DNA of 51,751 nucleotides. Source: Frankiales bacterium (GTDB taxonomy: Bacteria; Actinomycetota; Actinomycetes; Mycobacteriales; SCTD01). The position numbers and the translations under genes were made by a program. The notes under the pieces are model-generated. The model ran no database searches. It saw only the letters and a program-made list of their open reading frames with translations, and was not told where the DNA came from. Below are positions 1-51,751 of the stretch, piece by piece; position 1 is the stretch's first letter; every line of letters begins with the position of its first letter. The DNA lies in the NCBI GenBank assembly GCA_043732345.1, contig JAYTHS010000553.1:1-51751 (forward strand), given 5' to 3'.

Positions 1-839
<839 letters not shown>

Positions 840-1502
840 CCCCCGATCCTGACCCAGACGCACCCCATCGCGCACCCGAGGGTGCCGAACCGCAAGCAGA
901 GCCCAGCTCCCGGGCAACCCGCAGCCGCTCGCACACCCTGAGCAGCAGCGCCTTGGTCAACTCGTGCGCCTCGTCCAGCAGCAGCTGGAAGTCCCACGCC
1001 ACCAGAAACAGGGTCGTGGCCGTAATCGTCGCCGAGCGGGGCTTGCCATCCATCAGGGAGATGTCACCGAAGTAGTCGCCAAGGCCCAGGGTCATGGCCT
1101 GGACCCTGTTGACGGCCACCTCGACCGAGCCCTCGAGGATCAACTGGAAGCCGACCCCCACCTGGCCCTGGCTCGTGAGCTCCTCGCCCTACTGGTGCGT
1201 CGCGGTCCGAGTCGTCTTGCACTGCCTCCCGGCCTTCGAGAACCATCCGATCGCGGCGATCCGCTTCCACCGGAACAGCCGCAGCCTTGATTGCCACTGC
1301 TCGCCGTCAAAAGTCGACCAGTCGACCGCGGGCTGAGCCTCGTCTCTTGCGCTTGCCGATCTGGTCAGTGAGTTCGCGGGATGACCGCGGGGATGCCCCG
1401 AGTCGCCAGGCACCGACGCACGGCCGGCGTCGCCGGATACGTTGGTGTTGTGTACCGGGTTGCGCACGTGCGTTCCGGGCGTTCGCAGGGGGGTCAGTCT
1501 CG

Positions 1503-2642
1503 ATGTCCTTGACGGGCGGGTTGTTCCTAAGCCTGGTTGCCGGTGTCGCGATCGGAGCCTTCGTGGTCTTGGTCGTCCGCTGGCCTTCCTTGACCGGACG
1601 AAGCCCGTGGCGGATAGCCGCGCGTGTTGGGACGCTGGTGTTGGTCAACGTCTTGGTGCTTCTGACGGCTGCGACGCAGCTCAACGCCCGCTACTTGTTC
1701 TTCGCCGACTGGACTGACTTGCAGGGTGCGATGAATGGGACGGTGATCAAGACCTCGGTGACCCGCGGGGCCGCCGCGGCGAAGGCTGCGAGTCGGTCGC
1801 TGCCTGGTCCGGCAGCTACCACCCCTGTCTCGAGGCCCTCGTTACCGGCTGGCGCGACTGAGGGCAAGGCGACCACGTACACGGTCCACGGGCCGCTCAG
1901 CGGTCTCGACAGCACGGTTGTGGTCCAGTTACCGCGGGGTTATCTGAATCTGGCGAATGCGGGGGTTTCCTACCCGGTGCTGGAAACCTTTCAGGGCTAC
2001 CCCGGATCGCCTAACCAGTGGGTCACGGCGATGCCGCTGAAGGCGGTTATGACCGTCGAGGTTGACGCGAGGCGGATGCGACCCGCGCTGATCGTCTCGC
2101 CCCAGGTCGAGATTCCGGCAGGCGTCGACACAGAGGGTGTCAACGGCCGGCCTGGCTTCCCGCAGCTGGAGACGTGGCTGAGCCAGGACGTCCCGAACTG
2201 GGTCGCACGCACCTTCCGGGTCAGTACGAACCGTTCGTCCTGGGCCACTATCGGCTTGTCGGCAGGGGGGTGGTGTGCCGCGATGACCACGATGCTGCAT
2301 CCCGCCCAGTACGGCGCCGCGATCGTGCTCGGGGGCTACTTCCGGCCCGAGTTCGGCCCGCTGTATGAGCCCTACCCGGCGAAGAGTGCCCTCGCCGCCC
2401 GCTACGACCTCCTAGCACTGACCAAGCGGGCGCCTCCGACAGTGGCGCTGTGGCTTGAGACATCACACTCCGACTCTGTTTCCTACTCCTCCAGCGCGGC
2501 CTTGCTCACGGCGGTGCGACCGCCGCTGTCGGTGAAGGCGGTCGTGTTGCGGCACGCAGGGCACCGGCTCAGCGTTTGGGAAGCCCTACTCCCGGACGCA
2601 CTCACCTGGCTCGGCGCCAACGTTCCCGGGTTCAGCCCTTGA
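1503..2642 (+). CDS. membrane-anchored esterase-family alpha/beta hydrolase (esterase D / mycolyltransferase-like fold)
   Basis: ORF 1287..2642, start re-set to ATG 1503 (MSLTGGLFLSLVAGVAIGAFVVLVV = N-terminal TM helix). Nucleophile elbow GLSAGG in ...WATIGLSAGGWCAAM... Region upstream of 1503 is Arg-rich junk. Confidence 0.7.
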   Translation: MSLTGGLFLSLVAGVAIGAFVVLVVRWPSLTGRSPWRIAARVGTLVLVNVLVLLTAATQLNARYLFFADWTDLQGAMNGTVIKTSVTRGAAAAKAASRSLPGPAATTPVSRPSLPAGATEGKATTYTVHGPLSGLDSTVVVQLPRGYLNLANAGVSYPVLETFQGYPGSPNQWVTAMPLKAVMTVEVDARRMRPALIVSPQVEIPAGVDTEGVNGRPGFPQLETWLSQDVPNWVARTFRVSTNRSSWATIGLSAGGWCAAMTTMLHPAQYGAAIVLGGYFRPEFGPLYEPYPAKSALAARYDLLALTKRAPPTVALWLETSHSDSVSYSSSAALLTAVRPPLSVKAVVLRHAGHRLSVWEALLPDALTWLGANVPGFSP

Positions 2643-2869
2643 GCTGAAGGCTCGGGGCCCGTGCAAATCGGCATCTGGACCAAGGCGCAACGGAAGCCGA
2701 CAGTGTGCAGCCAGCGTGGGTGACGACATCAAGATCATCGCCGCGGGCGTGTGCATGGGACTCGCGACTCCCGACTCTGCACACCCGAGGGGCCTGACCA
2801 CCAGCCACTCAGCCCGCCAGCGAGACCCCGACAGATAGGACCCGACTCGGTCGTGCGCTTGGTCAACAG

Positions 2870-3234
2870 TTGTGTGGGCCTTGCAGTGGGGACATCCCGG
2901 CCCCGCTTCATTCCGCCGGTGATCGTGGTCCAGACCCGCAACGGAACGCGGAAGCTCCTCGCGCCGACGACCCCACCCACGCCCTCATCGCCTGTTCCCC
3001 CGAGGTGGTCCGCACGTCCACGCACGCCGGCGTACCCCATGGCTACAGGCGGATCCAGCACGACCTTCTCAAGGAAGGCCGGCGGCTGGGCGTTGATTCG
3101 CGGGTTTGACACCGAACCGCGTCCGGTGCCGTGGCCAGGTTGATCCGCCGGCGACTCAAGAGCGGGGCCAGGGCCGCCGCCCCACGGCCCGCCCAGGCCC
3201 GTGTCGCCGGGCACACGCTAGAACTGACCTCATG
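2870..3234 (+). mobile_element. degenerate N-terminal remnant of an IS481/IS3-type integrase-transposase (frameshifted, no catalytic core)
   Basis: ORF 2870..3109 ends ...VPHGYRRIQHDLLKEGRRLGVDSRV. A neighbouring frame continues ...LIRRRLKSGARAAAPRP... Together these resemble the conserved (W)GYRRIxGELxKLGxxVxxSTxxRxLKxxGxxPAPRR block just upstream of rve domains. No DDE core follows. Confidence 0.4.
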
Positions 3235-4091
3235 ACTACGGCCTCCTTACCCAAGTACAACGACTTCCACTGGCCGACGGTGTTGGCCCTCCGAGCGCTG
3301 GGCGGATCAGGGTCAAATTCCGAGATCGACGAGAAGGTCGTCGCGCAGGAGGGCTTTAGGGTGGACCTGCAGTCAACTCTGCATAACGACGGACCGATGA
3401 CCGAAATCGGCTACCGACTCCACTGGGCGCGTTCTTACTTGAAAGGCATGGGTCTTGCGGACAATCCCCGCCGCGGGGTGTGGGCACTTACCCAGCGGGC
3501 CGGGAGGTACCCGAATCTCAGATCGCCCCACTTAGAGCGAAATATCTCAAAGCAATGCGCGACGCCCGAGCTACCAATACTGCCGAAACGCTAGATGAAG
3601 CCCCGGGGGTAGAATCGAAGGCCGAACTATCTTGGCGGGAGCAGCTTCTTGAGGCTCTGCTCACCATGGACCCATCTGCGTTCGAGCGGCTATGTCAACG
3701 ATTGCTCCGTGAAGCCGGATTCAGCCGCACCCAGGTCACTGGCCGCAGCGGTGACGGCGGTATCGACGGACTCGGTGTCTATCGCGTGTCGCTCGTCTCG
3801 TTCCAGGTCTTTTACCAAGCCAAGCGCTGGCGCAGCGCCGTGGGCAGCAAGGAGGTGCGCGACTTCCGGGGCGCAATGGCCGGTCGCGGGGAGAAGGGCC
3901 TTCTCATCACAACAAGCACCTTTACAGCCGACGCCAAGGCCGAGTCCACACGGGACGGAGCACCTCCGGTGGACCTCGTGGACGGGGCCGCCTTGTGTGA
4001 CCTACTCGTTCAGCATCGACTAGCAGTGTTGGTCCCCGAGCGCCTCGAACTAGATGTCGAGGTCGATCACGCTTCCCTCGACGCCATCTGA
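3232..4091 (+). pseudogene. mrr: Mrr-family type IV restriction endonuclease, split by a single frameshift
   Basis: The N-terminal Mrr_N winged-helix part (MTTASLPKYNDFHWPTVLALRALGGSGSNSEIDEKV...RRGVWALT) is in the frame of ORF 3106..3594. The catalytic part (PAGREV...RSGDGGIDGLG...FYQAKRW...LITTSTF...) is in ORF 3480..4091. The frames meet at the ACCC run ~3490-3494, consistent with a 1-nt indel. GC is lower than in flanking genes. Confidence 0.75.
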
Positions 4092-4114
4092 TTGCGCTCG
4101 ACGCTGAGCTGGTG

Positions 4115-5798
4115 TCAGAAGCAGTGGACCGGGCACTCCCCCCTCGGGGGGTGTCCTAACAATGGACGAGGTTGACCAAGGACCTCGTGTACAAGATCGC
4201 TTCCAGTTGAGAGGCTGCTCAAGCCGACCGGATGAGCGGACGGCACGAGGGACGAGGTAGATGTCACACGTACTTGTCGATGCTGGTCGCGCCGCCGTCT
4301 TCGCGGTGCACGAGGTGGTGCAGGTCGGTGAAGGCGGGGGGGCCTGGTGCAGCCGCGGGCGGTGCAGTGCCGGTCCCTGGCGCTGACGGCACTGCGCTGT
4401 GCGGTGGTGATCTGGTCGGACAAGGTCTCCAGGCTGTGGACCTGCCCGAATGCATCGCGCAGGACCCGGCTGATCCGGGCATCGCACAGCGTGGCTTCGA
4501 TGCGGGCGCGGGTCTGCGGCCCGCTCCACGCTCCGGTGGCGACGTGCTCCTCCACGACAACCGGGTGCAGCGGCTGACCGGTCAGCGGGTCGCTGAGGCG
4601 CTTGACGAGGCGACCCTGCTCAGGGCGTGGGTCAGGTGCGGGGCCTTGCCACCAGCCCCGCAAAGGTTCCGGTGCGGGTCGTGGTCTGGCTTCGGAGTCT
4701 GGCCGAGCATCCTGTGGCCAGGCGGGGGCTTGCGACTCGTCGTCCCGCGGTTCGCTGACCAGTGAGGTGGGGTCGACTGTCTCGTCGGGGTTCAGCAGGA
4801 TGAGGTATCCACCGGTGAGCAGGTCGGCCAGGGCGGGGGGCCGTCCGCCGCGGGCCCACCCTGAGGGCACGACGTAACTGACGTGCACCGGCCGGCCGCC
4901 GAAGCTGGGCAGCTCCAGCCACCGGGCGGCGGCGGTGAAGACCTCCACCAGAGCCTCCGCCCGACGCCGACCGGCGCTGCGGGCATCCGCGAGGCCCTGC
5001 CGACGGGCGAGGGGTTCCAGGACCGTCATCAGGGCCTCGCTGTCTTCGCTGCTGATCACGAACCGTCCCGCGAGGCGCCCGGTCCGGACGCTTGTCGAGC
5101 TGCAACCACGCCTCGGCCTCGGCCCGGTCCTGTTCCCGGTCGAGCTCGGGTTCGCACCACGTCGCAATCAGGTGCCGCACCCACTGCCCCAGCTCCACCG
5201 GGTTCAAGGCCGCAGCAACCGTGACCAACTCCGTCTGGGTGGCCAAGAGCTCGGTGTCAGGGAGCTTGCCGACCAGCCGGCACAACACCTCCGCCTGCGC
5301 CGGCGTGAGGATCCCGTCGGTCACGGCCTGCCCCCACACCGGAAACCGCATCGACACTCCCGCCCGACTTACATCCCGACCCGCTTGGGTACCGGCGACC
5401 CGCGTGGCTTCCCGCCACCACGTCTGCACACTCATCAGCAGCGGCATCGCCGGCGCCGCGAAAGCCTCGGGCTGCACGGCACCTGAATCGTCACCGTCGG
5501 CGGTCCCCTGGACGACGTCCTGGACGGGCCCGGGGGCCGGCCGTTGCTGGGATCTTTCCAGGACCTGCCCACCCGAGCGCTCCTGCAGCACCGCCGGGAT
5601 CTGGTCGGCCCGACCCAGCAGCCGCTCCCCGACGACCCGGAGCTCCAGCGCGTGGGCTTGCAGCTGGCTGACCGTCAGGCCGTCCAGGTCCGCGCGCAAC
5701 ACCGGCTCGACGTGCGAGCCGAGGTAGCCGGACACACATCCAGCGTAACCGAACACGACATCGAACACGAGCCGTAAATTGTCTACACACCAGGGCAT
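4115..5798 (-). pseudogene. DUF222 / HNH endonuclease (13E12-repeat-type) gene with at least three frame disruptions
   Basis: The DUF222-like N-part is in ORF 4632..5897 (from MPWCVDN at 5798 to ...AWLQLDKRPD ~5082). It continues in ORF 4115..5167 (RLAGRFVISSED...SARDRHCTARGCTRPP), then in ORF 4264..4560 (AFTDLHHLVHREDGGATSIDKYV = HNH motif), and the tail is in the frame of 4050..4529. Shifts lie at ~5080, ~4340 and ~4275. Confidence 0.7.
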
Positions 5799-6217
5799 TC
5801 TGCTGTCAGCACAGAGCTGGTTCCGAGCCGCAGACCTGAAGCGGGAGATCGTGACCGACGGTTGAGATCGGCAGCAAGCCCGGACCGCCGAGGACACATC
5901 TGGGTCTCGCGGTGCGGAGAACAGTCGTTATCCGCCGTGCCGAGCCAGCGCGGACAACATCAAGGAGCATCACTTCCTGATCACGGCTACCAGGTAGCTA
6001 ACGCCACGTTTCTCGCTGTAACCCAGGCAGCCGTCGATGCCTGGGGACGGGGACGCGAGGCGACGAGGACGAGGACGAGTCATCATGCTTGCCACCTCCA
6101 GGTGAAGGACCAGCGAAGGCCACTGGGACGGGTGCAAATAGGGCCCTCCCTACACAGAACAGCGCCGTGCCACCGGCCCGGCCGAAGGGCGTTCGGCGGA
6201 GCCGGTGAATCGGTCGA

Positions 6218-7903
6218 TCAGCTTCGGCGGCGCCGGCCAAGCAGGAGCATCATCCCGCCGAGGGCGAACAGGGTCTGACCGACAAGCATCATGAGCCCGA
6301 TCGGCGCGCCGGTGAAGGCGAGGACGCCCCCACCACCCGTAGTCGGCGCGCCGGGGGTACCCGGCGCGCCAGTGACGGCGAGGCCGCCCCCACCACCCGT
6401 AATCGGCGTGCCGGGGGTACCCGGACCGCTGACGTCGCCGCCACCGCCGCCACCCTGGATCGGGGTGCTGACGGTCGTCGTGACGGAGGAGGTGTTGTCG
6501 CCGGGCGTGGCGTCTGTCGGACCGACGACGGCGGTGTTGGTGAACGAGGCACCCGTGAAGCCGGAACCGAGGGTGCCGACCACGGTGATGGGCGAGCTCG
6601 CCCCGGTGGCCAGCGGCGCCGAGTCGGTGCAGCTCAGGGTCGTCGTGTACCCGCACGACCAGCCCAGCCCGTTGGCGCTGACGAACGCGATCCCGTCAGG
6701 CAGCGTGTCCGTGACGGTCGCGCTCTGTGCCGTGACCTGCCCGGTGTTGGTGACCGAGAGGGTCCAGGTGATGGTGTCGCCGGGCGAGGCCGTGGCCGGG
6801 CCGGTCTTCACGATGGCCAAGTCGGGTGCGTCACCCGAGGTCGTGGGCGTCTCGGTCGGCGTGACCGTAGGTGTCGGTGTCGGTGTCTCGGTCTCGGTGG
6901 CCGTAGGTGTCGGAGTCGGCGTCTCGGTCTCGGTGGCCGTAGGTGTCGGAGTCGGCGTCTCGGTGGCCGTAGGTGTCGGAGTCGGCGTCTCGGTGGCCGT
7001 AGGTGTGGGAGTCGGCGTCTCGGTCTCGGTGGCCGTAGGTGTCGGAGTCGGCGTCTCGGTGATCACAGCGGGGCTGCGGACCGTCGAGGTGTCTTGCGCC
7101 GTCGCGGTGTTCAGGGGATCGGCAGGCAGGTTGGGGCCTGCAGCCTGGGAGACGACCACGGTCGCCGTGTTGGTGGCGGCAGTCCCGGCCGCGGGGCTGT
7201 ACGCCGGCAGCGTGAACGAGCAGGTGGTGAAGGCGTTGGGCGCGAGGACTTTGGCGAGCGCTGGGGTGCAGCTGAAGGCGAGCGGCGCGATACCGAGCGC
7301 GTCCGTCAGCGAATCGATCTTCACGGGCACGATGCTCGTATTGGTGATCTTGATGTTGAAAGGCACCGGGGCACCGACGGACAGCGCGGTCTCGTCCTTG
7401 GTGAACGATCCGTCCGCGTCCGCGTCATTGACCTTGACGATCTGGACGGTCAGCTTGGGGGTCGGGACCTTGCACCCGGCGGCGAAGAAGAGCTTGCCGA
7501 ACGTGTCGTAGTTCTGGCCGTCGAAGTGACGAGTCACGCCGTGGTCGTTGAAGTCGAACGGCGGAATGATGTCGCCCCACTTGATGTGAGCCGTCTTCAA
7601 GGTGGGGTTCCAGACAGGCCCGCCATGCCCGTTCTTGACCGCGACGCCGTCAACGCTCGTCCCGGCGTGGCCGGAGACGTCGCCGTTCTTGTTGGGCGTC
7701 TCGATCACGTACGGGTTGCTGTCGCTGTCCGTCCGGTGGCAGATGGTCTGCTTGCCGTTCGCGCTCCCGTCGCCACGGTCAGCTGCCGAAGCGACCCCGG
7801 TCGAGGCCGTCGACGAAGCGATAACCATGAGAAGGACGCCGAGGCCGGCAAGGGTCTTGCCCCTTCGGGGCGCGGGCCGAAGGTGGTGAGCGAAGTGAGA
7901 CAC
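6218..7903 (-). CDS. secreted cell-wall-anchored surface protein (signal peptide, ICH..SNPY N-domain, TP-rich linker, DUF11-type repeat domain, LAxTG sorting signal)
   Basis: ORF 6218..7972, start re-set to GTG 7903 (VSHFAHHLRPAPRRGKTLAGLGVLLMVIASSTASTGVASA/ADRG signal peptide). DUF11-like block DLAIVKTGP...PGDTITWTLSVTNTG...VTDTLPDGIAFVSANGLGWSC. The C-terminus LAFTG + hydrophobic helix + RRRRS is a class-E-sortase-type (LAxTG) sorting signal. Confidence 0.85.
   Translation of the reverse strand: MSHFAHHLRPAPRRGKTLAGLGVLLMVIASSTASTGVASAADRGDGSANGKQTICHRTDSDSNPYVIETPNKNGDVSGHAGTSVDGVAVKNGHGGPVWNPTLKTAHIKWGDIIPPFDFNDHGVTRHFDGQNYDTFGKLFFAAGCKVPTPKLTVQIVKVNDADADGSFTKDETALSVGAPVPFNIKITNTSIVPVKIDSLTDALGIAPLAFSCTPALAKVLAPNAFTTCSFTLPAYSPAAGTAATNTATVVVSQAAGPNLPADPLNTATAQDTSTVRSPAVITETPTPTPTATETETPTPTPTATETPTPTPTATETPTPTPTATETETPTPTPTATETETPTPTPTVTPTETPTTSGDAPDLAIVKTGPATASPGDTITWTLSVTNTGQVTAQSATVTDTLPDGIAFVSANGLGWSCGYTTTLSCTDSAPLATGASSPITVVGTLGSGFTGASFTNTAVVGPTDATPGDNTSSVTTTVSTPIQGGGGGGDVSGPGTPGTPITGGGGGLAVTGAPGTPGAPTTGGGGVLAFTGAPIGLMMLVGQTLFALGGMMLLLGRRRRS
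6301..6425. repeat. 60-bp tandem duplication (x2 plus partial) duplicating the sortase motif region
   Basis: 6301..6360 and 6361..6420 are near-identical. They encode GTPGTPITGGGGGLAVTGAP / GTPGAPTTGGGGVLAFTGAP. Confidence 0.9.
6849..7062. repeat. in-frame tandem repeat of 30/36-bp units encoding (A)TE(TE)TPTPTPT linker
   Basis: Units gtctcggt(ctcggt)ggccgtaggtgtcggagtcggc are repeated about 6 times almost perfectly. They translate on the minus strand as TETPTPTPTATETETPTPTPTA... Confidence 0.9.
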
Positions 7904-8751
7904 GTCGGATCCGGCTCTCGTAATGACACGCCCCCCAAGGAACGCGCTTAACGTGACACCCGGTCTCGCCATTAGCTCAGCACCCGATCAGGCGACCGAT
8001 TTTCTCCGTGCGCCCGCTGGGACGACGCCGGTGGGGATCGGGTGCTTCATAGCCCTTGTCCTGAACAACGCCCACTATGACAGGCAGGACGCCCCAATCA
8101 CTAGGCCGAACGGGTACCTCGTCCCCAGGTCCGAGGACGAACCAGCGGAAACGGCATTGAGTCGGCCAGGAGACCGACACCAGGTCGATGATGCAGGCCA
8201 GGGTGCCGCCGGGCAGGGGGCCCTGGTCGCCGTACCCGGCCCTCGGGGGGATTCAATACGTGAACGTCCGCTTCTGCCGCGGTGCGAGCGCCCAGCCAGT
8301 GCATGGGCATGCAGACAAACTCCAGCCTCTGACCGTCCGTTGGCCTCTTCGGGGAACAGCGAAGAACGACAGTTCCGTACGTCGCCGGGACTGCGCTGCC
8401 GGCTATTCCTCGTTGTCCTCGCGGCCGGAAGTGGTGAAGAAGCGTCACTAACCGCTTGGCTGGGCGCGAGCGGCAGACGAGCAGCGGGAGGGAGGCCGGG
8501 GCCGGGTTGCCTTGCCGCCACCGGGAACCCGGATGTCGGACCGGCGGCCCAGCGACTGTCCGCCCTCGGGCTTGCTGTCGAACTCGTCCACGGCTGACGC
8601 AGGCCTGCGGATTCTCCGAGCCCCGGCACCTGGGCTGGGCACCACAGGCCGCGGGGATCCCGGACTCGCCGCCGATCAGGACCGCTCACCGTGACGGGCC
8701 ACCACCCGAACGGGTGAGGACGTTCGTGGGGGGACCGGTCGATGGACATGG

Positions 8752-9259
8752 GTGCGCACCCAGACCACTCCCGCTCCGACCGGGCAGCAGCCCGGCCCGG
8801 AGGAGCTGTCGTGGGACCGACCGACCACCTTCCACGCGGAGTCGGGGGCTCCCCACGACAACGAGCCAGCGCGGGGCTTCCTGCTGCGACTGCACAGTGA
8901 TTCCGCGTGCCTGCGGCAGCTCGCACCGGACGGGCTGCTGGTGCCCAAGGCCTACGAGCGCACCCGGGCGGACACGGTCAGCGGCCAGTGCGGGACCGAG
9001 GCGGTGGCGGTCAGCTCCTCCTCCGTCGTGCAACGGCTGCGGGGGGCCGAGCGGGCACTGCACCGCCTGCGTGCGCGGGCGGGCGGGCGACGGACCGATG
9101 CCCCGGGAGATCGTCTACTGCCGGGCGATGCGCTTCGAGGCCCAGAGCGCGGTGAACGTCCACCCGGCCGCACCGCTGCTCGCCGATCGGGTGGCCGACC
9201 TGGCCGTTGACGTCGCCGAGGCCCTGCGTGCGGCGATGGTCGCCTACGACCGGCGCTAG
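8752..9259 (+). pseudogene. hypothetical protein gene with an apparent +1 frame switch (or two small overlapping ORFs)
   Basis: The frame-1 ORF 8752..9210 has high GC3 only up to ~9085 (VRTQTT...LLRLHSDSACLRQLAPDGLLVPKAYERTRADTVSG...LHRLRARAG). From ~9086, high GC3 moves to the frame of ORF 8456..9259 (DGPMPREIVYCRAMRFEAQSAVNVHPAAPLLADRVADLAVDVAEALRAAMVAYDRR). The switch lies in a gcgggcgggcgggc run. I recognised no motif. Confidence 0.3.
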
Positions 9260-10380
9260 TCGACCAGGGCCAGCGCGATCGTCTCGTCGACGACCAGCTT
9301 GGAGGCCGCCACCTCGCGGGCCTCGAGCAGCGCGAGCCGCTCGACATCGACGCGGTCGGCGATGTCCTCGTCGCTGCGCATCAGCGCCTCGAGGTCGGTC
9401 GCGGCCATGTGGGTGACGCCCATGTCGGCGTAGGCCTTCTGGACCTTGGGCCCCCACAGACCGATGTCCTTGACGCACGGGACGATCCTGGTGAACAGCA
9501 GCGACTGGTAGGCCTGGAAGTACGGCGAGGCGTCAACGGCCTTGCGGCACTCGTCGAGGTCGAAGCCCAGGTTGGTCCAGACCTCGTCCATGCGCAGCCG
9601 GTCCCTCATCAGGTAGCAGCCCTCGACGACGAAGTCCTCGCGCTCGGAGCGTTCTGCGCTGGTCAGCTGGCTGTAGTAGTCCTTCAGCGCAAGCCGACCG
9701 AAGGCGACGTGCCGCGCCTCGTCCTGCATCACGTAGGCCAGGATCTGCTTGGGCAGCGGCACCTCGGTCATGTCTCGCAGAACACCGAAGGCAGCCAGGG
9801 CAAGGCCTTCGATGAGCACCTGCATCCCGAGGTAGGGCATGTCCCAGCGGCTGTCGGACAGGGTGTCGTCCAGCAGCGCCTTCAGGTGGGTGTTGATCGG
9901 GTAGACCATCCCGATCTTCTCCTGCAGGAAGCGTGCGTAGGTCTCGGCGTGCCGAGCCTCGTCCATCGTCTGCGTCGCGGCGTAGAACTTGGAGTCCAGG
10001 TCCGGGACCGACTCCACGATCCGCGCCGAGCAGATCATCGCACCCTGCTCGCCGTGCAGGAACTGGCTGAACTGCCAGCTGTTGAGGTGCTGCGACAGCT
10101 CAGCGACCGCCTTCGGGTCGTTCTCGATCCTGCGCCACTGGTCGCTGCCGAAGATAGCAATCGCCTCGTTGGGCAGCCCCAGCGCGTTGCCCGGGTCGAC
10201 GTCGAGCGACCAGTCGATCCGGGTGGCGCTGTCCCACTGCTTGTCCTTGCCCTTCTGGTAGAGCGAGAGCAGCCGGTCGCGGCCGTCGTCGTACTCCCAG
10301 GTGAAGCGGGACGCGCCCTGCATCTCCAGGTCCCACGTTGCGTGCTCGGCCGGGATTGCGTAGAGGTCGTGCGTGCTCAT
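9256..10380 (-). CDS. ferritin-like di-iron carboxylate protein (R2/AurF-like oxidase superfamily)
   Basis: ORF 9256..10542, start re-set to ATG 10380 (MSTHDLYAIP), which overlaps the TetR stop as ATGA. Two E...DEARH motifs (FLHGEQGA...TMDEARHAETY and LIEGLALA...MQDEARHVAFG) form a 4-helix di-iron site. Confidence 0.8.
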   Translation of the reverse strand: MSTHDLYAIPAEHATWDLEMQGASRFTWEYDDGRDRLLSLYQKGKDKQWDSATRIDWSLDVDPGNALGLPNEAIAIFGSDQWRRIENDPKAVAELSQHLNSWQFSQFLHGEQGAMICSARIVESVPDLDSKFYAATQTMDEARHAETYARFLQEKIGMVYPINTHLKALLDDTLSDSRWDMPYLGMQVLIEGLALAAFGVLRDMTEVPLPKQILAYVMQDEARHVAFGRLALKDYYSQLTSAERSEREDFVVEGCYLMRDRLRMDEVWTNLGFDLDECRKAVDASPYFQAYQSLLFTRIVPCVKDIGLWGPKVQKAYADMGVTHMAATDLEALMRSDEDIADRVDVERLALLEAREVAASKLVVDETIALALVD

Positions 10381-10943
10381 GTGGGCTCTTCCGGCAGGAG
10401 GGTCTGGACGAGGTGGGCGATGTCGGAGGCGACCTGCTCGGGGCGGCCGCCCGGCAGGACGAGGTGGCTGAAGGTCAGGCGGTTGACGACGTCGGCGACC
10501 AGCCGGACGTCGGCCGGCGGCAGGTCCGGCCACTGCTGGCACAAGTAGGTCGCGGTCCGCTCACGAGCCGTCCCCAGCAGCCCCTCGGCCCGGGTGGTGA
10601 GGAAGGGCAGCAGGGCGCCGGTGTCCTCGGTGAGGACCGCCTTGAGCAGTGGGTTGCGGGCGGCCTCCTGGAGCGTCCACAGCATGGCTGCAGCGACGGC
10701 CTGCGCCGGCGTCCCCTCGTGGCCCACCCGGGCCGCATCGGCACCGGCGGTCCAGCGGTCCGCCTCCCGGACCGCGAGGGCCTGTGCCAGCGCGTCCTTC
10801 GAGCCGAATTCGTAGTAGAGCGTCTGCCGGCTGACCCTGGCCGCCGCGGCGACATCAACCATCCGAGCGTGCTCCCACTGGCCGGCGACGGCGGCGTCGT
10901 ACGCCGCGTCGAGCAGGGCCTCTCGGGTCGTGACCATAGTCAC
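10377..10943 (-). CDS. TetR family transcriptional regulator
   Basis: N-terminal HTH ...ARMVDVAAAARVSRQTLYYEFGSKDAL... 4-nt overlap with the downstream ferritin-like gene. Confidence 0.9.
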   Translation of the reverse strand: MTMVTTREALLDAAYDAAVAGQWEHARMVDVAAAARVSRQTLYYEFGSKDALAQALAVREADRWTAGADAARVGHEGTPAQAVAAAMLWTLQEAARNPLLKAVLTEDTGALLPFLTTRAEGLLGTARERTATYLCQQWPDLPPADVRLVADVVNRLTFSHLVLPGGRPEQVASDIAHLVQTLLPEEPT

Positions 10944-10968
10944 ACTCTTGACGCGCGGGGCCTGCGTG

Positions 10969-11967
10969 TCAAGACACCCGAACGTGGCCTGTCAGAGCAG
11001 TACCTATCAGAGCGGCCAGCGTGGCAGCCCGCACCTCGGCGTCCTGGCTGTGGACGACCTGGAAGGCCGCCGCGCGCAGCAGGCGCTGTGCGGGGTGGTC
11101 CAGGCCCATGCCCCGACCACCGGCCGCCGTGACCGCCGCGAGCGCACAGGTCGTGGCGAGGGTGAGGGCGCGGGCCCGCAGCTCGAGCCGCTCGGGGACC
11201 CGCTCGGTGCGCTCGACGTGGTCGAGCAGGTGGTAGGCCCGCTCCCGGACTTCGAGGACGTGGTCGCGCAGCCCGGGCTCGTCGACGAGGTCGAGCGCGG
11301 CCAGGGCCACCCCGAACGTCGAGGGCTGCACGTTGGCGTTGCCGGCCCTGTCGTGGGCGCTCCAGGCGTCGTACGGCGCGACCCGCACGACCCGCTCGTC
11401 CAGCAGCAGGACCCGGTCGTAACGGACCGCGTGGGTCGACGTACCCGCCATCGAGGCCAGGTGGAGCGGGCCGGTGCTCGTCAGCACATCGGCTGTCAGC
11501 ACGCCAAAGACGACCTGCCCCGACTCCCGGGCCAGTCCCCCCACCATCACCAGGTCCAGCAGCGGCAGGCCGGTGCACCAGGGCTGGGGGCCGTCGAGCA
11601 GCCAGCCGCCGTCGACCCGCTCGGCGGTGACGCTGGGCCGGGAGGTCCGCAGGTTGCTCCAGGCCACCCCGCCCTGGGCCCGCCCGGCGCACAGGTCGGC
11701 CAGGTGAGCGTCGGCGAGGGCCACGTTGTCGGTGCTGACCAGGGACATCACGACCGGGCCGTGCTGGAACCACACGAACCACGCGTCCGGGCTCGCCCCG
11801 GCGACGTCCTCGGCGACCCGCCGCTGCTCGGCCGGGCTCGGCGCGTCGGGCCCGTAGACCCCGAGCAGCCCGTCGGCAGCCAGCTCGGCGACGACCTCCC
11901 GGGTGACCCCACCGGGCCGCTCGAGCTGCGCCGCCCGCTCGCGCAGGGACGCGACGAGGGCGCTCAT
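10969..11967 (-). CDS. acyl-CoA dehydrogenase-fold protein (short, 332 aa; paralog of 26665..27738)
   Basis: ACAD-like architecture. Shares blocks with the second copy: GGWLLDGPQPWCTG vs GGWQLDGHVGWMTSWG; PYDAWSAHDRA vs PYDDWLAADRA; AQRLLRAAAFQVV vs PQRHLREAAFLLV. 4-nt overlap with the upstream gene. Confidence 0.7.
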   Translation of the reverse strand: MSALVASLRERAAQLERPGGVTREVVAELAADGLLGVYGPDAPSPAEQRRVAEDVAGASPDAWFVWFQHGPVVMSLVSTDNVALADAHLADLCAGRAQGGVAWSNLRTSRPSVTAERVDGGWLLDGPQPWCTGLPLLDLVMVGGLARESGQVVFGVLTADVLTSTGPLHLASMAGTSTHAVRYDRVLLLDERVVRVAPYDAWSAHDRAGNANVQPSTFGVALAALDLVDEPGLRDHVLEVRERAYHLLDHVERTERVPERLELRARALTLATTCALAAVTAAGGRGMGLDHPAQRLLRAAAFQVVHSQDAEVRAATLAALIGTALTGHVRVS

Positions 11968-12947
11968 GCCCGCTCTCCGAGGACCCGGTAGAGGTCAGCG
12001 AAGATGCGGTCGCGGTCGACGTCCCACGCCTCGCGCAGCTGGGGCCTTCCTTCGGGGTGCTCCCAGCGCAGGTCCGACCCGAGGACCGGGGTCGGCTGCA
12101 GGTCGGAGGGCAGCAGCGTCGGGTCCAGCAGCCAGGCGACGCAGACGAGGTCCCAGATGACCTTGGAGAACCCTGGCCGTTCCGAGCCGGACATCCAGTG
12201 GTCGGCGAACGTGCTCCACAGATAGTCGCCGAGCGGCCCCTTGCCACGCACATGCGCCTCGAGCTCCAGCCGGCCGACGCGCAGCTCCTCTCCGACGTAG
12301 AAGCCGGGCACGTAGACCAGCGGCACCCCGCTGTCGAGCAGGACCCGGCTGGCGTGCAGGTCCCCCGTCAGGTTGTACGACGCGTTCGGGCGCGGCCACC
12401 AGGTCGGGTAGGCCGAGGTCCAGACAACGCAGATCCGCTCGCGGATGCTCGGGTCCTGCAGCACGGCGCTGGCCAGGTTGGTGGCCGCGCCGATGGCCAC
12501 GACGTACAGCGGGCCCTCGCGCTGCTCGTGGGCCAGGGCGACCAGGGCGTCGACGCCTTCGCTGTGGACCGGGGTCTGCTCGTCCACCATCCAGGACGGG
12601 CTCCCGGACCAGACCGGTACGTCGACACCGACCAGGTCGGCGATCTTGTGCAGCTCGCCGACCGAGAGCGCGACCCCCTGCTCGGGGCCGATGGTCTGCA
12701 CCCGCCGGTCGGTGAGGTCCTTGCTCGTCCGGTCGGCCATCGGGTCGACGTCGGCCCGGGCGTAGAGCTCCGGGCTGGACGCCCACGGGCAGGCGAGCAG
12801 CCCGCGGACACGAAGCCGGTCCGGCCGCAGCAGGGCCCACACGATCGCGAACTGGTCGTCGACCTCGTTGAGCACGTCGGTGTCGATGACGACGTCGACC
12901 GGGGCGGTCGTATCGGGCAGGGCGAGCAGGTCAAGGTGTCGCGTCAT
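11964..12947 (-). CDS. nucleoside hydrolase (inosine/uridine-preferring, IUNH family)
   Basis: N-terminal DxDxxxDD fingerprint VVIDTDVLNEVDDQFAI. Length 327 aa. Confidence 0.85.
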   Translation of the reverse strand: MTRHLDLLALPDTTAPVDVVIDTDVLNEVDDQFAIVWALLRPDRLRVRGLLACPWASSPELYARADVDPMADRTSKDLTDRRVQTIGPEQGVALSVGELHKIADLVGVDVPVWSGSPSWMVDEQTPVHSEGVDALVALAHEQREGPLYVVAIGAATNLASAVLQDPSIRERICVVWTSAYPTWWPRPNASYNLTGDLHASRVLLDSGVPLVYVPGFYVGEELRVGRLELEAHVRGKGPLGDYLWSTFADHWMSGSERPGFSKVIWDLVCVAWLLDPTLLPSDLQPTPVLGSDLRWEHPEGRPQLREAWDVDRDRIFADLYRVLGERA

Positions 12948-12990
12948 CGTCGGGTCATCCTCGGGTCATCCTCTGGTCATCCTCTGGTCA
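12944..12990. repeat. 11-bp tandem repeat (about 4 units) spanning the ABC-ATPase stop and nucleoside hydrolase start
   Basis: Plus strand: tcatcgtcggg tcatcctcggg tcatcctctgg tcatcctctgg tca. On the coding strand each unit reads (c)c(a/c)ga(g/c)gATGA, that is, SD-like GAGGA plus ATG/TGA. Confidence 0.85.
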
Positions 12991-14014
12991 GGGGCAGGAC
13001 GGTGCAGGCGCGGTTGGGCACCTCGACGGCGAGGCGGCCACCGGGCGTGAGGCCCGGCAGGTCGCTGGTCACCGCGTGCAGCAGGGTGCCGTCCGCGAGG
13101 CGCACGACGACGGCGGTGTGGGTGCCGAGGAAGCGGCTCTCGACCAAGGTGGCCGGCAGGGTCCCGGGGCCACCGGCGGACAGCCGGACCGCCTCCTGCC
13201 GGACGATGGCGACGGCCGGGCCGTCCGGCAGCTCCGTCCGAAGGGTCCCCGCGGGGCCGGTGAACACGCCTGCCGCGACGTGGCCGGACAGCTCGTTGCG
13301 GCCGCCGAAAAAGCGGGCGGCCCGCAGCGTGCGGGGGGACTCGTAGAACGTGCGGGGCGCCCCGAGCTGCTCGACCCGGCCGTCCAGGACGAGGGCGACC
13401 TGGTCGGACAGCCCGACCGCCTCCTCCTGGTCGTGGGTGACGAACAGCGTCGTCACCTCCAGTTGCTGCTGCAGGCCGCGGACCAGCTCGCGCATCTCGA
13501 CGCGTAGCCCCGCGTCGAGCTGCGAGAACGGCTCGTCGAGCAGCAGCACCTGGGGCTCGGTCACCAGCGCCCGGGCCAGCGCGACCCGCTGCTCCTGCCC
13601 ACCGGACATCTCCCCGACCTGACGGTCGGCGAGCTCGGACAGCCGCACCAGGGACAACATCCGGGCCACCCGCTCCCGTCGCGCCGGCTTGTCGACCTTC
13701 TGCATCCGCAACCCGAAGGCGACGTTGTCGCCGACGCTCAGGTGCGGGAACAGCAGCGGCTTCTGGAAGACCATTGCCACCGGACGGCGCTCGGCGGCCA
13801 GGTGCAGCATCGACTCCCCGCCGAACAGCACGTCCCCGGCGTCGACGGGCAGCAGGCCGGCGACCATCCGCAGCGTCGTGGTCTTGCCGCACCCGGAGGG
13901 CCCCAGCAGCGCCGTCAGGCTGCCAGCCGGTACCTCCAGGTCGATCCCGTCGACGACGGTGCTGTCGCCGTACCGCTTGGTGAGACCGCGCAGGGCGACG
14001 GCGGTGGCGGTCAC
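12977..14014 (-). CDS. ABC transporter ATP-binding protein (PotA/CysA/FbpC-like importer ATPase with C-terminal TOBE-like domain)
   Basis: ORF 12977..14737, start re-set to GTG 14014 (VTATAVALRGLTKRYG), overlapping the permease stop as GTGA. Walker A GPSGCGKTT, signature MSGGQEQR, Walker B LLLDEPFS. Confidence 0.9.
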   Translation of the reverse strand: MTATAVALRGLTKRYGDSTVVDGIDLEVPAGSLTALLGPSGCGKTTTLRMVAGLLPVDAGDVLFGGESMLHLAAERRPVAMVFQKPLLFPHLSVGDNVAFGLRMQKVDKPARRERVARMLSLVRLSELADRQVGEMSGGQEQRVALARALVTEPQVLLLDEPFSQLDAGLRVEMRELVRGLQQQLEVTTLFVTHDQEEAVGLSDQVALVLDGRVEQLGAPRTFYESPRTLRAARFFGGRNELSGHVAAGVFTGPAGTLRTELPDGPAVAIVRQEAVRLSAGGPGTLPATLVESRFLGTHTAVVVRLADGTLLHAVTSDLPGLTPGGRLAVEVPNRACTVLPLTRG

Positions 14015-14805
14015 AGCCGGCCGAACCCGACGGCGGCGTTGCTCGAGCCGGTGAGGAAGCGCGAGGTCAGGCCGACCAGGACGAACGGCGGCAGGACGAA
14101 CAGCACGGCCAGCGCCGCCGCCTCGTTGAGGTCGGAGGACCCGATGTAGGCGAACAGCAGCAGCGGGAGTGTCTTCACGGTCCCACCACCGATGAGCAGG
14201 GTCAGCACGTACTCGCTCCAGGAGATGAGGAAGGCGAAGAAACCGGCGACGACGAGGGGCGCCCGGATCGCGGGCAGGGTTACGTGCCAGAACGTGCGCA
14301 GTGGACCGGCGCCGAGGCTGCGCGCCTGTTCCTCGTAGCCGAGCTCGAAGTTGGCGAACGCGCTGCCCAGCACCAGGGTGACGTACGGGATCGTCGGCAC
14401 GAGCTGCACCAGCACGACGCCCGGGACGGTGCCCGACAGGTGGTAACGCAAGAAGAAGACCTGGATCCCGAGGGTGACCGCGAGGCTCGGCACGATCGCG
14501 GGGGCGAGCAGGACGAACTGCACGAGCCGCTTGCCGCGGAAGCTGTAGAGCCCGAGCGCCCGCCCGGCCGACAGCCCAACCAGGCACGCCAGCACCGAGA
14601 TGGTCGCCCCCAGGGCCAGCGAGGTCCCGAGCCCGGTGAGCACCTCCGACGACGGGTCGACCAGCAGCCGCAGTCCCCGGGCGCTCGCCCGCTGGGGCAC
14701 CAGGGCGGGGTAGCGCCACTGCCCGCTGCCAGCCCACACCAGTAGGGGGACGAACGGCAGCAGCAGCCCCAGCACCAGCAGCGAGGTGCCCACGGAGCGC
14801 CTCAC
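14011..14805 (-). CDS. ABC transporter permease (BPD_transp_1)
   Basis: ORF 14011..15501, start re-set to GTG 14805, overlapping the upstream permease stop as GTGA. EAA loop EEQARSLGAGPLRTFWHVTLP. Multiple TM helices. Confidence 0.85.
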   Translation of the reverse strand: MRRSVGTSLLVLGLLLPFVPLLVWAGSGQWRYPALVPQRASARGLRLLVDPSSEVLTGLGTSLALGATISVLACLVGLSAGRALGLYSFRGKRLVQFVLLAPAIVPSLAVTLGIQVFFLRYHLSGTVPGVVLVQLVPTIPYVTLVLGSAFANFELGYEEQARSLGAGPLRTFWHVTLPAIRAPLVVAGFFAFLISWSEYVLTLLIGGGTVKTLPLLLFAYIGSSDLNEAAALAVLFVLPPFVLVGLTSRFLTGSSNAAVGFGRL

Positions 14806-15602
14806 GTGCGCCGCACCCGCTGGCTCAGCGTGAAGTAGACCGCAACCAGAGCTCCTACGAGCAGGGCGATCACGACGCTGATGGCCATCGCCTCGGGGCG
14901 GCTCTGCAGATCGACGTCGGTGTAGTACTGGTAGGCGACGACCGGGAGGGTCGCCGGGTAGGGCCGGCCGAGCAGGAACGGCACCTCGTAGGACCCGAAG
15001 CTGAAGGCGAAGACCAGGATCGACGTCGACAGCACCCCGGGCGTGATCACCGGGACGACGACGTGGCGCAACCGGGCCCAGGGGCCGGCGCCAAGGGATC
15101 GAGCCGCGTCCTCGAGGTCGCTGACGCCACGGCCCAGGGCCGACAGGACGACGACGCCGATGAACGGCGCCTCCTTCCAGACGTACTCCGCGAGCAGGCC
15201 CAGGCCGTACCTGTCGTTGGTGATCTCGGGGAAGTCCTGTGTCCCCGCGGTGAGCCCGACGGCGTGGCCCAGCCGCGACAAGGCGCCGCCCTGGGCCAGC
15301 AGGAGCAGCATCGCGAGGGCACCGACCAGGTGCGGGACGGGCAGCGTGCTCTGGAAGACCGCCGACAGCAGGCGCTTCCCGCGCCGGGTCGACCGGACGA
15401 GCAGGGCGCCCCCAACCCCCAACACCTGCGACAGCAGGGTGGCCAGCAGGGCCGTGCGGAACGTCAGGATGAACGACGCCTGCACGGCCTTGTCCTGCCA
15501 CAGCGCGGCGTAGGCGTCACCGCTCCAGTGCCAGCCCGGCAGGAAGGGCAGGTAGCCGAAGCTCTGCGCGACTCCTTCGCCGAGCCCGCCGAGGAAGAGC
15601 AC
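14802..15602 (-). CDS. ABC transporter permease (BPD_transp_1); the true N-terminus is probably ~15 codons longer
   Basis: EAA loop EDAARSLGAGPWARLRHVVVP. In-frame upstream sequence encodes ...RGLPRGLRIGLLLSPALLVIT, a TM1-like helix, but contains no ATG/GTG/TTG. Confidence 0.85.
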   Translation of the reverse strand: MLFLGGLGEGVAQSFGYLPFLPGWHWSGDAYAALWQDKAVQASFILTFRTALLATLLSQVLGVGGALLVRSTRRGKRLLSAVFQSTLPVPHLVGALAMLLLLAQGGALSRLGHAVGLTAGTQDFPEITNDRYGLGLLAEYVWKEAPFIGVVVLSALGRGVSDLEDAARSLGAGPWARLRHVVVPVITPGVLSTSILVFAFSFGSYEVPFLLGRPYPATLPVVAYQYYTDVDLQSRPEAMAISVVIALLVGALVAVYFTLSQRVRRT

Positions 15603-15669
15603 CGTGATGACGAGCAGTGCCGGCGACAGCAGCAGGCCGATGCGCAGCCCGCGCGGGAGCCCTCGAGTG

Positions 15670-16968
15670 CTACTTCTGGAGGACGTTGGTCTTCCAGCCC
15701 TTCTCGATCGAGGTGACGTAGGTGCTGGTCAGCTCGGGCTGGGCGTGCGCGGTGAGCGCGGCGAGCGGCAGGACCGACGGGCTGGTGCTCACAGTCTTGA
15801 ACGCCGCCTGCTGGGTCGCCTCCAGCTTGGTGATGTCGATCGCCGGGAAGACGCCCTCCTTGGTGTAGAGCTCCAGCTGCGACGCCGAGTCGAGCAGGAC
15901 GTTCGCGAGGACCTCGGCGGCGGCCTTGTGGGGGCTGGTCTTGGGGATGGCCACGAACGAGTAGTTGCTGATGTTGCCGACGGAGAGCACCGCCTCGCGG
16001 GTCGTCGCGGGGAACGTCCCCTTCTTCACCGAGTCACCGACGGCGCCCGGGCCGTAGGTGAGGAAGGCGCTGATCTCTCCGTTGGCGTAGAGCTTCTCGA
16101 CGTCGGTCTGCCCGGCCGGGTAGGTCGACCCCTTCTTGTACAGCGAGGGCGCCAGCTCGTTGAGGCGCTTCCAGAGCTTGTCCGCAGCCGGCGTGTACTT
16201 GGCCTTGTCGAAGTCGCCCGCGAAGTTCGCCGCCCCACCGTTGGTGTCGTAGAAGAACGTGCGCACGGCCATCGAGCCCGTGAAGTCCGGCGGGGCTGGG
16301 TAGGTGAATCGCCCCGGGTGCGCCTTGGCCCAGGCGAACAGCGAGGTGACGCTCGTGACGTCAGCCGCGGTGACCTTGCTGCTGTCGTAGACCAGCGCGC
16401 TGTTGGCCTGCTGCCAAACCGACTCGCAGCCCTCGACGGGCAGGCCGAAGTCGTTGGCCACTGCGGGCAGGGTTAGGTCGACGTTCTTGGTATTGGGCAG
16501 GGACGACGGGTAGCCACACTCCCAGAGGTCGGCCTGCTTGCCGGTCGCGAAATTCTCTCCGTTGATCCAGATCGCATCGACCGAGCTTGGCGTACCGGCC
16601 TGCTTGTCGGCCAGGACCTTGTTCACCGCCGTGACCGTGTCGGTGATCTTCACCTGGTTCAGGGTGACCCCGAGCGCCGCTAGCTTGGGCTTTACGTAGC
16701 CGTTGACGAACGTGTTAAGGGTGTCATCGCCGCCGTACATGTACCAGTTGACGGTCTGACCCTTGGCGGCCTTCAGTGTCGCGGCGAAGTCGGCGCCGCC
16801 CGTCGCTGCGGAGGAGGACGGGCCAGGGGCGGCTGCCTTCGTCGAGCCGGACGATCCGCACGCCGACAGTGCGAGGGCAGACAGGGCGGCGACAGACAGG
16901 GCACGGGCAGGGCGCGACGACAGCACGGACGGCTCCAGTGATAGGGGTGGCGGCACAGAGACTGCCAT
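15670..16968 (-). CDS. ABC transporter substrate-binding lipoprotein
   Basis: ORF 15670..18336 is a 888-aa artefact. The real start is ATG 16968 (MAVSVPPPL...ALSALALSAC lipobox), preceded by AACGGAGGTGC (strong SD). The mature protein is a typical family-1 SBP (WYMYGGDD...WINGENF...). Confidence 0.85.
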   Translation of the reverse strand: MAVSVPPPLSLEPSVLSSRPARALSVAALSALALSACGSSGSTKAAAPGPSSSAATGGADFAATLKAAKGQTVNWYMYGGDDTLNTFVNGYVKPKLAALGVTLNQVKITDTVTAVNKVLADKQAGTPSSVDAIWINGENFATGKQADLWECGYPSSLPNTKNVDLTLPAVANDFGLPVEGCESVWQQANSALVYDSSKVTAADVTSVTSLFAWAKAHPGRFTYPAPPDFTGSMAVRTFFYDTNGGAANFAGDFDKAKYTPAADKLWKRLNELAPSLYKKGSTYPAGQTDVEKLYANGEISAFLTYGPGAVGDSVKKGTFPATTREAVLSVGNISNYSFVAIPKTSPHKAAAEVLANVLLDSASQLELYTKEGVFPAIDITKLEATQQAAFKTVSTSPSVLPLAALTAHAQPELTSTYVTSIEKGWKTNVLQK

Positions 16969-17028
16969 GCACCTCCGTTTGTCGCCGCATCGGGTCGCAC
17001 AAAGGGCAGTGCATGACACGATGCCGTC

Positions 17029-18570
17029 GTGGACCACGACCTCGACGACCGGCCGGGCGACCCGGTCGTCGTCCAGACCTGGCTGGGGGCGCCGGCCCTG
17101 TCCTACGCCCGCCGGCCCGCCACCGTGGTCGACGCCCTGGATCGGGCGGTCCGCCTGCACGGGCACCGACCCGGCTGGGTGGACGGGCAGGTCCGCCTCA
17201 CGTGGTCGCAGTTCGCCGACCGGGTTGAGCGGGCCGCGGCGTCGCTGCGCGCCCGTGGGCTGCAGCCCGGGCAGGCGGTGGCGGTGGCCTCCGGCAACAC
17301 CCTCGACCTCGCCGTGCTGCTGCTGGCCTGTGCCCGAGCCGGCCTGGTCATGGTGGGGCTCAACACCCGCCTCGCACCACCTCAGTGGGCCTACATGGTC
17401 GAGCACACCTCGGCCCGTCTCCTGCTGGCCAGCAGGACCTTCCAGGACGCGCTCGCAGGTTCGGAGCTGCTCGGGAGCGTACTGACGGAGGCACCCGCGG
17501 CGCCGTGGGTGGCCGGTCCGTCCGGGCTCGCCGAGGACGCGACGTTCGCCGTGGTCTTCACCTCGGGCACCACGGGTCGGCCCAAGGCCTCGCAGGTCGT
17601 GCACCGGGCGTCGGTCCACTCGGGCATGAGCTACCAGCGGGTGCTCGGCCTGCAGAACCACGACGTCACCGCCGTGCTGTTCCCGATGTACTACATCAGT
17701 GCCCTGCACGCGCACGTCCTGCCGGCGATGCTCTCGGGCGCCAGCCTGGTCCTCGTCGACACGCAGTCCCCGCGGGACTACGTCGCCCTGCTCCGTGACG
17801 AGCGGGTGTCGTGGGCGTACGCCGTCCCCTCGTGGTGGCGCCTGGCGCTCCGGGCACGGCTCTGCGACCTGCCTCACCTCACCCGGCTCGCAGCCGGAGG
17901 CGCGCCCTTCCCCGTCGACCTGCAGGAGTCGCTCCGGCGAGCGCTGCCCGGGGTCCGGCTGCACGACGTGTACGGCCTGAGCGAGACCCACTCGCCGGGC
18001 TGCATCCTGCTCGACGAGCAGTTCGCCGACCACCCGGGAACGGTTGGGCGCACCCTGCCCTGCATGGAGGCGGAGGTCCGCGACGAGGCCGGGAACGCCG
18101 TCCCGACGGACCGTCCCGGTGAGCTGTGGCTGCGCGGGTCGCTCGTGACGACGGGCTACGCCGGCGATCCCGATGCGACCGCCGCCGCCATCGTGGACGG
18201 GTGGTTCGACACCGGCGACGTCGCCCGCCGCTGCCCACACGGCTTCGTGACCGTCCTGGACCGCAGCAAGGACATGATCAACCGGGGCGGGACGAAGGTC
18301 TTCAGCGCCGAGGTCGAGCAGCTCCTGCGCGAACACCCCTCGATCGAGGACGCCGCGGTCGTTGGCGTGCCCGACGCGGTGGGCGGCGAGGCGATCGCGG
18401 CCTACCTCGTCGTGTCCGGTCCCGTCACCACCTCAGAGGTCCGCGGCTGGGTGCGGGCGGGGATGGCCGAGCACGCGGCCCCCAAGCTCGTCGAGATCCT
18501 CGACGAGCTCCCCCGCAACGCGGTCGGCAAGGTCGACAAGCCCTCCCTGCGGGCTCGGCACCGGCCCTGA
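17029..18570 (+). CDS. AMP-dependent synthetase/ligase (acyl-CoA synthetase, FadD-like)
   Basis: AMP-binding motifs VVFTSGTTGRPKA, GWFDTGD, INRGGTKV, and the C-terminal PRNAVGKVDK. Divergent from the SBP across 60 bp. Confidence 0.85.
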   Translation: MDHDLDDRPGDPVVVQTWLGAPALSYARRPATVVDALDRAVRLHGHRPGWVDGQVRLTWSQFADRVERAAASLRARGLQPGQAVAVASGNTLDLAVLLLACARAGLVMVGLNTRLAPPQWAYMVEHTSARLLLASRTFQDALAGSELLGSVLTEAPAAPWVAGPSGLAEDATFAVVFTSGTTGRPKASQVVHRASVHSGMSYQRVLGLQNHDVTAVLFPMYYISALHAHVLPAMLSGASLVLVDTQSPRDYVALLRDERVSWAYAVPSWWRLALRARLCDLPHLTRLAAGGAPFPVDLQESLRRALPGVRLHDVYGLSETHSPGCILLDEQFADHPGTVGRTLPCMEAEVRDEAGNAVPTDRPGELWLRGSLVTTGYAGDPDATAAAIVDGWFDTGDVARRCPHGFVTVLDRSKDMINRGGTKVFSAEVEQLLREHPSIEDAAVVGVPDAVGGEAIAAYLVVSGPVTTSEVRGWVRAGMAEHAAPKLVEILDELPRNAVGKVDKPSLRARHRP

Positions 18571-18580
18571 GCGGTCCCGA

Positions 18581-18907
18581 TCAGCAGGGCTTGACCTTGG
18601 CGATCTCGGCGGCGTGCTCTGCCATGCCGGCCACCCGCTCGGCGAGCAGAGCCAGCGTCCGGGGCCGCAGCAGGTAGACGGTGACCCGCTCGCAGACCGT
18701 GGAGGTGACCAGACCCGCGTCGCGCAGCACCTTCAGGTGGTGGGAGACCAGCGGCTGCGACATGCCGAGCTCCTCGACGAGGCCGCGTTGCGAGCGGTAC
18801 TTCTTCTCCAGCAACCGGACGATCTCGGCCCGACGCGGCTCGGCGAGGGCCGCAAGGACGGCGTGGGTGTCGATGCTGCGGCTCGCCGCACCGGCGGGAG
18901 CAGACAT
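18581..18907 (-). CDS. ArsR/SmtB family transcriptional regulator
   Basis: wHTH ...RRAEIVRLL....LVEELGMSQPLVSHHLKVLRDAGLV... Confidence 0.9.
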   Translation of the reverse strand: MSAPAGAASRSIDTHAVLAALAEPRRAEIVRLLEKKYRSQRGLVEELGMSQPLVSHHLKVLRDAGLVTSTVCERVTVYLLRPRTLALLAERVAGMAEHAAEIAKVKPC

Positions 18908-19073
18908 CAGCAGCCCGCCGGGTCGATCAGGCGCACGAGCGCCCGCAGCACCCGGGAGCGCACGATCGCGCCGCAGCAGGTGACGTCCGCGAGGTCAGGG
19001 GTGCAAGCACGGGTCCACTGTGGCGAGCGGCTCGACGTACGTCAAACCCCGTCCGGGCGTTAGCGTGCCGCCG

Positions 19074-19691
19074 ATGACCCCCGTGAGCGCAGTGCCCGTC
19101 GCCCGACGCCTCGGTGCCCTCGCGGGGGTCGCCGCCCCCGTGAGCTTCGTCGGGGGCTGGCTGCTGGCCGGCGCCCGGGCCGACAGCTACTCGCCGCTGC
19201 GGGACGCCATCAGCCAGCTGGCCCGGGTCGGTGCCCCCACCCGCCCGCTAATGACCAGTGCCTTCGTCGCCTTCGGCGTCCTCGCCCCCGTCTGGGCCGT
19301 CACCGCCGCCCGCGTCCTGGACGCCCCTGGCCTGCAGGCCTCGGTGACCACGGCCGGCGTGGGCACGCTGGCCGTCGCGGCCCTCCCGCTCGGCGCGTCG
19401 TTCGGCGACACCCCCCACGCCGTGGCCGCGGGGGTCGGGTACGTCGCGATGGCGGTGTCCCCGCTGCTCGGCGGTCGGGCGCTGGGGCGCGCCGGCCGGA
19501 CAGCGCCAGCGCTGGCGTCGTACGGCGTGGGGGCCGTCAGCGCGGCATGCCTGGCCGGGTCGCTGACCGGTACGTGGGACGGCGGGTTCCAGCGCCTTGG
19601 ACTGGGTGTCGTTGACGCGTGGTTCGTCGTGCTCGCGGCCCGGGTGTTCAGGGGCCTGGAGGGTGGCTCACGGCCCGGAAGGGCACAGTAG
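19074..19691 (+). CDS. integral membrane protein (DUF998-like)
   Basis: ORF 19020..19691, start set to ATG 19074. About 6 hydrophobic helices. YSPLRDAISQLA motif near TM1, typical of DUF998. Divergent from ArsR. Confidence 0.55.
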   Translation: MTPVSAVPVARRLGALAGVAAPVSFVGGWLLAGARADSYSPLRDAISQLARVGAPTRPLMTSAFVAFGVLAPVWAVTAARVLDAPGLQASVTTAGVGTLAVAALPLGASFGDTPHAVAAGVGYVAMAVSPLLGGRALGRAGRTAPALASYGVGAVSAACLAGSLTGTWDGGFQRLGLGVVDAWFVVLAARVFRGLEGGSRPGRAQ

Positions 19692-19725
19692 AGGCAGTCC
19701 TGTCCCCGCTGTGAGGTCGTCTCCC

Positions 19726-20640
19726 GTGCGCCGCCGTGCCGTCCTGCTCCTCCCCCTGCTGCTCGTCGCGTCCTGCGGCAGCTCGTCCAGCCCGGCCAAG
19801 AAGGCGGCTGCACCAGGCTTTCCGACTGTCAGCGGCAGCTACGGCAGCAAGCCGTCGTTGACCTTCGCCGGCGCGACCGCCCCGACCGCGCTGAAGCAGC
19901 AGGTCCTGAAGGAGGGCACCGGGAAGACCGTCGCCAAGGGCGACCTGCTGGTGGCCGACTACCTCGGGCAGGTCTACGGGGGCAAGGTGTTCGACAACAG
20001 CTACGACCGGGGCAGCGCCGCCGGGTTCGCCATCGGCGTCGGCAAGGTCATCCCCGGGTGGGACAAGCTGCTCGTGGGCGACAAGGTCGGCAGCCGGGTG
20101 CTGCTCTCGGTGCCTTCGGCCGACGGCTACGGCGCGAAGGGCAACCCGCAGGCCGGCATCTCGGGGACCGACACCCTGGAGTTCGTCGTCGACATCGTCG
20201 GGAGCTACGACAAGAGCGCCACGGGCGACCCCAAGGCCGTGGCGCAGAAGGTGCGCACCCCGGGCATCACCGTCACCGGCGGGCCGGGCCTGAAGCCGGT
20301 CCTGAAAGTCGCCGCCGGCACCAAGGGCGTCACGAAGCCCACCCTCGTGGTGCTGGCCAAGGGCACCGGAGCGCCGGTCGCGCCGGGGCTGCTGATCGCG
20401 CAGTACGAGGCGGTCGACTACAAGAACGCCACGGCCGGCTCGACCTGGTCGGCGGGCACGCCGGCCGGCGTCAACGTCGCGACGACGGGCTCGAACTCGG
20501 TCTTCGACCAGGTCCGCGGTCTGCCGCTGGGCAGCCGGGTGCTGGTCGAGATCCCCGCTGCCAACGGTCAGCCGCCTGTCGTCGTGGTCGTCGACCTCGT
20601 GAGCCAGCCCGGCAACGCCGCGCACCCCACCACCGGCTGA
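19726..20640 (+). CDS. FKBP-type peptidyl-prolyl isomerase lipoprotein (one clear FKBP domain plus a degenerate second one)
   Basis: Start re-set to GTG 19726 (VRRRAVLLLPLLLVASC lipobox). FKBP core GKVFDNSYDRGSAAGFAIGVGKVIPGWDKLLVG...LEFVVDIV. Confidence 0.8.
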   Translation: MRRRAVLLLPLLLVASCGSSSSPAKKAAAPGFPTVSGSYGSKPSLTFAGATAPTALKQQVLKEGTGKTVAKGDLLVADYLGQVYGGKVFDNSYDRGSAAGFAIGVGKVIPGWDKLLVGDKVGSRVLLSVPSADGYGAKGNPQAGISGTDTLEFVVDIVGSYDKSATGDPKAVAQKVRTPGITVTGGPGLKPVLKVAAGTKGVTKPTLVVLAKGTGAPVAPGLLIAQYEAVDYKNATAGSTWSAGTPAGVNVATTGSNSVFDQVRGLPLGSRVLVEIPAANGQPPVVVVVDLVSQPGNAAHPTTG

Positions 20641-20704
20641 CCGCTGCACACCTGGCTGTCCCGTCCTGGCAGGTCGTTGACGCGCGACAACTAGCGTCTG
20701 CGGG

Positions 20705-21412
20705 GTGGACCGCGACGGCTGGCTGAACCTGCTCGGGCTCACACCCGAGGAGGTCCCCCGGCTGCTCGTCCTGGAGGGGACATGGTGGCGGCAGCGGGCC
20801 CTGGACACGCGCTTGCCGAGCCTGACCGACGTCCGCGAGACCGGGATGCCGGACCTGTGGTGGGGGCGCCTCGGTGGGGTCCCCGTCGCCTACTGCCCGG
20901 CGTACGGTGCGGCGCGGGCCGTCGAACCGGTGCACGTGCTCGGGCTGTGCGGCACCCCGCGGGTGGTGCAGATCGGCTCGTGCGGCGGCTTCGGCATCCC
21001 CACCGGGACGGTCGTCGTGTCGACCAGGGCGACCATCGGCGAGGGGGCCTCGCGCTACTACGGCGCCGAGGGTGTCTCGCTGCCCACCCCGGCCCTCGTC
21101 GAACGGGCAGCGCAGGCCCTGGACGACGTGCCCGTCGTGACCGGGCCTACGGTCAGCACCGACGCCCTGCTCGCGCAACCTGTTGCCCTGCAGCAGGAGT
21201 GGTCCAGCGCCGGGCACGTCGGCGTCGACCTGGAGACCAGCGCGGTCTTCTCCGCAGCGGCTGCCCTGTCGATGGAGGCGGTCTCGCTGCTGTTCGTCTG
21301 GGACGAGCTGCCGGGCCGGGCCTGGACCGACTCCTTCAGCCCCGAGGAGTTGGCCGCCCAGGCACGGGCGAACGCCGCCACGTGGCGGGTCGCCCTCGGT
21401 CTGCTGCCGTGA
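20705..21412 (+). CDS. nucleoside phosphorylase-superfamily (PNP_UDP_1-like) protein
   Basis: 235 aa. ...QIGSCGGF...VVVSTRATIGEGASRYY...GVDLETSAVFSAA... resembles the phosphorylase family 1 core. Assignment is tentative. Confidence 0.5.
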   Translation: MDRDGWLNLLGLTPEEVPRLLVLEGTWWRQRALDTRLPSLTDVRETGMPDLWWGRLGGVPVAYCPAYGAARAVEPVHVLGLCGTPRVVQIGSCGGFGIPTGTVVVSTRATIGEGASRYYGAEGVSLPTPALVERAAQALDDVPVVTGPTVSTDALLAQPVALQQEWSSAGHVGVDLETSAVFSAAAALSMEAVSLLFVWDELPGRAWTDSFSPEELAAQARANAATWRVALGLLP

Positions 21413-22017
21413 GCGTGCTGCTGGTCCTGGACCTGCTCGGGGTCTTCGTGTTCGGCCTGTCCGGGGCATCGGTCGCCATGGAGGAGGGCCTGGACCTTTT
21501 CGGTGTCGTCGTGCTGTCCGTGGTCGCAGCCCTTGGCGGCGGCCTGCTGCGCGACGTCCTGCTGGGGGCCGCGCCACCGGCCGCGCTGCGGGACTCCCGC
21601 TACCTGCTGGTCGCCCTGGTGGCCGGCGCCGTGACCCTGGTCGCGGCCCGCTACGTGCGACGGCTGGCCCCTCTGGTGCGGCTGCTCGATGCGGCGGGGC
21701 TGGGGTTGTTCGTCGCGGCGGGGACGGCGAAGGCTCTGTCGGTCGGCCTCGGAGCGGCTCCGGCGATGGCGCTGGGCTGCCTCACCGGCGTCGGCGGGGG
21801 CATCCTGCGTGACGTGCTGGTCGGTCAGGTCCCGACGGTGCTGCGCCGGGAGCTGTACGCCATCCCGGCCCTGCTCGGCGCCGCCGTCGTCTGCCTCGGC
21901 GACGGTGTCGGCACCCGTCCTGGTCCAACGGCCGTCGTAGCCGCTGGGCTGGTCTTCGGCGTCCGGATGCTCGGCGTCTGGCGGGACTGGCACTTCCCGG
22001 TCGCGCGGGGCACCTAG
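21409..22017 (+). CDS. trimeric intracellular cation channel family protein (UPF0126/YadS-like)
   Basis: ORF 20782..22017, start re-set to GTG 21409, overlapping the previous stop as GTGA. Two glycine-rich repeats, GGGLLRDVL and GGGILRDVL. 7 TM-like helices. Confidence 0.8.
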   Translation: MSVLLVLDLLGVFVFGLSGASVAMEEGLDLFGVVVLSVVAALGGGLLRDVLLGAAPPAALRDSRYLLVALVAGAVTLVAARYVRRLAPLVRLLDAAGLGLFVAAGTAKALSVGLGAAPAMALGCLTGVGGGILRDVLVGQVPTVLRRELYAIPALLGAAVVCLGDGVGTRPGPTAVVAAGLVFGVRMLGVWRDWHFPVARGT

Positions 22018-22028
22018 GAGCGGACAGC

Positions 22029-22991
22029 TCAGGCCCGATGCCGCAGGGGTTCGCCCCGGTGCCAACGCTCCACGTCCCCGACGAGCATGGCGGTGTGGTG
22101 GCCGACGACGTCCTCGGCCGCCCCGGCGAGGTGGGGCGTCAGCAGCAGGCCACGGGTCCGCAGCAGCCGGCTGTCGCGGGCTAGCGGCTCAGTGGCGAAG
22201 ACGTCCAGGGCAGCTCCCGCGAGCCGGCCGGCGTCCAGCGCGTCGCAGAGCGCCTCCTCGTCCACGATCCCCCCGCCGGCGGTGTTCACGACGTAGGACG
22301 TCATGGGCATCCGGGCCAGCAGGGTGGCGTCGACGAGACCACGGGTCTCCGGGACGCGCGGGCAGTGCAGGGTGAGGACGGCGGACCGCTCGGCGAGCTC
22401 CCCGATCCCCAGGGAACCCTTGACGGTGGGGTCGCAGACGAGCACCTGCATGCCGAAGCCGTCGCGGGCCCGCTGCCCGACCCGGCTCCCGATGGCCCCC
22501 GCGCCCACGATGCCGAGGACGCGCCCGGCCAGCTCCGGGCCCCGGAAGTGCAGGTAGGGCAGGTCGTCCCCGACGTGCCAGCCCGTGTCGCGCAGGTGCC
22601 TCTCACTGGCGGCGATGCCCCTCACCAGCGAGAGGATCGCCCCGAGGACGAAGTCCGCCACGGAGTCGGCATTGCGGGCAGGTGTGAACAGGACCGGTAC
22701 GTCGCGGGCCGCGCACGCGGCGAGGTCGACGTTGACGGGGCCGCCGCGCGCCGTCCCGACGAGCCGCAGCTCGGGCAGTGCTGCCAGGACCTCGGCGTCG
22801 ACGACCTCGACCTCGGTGACCAGCAGCGCGGCGCCCCGGGCAACGTCGATGAGCTCCTGTCGGTCCAGCTGCCGGCGGGTCAGCCCCCAGCCGGCCCGCT
22901 CGACGATGTAGCCGAGCCGCTCGAGGCGGCGCACGCCGTCAGCTGTGATCTCCGCAGTCACCAGGGCCTTCACCCGGGCAGTCTCGCTCAC
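22029..22991 (-). CDS. D-isomer-specific 2-hydroxyacid dehydrogenase (NAD-binding)
   Basis: ORF 22029..23558, start re-set to GTG 22991 (GTGA overlap with the kinase stop). GxGxxG GIVGAGAIGSRVG. Catalytic region ...NTAGG...LDVF..EP...TPHLAG. Confidence 0.85.
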   Translation of the reverse strand: MSETARVKALVTAEITADGVRRLERLGYIVERAGWGLTRRQLDRQELIDVARGAALLVTEVEVVDAEVLAALPELRLVGTARGGPVNVDLAACAARDVPVLFTPARNADSVADFVLGAILSLVRGIAASERHLRDTGWHVGDDLPYLHFRGPELAGRVLGIVGAGAIGSRVGQRARDGFGMQVLVCDPTVKGSLGIGELAERSAVLTLHCPRVPETRGLVDATLLARMPMTSYVVNTAGGGIVDEEALCDALDAGRLAGAALDVFATEPLARDSRLLRTRGLLLTPHLAGAAEDVVGHHTAMLVGDVERWHRGEPLRHRA

Positions 22992-24364
22992 CCGGGCAGG
23001 GCCGCTCGCAGCGCCTCGGTGACCTGCAGCCACCGCTCGCGACGGGGCGCCAGGACAGCCGGGTCCCCGGCGGGGACGACCGTCTCGGGCAGGCTGGGCC
23101 GGTGCGCGTGGGCACCGACCGCTCGGGCGACCAGGGCCGCCCCCGCCGCGGCCGGGCCACCGGTCGCCACGCGCAGGTCGCGGCCGAGCACCTGCGCGAG
23201 CACCGGGGCGAGCGGGGCGGCCCCGCCGCCGGCCAGGACGAGGTGGTCGGCCCGACAGCCGAGGGCGCGCTCCAAGTCCAGCACTCCCCCGGCCACCGCG
23301 AAGGCGTGCGACTCCAGCAGCGCCCGGGCGACCTGGCCCGCTGTGGTCGCCGGGCCCACCCCGACCAGCGACCACGGTGGCTTGACCTGCCACGTCTGCT
23401 GCGACCACCAGGGCGCCGCCGTCACGGCGACCACTCCTGCCGGCTCGTCGGCGATCTCTTCCCCCGCTAGGCCGGACCACCAGCCGGAGAAGGCTCCGGG
23501 GTAGCCGGCGTTGCCCTCGACCGCCCACAGGTCCGGCGCCGCGTGGGTGGAGACCCACGGGCGCTCGAGCGGGTCGACGACCGGATGCGAGGTCGCGGCC
23601 TGCACGGGTGTGCTCGACCCGGCGACGACGGTGACGACCCCATCCGCCAGCCCACCGGCGGCCATCGCCGCGAGCTGGGTGTCGCCGCAGCCCGAGACGA
23701 CGGGCAGCCCGACCGGCAGTCCCCAGCCCACGAGCAGCTCACCGACGACCGTCCCCGCCTCGACGATCGGCGCGAGCAGCTCGGCTCGGATCCCGTTGTC
23801 CACCAGCAGCTCTGATGCCCACGACCGGGCGGCCACGTCCGCCATCGCCCCGGCACAGGCGTACGACACCTCAGTCACCTGCACCCCGCACAGCCGCCAC
23901 AGCAGCCAGTCGTGCAGGAAGAGCACCCGTCGCGTCGCGGCCCACCGGTCAGGCTCCTCGGCCTGCACGGCCAGCAGCTTGGGAAGCGTCAGCTCCGGGG
24001 CCGGCCAGTGGCCGGTCAGCGCGTGCCGGCCGGCCAGCACCCCGTCGTACGCCGCTCCTCGTCGGTCGCTGTTGAGCACGCCGTTGCCCAGCACCTCGCC
24101 GTCGACTCCGAGCAGCACGAACCCCTGCCGCAGGGTGCTCACGGTGATGCCAAGCCAGTCATCCTCGCCGGCGTCGGCCACCGCAGCGCAGAGCGCCTCG
24201 CGGCAGGCGGCCTCCCAGACGGCGGGGTCCAGCTCGGCCCGGTGCTCGGCGGGTCGCAGGGTGGGCAGGGCGACGCTCGACGAGGCCCGCAGCCCCCCGC
24301 CGACCTCGTGGACCCAGGCCTTCACGGACGAGCCACCGACGTCGAGCCCCGCCGTGAGCTGCAC
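22988..24364 (-). CDS. FGGY-family carbohydrate kinase
   Basis: N-terminal LDVGGSSVKAW phosphate-1 motif. 458 aa two-domain actin-fold kinase. ...GCGDTQLAAMAAG... Confidence 0.8.
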   Translation of the reverse strand: MQLTAGLDVGGSSVKAWVHEVGGGLRASSSVALPTLRPAEHRAELDPAVWEAACREALCAAVADAGEDDWLGITVSTLRQGFVLLGVDGEVLGNGVLNSDRRGAAYDGVLAGRHALTGHWPAPELTLPKLLAVQAEEPDRWAATRRVLFLHDWLLWRLCGVQVTEVSYACAGAMADVAARSWASELLVDNGIRAELLAPIVEAGTVVGELLVGWGLPVGLPVVSGCGDTQLAAMAAGGLADGVVTVVAGSSTPVQAATSHPVVDPLERPWVSTHAAPDLWAVEGNAGYPGAFSGWWSGLAGEEIADEPAGVVAVTAAPWWSQQTWQVKPPWSLVGVGPATTAGQVARALLESHAFAVAGGVLDLERALGCRADHLVLAGGGAAPLAPVLAQVLGRDLRVATGGPAAAGAALVARAVGAHAHRPSLPETVVPAGDPAVLAPRRERWLQVTEALRAALPG

Positions 24365-24999
24365 TAGACCGAGGCCTCCCCGGCCCGGACCGTCTCGAGG
24401 TACGACGGCGGGCAGGCCGTCGTGGTGTCACCCAGCTGCAGCATCACCAGCGTCGCGCGGGCGGCCTCCTCGAGGTTGGCCGCGCGCTTGTGGGCCAGCT
24501 CGACGGTCTCGCCGAGGATCGAGCAGCCGTGGTTGCCGAGGACGACGCAGTTGCAGCCGCCGGCCGCCGCCTGCGCACCGGCCTCGGCGAGCTCCGGGGT
24601 GCCGCTCTGGATGAACGGCGTCGTCACGACCTCGCGGACGTAGTAGGCGTGGTCGATCGTCAGGAGCCGGATGGGCAGGCCCATCGCCGTCAGCAGGACC
24701 GAGGTCTGCGGGTGCAGGTGGACGACGGCGTTGACATCCGGCCGCACCCGGTAGCTCGCGAGGTGGAGCTGGGCCTCGCTGCTGGGGCGGGGATGTCCGG
24801 ACAGCACGGTGCCGTCGGCGATCGAGACCGTGCTGAAGCTGTCCCTGCCCAGCTCGTCGAGCCAGGTGCCGCTGGCCGTCACGACGCACCGGTCCGAGCC
24901 CGGCTCACGGGCCGACAGGTTGCCGCCGGAGCCGATGACAAGCCCGGCGGCGACCGCCTTGCGGCCGACGGTGATCAGCTGGTCGACGAGGTCGGTCAC
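24364..24999 (-). CDS. class II aldolase/adducin-fold protein (aldolase, epimerase or decarboxylase type)
   Basis: GSGGNLSAR, metal ligands ...VVHLHP..., GNHGCS. 211 aa. Confidence 0.85.
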   Translation of the reverse strand: MTDLVDQLITVGRKAVAAGLVIGSGGNLSAREPGSDRCVVTASGTWLDELGRDSFSTVSIADGTVLSGHPRPSSEAQLHLASYRVRPDVNAVVHLHPQTSVLLTAMGLPIRLLTIDHAYYVREVVTTPFIQSGTPELAEAGAQAAAGGCNCVVLGNHGCSILGETVELAHKRAANLEEAARATLVMLQLGDTTTACPPSYLETVRAGEASV

Positions 25000-25898
25000 G
25001 GGACCACGATCTCCTTCAGTCGGGGGGTGGGCTTGGTGAGCGCCTCGCTGAGGCCCTCGAGCGGGTGCGTGCCGGTCACGACGAGCGCGCCGTCGAGCCG
25101 GTCGAGCAGCGCGATCGCGTCGGGGAAGCAGCCGGGGCCAAGGTGGCCGCCGGCGACCTGCCGCTCACCGTGCTCGGCGATCCGGTTGAGGTCCAGCGAC
25201 CACGGCCGGTCGTAAACGCCGTAGACCCCAAGCCTCCCACCGGCCCGCACCGCACCGAGCAGGACGTCGACGGCCGCGACGTCCCCGCTCACGTCGATCC
25301 CCACGTCGTACGCCGAGGCGACGGGATCCGTTGTCCAGTCGTCATAGCCCAGATCACCTGCCAGGCAGCCCTTCTCCAGCGACCGGACCAGGGCCGTGAC
25401 GTGCTCGGCACCCTCGGCGCGGGCCGCCGTCGCGGCGAGCGCACCCAGCCCCCCGAGCCCGGCCACGAGTACCCGGTCGCCGGGGCGCACCCCGGCCCGG
25501 CGGACCGCGTGCAGGACGCAGGCCATTGGCTCGGCGAGCACGGCCTGCTCCCGCGTCAGCGCGTCGGGGACCGGGTGGACGAGCGCGTCAGCCGGCAGGG
25601 CGAGCTGCTCGGCGAACCCGCCGGGGATCCCGCTGCCGAGGTGCCGGCCGTCGGGCAGCAGGACCTCGGTGGTGACCCGCGTCCCGGTCGGCAGGGGGCC
25701 GTGGACGACGCGGGCGAGGACCTCGTGCCCGGGCACGAAGGGCCACGGCAGCTCGCCCCAGGGGTGCCGACCCGTCCACAGCATCCGGTCCGCCGCGCAG
25801 ACGCCGGTCGCCTCGACGTCGAGCAGCCACGGCCCGTCCGGGGTGGGGAGCTCCGTGAGCCGGAAGTCGCCGGGACCGTGGGCGAGGACCGCCCTCAC
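24996..25898 (-). CDS. zinc-type medium-chain alcohol/polyol dehydrogenase
   Basis: GVCAADRMLWTG...PFVPGHE catalytic Zn ligands. GLGGLGALAA Rossmann motif. 300 aa. Confidence 0.8.
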   Translation of the reverse strand: MRAVLAHGPGDFRLTELPTPDGPWLLDVEATGVCAADRMLWTGRHPWGELPWPFVPGHEVLARVVHGPLPTGTRVTTEVLLPDGRHLGSGIPGGFAEQLALPADALVHPVPDALTREQAVLAEPMACVLHAVRRAGVRPGDRVLVAGLGGLGALAATAARAEGAEHVTALVRSLEKGCLAGDLGYDDWTTDPVASAYDVGIDVSGDVAAVDVLLGAVRAGGRLGVYGVYDRPWSLDLNRIAEHGERQVAGGHLGPGCFPDAIALLDRLDGALVVTGTHPLEGLSEALTKPTPRLKEIVVP

Positions 25899-26668
25899 CC
25901 GCGGCGGGACAGCACGTGGTCGCGGCTCTCCCGGACAGCCTGCTCGCCGGTCATGAGCCCGGTACTCACCGCGCCGTACAGGTCGAAGGAGGCCGTACCC
26001 GCATAACCGGTTGCGTCCAGCGCGGCCACGAACGTGCCGAGGTCGTGCAACCGGCCGCAGGGCAGGTCATCGTCGCCACCGCCGAGCTCCGCGTCCCCGA
26101 GGTGCACGTGCAGCAGCAGGTCCCCCAGCAGCTCGACGACCTGCGCGGGGTCCTCACCCAGGGCGTAGGCGTGACCGGTGTCGAGCAGGACGCCCAGCCC
26201 GGGGACATGCTTGCACAGTGCCAGCGCCTCGGCGGCCGTCGCGACCGCGGTGTCGGGCTTGTACTCGAGCGCGAGGCGCACGTCGCCGGCGGCCTGGACG
26301 ACGCGGCGCAGACCGGCGACGATCTCGGCCCCGACGGGGTCGGCGCCGGGCCACAGGCCGAGGACGGGCAGCCCCCGCTCGCGGCACACCTGCGCGCAGG
26401 CCCGGACCTGCTCGACCAGACGGTCGACCTCACCGGACAGCGCACCGGCTGGCCAGCGCTCGACGGGCAGCGACAGCAGGACGTCCGTGACGGGCACGTC
26501 AGCGGGCAGCGCCGCGAGCCGCTCGGGGGCCAGCTCCACCGCCGCGTCATAGACCCCGAGCTCGACGCCCTCGAGGCCGAGGGCAGCCGTCTGCCGGACG
26601 TGCTCGGGCCCCAGGGTGCCGTCAGGCCAGGAGTTCCAGTCGGCATCGGTGAGCCGCCAGGTGCTCAT
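25895..26668 (-). CDS. sugar-phosphate isomerase/epimerase (xylose-isomerase-like TIM barrel, AP_endonuc_2 fold)
   Basis: 257 aa. ...RLALEYKP...LLDTGHAY...HVHLGD... are conserved metal-binding E/D/H positions of this fold. Confidence 0.75.
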   Translation of the reverse strand: MSTWRLTDADWNSWPDGTLGPEHVRQTAALGLEGVELGVYDAAVELAPERLAALPADVPVTDVLLSLPVERWPAGALSGEVDRLVEQVRACAQVCRERGLPVLGLWPGADPVGAEIVAGLRRVVQAAGDVRLALEYKPDTAVATAAEALALCKHVPGLGVLLDTGHAYALGEDPAQVVELLGDLLLHVHLGDAELGGGDDDLPCGRLHDLGTFVAALDATGYAGTASFDLYGAVSTGLMTGEQAVRESRDHVLSRRG

Positions 26669-27738
26669 CCGGACTGCTCCCGCAGGCGCTGCAGGGTCGC
26701 CTCGCGCACCGGTCCGGTCTGCGCCTGCACGAGCAGGAACGCTGCTTCGCGCAGGTGCCGCTGGGGGGGCGCCGACAGCTCCATGGCGCTGCCTCCCGTC
26801 GCGACGACCAGCGCCGAGGCCGACCGGATGCCCAGCTCCAGGGCGTGGGCGCGGATGGCGAGCCGGTCCTCGACCTGCTCCAGCGGCGGGACGTGGTCGA
26901 TGAGGGCGTAGGCCTGGCTGCGCAGGGCCATGGCCTCATCGGCGAGCTCCTCCGCCAGCCGGGCCGCGGTGTCGTCACCGCGGCGCTCGGCGACCTGCGC
27001 CAGCCGGCGCACCACCTCGGCCTGCAGACCGAACAGCGAGGCACTGGTGTCGGCGGTCTTCGCCCGGTCGGCGGCCAGCCAGTCGTCGTACGGCCGGACG
27101 GCGGCGACATCGGCGTTGGCGACGAAGAACGCGTCCAGGTCGAAGGTCACGGTCGAGGTGGCCTGCATCGCCGCCAGCCGCATCGGCGCGCTCGAGGTGA
27201 GCCCTCCGCCGTCGCGAGCGGGCACGAGCGTCATCACGGCCTGCCCGTCGGCGGACAATCCGCAGAGCAGAACGACGTCGCACAGGCCCCAGGACGTCAT
27301 CCACCCGACGTGTCCGTCGAGCTGCCAGCCGCCCTCGACCCGGGTCGCGAGCACGGCGGGCGGACCGGGGCGACGCAGGTGGGCCACGGCGACGCCCGCG
27401 AGGACCTCGCCGGTGCACAGCGGCCCCAGCAGTCGCTCCCGGAGCGGTTCGTTGTCCGAGCTAGCGAGCACGGCGAGCGGCATCGCGTGCTGGGTCAGCA
27501 CGAACCACGTCGCGAGGTCGGCGCCGGCCAGGACCTCGACGACCTCGCGCACCACCCGCGGCGGCGCACCTCCACCGCCGTACGCCGGGGGGCCGGCCAG
27601 GCCGAGCAGCCCGGCCCGGGCCAGCGCATCGAGGTGGCTGCGCGGGACCCCCTCGACGTCCACCCGCTCGGCGGACGGGCGCAGCAGCTCGTCGGCCAGC
27701 CGCTCGGCCAGCAGGACCGGGGAGGTCGTCGTTGTCAC
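26665..27738 (-). CDS. acyl-CoA dehydrogenase-fold protein (357 aa; paralog of 10969..11967)
   Basis: GTG start at 27738. See the shared blocks listed for 10969..11967. 4-nt overlap with the downstream TIM-barrel gene. Confidence 0.7.
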   Translation of the reverse strand: MTTTTSPVLLAERLADELLRPSAERVDVEGVPRSHLDALARAGLLGLAGPPAYGGGGAPPRVVREVVEVLAGADLATWFVLTQHAMPLAVLASSDNEPLRERLLGPLCTGEVLAGVAVAHLRRPGPPAVLATRVEGGWQLDGHVGWMTSWGLCDVVLLCGLSADGQAVMTLVPARDGGGLTSSAPMRLAAMQATSTVTFDLDAFFVANADVAAVRPYDDWLAADRAKTADTSASLFGLQAEVVRRLAQVAERRGDDTAARLAEELADEAMALRSQAYALIDHVPPLEQVEDRLAIRAHALELGIRSASALVVATGGSAMELSAPPQRHLREAAFLLVQAQTGPVREATLQRLREQSG

Positions 27739-28033
27739 GCCCCAAGCCTAGGTGCGCGGGTCCCCACCCGCCGACGGCGCCGAAGCCACCGTCGACACAC
27801 ACGATCGCGCCGGTCGTCGCGGGTAACCACTCGGACAGCAGCATCACGCAGGCCTGCGCGACCGGCTCCGCGTCGCGGACGTCCCAGCCCAGCGGGGCCC
27901 GGCGACCCGACGGGTGAGCGACATCGGTCGGCCGAAGCTCGACCTCCGCGCCCTGCTCGTCGGCCAGGCGGGCGACGCTCGCCTCGATGAGGACCCCGGT
28001 GACGAGCAGCCGCTTGCCTGCCAGCAGGCTCAA
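27739..28033 (-). pseudogene. internally deleted enoyl-ACP reductase (FabI/InhA) remnant
   Basis: The first ~98 codons of ORF 27461..28033 (TTG start, TTGA overlap with the ACP stop) read [89 protein letters not shown]. They align to residues ~1-37 and ~205-255 of the intact FabI at 38166..38936 ([16 protein letters not shown]...[46 protein letters not shown]). The middle ~170 aa, including the Tyr/Lys catalytic region, is absent, and the stop is lost. Confidence 0.7.
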
Positions 28034-28272
28034 GCGACCTTCGTCATGATCAGGTCGAGGAAGGCGCCGATCGTCGTCAGGTCGGTGAGCTCGTCCTCGG
28101 GCAGCTCGATCCCGAGCGCATCCTCGAGGTCCATCGTGTACTCCACGAGCGACAGGGAGTCGACGTCGAGGTCCTCGACAAAGGACTTGTCCTCCTGGAC
28201 GGCGTCGGGCTCGACCTCGAGCAGCTCGACGGCCTTGTCCCTCATGACCTGCAACACCTCGGCGCGCTCCAT
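28030..28272 (-). CDS. acyl carrier protein (extra copy 1)
   Basis: 80 aa. Phosphopantetheine site FVEDLDVDSLSLVEYTMDLEDALGIELPEDE. Confidence 0.85.
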   Translation of the reverse strand: MERAEVLQVMRDKAVELLEVEPDAVQEDKSFVEDLDVDSLSLVEYTMDLEDALGIELPEDELTDLTTIGAFLDLIMTKVA

Positions 28273-28281
28273 GGGGGAAGG

Positions 28282-28992
28282 CTAGTGGCCCATCCCGAGC
28301 CCACCGTCCACGGGCAGGACCGCACCGGTGACGTAGGCGGAGGCGTCGGAGGCGAGGAAGCCGATGACGGCGGCGATCTCCTCCGGCGCCGCGGTCCGGC
28401 CCAGCGGGATGGTGCCGAGCAGCTCGGCCCGCCGGGCCTCGGTGAGCTCGGCGGTCATGTCGGTGTCGACGAAGCCGGGTGCGACCACGTTGGCGGTGAT
28501 GGACCGCGACCCCAGCTCACGGGCCAACGACCGGGACAGCCCCACCAGCCCCGCCTTCGACGCGGCGTAGTTGGCCTGGCCGGCTCCGCCCGACAGGCCA
28601 ACGACGCTGCTGACGAAGACCAGCCTGCCCCAGCGGGCCTTGAGCATCCCCCGGGACGCGCGCTTGGCAACCCGGAAGGCGGCGGTGAGGTTGGCGTCGA
28701 GAACCGAGGTGAACGAGGCCTCGCTCATCCGCAGCAGCAGCTGGTCATCGGTGATGCCGGCGTTGCTCACGACCACCTCGACCGGCCCCTGCGCGGCCTC
28801 GACCTCGGTGAACGCCGCATCCACCTCCGCGCTCGAGGTCACATCGCACCGGACGGCGAGCAGCCCCTCGGGCGGGGCTGACCGGTAGGTCACGGCAACC
28901 CGGTGGCCCTGCTCGGCAAGCAGCCGGGCCGTCGCGAGGCCGATGCCCCGGCTGCCTCCGGTCACCAGGACCGAGCGTCCAGTGGTGCTCAC
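28282..28992 (-). CDS. fabG: 3-oxoacyl-ACP reductase (FabG/MabA-like SDR)
   Basis: TGGSRGIG cofactor motif, NAG, catalytic S...YAASKAG. Shares the VTYRS...CDVTS pattern of MabA-type FabG. Confidence 0.88.
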   Translation of the reverse strand: MSTTGRSVLVTGGSRGIGLATARLLAEQGHRVAVTYRSAPPEGLLAVRCDVTSSAEVDAAFTEVEAAQGPVEVVVSNAGITDDQLLLRMSEASFTSVLDANLTAAFRVAKRASRGMLKARWGRLVFVSSVVGLSGGAGQANYAASKAGLVGLSRSLARELGSRSITANVVAPGFVDTDMTAELTEARRAELLGTIPLGRTAAPEEIAAVIGFLASDASAYVTGAVLPVDGGLGMGH

Positions 28993-29085
28993 AGCTACTC
29001 CAGGTCGTCAGGGCCGGCCACGGACAGGGACGGCAGGTCGGCGTGCACGCAGGGCATGGTGCCGCACCCCTCGTAGGCTCAGGAC

Positions 29086-29337
29086 GTGGCTGCCCCGGAC
29101 GACCTGCACGAACGCCTGCTGGAACTAAGCGCCCAGACCCTGGAGGTCGGGCCCGACCAGCTCACCGCCGAGGCGCTGCTCAACGACGACCTGGGGATCG
29201 ACAGCCTGGCGGCGATCGAGTGGGGCATGACCATCGAGGACGCCTTCGGGGTGGTCATCCCCGAGCAGGCATGGGTCGACGTCACGACGTACGGCGCGGT
29301 CGAGGACCTGGTCCGTCGTCAGCTGGCCAGCGCATGA
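29086..29337 (+). CDS. acyl carrier protein (extra copy 2)
   Basis: 83 aa. GTG start preceded by tcAGGAc. Site LNDDLGIDSLAAIEWGMTIEDAFG. The stop overlaps the KS start as ATGA. Confidence 0.8.
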   Translation: MAAPDDLHERLLELSAQTLEVGPDQLTAEALLNDDLGIDSLAAIEWGMTIEDAFGVVIPEQAWVDVTTYGAVEDLVRRQLASA

Positions 29338-30512
29338 GGGCCCGGCCGGCTCCGCGCCGGGTCGTCGTCACCGGCATCGGGGTGGTCTCCCCGGCAGGCA
29401 CCGGGCTGAAGGCCTTCTGGACGGGTCTGCGGACGCAGCCCCCGCTGCGCCGTCAGCGCGAGGTCATCGACTTCGATGCCGGCAGCTGGCTGACAGGCAA
29501 GGAGCAGCGGCACCACGACCGCTTCACGCACTTCGCGATCGCCGCGGCGCAGATGGCGGTCGAGCACGCAGGCGGGCTGCCGGCGGTCGAGCCCACCCGG
29601 GCCGGGGTGAGCCTGGGCACCGGCATCGGAGGGGTCGGGACCCTCGAGACCCAGGTCGCGGTGCTGGCCGAGCGCGGCCCGGGTCGCGTCTCCCCCTTCA
29701 CGATCCCGATGGTCATGCCCAACGCGGGCGCAGCCGCAGTCGCCCTGCGGCTGGGCTGGCAGGGGCCATGCGAGACGCTCACGACTGCCTGTGCCGCAGG
29801 CACTCACAGCATCGGCGCGGGTGCTCGCCTGATCGCGGACGGACGCTGCGACCTGGTCCTGGCCGGCGGAGCCGAGAGCTCGATGACCCCCACCACGGTC
29901 GCGGCGTTCACCAAGATGACCGCCCTGTCCGAGACCGGGCTGTCGCGGCCCTTCGACATCGACCGGGACGGTTTCTGCATCGCCGAAGGAGCCGCCGTAC
30001 TGCTGCTGGAGGACCGTGACAGCGCCCTGGCGCGCGGTGCCCACGTCTACGGCGAGGTCGCGGGGGCGGCGTCGACCTGCGACGCCCACCACATCACCGC
30101 TCCCAGCCCGGGCGGGGTCGGCGCGGCAGCCTGCATGCGGATGGCGATCGACGACGCCGGGCTCGTCCCGGCCGACGTCCGGCACGTCAACGCGCACGGC
30201 ACCTCGACCCCGCTGAACGACCAGGCCGAGGCGCAGGCCGTCGCGACGGTCTTCGGACCCGGCGCCGTGCCCGTGACCAGCATCAAGGGCGTGACCGGTC
30301 ACGGGCTCGGGGCGGCCGGGGCGCTGGAGGCCGCTGCCGTCCTGCTGTCCTTCGCGCACCGGGAGCTTCCGCCCACGATGGGCACCAGCGTCGTCGACCC
30401 GTCCCTCGAGATCGACGTCGTGCTCGAGCCCCGGGCGTGGGAGCCCGGCCCGACGGTGAGCAACAGCTTCGGCTTCGGCGGTCACAACGGCTCGCTGGTG
30501 CTGGTCCCGTGA
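29334..30512 (+). CDS. beta-ketoacyl-ACP synthase I/II type (extra KS with Cys-His-His triad)
   Basis: ORF 29043..30512, start re-set to ATG 29334 (MRARPAPRRVVVTGIGVVSP). Active-site TTACAAGTHSIG, DAHHITAP, VNAHGTSTPLND, SFGFGGHN. Confidence 0.9.
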   Translation: MRARPAPRRVVVTGIGVVSPAGTGLKAFWTGLRTQPPLRRQREVIDFDAGSWLTGKEQRHHDRFTHFAIAAAQMAVEHAGGLPAVEPTRAGVSLGTGIGGVGTLETQVAVLAERGPGRVSPFTIPMVMPNAGAAAVALRLGWQGPCETLTTACAAGTHSIGAGARLIADGRCDLVLAGGAESSMTPTTVAAFTKMTALSETGLSRPFDIDRDGFCIAEGAAVLLLEDRDSALARGAHVYGEVAGAASTCDAHHITAPSPGGVGAAACMRMAIDDAGLVPADVRHVNAHGTSTPLNDQAEAQAVATVFGPGAVPVTSIKGVTGHGLGAAGALEAAAVLLSFAHRELPPTMGTSVVDPSLEIDVVLEPRAWEPGPTVSNSFGFGGHNGSLVLVP

Positions 30513-31285
30513 CCGCTGACCTCGCCCTCGCGCACCAGCTCGCCGACGTTGCCGACGCGATCACGCTGGACCGCTTCCGGGCCCTGGACCTCGACGTGAC
30601 CGCCAAGCCCGACCTGACCCCGGTCAGCGACGCCGACCTGGCCGTCGAGGCGGCGCTGCGGGCCCTGCTGGCCACCGAGCGCCCCGGCGACGCCGTTCTG
30701 GGCGAGGAGCACGGGGTGACCGGTGACGGCCCGCGCCGGTGGGTCGTCGACCCCGTCGACGGGACGAAGAACTTCGTCCGCGGCGTACCGGTGTGGGCCA
30801 CGCTGATCGCGCTGCAGATCGACGGTGTCGTCGAGATCGGGGTCGTCAGCGCCCCCGCCCTCGGACGCCGCTGGTGGGCCGCCCGCGGCCAGGGCGCCTT
30901 TGCCGGACCGTCGTACGACGCGGGGACGCGGCTCACGGTCAGCGGGGTCGCAGACCTCGGCGACGCGCACCTGAGCTACAGCTCGCTGAGCGGCTGGGAG
31001 GAGCAGGGTCGGCTGTCCGGGCTGCTCTCGCTGTCACGGGACTGCTGGCGCACCAGGGCTTTCGGTGACTTCTGGTCGCACGTGCTCGTGGCCGAGGGGG
31101 CCGTCGACGCCTCGTTCGAGCCGGAGGTGTCGCTGTGGGACCTGGCCGCCCTGCAGGTCGTCGTCGAGGAGGCCGGCGGGACCTTCACCGATCTTTCTGG
31201 TCGCCCCACCCCCGACGGTGGGAGCGTGGTCTGCAGCAATGGCCTGCTGCACCAGACCGTCCTGTCACGCCTGGAGGCGAGATGA
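30509..31285 (+). CDS. hisN: histidinol-phosphatase, inositol monophosphatase family (HisN)
   Basis: Start GTG 30509 (GTGA overlap with the KS stop). Near-colinear with the actinobacterial HisN pattern: ITLDRF...KPDLTPVSDADLAVE...GEE...WVVDPVDGTKNFVRGVPVWATLIAL...SAPALGRRWWA...GDFWSHVLVAEGAVD...EPEVSLWDLAAL. Confidence 0.85.
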   Translation: MTADLALAHQLADVADAITLDRFRALDLDVTAKPDLTPVSDADLAVEAALRALLATERPGDAVLGEEHGVTGDGPRRWVVDPVDGTKNFVRGVPVWATLIALQIDGVVEIGVVSAPALGRRWWAARGQGAFAGPSYDAGTRLTVSGVADLGDAHLSYSSLSGWEEQGRLSGLLSLSRDCWRTRAFGDFWSHVLVAEGAVDASFEPEVSLWDLAALQVVVEEAGGTFTDLSGRPTPDGGSVVCSNGLLHQTVLSRLEAR

Positions 31286-31851
31286 CCACCCTGACCGACC
31301 GCCCGCGCGCCGCCCTGCTTGTCGTCGACGTCCAGAACGACGTCGTCGCGCAGGCCCACGACCGGGACGGAGTCGTCGGACGCATCGCCGACCTCGTCGA
31401 CCGGGCCAGGGCCGCGCACGTCCCCGTCGTGTGGGTCCAGCACGCCGACGGTGGCCTGCCCACCGGGACGGCCGGGTGGGAGCTCGTCCCCGAGCTGGTG
31501 CCGGCGGACGGCGAGCCCGTCGTGCACAAGGGGTACGGCGACTCCTTCGAGGACACCGACCTCGAGAGCGTCCTCGCGCAGCGGGGCGTGGGGCACCTGG
31601 TGGTGACGGGCGCGCAGACCGACATGTGCATCCGGTCGACCCTGCACGGGGCGATCACGCGCGGCTACGACGCGACGCTGGTGGCTGATGCGCACACCAC
31701 CGAGGACCTCAGCTCCGAGGGTGCCCCAACGCCGGACCTCGTCATCGCCCACACCAACCTGTACTGGGAGCACCACCGGGCCCCTGGCCGCACCGGCGGG
31801 ACGGTGCAGTCAGCCGACGTCGCCTTCGACACAAACAGTCCGCAGCAGTGA
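31282..31851 (+). CDS. isochorismatase-family cysteine hydrolase
   Basis: Start ATG 31282 (ATGA overlap). ALLVVDVQND, ...K...SFEDTDL, VVTGAQTDMCIRST catalytic Cys. Confidence 0.85.
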   Translation: MTTLTDRPRAALLVVDVQNDVVAQAHDRDGVVGRIADLVDRARAAHVPVVWVQHADGGLPTGTAGWELVPELVPADGEPVVHKGYGDSFEDTDLESVLAQRGVGHLVVTGAQTDMCIRSTLHGAITRGYDATLVADAHTTEDLSSEGAPTPDLVIAHTNLYWEHHRAPGRTGGTVQSADVAFDTNSPQQ

Positions 31852-32648
31852 CGACCGGGGCGCCGCGTCGTACGGTCCTGGGCACCGCACTCCGAGGAGC
31901 CCTCGTGCGCCGTTGCCTGTTGGTTTGGCCCTTTCTGTCGCTGCTGTGGGCCTCACCGGCCCTGGCCATCACCAACGGCGCCCCCGACGGCGCGGCGCAC
32001 CCGCAGGTCGGGGGCCTGGTCGCCGACCACGCCTACTCCGACGGCACCTGGCTCTACTGCTCCGGCACCTTGATCAGCCCGACCGTCTTCCTGACGGCGG
32101 CGCACTGCGCCGAGACGACGCGCGTGCGGGTGTCGTTCTCCTCGGCCTACCAAGACGGGGACACGACGTACAGCGGCACGTTCCACGGCGACCCGGCGTA
32201 CAACCAGACGCAGAGCGACCCGCACGACATCGCCGTCGTCGAGCTCGACAAGGCTGTCAAGGGCATCATCCCGGCCTTGCTGCCCAAGGCCGGATCCTTG
32301 GGCGCTCTGCCTGCCACGCAGCAGTTCACGAGCGTGGGGTACGGCGCCTACCAGGTCAGCCAGGGCCCGGGAGGCCACGGCTTCCTCTACAACGACGTCC
32401 GCGGGGTCGCGACCGGGACGCTCAACGCCACCAACTCGGCGTGGCTGCGGGTCTCGATGAACCCCTCCACCGACAACGGCGGCACCTGCTACGGCGACTC
32501 CGGCGGTCCGAACTTCCTCGGCACCTCCACCGTCATCGCCGCGACCACGATCACCGGCGACGCGATCTGCCGCAGCACCAACGTCGACTACCGCCTGGAC
32601 ACCCCGTCCGCCCGGACGTTCCTGGCCCCGTACGTCGCCCTGCCCTGA
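31848..32648 (+). CDS. secreted trypsin-like serine protease (S1 family)
   Basis: GTG start overlapping the previous stop as GTGA. Signal peptide ...LSLLWASPALA. Triad LTAAHC / DIAVVEL / CYGDSGGP. Confidence 0.85.
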   Translation: MTTGAPRRTVLGTALRGALVRRCLLVWPFLSLLWASPALAITNGAPDGAAHPQVGGLVADHAYSDGTWLYCSGTLISPTVFLTAAHCAETTRVRVSFSSAYQDGDTTYSGTFHGDPAYNQTQSDPHDIAVVELDKAVKGIIPALLPKAGSLGALPATQQFTSVGYGAYQVSQGPGGHGFLYNDVRGVATGTLNATNSAWLRVSMNPSTDNGGTCYGDSGGPNFLGTSTVIAATTITGDAICRSTNVDYRLDTPSARTFLAPYVALP

Positions 32649-32666
32649 CCTGGTCGAGGCCCACTG

Positions 32667-33353
32667 TCAGGCGTCGACGCGGGCCCGCCGGGCGTCGTAC
32701 CACCGCAGCAGGACGGGCGTGAGGGCCAGCGCTGCGGCGTCGAACCACGCGTAACCGCCGGCGATCCCGCTCGGCGGGTTGCCGATCGCGATCAGGCCGG
32801 TCGGGTCGTGCGTGGACCAGCGCCAGGTCCCGAGCGTCGTCCCGACGACCTCGAGGTAGGACACCACCAGGAACGCGCCCGCGTAGACGAGCCGGCTGCG
32901 ACCCCACCGGCTGAAGACCAGCAGGCACCCGAACCAGAACGCCCCCAGGACGTCGAGCTGCGGCGAGAACGCCAGTCCCCAGACCGCCCAAGCCCCGCAG
33001 GTGACCAGCGTGGCCGCGGTCAAGACAGGAGCGTGCTCCCTCGCCCACGCCGAACGACCGATGCCCAAGGCCGCGAGGTAGACCAGGCCGTGCCCCGGCG
33101 GGACGAACGCCGGGATGTTGTGCAGGCGGTAGACGTAGACGTCAAGGCCCCCCGAGAAGACGTACTCGACCAGGGTCGCGAAGGCCACAACGACGGCGAC
33201 CTGCACCCGTGTCGCCCGGTTCTCCCTGCGCAGCAGGGTGAGCAGCAGCAGCCAGGTTCCCAGACCGATAAGCCGCTGCTGGCCCAGCGTCGCACCGGTG
33301 TCCAGGCCGAGGGCGACCGCGACCCACGCGACGACGGTGAGCGGCAGGAGCAC
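32667..33353 (-). CDS. integral membrane protein of unknown function
   Basis: 228 aa, about 7 hydrophobic helices, high GC3. GTG start 15 nt after the msrA stop. Confidence 0.6.
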
Positions 33354-33368
33354 GGGAGCAACGATGCC

Positions 33369-34046
33369 CTAGCTGCGGGGCGGGGCCACGTCGATCTGCG
33401 CCGGGACGGCGAGCCCGACGGGGCAGGAGACGCCGTTGAAGCCGTGGTTGCAGTAACCACCGGGGTTCTTGAACAGGTACTGCTGGTGGTAGGCCTCGGC
33501 GTAGAAGAAGGGCCCGGCCGGCAGCACCTCGGTGGTGATGCTGCCCTTGCCCGCAGCGGTCAGCGCCGCCTGGTAGGCCTCGCGGGACGCCTTCGCCGTC
33601 ACGAGCTGCGCATCACTGGTCGTGTAGACCGCCGAGCGGTACTGCGTGCCCTGGTCGTTGCCCTGCCGCATCCCCTGCGTCGGGTCGTGGTTCTCCCAGA
33701 ACAGGACAAGCAGCGCCTCTAGGGAGGTGACGCGGGGGTCGTAGACGACCTGGACCGCCTCGGTGTGGCCGGTCCGCCCAGTGCAGGCCTCCTCGTACGT
33801 CGGGTTCGGGGTGTGCCCCCCTGCGTAGCCGGCCGCCGTGCTGATGACCCCGGGGGCATGCCAGAAGATCCGCTCGGCGCCCCAGAAGCAGCCCATCCCG
33901 ACGTACACCGTCTCAAGGGGCGGCGCGAAGGGACCGGTGAGGCCCGCGTCGAGCACCTCGTGGTGGGCCGGGACCGCCATCGGGGTGGGCCGGCCCGGCA
34001 GCGCCTCGTCCGCGGTCGGGAGGTCGGTCTTGCGCAGGAAGGAGAA
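33369..34046 (-). CDS. msrA: peptide-methionine (S)-S-oxide reductase MsrA
   Basis: ORF 33369..34622, start re-set to ATG 34046 ([10 protein letters not shown]). Active site GMGCFWGAE. ...GYAGG.T.NPTYEE...[12 protein letters not shown]... Confidence 0.92.
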
Positions 34047-34099
34047 CATGCCATGGACAACCGCCAGAGCGGGCGAGGCGTTCCCGCTCACCCGCACCG

Positions 34100-35461
34100 T
34101 CACGAGGCGGGGAACAGCACCCCGGGGTTGAGCAGACCTGTCGGGTCCAGCGCCGCCTTGACGGCCCGCATCGCGGCGATCTCGACGGGTGAGCGCGACA
34201 GCTGCAGCCAGGCGGCCTTGGCCCGCCCGACCCCGTGCTCGCTGCTGATCGAGCCCTCCAGCGACGCCACCAGCCGCAGGACCGCCTCGGTGACCTGCTC
34301 GTGCAGCTCGCCGGTGTCCAGGACGTTGACGTGCAGGTTTCCCTCGTTGACGTGGCCGAAGACGATCGGCCGGGCTCCCGGGCAGACGCCGAGGATGGCG
34401 GGCTCCAGGCCGGCGACTAGGGCGGGCAGGGAGGCGGTGGGCACCGAGACGTCGAGCTTGACCGGGACGCCCTGCGCGCTGATCGCCTCGGTGTGCATCT
34501 CGCGGTAGGCCCACAGCGCCCGCTGGCCCGCGGCGTCGTCGGCGACCCGGGCGTCGACCAGGCCCGGCGCCTCCCCGACGGCTTCGACGAGCTGGGCCGT
34601 CGGGTCGTGGCGGTCCGAGCACTCCAGCAGCAGGTAGGCGGGGTGGTCCTCCGGGAACGGCGCCGGCAGCCCGCCGTGGGCGCGGACCAGGGCGAGGCCG
34701 GGCGCGTAGAACAGCTCTGCCGCCGACAGCGAGGGCAGCGCCTCGCGCAGCCCTGGCAGCAGGGCCACGGCCGCCTCGGTCGAGTCCATCGCGAGCAGCG
34801 CGACGGCCCGTGACCGCATTCGCGGCACCAGGCGCAGGCGTACGGCGGTGACGACCGCCAGCGTGCCCTCCGACCCGGCGAGCAGGCCGACCAGGTCGTA
34901 GCCCGTGCCGTCCTTGGCCAGGCCCGCCATCCGGGACAGCACAGAGCCGTCGGCCAGCACGGCCTCCAGACCGACGATCTGGGCCCGCATCGAGCCGTAG
35001 CGCAGCACCCGGATACCGCCGGCGTTGGTGGCGACGAGCCCCCCGACCGTCGCGGAGTCACGAGCTGCGAGGTCCACCCCGACGTCGAGGTCCACGGCGC
35101 GGGCATGTGCCTGCAGCGCAGCAAGAGTCACGCCAGCCCCGGCGGTGACCTGGCCGGCGGCCCGGTCGACCTCACCCAGGTCGGTCAGCCGGGTCAGCGA
35201 TAGCACGACCTCTCCCCCGGCGGGCACGGCGCCACCGACCAGCGAGGTGTTACCGCCCTGCACGACGACCCCGACGCCGGCGGCGCCGCAGGCGCGCAGG
35301 ACACCCGCGACCTGCTCCGTCGCACGGGGGCGGACGACGGCGATCGCGCGACCGGTGAACCGCCCCGTCCAGTCGGTCTCGTAGGACGACTTGAGGTCGT
35401 CCTCGACCAGCACGTGCTCGGCCCCGGCGACGGCCCGCAGCGCCTCGAGCAGGCCCGTCAC
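34100..35461 (-). CDS. FAD-linked oxidase (GlcD / D-lactate dehydrogenase-like)
   Basis: ORF 34100..36400, start re-set to GTG 35461 (GTGA overlap with the serA stop). FAD_binding_4 motifs [13 protein letters not shown], ...ATNAGG.R..RYG..R. C-terminal ...[10 protein letters not shown]... Confidence 0.85.
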
Positions 35462-36672
35462 CGCAGGACCCGCAACCGAACCGTCTCGGGCAGGGCGGTC
35501 AGCGCGGTGACGACGTCGACGTCGCAGCCGGTGGAGATGTCGGTGACGACGAAGCCGAACGAGCCGCGAGTCGACAGCAGCTGGCCCTCGATGTTGACGC
35601 CGTGCTCGGCCAGCAGGCCGTTCACGGTCGCAAGGACTCCGGGGGTGTTGACGTGCAGGTGCAGCAGCCGGGTCTGGCCGGGCTCGCGGGGCAGCGCGAC
35701 GGCGGGCAGGTTGACGGATAGGGAGGTGCTGCCGTCTTGCACGTAGTCGCGCAGCTTGCCGGCGACGAAGTGGCCGATGTCCTGCTGGGCCTCCTCCGTC
35801 GACCCGCCGACGTGCGGGGTGAGGATGACGTTGGGCAGCCCGCGCAGGACCGAGACGAACTCCTCGCCCGTGGTCTTGGGCTCCACGGGGAACACGTCGA
35901 CGGCCGCACCCGCGATGTGTCCGGACAGGACGTGCTCGCGGAGCGCCTCGTGGTCGACGACGAAGCCGCGCGAGAGGTTGAGGAAGACGCTGCCCGGCCG
36001 CATCCGGGCAAACTGCTCCTCGCCGAAGATGCCGCTGTTGCTGGACCGCCCGTCGACGTGCAGCGACACGACGTCGCACTCGGCCAGCAGCTCGTCCAGG
36101 GTGCCGCACCGACGCGCGTTGCCCAGCGCCAGCCGGTCGGCGGTGTCGTAGAACAGGACCCGCATGCCGAGCGACTCGGCGAGCACCGACAGCTGGCTGC
36201 CGATGTTGCCGTAGCCGACGATGCCGAGCCTGCGCCCACGCACCTCGTGGCTGCCGACGGCGGACTTGTCCCAGACCCCAGCGTGCATGTCGGTGTTCTT
36301 GTCGGTCAGCCGGCGGGTCAGCGCGATCAACTCGGAGATCGCGAGCTCGACGACGCTGCGGGTGTTGGAGAAGGGAGCATTGAAGACCGCGACGCCGCAC
36401 TGTGAGGCGGAATCGAGGTCGATCTGGTTGGTCCCGATGCAGAACGCACCGACAGCGAGCAGGTCGGCGCCGGCGACGAGGGCCTTCTCGGTGAGCTGGG
36501 TGTTGGAGCGCAGGCCGAGCACGTGTACCCCGGCGATCCGTTCGAGCAGCTCGGCCTCTCCGAGGGCGCGGTCGAGCCGCTCGACCTCGAAGCCCGCGTC
36601 ACGCAGGCAGAAGGCCGCGTCGTCATGGATGCTCTCGAGCAGCAGGGCGCGCAGACCGCTCGCCACGTCCAT
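35458..36672 (-). CDS. serA: D-3-phosphoglycerate dehydrogenase with C-terminal ACT domain
   Basis: 404 aa. GIVGYGNIGSQL, LTPHVGGST, and an ACT-like tail ...LLHLHVNTPGVLATVNGLLAEHGVNIEGQLL... Confidence 0.88.
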   Translation of the reverse strand: MDVASGLRALLLESIHDDAAFCLRDAGFEVERLDRALGEAELLERIAGVHVLGLRSNTQLTEKALVAGADLLAVGAFCIGTNQIDLDSASQCGVAVFNAPFSNTRSVVELAISELIALTRRLTDKNTDMHAGVWDKSAVGSHEVRGRRLGIVGYGNIGSQLSVLAESLGMRVLFYDTADRLALGNARRCGTLDELLAECDVVSLHVDGRSSNSGIFGEEQFARMRPGSVFLNLSRGFVVDHEALREHVLSGHIAGAAVDVFPVEPKTTGEEFVSVLRGLPNVILTPHVGGSTEEAQQDIGHFVAGKLRDYVQDGSTSLSVNLPAVALPREPGQTRLLHLHVNTPGVLATVNGLLAEHGVNIEGQLLSTRGSFGFVVTDISTGCDVDVVTALTALPETVRLRVLR

Positions 36673-36810
36673 ACCTCTTCCCCACGACGGCGGTCGCCGA
36701 CCGCTCTCGCCCCGAGGCAGAGGTTACCGGAGACAGACCCGCCAGCTCCTCTCAGGCAGGTCCCAACGGACTCACAGCATCTTCACAGCGAGCCTGGGCA
36801 CAGTGGTCGC

Positions 36811-38097
36811 ATGACTGACAACGACGCCCCCTCGAGCTCCGCGTCCTCCATGCCTGACGCGCCCTGGTGGTCCCAGCCGAACACCCAGACCCAGGTGCTG
36901 GACGAGCCCCGTCCCACCTCCCCGCCGCCGCCGGTGATCCCCCCGGCCGAGCCGGGCCGGAGACCTCGACGAGGAGGCGCCGGCCTGCTGGTGCTGGCCC
37001 TGCTCGCCGCAGGTGGCACGGGAGGTGCTGTCGTCGCGGCAGTCGACGGCAACGGGTCGTCGACCGCGGCCGCCGGCAGCCCGCTGGTCCGTGACGGCGC
37101 GGTTCTGGCGAGCAACGGGACCGCCGCCGTCGGCGGGACGCCCGAGTCGGCTGCGGCCGCCGTCGGTCCCAGCGTCGTCACGATCGAGGTCACCGGGACC
37201 TCGCAGGTGGACAACGGCTTCGGCACCCAGACCCAGCAGGTCTCCGACACCGGCTCGGGGGTGATCCTGCGGACTGACGGCTACGTGCTGACCAACAACC
37301 ACGTCGTGGCCCCGGCAGAGGGCGGCGGCTCGGTCTCGGTGACGCTCTCCGGGGGCAAGACCGTCAAGGCCAGCATCGTGGGCCACGACGCCACCAGCGA
37401 CCTGGCCGTGCTGAAGCTGGCGGAGGCCACCGGCCTGAAGGCTGCCGTCTTCGCCGACTCGGAGAAACTGAAGGTCGGCCAGGCGGTGCTCGCCGTCGGT
37501 GCCCCGCTCGGGCTGGCCAACACCGTGACGCAGGGCATCGTGTCGACGCTCCACCGGCCGGTCGCGACCGGTGAGCCCGGCGCCTCGGCGCAAGCGGTCA
37601 TCGACGCGGTCCAGACCGATGCGGCGATCAACCCGGGCAACAGCGGCGGGGCACTCGTCGACCTCGCCGGTCGGGTCGTGGGCATCAACAGCGCCATCGC
37701 CACCACGGGCAGCGGCGGCTCCGGACAGTCGGGGAACATCGGCGTCGGCTTCGCGATCCCCTCCAACGACGCGGCCCGGGTCGCCGACCAGCTCATCGCC
37801 ACGGGCCACGCGGCGCACTCGCAGATCGGTGTCTCCGTGGGCGACACGAGCCGGGGCAACCTGCCCGGCAACGGCGCGACCCTCGGAGCGGTCACGGCCG
37901 GCAGCCCGGCAGCCACCGGCGGGCTGCAGGCCGGGGACCTCGTGACGGCCATCGACGGCCGTGCCGTGACCGACGCCAACAGCCTGATCGTCGCCATCCG
38001 GTCGCACGACCCCGGCAGCACGATCACCGTCGCCTACACCCGGGGCGGCCAGGCCCGGACGGCGAAGCTCACCACGGCAAGCGCCTCCTCGGACTGA
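36811..38097 (+). CDS. htrA: HtrA/DegP-family serine protease with TM anchor and PDZ domain
   Basis: ORF 36523..38097, start re-set to ATG 36811. Pro-rich N-tail, TM LLVLALLAAGGTGGAVV. Triad TNNHV / DLAVLK / GNSGGAL. C-terminal PDZ (...GLQAGDLVTAIDGRAV...). Confidence 0.88.
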   Translation: MTDNDAPSSSASSMPDAPWWSQPNTQTQVLDEPRPTSPPPPVIPPAEPGRRPRRGGAGLLVLALLAAGGTGGAVVAAVDGNGSSTAAAGSPLVRDGAVLASNGTAAVGGTPESAAAAVGPSVVTIEVTGTSQVDNGFGTQTQQVSDTGSGVILRTDGYVLTNNHVVAPAEGGGSVSVTLSGGKTVKASIVGHDATSDLAVLKLAEATGLKAAVFADSEKLKVGQAVLAVGAPLGLANTVTQGIVSTLHRPVATGEPGASAQAVIDAVQTDAAINPGNSGGALVDLAGRVVGINSAIATTGSGGSGQSGNIGVGFAIPSNDAARVADQLIATGHAAHSQIGVSVGDTSRGNLPGNGATLGAVTAGSPAATGGLQAGDLVTAIDGRAVTDANSLIVAIRSHDPGSTITVAYTRGGQARTAKLTTASASSD

Positions 38098-38165
38098 CCG
38101 GCGGCACCCGCGACGGGGACGGTGCGCTCAGGCCCGGCCCCATCGTCCCGCCGTGCACCGAGGGC

Positions 38166-38936
38166 TCAGACGCCGACGGCTGAGAACCCACCGTCGACGT
38201 ACACGATCGAGCCGGTCGTGGCGGGGAACCAGTCCGACATCAGTGCGACGCAGGTACGGGCCACCGGCTCGGGGTCGTTGACGTCCCACCCGAGCGGGGC
38301 ACGCTCGGACCAGGCGGTCTCGAAGGTCGCGAAGCCCGGGATCGCCTTGGCGGCCATGGTCTTGAGCGGACCGGCGGCGACCAGGTTCGCCCGCACCCCG
38401 TGCGGGCCGAGGTCCCTGGCCAGGTAGCGGTTCGCGCTCTCCAGCCCCGCCTTGGCAACGCCCATCCAGTCGTACGCCGGCCAGGCCACGCGCGCGTCGA
38501 AGTCCAGCCCGACGTACGACGAGCCGGGGGCGAGCAGCGGCAGGCAGGCGCGAGCCAGGGCCGGGTAGCTCCAGGTCGACACGTGCAGGGCGGTCCCGAC
38601 GTCCTCCCAGCTGGTGTCCAGCACCCCCTGGCCGAGGGCGGAGGGGGGCGCGAAGCCGATGGCGTGCAGCACCGCGTCGAGTCCGTCGACGTGCTCTCGG
38701 ACCCGCTCGGGCAGCAGCTCGAGGTCCTCGGGGGCGGTGACGTCGAGCTGGACGACCGGGGGGCTGCCCGGGAGCCGACGCGCGATCCGGGTCGTCAGGG
38801 ACAGCGCCCGACCGAAGCCGGTCAGCACCACCGTGGCACCCTGCTCGGCGGCGAGCCGGGCCACCGAGAAGGCGATGGAGCGCTCGGTGAGCACCCCCGT
38901 GACGAGCAGGCGCTTGCCCTCCAGCAGGCCGGTCAC
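38166..38936 (-). CDS. fabI: enoyl-ACP reductase (NADH), FabI/InhA
   Basis: 256 aa. GKRLLVTGV...SIAF cofactor motif. Catalytic Y...MGVAKAGLE. C-terminal ...GSIVYVDGGFSAVG. Confidence 0.9.
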   Translation of the reverse strand: MTGLLEGKRLLVTGVLTERSIAFSVARLAAEQGATVVLTGFGRALSLTTRIARRLPGSPPVVQLDVTAPEDLELLPERVREHVDGLDAVLHAIGFAPPSALGQGVLDTSWEDVGTALHVSTWSYPALARACLPLLAPGSSYVGLDFDARVAWPAYDWMGVAKAGLESANRYLARDLGPHGVRANLVAAGPLKTMAAKAIPGFATFETAWSERAPLGWDVNDPEPVARTCVALMSDWFPATTGSIVYVDGGFSAVGV

Positions 38937-39712
38937 GGGGTCTCCAGGTGGTCGGCGAGGACGCGCTGCGCCTCGCGGGGGGCGGTCCAGAACACGCCGG
39001 CCTCGGGCAGGACGTGCAGGTGGGACGCGGGCAGGGCGGCAGCAAGCTCCTCGGCGACGTCGAGGCGGTGCAGGGGGTCGGCCTGCTGGGCGAGGACCAG
39101 CGCGGGCGCCGACACCCCGGCCAGCACGGAGCGGTCCCGCAGCGGACGGTCATCCAGCCGGGGGAAGGGCGCGGGTCGCTCGACCAGGGTCAGGGCCCGT
39201 CGTCGTACCAGACTCGCGACTCCGCGCCGTGCCTGCACCTCCTCAGGGAGCTCGCCGAGGAGCAGGGCTGCGACCGCGTCCGGGTCATCGCCGTCGATGG
39301 CATGGCCGAGCTGCTGCAGGCGCTGGGTCGCCCCGTCGGCGCGGGTCGCGTCGATGGCCGCCGGCAGGACGAGGACGATCCGCTCGAACCGCTCGGGGTC
39401 GCGGGACAGCGCCCGCAGCAGCGCGCCGGCGCCGAGGGACAGCCCGACGGCCCGAGTGGCCCCGACCTCGTCGGCGACAGCGAGCAGGTCGTCGGCGAGC
39501 AGGTCGTAGTCCCACCCTCCGGGCAGCGCCCCGCTGGCGCCGTGCCCGCGGAAGTCCAGCAGCACGCGGGTACCGGTGACCCGGGTCGCAAGCGGTCGGG
39601 TCTCCGCCGTGGAGCCGCCCAGCCCGTGGGCGAAGACAGTCACGGGGGCCCCTGCCCCCAGGGCGCTCCAAGCGACCTCGCCGGTCCGGGTGGGCAGGGC
39701 AGCCATCGTCAC
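38933..39712 (-). CDS. alpha/beta hydrolase
   Basis: 259 aa. ...VFAHGLGGS..., nucleophile elbow GLSLGAG. 4-nt overlap with fabI. Confidence 0.75.
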   Translation of the reverse strand: MTMAALPTRTGEVAWSALGAGAPVTVFAHGLGGSTAETRPLATRVTGTRVLLDFRGHGASGALPGGWDYDLLADDLLAVADEVGATRAVGLSLGAGALLRALSRDPERFERIVLVLPAAIDATRADGATQRLQQLGHAIDGDDPDAVAALLLGELPEEVQARRGVASLVRRRALTLVERPAPFPRLDDRPLRDRSVLAGVSAPALVLAQQADPLHRLDVAEELAAALPASHLHVLPEAGVFWTAPREAQRVLADHLETP

Positions 39713-39755
39713 GTGGCGACCATCGTCACGCAGCGACCCTGGCCGTGCGGTCCGC

Positions 39756-41147
39756 TCACAGGGGACCGTTGGGGCGGCTGCCGCGGCGCTGTGGCAGCTC
39801 CGCGAGGGTGCGCACGAGTTCCGACCGCGTGTCGCGGGGCTCGACGACGCGGTCGACAGCCCCGCACTCCAGCGCCCGCGTCAGGCCGCCGGTCGTGGCC
39901 TCGTGGTCGGCGGCCAGGCGGAGCACCAGCCGGGCCCGGGCCTGCGGGTCACGCTCGGCCGCGAGCTCCCGGCGGTGCAGGACCTCGACGGCCGCCGAAG
40001 CGCCCATGACGTCGACCTGCGCTCCCGGCCAGGCCAGGACCAGGTCCGCGCCCAGGCCCTTGCTGCCCATTGCGATGAACGCGCCACCGTAGGCCTTGCG
40101 CAGCACGACGGTCAGTCGCGGGACGGTGGCACCGGCGTAGGCGTGCAGGAGCTTGGCACCTCGGCGAAGGACGCCGAGGTCCTCCTGGGCGACGCCGGGC
40201 AGGTAGCCGGGGACATCCACGAGAAAGATCAGCGGCAGCCCCATGGCGTCGCACCACTGCACGAAACGCCCTGTCTTGTCGCCTGTCTCGGCGTCCAGGC
40301 AGCCCGCGATCCGCTGCGGGTCGTTGGCCACCACGCCCACGCTGCGACCTCCGAGCCGACCGAGGAAGGTGACGGCACTCATCGCCCAGTCGGCGTGCAG
40401 CTCGAGGTGGGAGCCGGGGTCAAGCAGCGCCTTGACCACGGGACGCACGTCGTAGGACTGCCGGTCGTTGGTGGGGACCAGCGACCCAGGGTCGCGGTCG
40501 TCGTCATCGGCGAGGCGGACGTCGACCTGGCCCTGGGCACCGACGAGCCCCACCAGGCGCCGTGCGGCGTAGAGCGCCTCGTCGTCGGTCGCGGCCGCGA
40601 GGTGCACGACCCCGGACAGCCGACCGTGGGTGTCCGGCCCGCCGAGCCGCTCCATGTCGACGTCCTCGCCGGTGACCCGACGCACGACGTCGGGTCCGGT
40701 GACGAAGATGCGCCCGCGCGGGCCCATGATCACAACGTCCGTGAGCGCCGGGCCGTACGCCGCACCGCCGGCCGCCGGGCCGAGCACGACCGAGACCTGC
40801 AGGACCTTGCCACTGGCCCGGGTCTGCGCCACGAAGATCCGGGCGACCCCGTCAAGACCGCTGACGCCCTCGCGGAGGCGAGACCCACCTGAGTGCCAGA
40901 CCCCCACGATGGGGATCCCGAGCTCGACGGCCCGGTCGGTGGCGGCGGCGATGGCTGCGCTGCTGGCCACACCGAGCGCACCACCCTGGACCGTCGGGTC
41001 GGTGGCGAACGCGATCACCTCGGTGCCGCGGATGCTTCCCTGGCCGACGAGCACGCCGTCGGCCTCCTCCAGCACGCGCCAGCCGTCGAGCAGGGTGGCC
41101 AGTCGCTGGGCGCACAGCGTGGTCAGCGCCGGGGCAGTGGTCGTCAC
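39756..41147 (-). CDS. accD6: acyl-CoA carboxylase carboxyltransferase beta subunit (AccD6-like)
   Basis: ORF 39756..41795, start re-set to GTG 41147 (GTGA overlap with the KS stop). Carboxyl_trans blocks ...VWHSGGSRLREG...GPAAGGAAYGPALTD... and ...PLIFLVDVPGYLPG...KAYGGAFIAM... Its position directly after the FAS-II KS matches the mycobacterial kasA-kasB-accD6 order. Confidence 0.85.
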   Translation of the reverse strand: MTTTAPALTTLCAQRLATLLDGWRVLEEADGVLVGQGSIRGTEVIAFATDPTVQGGALGVASSAAIAAATDRAVELGIPIVGVWHSGGSRLREGVSGLDGVARIFVAQTRASGKVLQVSVVLGPAAGGAAYGPALTDVVIMGPRGRIFVTGPDVVRRVTGEDVDMERLGGPDTHGRLSGVVHLAAATDDEALYAARRLVGLVGAQGQVDVRLADDDDRDPGSLVPTNDRQSYDVRPVVKALLDPGSHLELHADWAMSAVTFLGRLGGRSVGVVANDPQRIAGCLDAETGDKTGRFVQWCDAMGLPLIFLVDVPGYLPGVAQEDLGVLRRGAKLLHAYAGATVPRLTVVLRKAYGGAFIAMGSKGLGADLVLAWPGAQVDVMGASAAVEVLHRRELAAERDPQARARLVLRLAADHEATTGGLTRALECGAVDRVVEPRDTRSELVRTLAELPQRRGSRPNGPL

Positions 41148-42352
41148 CGGCACAGCACCAGGGAGACGTCGTGCCCACCGAAGCCGAAGGACGTCGACAG
41201 CGCCGCGTCGTGCTGCAGCCGCCTGGGCTCCAGCCGTACGACGTCGAGATCGGCCTCGTCGTCGAGGTTGTCCAGGTTGCGGATCGCGGGGACCAGCCCG
41301 TCGCGTAGGGCCAGCACGGTCGCGACGGCCTCCACGGCCCCGGCCGCGCCGAGCAGGTGGCCGGTGCAGGACTTGGTGGCCGTGACGGCAGGCCGGTGGT
41401 CGCCGAGCGCCGTGTGCAGGGCCCTGACCTCGGCGACATCGCCGAGCGGGGTCGAAGTCGCGTGAGCGTTGACGTGCCCGATGTCGGTCGCCGTCAGCCC
41501 AGCGTCGCGCAGTGCCAGGACGATGCTGCGCGCCGCTCCCTGACCGGATGGGTCGGGCGCGGTCACGTGGTAGGCGTCGGAGGTTGTGGCCGCTCCGGCG
41601 ACCCAGCCGTGGATGCGTGCCCCGCGGGCCCGGGCGTGCTCCTCGGTCTCGAGGACGACGATGCCGGCGCCCTCGCCGAGCACGAAGCCGTCGCGGGCTT
41701 TGTCGTAGGGACGGCTGGCTGCCTCCGGCTCGTCGTGCCGGGTGGACAGCGCCCGCATCTGGGCGAACCCAGCCAGCGGCAGCGGGTGGACGCACGCCTC
41801 GGAGCCCCCGGCGACCACGACGTCGACGCGCCCGCTGCGCAGCAGGTCCAGGGCCTGGGCAATCGCCTCAGCCCCAGACGCGCAGGCGCTCACGGGTGTG
41901 TGCACCCCACCCCGGGCACCAAGCTCGAGCCCGACGGTCGCCGCGGGGCCGTTCGGCATGAGCATCGGCACGAGGTGCGGCGAGACCCGGCGGGGGCCGG
42001 ACTCCCGCAGCACATCGGCCTGCCCCAGGATCGTCAGCGCCCCTCCGATTCCGGACCCGACGATGACGGCGAGCCGCTCAGGCTCCACCTCGGGACTGCC
42101 GGCGTCTGCCCACGCCTCCCTGGCGGCGACCAGGGCGAGCTGCTGCACCCGGTCCAGGGTCCGGGCCTCGACCCGGTCGAGGCGCCCGGTTAAGTCGACG
42201 GTCGCCGCGAGGCGGGCCGGGAGCTGGTCCCACGGCTCGCCCTCGAGCAGCCGCACGCCGGAGCGCCCGCTGAGCAGGCCCTCCTGGAGTGCGGCCACAT
42301 CGGGGCCGAGGGGCGTGACAGCACCGAGCCCGGTGACGGCGACCGAGGTCAC
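41144..42352 (-). CDS. fabF: beta-ketoacyl-ACP synthase II (KasA/FabF), housekeeping FAS-II
   Basis: PVSACASGAEAI, SDAYHVTAPDP, VNAHATSTPLGD, SFGFGGHD. 4-nt overlap with acpP. Confidence 0.92.
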   Translation of the reverse strand: MTSVAVTGLGAVTPLGPDVAALQEGLLSGRSGVRLLEGEPWDQLPARLAATVDLTGRLDRVEARTLDRVQQLALVAAREAWADAGSPEVEPERLAVIVGSGIGGALTILGQADVLRESGPRRVSPHLVPMLMPNGPAATVGLELGARGGVHTPVSACASGAEAIAQALDLLRSGRVDVVVAGGSEACVHPLPLAGFAQMRALSTRHDEPEAASRPYDKARDGFVLGEGAGIVVLETEEHARARGARIHGWVAGAATTSDAYHVTAPDPSGQGAARSIVLALRDAGLTATDIGHVNAHATSTPLGDVAEVRALHTALGDHRPAVTATKSCTGHLLGAAGAVEAVATVLALRDGLVPAIRNLDNLDDEADLDVVRLEPRRLQHDAALSTSFGFGGHDVSLVLCR

Positions 42353-42603
42353 GCAGGCACCGAGGCGGTGATCAGCGCCACGGCGTCTCCGACGGTGCGC
42401 AGGGCCTCGAGCGCCTCGTCCGGGATGCGGACGTTGAAGCGCTCCTCGCAGGCGACCACGACCTCGACCATGGTGAGGCTGTCGATCTCGAGGTCGTCGC
42501 CGAAGGCGGCGCTGGGCACGACCTTGTCGACGGGGGTGCCGGCAACCTCGTCGAGGATCTCGGCGAGCCCGGCGAGGACGTCCTGGGAGGTGGCGGTGGT
42601 CAT
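42349..42603 (-). CDS. acpP: acyl carrier protein (housekeeping AcpP/AcpM)
   Basis: 84 aa. FGDDLEIDSLTMVEVVVACEERF. Confidence 0.9.
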   Translation of the reverse strand: MTTATSQDVLAGLAEILDEVAGTPVDKVVPSAAFGDDLEIDSLTMVEVVVACEERFNVRIPDEALEALRTVGDAVALITASVPA

Positions 42604-42669
42604 GGGTCGGCTCCTAGTCGATCGGGTGGTGGTGCGGATCAGGGGCGTACGGATCAGGGGACGTGCGGA

Positions 42670-43620
42670 TCAGGGACAGCGGACGACCTGGCCCGCGGCC
42701 GTGAGGCCAGCACCGAAGCCCAGCAGCAGCACCGGGTCACCGGTGCTCACTTCGCCGCGCTCCACGAGGCGGGCCAGGGCCAGGGGCACCGAGGCGGCGC
42801 TGGTGTTGCCGCTGTCGACGACGTCGCGGGCGACGACGACCGCGTCGCTCAGCTTGAGCGACTTGACGAGCGACTCGGTGATGCGCAGGTTGGCCTGGTG
42901 CGGGACGAAAGCGGCGAGGTCGGAGACCTCCAGACCTGCACGGTCGCAGGCCTTCCGGGCGACAGAGGGCAGCGCGGTCGTGGCCCAGCGGTAGATCGCC
43001 CGCCCCTCCATGGCCAGTCGCAGGGGGGTCCCCCGGATCGCCAGCAGTCCGGCCTGGGCGCCGTCGTGGAGCCAGACCACGGGCCCCACCCCGTCGGGGC
43101 CGTCGCCCTCGACGGCCTGGACGACGGCCGCACCGGCGCCATCTCCGAACAGGAACGCCGTGCCCCGGTCGTCGTGGTCGACCATGTCGAGCAGCCGCTC
43201 TGAGGCCGTGACGAGGACGGTGCGGCTGCTGCCGGCGCGGATGCTGTCCGCGGCAAGCGCGAGGGCGTAGGTGAACCCGGCACAGCCCGCGCCGATGTCG
43301 GAGGCGCCGGCCGAGGTGGCCCCCAGGCGGGCGGCGACGGCGGGAGAGCCGCCGGGCAGCGGTCCCGGCATGCTGCACGTCGCGAGCAGGACGAGGTCGA
43401 CGTCACCGGGTGCGACCCCGGCGGCGGCGAGCGCCTTCCCGCCTGCGGAGGCGGCCATCTCAACGACCGTCTCGTCGGGGGCGGCAACGCCACGGGTCAC
43501 GATGCCGCTGCGCTCCCGGATCCACTCGTCCGACGAGCCGATCCGGTCGCAGATGGCGGTGTTGTCCTCGCGATGGGCGGGACGGTGGGCGCCGACGCCG
43601 GTGAGGGCGACGCGCCTCAT
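42670..43620 (-). CDS. fabH: beta-ketoacyl-ACP synthase III
   Basis: Catalytic GAGCAGFTYAL, VPHQANLRI, GNTSAAS. 316 aa. Confidence 0.9.
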   Translation of the reverse strand: MRRVALTGVGAHRPAHREDNTAICDRIGSSDEWIRERSGIVTRGVAAPDETVVEMAASAGGKALAAAGVAPGDVDLVLLATCSMPGPLPGGSPAVAARLGATSAGASDIGAGCAGFTYALALAADSIRAGSSRTVLVTASERLLDMVDHDDRGTAFLFGDGAGAAVVQAVEGDGPDGVGPVVWLHDGAQAGLLAIRGTPLRLAMEGRAIYRWATTALPSVARKACDRAGLEVSDLAAFVPHQANLRITESLVKSLKLSDAVVVARDVVDSGNTSAASVPLALARLVERGEVSTGDPVLLLGFGAGLTAAGQVVRCP

Positions 43621-44495
43621 GCCGTCACCAGGGCGAGGTCGTCAGTCGTCTTGAGCATCGTGACCGAGGTCCCGGGCAGGCCGCGCCTGACGAGGGGCCC
43701 GAGCGTCCCCCCGGGGGCGAGCTCGACGAGGCGTCCTGGCTGGCGGGCACCGATCTGCTCCAGGCACAGGTCGAAGCGCACCGGCGAGGTGAGCTGCACG
43801 ACGAGGCGCTCCAGCAGCTCACCACCATCGATGAGGACGGCGCCGTCGGCGTTGGCGACGACCCCGCACAGAGCGGTACGTCGCGGCAGGTCGGCGAGCA
43901 GCGCCCGAAAGGGTTCGACGGCACTGCGCATGGCGCTGGTGTGGAACGCACCCGCGACGTCGAGCCGGCGTACCCGGACCCCCGGGGGCGGGTCGGCGGC
44001 CAGCGCATCCAGGGCGGCGACGGGGCCACCCACGACGACGTGTCCGGCAACGTTGACGGTGGCGAGCTCCAGGCCCGGCCGGTTCGGGACCGACGTGGCG
44101 CCGAGCAGGGCGGCCATGCCGGTGGGAGCGGTGACGGCCGCCGCAGCCATCGCCCGGCCGCGCCCGGCCGCGAGCACGACAGCCTCGGCGTCGGTCAGGA
44201 CCCCGGCGAGGGCGAGAGCCGCGAGTTCTCCGACGCTGTGGCCGCACACCAGACCCGGCGTCTCTCCGGCGAGTAGCGCCCGACCCGACAGCACGGCGGC
44301 GGCCACGAGCAGCGGCTGGGCCATGGCCGTGTCACGAAGCTCCTCGGCGCCGGCAAGGGTGCCCAGGCGCAGCAGGTCGAGGTCGGTGGCGGCGGACCAC
44401 AGCGCGAGGTCCGCGGCCGCCCCGGGGCTGTCGATCCACGGCGACAGCAGGCCGGGGGTCTGGGAGCCCTGTCCGGGCGATAGGAGAACAAGCAC
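43617..44495 (-). CDS. fabD: malonyl-CoA:ACP transacylase
   Basis: SPGQGSQ, GHSVGELAAL, ...AGAFHTS... Confidence 0.9.
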   Translation of the reverse strand: MLVLLSPGQGSQTPGLLSPWIDSPGAAADLALWSAATDLDLLRLGTLAGAEELRDTAMAQPLLVAAAVLSGRALLAGETPGLVCGHSVGELAALALAGVLTDAEAVVLAAGRGRAMAAAAVTAPTGMAALLGATSVPNRPGLELATVNVAGHVVVGGPVAALDALAADPPPGVRVRRLDVAGAFHTSAMRSAVEPFRALLADLPRRTALCGVVANADGAVLIDGGELLERLVVQLTSPVRFDLCLEQIGARQPGRLVELAPGGTLGPLVRRGLPGTSVTMLKTTDDLALVTA

Positions 44496-44572
44496 GTCCT
44501 CAGACTCCCCCAGCCGGTGGCCCTAGTCGCCTCCGGCGCGGACCGAACCGCTCCGTCTTCCTTGGAGGAAAC

Positions 44573-45703
44573 CTACAATCCCTCGGCACGCGCCAGGACG
44601 AGGGCCAGCCAGACGACCTGGGCGCCCCTGGGTTCGGCAACGTCGTGGCCGAGCAGCTCGGCCACCTTGCGAAGCCGGTAGCGGACGGTGTTCGCGTGCA
44701 CGAACATCACCCGGGCCGTCGCCTCGATCGATCCCCCCGTGTCCAGGAACGCCGAGACCGTCACGAGCAGGTCGCCCCCGGCAGCGGCCAGCGGTCCGTG
44801 GACCTCCTCCAGCAGCCGGAGCCGGGCACTCGGGTCGCCGAGCACTGCCCGCTCGGCCAGCAGGTCCCGGGACCACACAGGACGCGGCGCGGCGGGCCAG
44901 GCGGTCACGGCCGCCAGCCCCGCGAGGGCCTCGGCAACGCACGACGCGGCCTCGAGCAGGTCCGCCACCACGGGACCGACGACGACCGGGCCGTCGGGCA
45001 GGGCCGCGGCGAGCTGCTGCACGGCCGAGTCGACCGAGCCCGAGCCCCCGACGACGACGATGAGCCCGCCGCCGCCCTCGCCGGTGAGCACGGACAGCCC
45101 GCTGTGCCGGGCGTGGACACGCAGGTCCTCCAGGTGCAGCTCCACCTCACCGCCGGGGGTGGTGGCCGCCAGCGCCGTCACCCACTCGGGGCGGCGCCAG
45201 CCGAGTGACGTCGCCCGTGACAGGGTCAGGTCGCCGACCCGGTCCTGGACGAGGGCCTCGACGACCCCGGCCTCGACCCGGGCGTCCCAGGCCCCGCGGG
45301 CCTCGGCCGTCGCCGCGTAGACCTCCGCCGCGGCGAACGCCACCTCCCGGCTATAGCGCAGCACCGCCTCGAGCACCTCCTGCTCGCCCCCGGGCGGTGC
45401 GAGACGCGGGGCCTCGGTCTCCATGACCCCGACGACGACCCGGATCAGCTGGACGGTCTGCTTGAGGCTCACGACGCGGGCCAGCTCCCGCGGGGCCACG
45501 TTGAACACCTCGGCGGAGACGGCTGCCGAGGTCCCGTCCTCGGCGAGCCAGGCGACGAACGCACCGATCCCGGCCTGGACGACCAGCCCGACGTCGGCGC
45601 GCTGCGAGGCCGACAGCGTGCCGAACCACGGCAGCGTGTCCATCTGCCGGACCGCCTGGCCCGCGAGCCGGGAGGACGCCCGGCGGAGTCGGCTCGCGCT
45701 CAC
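44573..45703 (-). CDS. PucR-type transcriptional regulator in the position of the actinobacterial fatty-acid-synthesis regulator (FasR-like by synteny)
   Basis: C-terminal PucR HTH ...SIEATARVMFVHANTVRYRLRKVAELLG... Lies immediately upstream of fabD-fabH-acpP-fabF, as described for Streptomyces coelicolor FasR. Confidence 0.75.
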   Translation of the reverse strand: MSASRLRRASSRLAGQAVRQMDTLPWFGTLSASQRADVGLVVQAGIGAFVAWLAEDGTSAAVSAEVFNVAPRELARVVSLKQTVQLIRVVVGVMETEAPRLAPPGGEQEVLEAVLRYSREVAFAAAEVYAATAEARGAWDARVEAGVVEALVQDRVGDLTLSRATSLGWRRPEWVTALAATTPGGEVELHLEDLRVHARHSGLSVLTGEGGGGLIVVVGGSGSVDSAVQQLAAALPDGPVVVGPVVADLLEAASCVAEALAGLAAVTAWPAAPRPVWSRDLLAERAVLGDPSARLRLLEEVHGPLAAAGGDLLVTVSAFLDTGGSIEATARVMFVHANTVRYRLRKVAELLGHDVAEPRGAQVVWLALVLARAEGL

Positions 45704-45846
45704 CGGGACCGGCTCCTGTCGCCTAGCTCGGCCACCACCCCGCGGACGCCCCGGCCGGGGTCGGCCGGCAGGGCGTCACCGGCTGCGGACCGGGCCGCCT
45801 GCTGCCAGGCCGCCTGCTGCTGGGCCGCGTCGTCCGGGGTGCTCAC
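45700..45846 (-). CDS. candidate 48-aa small ORF translationally coupled to the FasR-like gene
   Basis: Below the ORF-track length cutoff. My translation is VSTPDDAAQQQAAWQQAARSAAGDALPADPGRGVRGVVAELGDRSRSR*. GC3 is about 44/47 codons. The TGA overlaps the regulator GTG as GTGA. No obvious SD. Confidence 0.3.
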   Translation of the reverse strand: MSTPDDAAQQQAAWQQAARSAAGDALPADPGRGVRGVVAELGDRSRSR

Positions 45847-45984
45847 CCGTGGAACGTAACGCGGCCCGGCGGGAGAGGTCAGGCCTTACCGGCCGACACG
45901 TCCAGCGTGCGATGGCCGGGGCGGCCAGGGGTCCTCCGGGTAGGTGATTGCGTGTGCAACGACCCTACAAAACTGGTTGCGCGA

Positions 45985-47349
45985 TCAACCACCCGCCCGC
46001 CGGGCCTCGCCCTCGCCGTGTCCGAACAGCTGCGCGGCGCACTGCTGGACCGCGATCGACCAGGACGGGTAGGCGTGCGTGGTCTGCGCCAGCCGGCCGA
46101 CGAACATGCCCGTCGCCATCGCAAGGGCGACCTCGGCGATCAGCTCGCCCCCGCGGGGACCCACGGTCGTGGCGCCAACCACCCGGCCGCCGCCGAGGTC
46201 CCGGGTCAGGGCCTTGGGCCCGACGACCAGCTTCACGAAGCCCTCCGTGCGCCCGGAGGTGATGCCCCGATCGACGTCGGCCATCGACAGCTCGACGACC
46301 CGGGCCCCCGGGACCCGCTCGGCGGCCTGCGCCTCGGTCAGTCCCACCCGACCCACCTCCGGGTCGGTGAAAGTGACCCAGGGGATGGCAGCGTCCTTGA
46401 ACCTGGCCCCGGGCCCGCGGGCGAAGGCGCTGGTCCCGACCAGGCGGCCCATCACGTCGGCGGCGTGGGTGAACGGGAGCTTTCCCGTCACGTCGCCCGC
46501 TGCCCACACGCCCTTGGCCGTCGTCCTGAGCCGGGAGTCCGTGACGACGGCTCCCCTGTCGTCGACGGCGACGCCTACCCGCTCCAGGCCGATGCCCTCG
46601 GTCACCGGCCGCCGCCCGACGGCGACCAGCAGGTCGCTCGCGGTGATGGTGCTGCCGTCCGCGAGGGTCAGGCGCACCCCGTAGGGCACGGCGTCGACCC
46701 GCTCCACCCCGGCGCCGGTCCGGACGGTGACGCCGTCCGCCTCGAGGGCAGCCTGGACGACCCGCGACGCCTCCGGCTCCTCCTTGGCGAGCAGGCGGTC
46801 GCCACCCTCGACCACCGTCACCTGGCTGCCGAGCCGCCGGAACGCCTGGGCCAGCTCGCAGCCGATCGCACCACCCCCCAGCACCGCCAGGTGCCGAGGC
46901 AGGTCCGGGACCCCGAAGACGGTCTCGTTGGTCAGGTGCGGGACGCTCGCCAGCCCCTCGATGCCCGGCACGACCGGAGCGCTGCCGGTTGCCAGGACGA
47001 CCCGTCCGGGACGCAGCACCGTCCCCTCGACGTCGACGGTCAGCGGGCCGGTGAAGACCGCCCTGGCCCGGCGGACCTCGATGCCCTGGGCCCGCAGGAC
47101 CTCCTCGTCCTCCGTCGCGGCGATCCGCTCGATCGCGGCGGCGACCTGTGCGACCGCCTTCGAATACGGCGTCCCGGCTGCCGCAGCCGCAATCAGCGTC
47201 TTGCTGGGCACGCAGCCGTTGAAGGTGCAGTCGCCGCCGGGCCGGCCTTCTGCGACGAGCAGGACGCTGTGACCCGCCCGTCGGGCGGTCCGGGCCGCAG
47301 CCATCCCCGCGGTGCCGGCACCGATGACGAGCAGGTCCGGGTCAGTCAT
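45985..47349 (-). CDS. FAD-dependent pyridine nucleotide-disulfide oxidoreductase (dihydrolipoamide dehydrogenase / mercuric reductase-like class I)
   Basis: ORF 45985..47760, start re-set to ATG 47349 (MTDPDLLVIGAGTAGMAAA). Redox-active GGDCTFNGCVPSK. Second Rossmann motif LAVLGGGAIGCE. Dimerisation-domain H..PS.S near the C-terminus. Confidence 0.85.
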   Translation of the reverse strand: MTDPDLLVIGAGTAGMAAARTARRAGHSVLLVAEGRPGGDCTFNGCVPSKTLIAAAAAGTPYSKAVAQVAAAIERIAATEDEEVLRAQGIEVRRARAVFTGPLTVDVEGTVLRPGRVVLATGSAPVVPGIEGLASVPHLTNETVFGVPDLPRHLAVLGGGAIGCELAQAFRRLGSQVTVVEGGDRLLAKEEPEASRVVQAALEADGVTVRTGAGVERVDAVPYGVRLTLADGSTITASDLLVAVGRRPVTEGIGLERVGVAVDDRGAVVTDSRLRTTAKGVWAAGDVTGKLPFTHAADVMGRLVGTSAFARGPGARFKDAAIPWVTFTDPEVGRVGLTEAQAAERVPGARVVELSMADVDRGITSGRTEGFVKLVVGPKALTRDLGGGRVVGATTVGPRGGELIAEVALAMATGMFVGRLAQTTHAYPSWSIAVQQCAAQLFGHGEGEARRAGG

Positions 47350-47371
47350 GCCGCACCGTAACGTGCAGCCC

Positions 47372-48406
47372 GTGCGCGCCCTGCTGTACGACGCCTTCTG
47401 CGGACCTCTGACCGTCGAGGCCCTCCCCGACCCGGTCCCACCGGACGACGGTGTGGTGGTCCGCGTCGGGGCGACCGGGATCTGCCGCAGCGACTGGCAT
47501 GGGTGGCAGGGGCACGACCCCGACGTACGGCTGCCGCACGTCCCGGGCCATGAGCTCGCCGGGACCGTCGAGCAGGTGGGTCCGCTCGTGACGGCGTGGC
47601 GGGCCGGCGACCGGGTCACGGTGCCCTTCGTCTGCGCCTGTGGACGGTGCGAGCAGTGCCGCGCCGGCGACGGCCAGGTCTGCGCCGACCAGCAGCAGCC
47701 CGGCTTCACGCACTGGGGCAGCTTCGCCGAGCGGGTCGCCCTGCACCACGCAGACGTCAACCTGGTGCGCCTGCCCGACGAGCTGTCGTTCGTCGACGCC
47801 GCGAGCCTGGGGTGTCGCTTCGCGACGGCCTACCGCGCCGTCGTGCAGCAGGGCGGGGTGCGGGCCGGCGAGCAGGTGGTCGTCCACGGGTGCGGCGGAC
47901 TGGGGCTGGCCGCCGTCCAGGTCGCCGTCGACGCCGGCGCCCGGATCGTCGCCGTCGACGTCAGCCTCCCGGCGCTCGAGCTGGCTCGGGCCTTCGGCGC
48001 CGACGCTGTCCTGGACGCCACGGGTCTGGACGAGAATGCCTTGGCGGCAGCAGTTCTCGACCTGACCGGGGGTGCCCACCTGTCGCTCGACGCGGTCGGG
48101 CTCCCCTCAGCCTGCGTCGCCTCGGTGCTCTCGCTCCGGCCTCGGGGCCGGCACGTTCAGGTCGGCCTGCTTCCGCCGTCGCAGGGGCGACCACTGGTCC
48201 CCATGGAGCGGGTCGTCGGGCTCGAGCTGGAGCTCCTCGGCAGCCATGGGATGGCCGCAGCGAGCTACCCGGCGCTGCTCGCGCTGGTCGCCGCCGGTCG
48301 CCTGGACCCGGCCGCACTGGTCACCCGCACCGTTGGCCTCGACGGTGCCGCGCAGGCCCTGCGGACCGTCGGGGACCTGCCCGGGACCGCCGTGCTGGTG
48401 CCCTGA
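47372..48406 (+). CDS. zinc-dependent alcohol dehydrogenase (MDR family)
   Basis: ORF 47312..48406. Candidate starts are ATG 47348, GTG 47363 and GTG 47372 (MRALLYD-type N-terminus preferred). GICRSDWHGW, VPGHELAG, structural Zn CGRCEQCRAGDGQVC, GCGGLGLAA. Confidence 0.8.
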   Translation: MRALLYDAFCGPLTVEALPDPVPPDDGVVVRVGATGICRSDWHGWQGHDPDVRLPHVPGHELAGTVEQVGPLVTAWRAGDRVTVPFVCACGRCEQCRAGDGQVCADQQQPGFTHWGSFAERVALHHADVNLVRLPDELSFVDAASLGCRFATAYRAVVQQGGVRAGEQVVVHGCGGLGLAAVQVAVDAGARIVAVDVSLPALELARAFGADAVLDATGLDENALAAAVLDLTGGAHLSLDAVGLPSACVASVLSLRPRGRHVQVGLLPPSQGRPLVPMERVVGLELELLGSHGMAAASYPALLALVAAGRLDPAALVTRTVGLDGAAQALRTVGDLPGTAVLVP

Positions 48407-48424
48407 GCGGGGCATGATCGTTAG

Positions 48425-49285
48425 GTGATCACGCGCCGGCAGCTGCTCCTCGGCGGAGCTGGGCTCGGCGCGCTCGCGCTCGGAGCCGAGGCCGAGCAGC
48501 CTCGGCTGCGACAGGGTGCCCGACGCCTGCTGCTGGGAGACCCCGAGCCGGCGCACCCCGTCCCCAGCGGGCAGGGCACCGTGGTCCAGGGGACGTTCAC
48601 GTCCCGGGCCATGCAGACCACCACGCGATGGGCGGTCGCCTACCCCGGCCCGGTGACGCCGGGCCTACCGGTGCTGCTCGTCCTGCACGGTCGGGGCGAC
48701 GACGCCCGGGCGGTCCTGGGCAGTCACCGCCTCGGGGCCTTCCTCACCCAGGCCGTCCAGCGCGGGACCCCACCCTTCGCCGTCGTGGCGGTCGACGGCG
48801 GGGACCACACCTACTGGCACCGTCGCGCCTCGGGCCAGGACCCGCAGGCCATGCTCACCGACGAGCTGCTGCCGCTGCTGTCCGCCCACGGCCTGCAGAC
48901 GCGGCGGGTCGCCCTCGGGGGCTGGTCCATGGGGGGCTACGGCGCGCTGCTGCTTGCAGAGCGCCTGGGCAGCAGTCGGATCACCGCCGTCGCCGTCGAC
49001 AGCCCGGCCATCTGGCGCCGCGCCTCCGAGTCGGCACCGGGGGCCTTCGACGACCCCACCGACTTCACCGCGCACGACGTCCTGGCCGGGGCCGCCGACC
49101 TGGCGGAGATCCCGATGCGCGTCTCGTGCGGGACCTCCGACCCGTTCCTGCCCGGCGTGCGCGCCCTGCTGAGCGACCTGCCCCACGCCGAGCACGACCT
49201 CGCCGCGGGCGTCCACGACCTCGCGCGGTGGCAGCACGCCGCCCCGGCCCAGCTGGCGTTCGTCGGCCGGCAGCTCAGGCGCTAA
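48425..49285 (+). CDS. Tat-signal secreted alpha/beta hydrolase / esterase
   Basis: Twin-arginine leader MITRRQLLLGGAGLGALALGA. LVLHGRGDD. Nucleophile elbow GGWSMGGYGA. Confidence 0.75.
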   Translation: MITRRQLLLGGAGLGALALGAEAEQPRLRQGARRLLLGDPEPAHPVPSGQGTVVQGTFTSRAMQTTTRWAVAYPGPVTPGLPVLLVLHGRGDDARAVLGSHRLGAFLTQAVQRGTPPFAVVAVDGGDHTYWHRRASGQDPQAMLTDELLPLLSAHGLQTRRVALGGWSMGGYGALLLAERLGSSRITAVAVDSPAIWRRASESAPGAFDDPTDFTAHDVLAGAADLAEIPMRVSCGTSDPFLPGVRALLSDLPHAEHDLAAGVHDLARWQHAAPAQLAFVGRQLRR

Positions 49286-50075
49286 TCAGGGCGGCCGCGT
49301 CCCGCAGGCAGGCCCGCAGCGGGACGGCCTCGGTCGCAAACGCCGCCTGCGCCGCGGCGTACTCCGCCCGGCCCTGCGGGGTCTCGACCTGCACCGGCAC
49401 CAGACCGAGCGAGGTGAAGTCGTACGGCGAGGCCCGCATGTCCAGCACCCGGACCCGGCGGGCGAGGGCAAAGCAGTCAGCGACCAGCAGCGACGGCACC
49501 CACGGCGAGAGCCGGAAGGCGTGCTTGTAGAGATCCATCGTGGCGTGCAGGCAGCCGGGCTGCTCCAGCTCGAGGCGGCTGTCGGCCGTCGGCTGCAGCT
49601 GGTTCAGCGGCACCGCCGAGGGCGCGAAGAACCGGAAGGCGTCGAAGTGCGAGCACCGCACCGGCATCGCCTCCACGACCGCGTCGGTGCCGGCGGCGCC
49701 CAGCCGGAGCGGGTGGTCGCCGTGCCGCACACCGTGCTGGTCCGACCGGTGCACCATCGCCCACTCATGCAACCCGAAGCACCCCAGGTGCGGTCGGCGG
49801 GCGGCCATCCGGTCCAGCAGCTCGACGGTTGCTGCCGCCGTACGACGGGCCCGGTCCGGCACCGGCGGGAGCGGCGGGGCGCCCTCGAGCGCGACCTCCA
49901 GACCAGCGCTCCACCGCCGCAGGTGGGCGGGGCGGTGGGGGTAGTAGGTGAACAGGAAGTCCTCGACCGGGTGCGCCTCGCCCCGGCTGCGGCGGGCCAG
50001 GTGACCGGCGGTCCAGGCGTCCACGCGCTGCTCGTGCGCCTCGCGCTGCGCCCGCCAGACCGCCTCCGGGACCAT
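49275..50075 (-). CDS. conserved hypothetical protein (family I recall being annotated 3-methyladenine DNA glycosylase-like; function unverified)
   Basis: 266 aa, high GC3. Motifs HPVEDFLFTYYPHRPAHLRRW and GLHEWAMV. Overlaps the convergent esterase gene by 11 nt. Confidence 0.55.
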   Translation of the reverse strand: MVPEAVWRAQREAHEQRVDAWTAGHLARRSRGEAHPVEDFLFTYYPHRPAHLRRWSAGLEVALEGAPPLPPVPDRARRTAAATVELLDRMAARRPHLGCFGLHEWAMVHRSDQHGVRHGDHPLRLGAAGTDAVVEAMPVRCSHFDAFRFFAPSAVPLNQLQPTADSRLELEQPGCLHATMDLYKHAFRLSPWVPSLLVADCFALARRVRVLDMRASPYDFTSLGLVPVQVETPQGRAEYAAAQAAFATEAVPLRACLRDAAALISA

Positions 50076-50124
50076 GCGGCCAGGTTAGGGCCCGCTCTGC
50101 GCTGAACCTGTCCGGCGGGTGACA

Positions 50125-50163
50125 GTGACCGGGTGACCGGGTGACCGGGTGACCGGGTGTCCG
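50125..50163. repeat. 8-bp microsatellite (GTGACCGG)x4 plus degenerate flanking units
   Basis: ...gggtgaca GTGACCGG GTGACCGG GTGACCGG GTGACCGG gtgtccg... in the divergent intergenic region 50076..50454. The period is not a multiple of 3. Confidence 0.9.
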
Positions 50164-50237
50164 ACATCACCGGACCCTTGCCCGAACCGTGACCCGCTTG
50201 TAGGTTTCGGCGTGCTGCTGACAGGTCAGCGACGCCG

Positions 50238-50445
50238 CTGCGGATCGCCGAGTCCTGCCCGCGCCGGGGCGTCACGCGACTGGTGCGCCCCGCGTGCACC
50301 GGCCGAGCACCGCACCTGGGCAGGAGCGGGGGACCCGACGTTCACGGGGCCCGCGAGGGCTCCTCGGGGTGAAGCCTGCACCTGTGCAGGCCGGGCGAGA
50401 TCCGCGCCCGAACCCGACAGCTGACCCCGCAGGCGTGCGGAGAGG
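50238..50445 (+). promoter_or_regulatory. ydaO/yuaA-type cyclic-di-AMP riboswitch in the leader of the NlpC/P60 pair
   Basis: Matches the conserved ydaO blocks in order: ATCGCCGAGTCC ... AGGAGCGGGGGACCC ... CGGGGTGAAGCC ... CCCGAACCCGACAGCTGACCCCGCAGGCGT. This is followed immediately by AGAGG (SD) and ATG 50455. Confidence 0.72.
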
Positions 50446-50454
50446 TCTGCCCAC

Positions 50455-50904
50455 ATGCTCGTCACCACCCATGTCCGGGCCGCTGCCCGGCGCCGGCGCC
50501 TGACCGCCGCACTGCTCGCCACCACCACCGCCCTCACCGTCGCCGGGAGCCTCGCCCCGGCGTCCGTCGAGGCCAGCACGGTCGGCTACGCCGCGGTCCA
50601 GGAGGCCAGCCGGCACAACGGCCAGCCCTACGTCTACGGCGCGGGGGGCCCCACCCGCTTCGACTGCTCCGGCTTGACCAAGTACGTCTACGGCCGGCTC
50701 GGCCGCAGCCTGCCGCACAGCGCGGCAGGGCAGTACACCGCCGCTGGCGTCGTGCACATCTCCCAGGCCAGCCGGGCCGTCGGCGACCTGATCTTCATGC
50801 GCAGCAGCAGCGGTGCGACCTACCACGTCGGCATCTACGCCGGCAGCAACCGGTGGTGGATCGCCCCCAAGACCGGCGACCACGTCAAGCTCCAGACGCT
50901 CTAG
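50455..50904 (+). CDS. secreted NlpC/P60 (C40) peptidoglycan endopeptidase
   Basis: Signal peptide ...ALTVAGSLAPASVEA. Catalytic FDCSGLTKYVY and YHVGIYAG. Confidence 0.88.
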   Translation: MLVTTHVRAAARRRRLTAALLATTTALTVAGSLAPASVEASTVGYAAVQEASRHNGQPYVYGAGGPTRFDCSGLTKYVYGRLGRSLPHSAAGQYTAAGVVHISQASRAVGDLIFMRSSSGATYHVGIYAGSNRWWIAPKTGDHVKLQTL

Positions 50905-50933
50905 AGCAGCCATTACTCCGTCGGCCGGGTCCG

Positions 50934-51377
50934 GTGAGCCGGCTCGCGTCCCTGGCCGCGAGCGTGGCGCTGCTGGCCCCCGTCGCGGGTGTCGTCACCG
51001 CCTCGCCCGCCGAGGCCACCACGCTGGGGCAACGCGCCGTCACCGAGGCGTCGCGCCACTACGGCCAGGCCTACCGGTACGGCGCCGCGGGCCCGACCCG
51101 CTTCGACTGCTCCGGCCTGACGACGTACATCTTCCAGCGCCTCGGCCGCTCTCTGCCGCACAACGCCGCCGGCCAGTACGGCGCCCGCGGCGTCCGCCAC
51201 GTCAGCCGCGCGTCGCTACAGGTCGATGACCTGGTCTTCACGATCCGCAGCGGGGGCATCCGGCGCGTGGGGATCTACGCCGGGGCCGGCCAGATGTGGG
51301 CGGCCACCCAGACCGGGGACGTCGTGCGCAAGCAGTCTCTGGCCGGCCGGACCCTCGTCTTCGGCCGGGTCTCCTAG
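50934..51377 (+). CDS. secreted NlpC/P60 (C40) peptidoglycan endopeptidase, tandem paralog
   Basis: ORF 50853..51377, start re-set to GTG 50934 (VSRLASLAASVALLAPVAGVVTASPAEA). FDCSGLTTYIF, RVGIYAG. Colinear with the upstream copy. Confidence 0.85.
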   Translation: MSRLASLAASVALLAPVAGVVTASPAEATTLGQRAVTEASRHYGQAYRYGAAGPTRFDCSGLTTYIFQRLGRSLPHNAAGQYGARGVRHVSRASLQVDDLVFTIRSGGIRRVGIYAGAGQMWAATQTGDVVRKQSLAGRTLVFGRVS

Positions 51378-51380
51378 CCC

Positions 51381-51612
51381 GTGCCGCACGCCGCTCGACT
51401 GGCCCTGACGACCCTGCTGGCCGGGACGGCGGTGACCGGGGTGCTCTCGGTCTCCGCCCCCGCCCGCGCCGACGAGGTCGCGGTGGCCCAGGCCCGCGTC
51501 GACCGGCTGCAGGCCCTCGTCGTCACCACCACGCGCACCCTCACCGAAGGGACGCGCCAGTGGGAGGACGACCACACCGCGCTGGCCGCCGTCGCCCTGC
51601 GCCTGCGCAACC
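51381..51612 (+). pseudogene. 5' part of a secreted coiled-coil protein gene (RipA-like N-terminus), truncated by a mobile-element insertion
   Basis: GTG 51381. Signal peptide LALTTLLAGTAVTGVLSVSAPARA, then a helical segment DEVAVAQARVDRLQALVV...WEDDHTALAAVALRLRN. The high-GC coding signature stops abruptly at ~51612. Confidence 0.5.
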
Positions 51613-51751
51613 TAGTGGCGTGTCGCCTTTAATGTGATGGTTATGTGTGATCCGCTGTTCCGGTTGATACTTGACCGGGAGGATTTGACGCCGTGCCTCG
51701 TCCTAAGGAGTTCACGGTCCGCTTGAAAGCGGGCGACCGTGCGAAGCTGAC
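51613..51751 (+). mobile_element. left end of an IS630-family-like insertion sequence (runs off the window)
   Basis: GC drops sharply after ...ctgcgcaacc|TA|gtggcgtgtcgcctttaatgtgatggttatgtgtgatcc... GGGAGGA SD plus GTG at 51693 opens VPRPKEFTVRLKAGDRAKL..., which resembles the HTH N-terminus of IS630 transposases. The junction sits at a TA dinucleotide, the IS630/Tc1 target. Confidence 0.45.

Follow-up and report, generated by a model that had tools for sequence, protein, structure and literature searches.

The gene run that spans positions 22029 to 31851 of the window (the whole stretch of 51,751 nucleotides that was analyzed) is, in our judgement, probably a vertically inherited syntenic block of three separable units side by side, with read-through from a lipid operon into a sugar-phosphate cassette. 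The lipid and sugar genes may be functionally linked, but the data do not prove a new hybrid pathway. The block would be inherited vertically on the chromosome of an uncultured Frankiales-like actinobacterium (GTDB Mycobacteriales). Unit 1 is best described as an actinobacterial reductase operon of the mabA-inhA type (fabG, an additional ACP gene, fabI and, last, an ACAD-fold gene), which in this lineage has lost an upstream acyltransferase gene and in which fabI has decayed. Unit 2 is a putative divergent operon with another extra ACP, a FabF-like ketosynthase (KS) and hisN, presumably providing a spare FAS-II-like elongation pair. Unit 3 is an autonomous five-gene cassette at the 3' end of unit 1, to which it appears translationally coupled.

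Layout and conservation of the gene run

The initial annotation had described nine minus-strand ORFs with 4-nt or 1-nt overlaps, facing a divergent gene set across 93 bp. All of this, including the domain assignments, was confirmed by Pfam searches on both strands of the locus and by inspection of the sequence. The features are as follows.

20705-21412, plus strand: PNP_UDP_1 nucleosidase/phosphorylase-family gene, conserved far boundary of the block (synteny)
22029-22991, minus strand: D-2-hydroxyacid dehydrogenase, PGDH-like paralogue (2-Hacid_dh_C, 4.8e-47)
22988-24364, minus strand: FGGY sugar kinase, xylulokinase-like (FGGY_N/C)
24364-24999, minus strand: FucA-type class II aldolase (Aldolase_II, 1.1e-38)
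24996-25898, minus strand: medium-chain (Zn-ADH-like) dehydrogenase, short form (ADH_N and ADH_zinc_N)
25895-26668, minus strand: metal-dependent sugar(-phosphate) isomerase/3-epimerase, xylose-isomerase-like TIM barrel (AP_endonuc_2, 3e-22)
26665-27738, minus strand: ACAD-fold protein of a widespread actinobacterial family (Pfam Acyl-CoA_dh_N, AF2, Foldseek)
27739-28033, minus strand: fabI pseudogene remnant (alignment to L084, whose FabI is intact)
28030-28272, minus strand: ACP1, divergent acyl carrier protein with DSL site (PP-binding, 2.5e-12)
28282-28992, minus strand: FabG, MabA/SCO1815-type 3-oxoacyl-ACP reductase (Pfam adh_short_C2, 1.7e-57, and KR)
28993-29085, no strand: divergent intergenic spacer, 93 bp (sequence)
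29086-29337, plus strand: ACP2, second divergent ACP (PP-binding, 1.2e-9)
29334-30512, plus strand: FabF-like elongating KS, Cys-His-His present (ketoacyl-synt N and C)
30509-31285, plus strand: HisN-type histidinol-phosphatase, IMPase family (TIGR02067)
31282-31851, plus strand: isochorismatase-fold hydrolase (Pfam)
31848-32648, plus strand: trypsin-like protease (Pfam)
35458-36672, strand not given: true SerA (SerA equivalog in the window)
38166-38936, minus strand: intact FabI/InhA, last in the housekeeping fab operon (NCBIfam PRK07889)

The minus-strand junctions read TTGA (28030-33), ATGA (26665-68) and GTGA (25895-98, 24996-99 and 22988-91), with a 1-nt overlap, TAGTG, at 24364; those on the plus strand are, in order, ATGA, GTGA, ATGA and GTGA. 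No consensus promoter or terminator was detected in the spacer.

The gene run is genuine, and it turns up repeatedly in an uncultured Frankiales-like actinobacterial group. The same arrangement was found on four independent metagenome contigs (L081-L083 and L115). Because three of them, from different samples (L081-L083), carry the identical ACAD protein, flanked as in the window and accompanied by the same FabI remnant, an assembly artefact is ruled out; the fourth, L115, is 98-100% identical. Purifying selection acts on all intact genes (dN/dS 0.07-0.21). In most relatives the PNP_UDP_1 gene is convergent with the ACAD gene or the cassette.

The reductase operon and its decayed fabI

FabG gave mycolic_FabG1 as its top NCBIfam match (372.6 bits) and 2NM0 as its top PDB match (334.9 bits), followed by MabA 1UZL. 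It is 79-88% conserved in relatives, at a dN/dS of 0.10-0.16, and is the sole copy of a MabA-type ketoreductase (KR) in the window. We conclude that it is probably the housekeeping ketoreductase, of SCO1815/MabA orthologue type. The operon at 38166-45703, which had been taken for a complete FAS-II set, is real and encodes a FabD-like protein, FabH, AcpP, FabF, an AccD6-like carboxyltransferase, a hydrolase and FabI, but 'complete' was an overstatement, as neither FabG nor a dehydratase is among its genes. Since this operon has no fabG, the cluster KR is probably not surplus, contrary to what had been proposed.

The view that the two ACPs and the KS are surplus held up: AcpP (42349-42603) clears the NCBIfam ACP cut-off, whereas both ACP1 (dN/dS 0.11) and ACP2 stay below every such cut-off, and the KS is a 45% identical paralogue of the window's FabF.

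What had been called an internally deleted FabI is indeed a remnant, but its ORF, which starts at 28033, does not end before the ACAD gene; its stop codon is lost and it reads on to 27461 within that gene. Only its last 44 residues match Pfam adh_short_C2. Aligned with the intact FabI of L084, it shows a 12-nt deletion, a frameshifting 8-nt deletion, an internal deletion of about 480 nt and the lost stop, which mark it as a multi-lesion pseudogene. Decay can be followed stepwise from L084 (intact) through L170 (a single frameshift, an earlier stage) to the window, where most of the gene is deleted. The cluster fabI could decay because the main fab operon ends in an intact fabI (421.5 bits against PRK07889, cut-off 299; 75% identity to L084's intact cluster FabI). 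Decay is limited to fabI and the upstream acyltransferase gene, and selection on FabG, ACP1, ACAD, ACP2 and KS is purifying. The fallback of the initial annotation, a sugar operon accidentally fused to a decaying fabG-acp-fabI unit, thus came nearer to the evidence, although it extended the decay too far.

The ACAD-fold protein has Acyl-CoA_dh_N as its only domain at Pfam significance. Its AF2 model (pLDDT 92) superimposes on true ACADs with a Foldseek TM of about 0.8 at 16-21% identity. Ala339 replaces the YEG glutamate and the IVD-type glutamate is also missing, so that neither canonical catalytic glutamate is present. FkbI/MbtN-like acyl-ACP dehydrogenases, to which it had been likened, are expected to have this catalytic base, so the suggested function is not supported. 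Residues R122, D224, R292, R296, R327 and R330 are invariant throughout the family, whether the cassette is present or not. Family members in Streptomyces, Actinomycetospora and Actinopolymorpha have unrelated neighbours; in Actinomycetospora the gene follows a fatty acyl-CoA reductase (FAR-SDR) and FadD. Paralogues pair with FabI-like, FadD and ACP genes. Another gene of the window (10969-11967), itself a paralogue with the ACAD fold, is coupled to a nucleoside hydrolase/ABC sugar-transporter operon.

The divergent operon

The KS scores 407 bits against NCBIfam PRK07314 (cut-off 387) and is strongly constrained (dN/dS 0.067; ACP2, 0.18). HisN passes TIGR02067 (280.5 bits, cut-off 275.15). The hisN gene serves as a synteny anchor that persists in L007 and L009, where the KS and ACPs are gone. 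The isochorismatase and protease genes are missing after hisN in L085, L089 and L171, and other genes stand in the protease's place in L170; both are lineage-specific passengers outside the conserved unit.

The sugar-phosphate cassette

The TIM-barrel protein (AF2 pLDDT 90.6) matches 3KTC, UlaE (TM 0.79) and ketose 3-epimerases in Foldseek, with E135, D163, H189 and D229 invariant. The Zn-ADH-like dehydrogenase keeps C34 and the GHE motif, lacks the structural-zinc lobe and attains no NCBIfam equivalog level. In the aldolase, the PSSE glutamate and the HxH and H ligands (the FucA-type Glu/His set) are invariant, and in the PDB it is closest to FucA 2OPI and to 6BTD, an entry deposited as fuculose phosphate aldolase; close homologues (55-70%) in other genomes are solitary or lie behind glycolate-oxidase subunits. 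The FGGY kinase reaches 148 bits against the XylB model, below the cut-off of 380, and matches the xylulokinases 5VM1 and 2ITM. The 2-hydroxyacid dehydrogenase matches 5TX7 and PGDHs.

The five genes form a self-contained, autonomous cassette, whose predicted role, from these assignments, is ketose- or polyol-phosphate catabolism. The dehydrogenase and/or the metal-dependent isomerase/3-epimerase would yield a ketose, to be phosphorylated by the FGGY kinase; the aldolase would split the ketose phosphate into dihydroxyacetone phosphate (DHAP) and a short aldehyde, and the 2-hydroxyacid dehydrogenase may take the C2/C3 product. The cassette would be co-transcribed with unit 1.

Assortment of the units among relatives

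For 54 species, the sequence reaches 3 kb or more to both sides of the ACAD gene; of these, 39 have neither gene set beside it, 6 FAS-like genes only, 8 both and 1 the cassette only, so the ACAD gene lacks the cassette in 45. Within the clade, ACP/KR/ACAD genes adjoin the kinase/aldolase/TIM genes in 8 of 15 species. The neighbourhood survey that had been proposed thus finds the sets adjacent, but also separable.

L114 has a solitary cassette with internal 4-nt overlaps, behind a divergent GAF-histidine kinase/LuxR pair (two-component regulator). The cassette lies directly 3' of FabI in L088, where the ACAD is missing, and directly opposite ACP2-KS in L128, L132 and L148, with no FabG/ACP1/ACAD in between. 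In L090 it follows a FAR-SDR/FadD/VapBC set, again without ACAD. L007, L009, L124 and L136 retain acyltransferase (AT)-ACAD-cassette and lack the KS and both ACPs; conversely, L012, L013, L024, L025, L026, L029 and L085 have FAS-like genes (ACP/KS) and ACAD but no cassette. FGGY remnants in L019 and L029 indicate cassette loss. Some relatives with the cassette have thus lost the spare ACPs and KS, and some without it have retained them. Each unit occurs without the others, which is part of what the initial annotation had said would refute its single hard-wired pathway; that reading is not supported.

Several observations count against separable units: tight ACAD-cassette spacing, the recurring lipid context and the sugar-transport-coupled ACAD paralogue. 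Wherever ACAD and cassette occur together they point the same way with almost no gap: they overlap by 4 nt in the window and lie within about 30 nt of each other in the other loci, except in L031 (about 100 nt). The ACAD tree shows this adjacency at three separate places, namely the window clade, L070 and L031, with ACAD identities as low as 43%. In L099, L106, L108 and L109 the ACAD gene is paired with the aldolase gene, the other cassette genes being absent. No cassette of the clade was found outside this lipid locus, and in a second lineage it again lies by lipid genes (FAR-SDR and FadD in L090; FAR-SDR, FadD and ACAD in Actinomycetospora).

Alternative explanations

The ACAD-fold protein might be a sixth cassette member: a flavoprotein no longer able to dehydrogenate acyl thioesters, which would act instead on one of the cassette's substrates or products. 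The FAS-like genes would then be mere neighbours. ACAD-cassette units free of any ACP or KS (L070, L031), the ACAD-aldolase pairs (L099, L106-L109), the close spacing in all cases, Ala339 and the missing IVD-type glutamate together with many invariant arginines, and the transporter-coupled paralogue all speak for it. We nevertheless regard it as unlikely: the cassette is missing in 45 of the 54 species while the invariant residues stay the same, it occurs without ACAD in L088, L090, L114 and L128-type loci, the Actinomycetospora gene and several paralogues stand beside lipid genes, and the FBA gene upstream of ACAD in L031 is a housekeeping aldolase, not a pathway gene. Somewhat less probable still is that the cassette aids lipid synthesis indirectly, by supplying DHAP/glycerol phosphate, or else a polyol head group, to a storage or envelope lipid that the spare KS and ACPs help to make. 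This would explain co-expression with fatty-acid genes and would suit the lipid context in two lineages (FAS-II-like genes; FAR-SDR and FadD), the predicted aldolase product DHAP, and the wax-ester synthase/DGAT gene inserted between ACP1 and ACAD in L002-L004 and L089. However, the window cluster has no acyltransferase for DHAP or glycerol phosphate, the L114 cassette is autonomous, and one ancestral juxtaposition followed by deletions accounts for all arrangements.

The pathway first envisaged, in which a phosphorylated C4-C5 polyol or acid sugar becomes an ACP-bound unit that the divergent KS condenses into a polyol-lipid or small polyketide-like product, seems to us very improbable, even though the cassette is next to two spare ACPs and a KS under strong constraint, the sets co-occur in over half of the clade species and the KS is coupled to a phosphatase-family gene, hisN. 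Pfam searches of every operon ORF found no loading enzyme, that is, no FkbH-like HAD transferase or adenylating enzyme; the ACAD lacks its catalytic base, FabG is of housekeeping type, hisN clears the HisN equivalog cut-off and survives KS loss, and the cassette and KS/ACPs assort independently. We infer that no ACP-tethered sugar intermediate is formed.

Layout of the locus

The nine minus-strand ORFs (28992->22029) and five plus-strand ORFs (29086-32648) of the initial annotation are present, and Pfam searches found the domains named for them.

22029-26668, minus strand: five sugar genes (the cassette) for a TIM barrel, a Zn-ADH-like enzyme, a FucA-type aldolase, an FGGY kinase and a 2-hydroxyacid dehydrogenase
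26665-27738, minus strand: ACAD-fold protein
27739-28033, minus strand: fabI remnant
28030-28272, minus strand: ACP1
28282-28992, minus strand: FabG
29086-29337, plus strand: ACP2
29334-30512, plus strand: KS
30509-31285, plus strand: hisN, followed by an isochorismatase-fold hydrolase and a trypsin-like protease

Read directly from the sequence, the minus-strand junctions are TTGA (28030-33), ATGA (26665-68), GTGA (25895-98, 24996-99 and 22988-91) and TAGTG (24364), and those of the plus strand are ATGA, GTGA, ATGA and GTGA. The divergent spacer measures 93 bp, the Cys-His-His triad is present in the KS, and both ACPs have a DSL site. An identical ACAD protein with the same neighbors was found on three independent metagenome contigs, and a fourth contig (L115) is near-identical; the arrangement is therefore biological. 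The closest genome representatives are Frankiales/Mycobacteriales MAGs, with ACAD identities of at most 73%.

The G+C content of the window is 65-76% (2-kb steps). Consensus scans of 21000-33500 detected no promoters and a single terminator-like site, which lies beyond the operon and within shuffle expectation; at the 73% GC of this actinobacterium such scans are uninformative. Rfam detected no RNA elements within 22029-31851, and a tRNA search found none.

Fatty acid synthesis genes

The best PDB match of FabG was 2NM0 (334.9 bits), which we take to be FabG SCO1815 of S. coelicolor, followed by mycobacterial MabA (278.7 bits). The top NCBIfam model was mycolic_FabG1 with 372.6 bits, under its exception cut-off of 420. 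FabG is thus nearest to the MabA/SCO1815 type and adjoins an InhA-type enoyl reductase gene (intact in the related locus L084), which places it in the MabA/FabG1 subfamily. The main fab operon lies elsewhere in the window.

38166-45703: main fab operon (FabD-like, FabH, AcpP, FabF/KasA-like, AccD6-like carboxyltransferase, hydrolase, intact FabI)
38933-41153, minus strand: alpha/beta hydrolase and AccD6-like carboxyltransferase, preceding the intact FabI
38166-38936, minus strand: intact FabI, last gene of the operon, sharing 75% identity with the cluster FabI of L084 (also intact)

This operon has the layout of the fabD-acpM-kasA-kasB-accD6 FAS-II operon, and both FabG and a dehydratase are absent from 38166-45703. 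Since the operon has no FabG and the cluster FabG is nearest to 2NM0/MabA, we read FabG-(ACP)-FabI as the actinobacterial mabA-inhA pair with an inserted ACP. As judged from sequence, FabG probably serves bulk fatty acid synthesis, and its earlier classification as surplus is probably wrong. The mycobacterial mabA(fabG1)-inhA operon and the Streptomyces fabG-fabI pair (presumably SCO1815-SCO1814) likewise consist of a ketoreductase of this subfamily followed by an InhA-type enoyl reductase. Unlike them, the window has an ACP between the reductases, an ACAD-fold gene after them and a fabI pseudogene, and many relatives have a FabD-like acyltransferase before FabG or in its place. A literature search for SCO1814/1815 returned annotation-level mentions only.

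Alignment with the intact 252-aa FabI of L084 (ACAD 85% identical) identified the fabI remnant as a pseudogene with a 12-nt deletion, a frameshifting 8-nt deletion, an internal deletion of about 480 nt and a lost stop codon. In L170, a closer relative than L084, fabI is at an earlier stage of decay, with a single frameshift. Both relatives carry a FabD-like acyltransferase gene 5' of FabG, absent from the window. The InhA model of NCBIfam gives the window's other FabI 346.9 bits, and the comparison suggests that the cluster copy could be dispensed with once fabI had been relocated or duplicated to 38166-38936.

The two ACPs and the KS, in contrast to FabG, are surplus as originally described: neither ACP reaches any ACP model cut-off, whereas AcpP passes, and the KS shares 45% identity with FabF of the window. 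Low dN/dS values (0.067 for KS, 0.18 for ACP2, 0.11 for ACP1) indicate that all three are in use; for FabG and ACAD the range is 0.10-0.16. ACP2-KS is paralogous to the ACP-KS core of the fabD-acpM-kasA-kasB-accD6 operon, from which it differs in being divergent and hisN-coupled, with an ACP below cut-offs and a KS at 45% to FabF. HisN itself narrowly passed TIGR02067 (280.5 bits, cut-off 275.15). The contig that bears L015 also includes locus L171, where the spare KS and hisN are separated by an inserted ACAD gene of the canonical three-domain type (4998-6215, minus strand).

The ACAD-fold protein

The AF2 model of the ACAD-fold protein (pLDDT 92.3) matched many ACADs in Foldseek (TM 0.79-0.83) at 16-21% identity, confirming the fold. 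Neither canonical catalytic glutamate is present: the glutamate of the MCAD-type YEG motif is replaced by Ala339 (alignment with 3PFD), which is nearly invariant across the family, and the helix-G position of the IVD/LCAD type is occupied by A226/K227 (alignment with 2DVL). The TEPxxGSD segment has become AHLRRPG, and WxTxWG is retained. Across 88 orthologs and 7 paralogs, drawn from Streptomyces through the window's clade, E68, Q83, H84, R122, D224, R273, R292, R296, R327, R330 and R345 are invariant. By these sequence criteria the protein is a member of a widespread actinobacterial family without the canonical catalytic base.

Assignment as an acyl-ACP dehydrogenase of the FkbI/MbtN type, as initially suggested, is not demonstrable with the catalytic glutamate absent. 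The hydroxymalonyl-/methoxymalonyl-ACP systems FkbGHIJK and ZmaDEGN share with this locus a dedicated ACP adjoining an ACAD-fold protein and a dehydrogenase. Unlike in those systems, the ACAD has no catalytic glutamate, and Pfam found neither an FkbH-like HAD glyceryl-ACP loader nor an FkbK-type 3-hydroxyacyl-CoA dehydrogenase among the 14 ORFs, so that a relationship with FkbI is not supported. An analogy with the phosphate-eliminating ACAD10, ACAD11 and LvaC, which combine a catalytic Asp at the base position with an HCMR motif and a partner kinase of the APH type (PMC12440821), was also dismissed: the base position is Ala, HCMR is absent, and the neighboring kinase is FGGY, not APH.

A paralog is encoded in the left part of the window.

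10969-11967, minus strand: ACAD-fold paralog without a Pfam match, at 40% identity to the cluster copy

There is a 4-nt overlap between this gene and the stop of a gene for an inosine-uridine nucleoside hydrolase, which in turn comes after genes for an ABC ATPase, a pair of permeases and a solute-binding protein (operon within 10969-16860, minus strand). In L088 the orthologous transporter/hydrolase set directly follows a short aldolase-kinase-dehydrogenase cassette. Just downstream of the paralog are genes for an AurF-like di-iron protein and a TetR regulator (9256-10937, minus strand). FabI-like SDR genes paired with ACAD-fold genes recur as paralogs in L085 (17586-19451), L088 (2557-6123), L006, L013 and L029; they adjoin acyl-AMP ligase genes in L085 and L088, and also an ACP gene in L088. 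In these genomes such pairs may make up a second type of small lipid-tailoring module.

The sugar cassette

The aldolase has the FucA-type glutamate and three histidines, all invariant (E79, H98, H100 and H161 in alignment A2 numbering). Its best solved relatives are 2OPI and 6BTD, both deposited as FucA-type aldolases; the latter we take to be DrdA. Equivalog-level similarity to a characterized aldolase of known substrate was not reached in NCBIfam, where the best scores were 103 bits for PRK08333 (cut-off 267) and 93 bits for FucA_Meth (cut-off 250). The acid/base residue is Glu (PSSE) in aldolases and Asp (PSSD) in L-ribulose-5-phosphate 4-epimerases. An AraD/UlaF/SgbE-type epimerase was rejected, as the motif is invariantly PSSE and AraD models scored 46-87 bits against cut-offs of 251-389.

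The modeled TIM barrel (pLDDT 90.6) resembles UlaE (Foldseek TM 0.79) and D-tagatose/D-allulose 3-epimerases (TM 0.7-0.8). E135, D163, H189 and D229 are invariant, their placement in a metal site being judged from sequence order only, and at a threshold of 1e-5 no NCBIfam model matched except, weakly, IolE. The kinase is xylulokinase-like, and the 2-hydroxyacid dehydrogenase is a PGDH-like paralog of the true SerA at 35458-36672. None of the cassette enzymes reached an NCBIfam equivalog cut-off. The predicted logic is that a ketose would be formed, phosphorylated and cleaved by the aldolase to DHAP and a short aldehyde.

Several known systems share part of this composition. Like the ketose kinase/ketose-1-phosphate aldolase routes (FucK-FucA; DrdA of 5-deoxyribose disposal; Ald2 of the DHAP shunt), the cassette pairs a kinase, here FGGY, with a class II aldolase carrying the FucA Glu and three-His site; unlike them, it has no FucI-, MtnA- or MtnK-type partner, and its remaining genes encode the AP_endonuc_2 TIM barrel, the Zn-ADH-like enzyme and the 2-hydroxyacid dehydrogenase. 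The L-xylulose branch of L-ascorbate/L-lyxose use (LyxK, UlaE/SgbU, UlaF/SgbE) has the same three folds (FGGY, UlaE-like TIM barrel, class II aldolase), but the window's aldolase-fold protein carries Glu (PSSE) instead of the epimerase Asp, and short cassette variants are entirely without the TIM barrel. OtnI/OtnK/OtnC follow a similar logic, in which 2-hydroxy oxidation, TIM-barrel isomerization and phosphorylation lead to DHAP release by an enzyme of the class II aldolase fold; membership was excluded because the kinase is FGGY with no DUF1537 kinase present, and the OtnC model (OxoTetrPhDc) gave the aldolase 87.7 bits, far under its cut-off of 250. Erythritol/threitol catabolism (EryABCHI; LerK/LerI/DerI of M. 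smegmatis) combines GlpD-like EryB or RpiB-like tetrulose-phosphate isomerases with an FGGY kinase and a TIM barrel, and it was discarded since Pfam found neither the EryB nor the RpiB family among the cluster ORFs.

The three-gene core of the cassette resembles what we take to be fucA (Rv0727c), serA2 (Rv0728c) and xylB (Rv0729) of M. tuberculosis. Class II aldolase, PGDH-like 2-hydroxyacid dehydrogenase and FGGY kinase, the families of the short cassette, are presumably those of this trio too, a likeness by family only, and to our knowledge the trio is uncharacterized. A literature search for Rv0727c-Rv0729 returned annotation-level mentions only. Rv0727c is annotated as a possible FucA (PMC12101465), and one mention of Rv0729c was a typographical artifact for Rv0792c.

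Gene neighborhoods in relatives

The ACAD-anchored survey used one genome per species and covered 80 loci of 20 kb; species were counted where at least 3 kb was available on both sides of ACAD (54 species).

Neighbors of ACAD genes by species
Neither set: 39/54
FAS-like genes only: 6/54
Both FAS-like genes and cassette: 8/54
Cassette only: 1/54

The core of the clade is hisN-KS-ACP2 <> (AT and/or FabG)-ACP1-(FabI)-ACAD, bounded by a convergent PNP_UDP_1 gene, and in roughly half of the clade the cassette is placed between ACAD and PNP. Short cassettes without TIM barrel and Zn-ADH were found in L008, L014 and L021, kinase remnants in L019 and L029, and AT-ACAD-cassette with KS and ACPs missing in L007 and L009. 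L002-L004 and L089 contain inserted wax-ester synthase and VOC genes. This insertion, of wax-ester synthase/DGAT and glyoxalase/VOC genes between ACP1 and ACAD (L002 8115-9984, L089 5343-7218, also L001, L003 and L004), belongs to one subclade with no FabI at that place. Outside the clade, ACAD has mixed neighbors (an aldo-keto reductase, a GH31 glycosidase, or FAR-SDR and FadD).

In the aldolase-anchored survey, the cassette was found alone behind its own two-component regulator (L114), straight after FabI with ACAD absent (L088), directly opposite ACP2-KS (L128, L132, L148) and after a FAR-SDR/FadD/VapBC set (L090). Many aldolase homologs at 55-70% occur in unrelated contexts.

A class II fructose-bisphosphate aldolase upstream of ACAD in L031 was considered as a sign of sugar-gene embedding. 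With FBA genes of the unrelated loci L119, L133, L140 and L145, which lie some 6 kb away from stand-alone aldolase homologs (in L119 the neighbors are unrelated genes), it shares 76-80% identity, and we accordingly read it as the ordinary FBA of the organism. The nearby PNP_UDP_1 and, in some relatives, radical-SAM genes prompted the idea of a methionine-salvage/5'-deoxyadenosine "DHAP shunt", which is only a lead: PNP is convergent, stays where the cassette is missing, and has no NCBIfam match. In distant lineages a fused metallophosphoesterase-radical SAM gene lies near ACAD or the cassette (L070 5998-7725, L089 17015-18709, L156 8017-9705, all minus strand). PNP_UDP_1 is its immediate neighbor in L089 and L156, whereas in L070 the two are some 1.4 kb apart.

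Adjacency versus a single pathway

Each unit (FAS-like genes, spare ACP/KS, cassette) was found without the others among relatives, and for this reason we lean toward adjacency with read-through, not one pathway. ACAD and cassette would have been juxtaposed once, long ago, inside a conserved block (PMSR, hisN ... ACAD ... PNP, DUF998, FadD), and lineage-specific deletions would have followed, a history that accounts for every arrangement. Of the single hard-wired pathway proposed initially, the ORFs, domains and spare ACPs and KS are upheld, and the hard-wiring is not supported, the units being found separately.

Against mere adjacency, ACAD and cassette stay apposed at ACAD identities as low as 43%, pairs of ACAD and aldolase genes occur, the cassette is found twice in a lipid context, and the window's paralogous ACAD-fold gene is coupled to a nucleoside-hydrolase/ABC-transporter operon of the kind that directly follows the short cassette in L088. 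These observations keep three alternatives alive, the first two being readings of linked function: that ACAD is a cassette member, which we regard as unlikely; that the cassette indirectly serves lipid synthesis, which appears distinctly unlikely; and the original model of a sugar-derived ACP-bound unit condensed by the KS, which is very improbable. The loss of the glutamates, with the flavin-type WxTxWG and the ring of invariant arginines kept, led us to consider also that ACAD could be a bridging enzyme acting on a phosphorylated (FGGY kinase) ACP- or CoA-bound hydroxyacyl or polyol-acyl intermediate, with cassette, spare ACPs and KS jointly building or recycling an undescribed polyol/DHAP-linked lipid in this uncultured clade; we consider this quite improbable.

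The locus is composed of known kinds of system and is not a new category. Should the units be independent, the reading favored by the comparison of relatives, the locus would chiefly be a caution: a housekeeping lipid operon and a sugar cassette unrelated to it can come to be joined by tight overlaps in a common orientation, and assortment among relatives should be tested before hybrid pathways are proposed from gene clusters. Three parts merit biochemical attention: the spare ACP/KS set (with AT/ER), which is conserved across an uncultured clade of Frankiales-like bacteria, the widespread actinobacterial ACAD-fold family without canonical base, and the five-gene aldolase/kinase cassette.

Other elements in the window

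Two riboswitch matches were found in the window. The c-di-GMP-II-GAG match (RF03169, 47.5 bits, gathering 40) lies in the lower-GC left part, where few ORFs have a strong coding signal, and the c-di-AMP riboswitch (RF00379, 58.7 bits, gathering 38) is directly upstream of ORF 50455-50904.

7949-8066, minus strand: c-di-GMP-II-GAG riboswitch match
50298-50449, plus strand: c-di-AMP riboswitch
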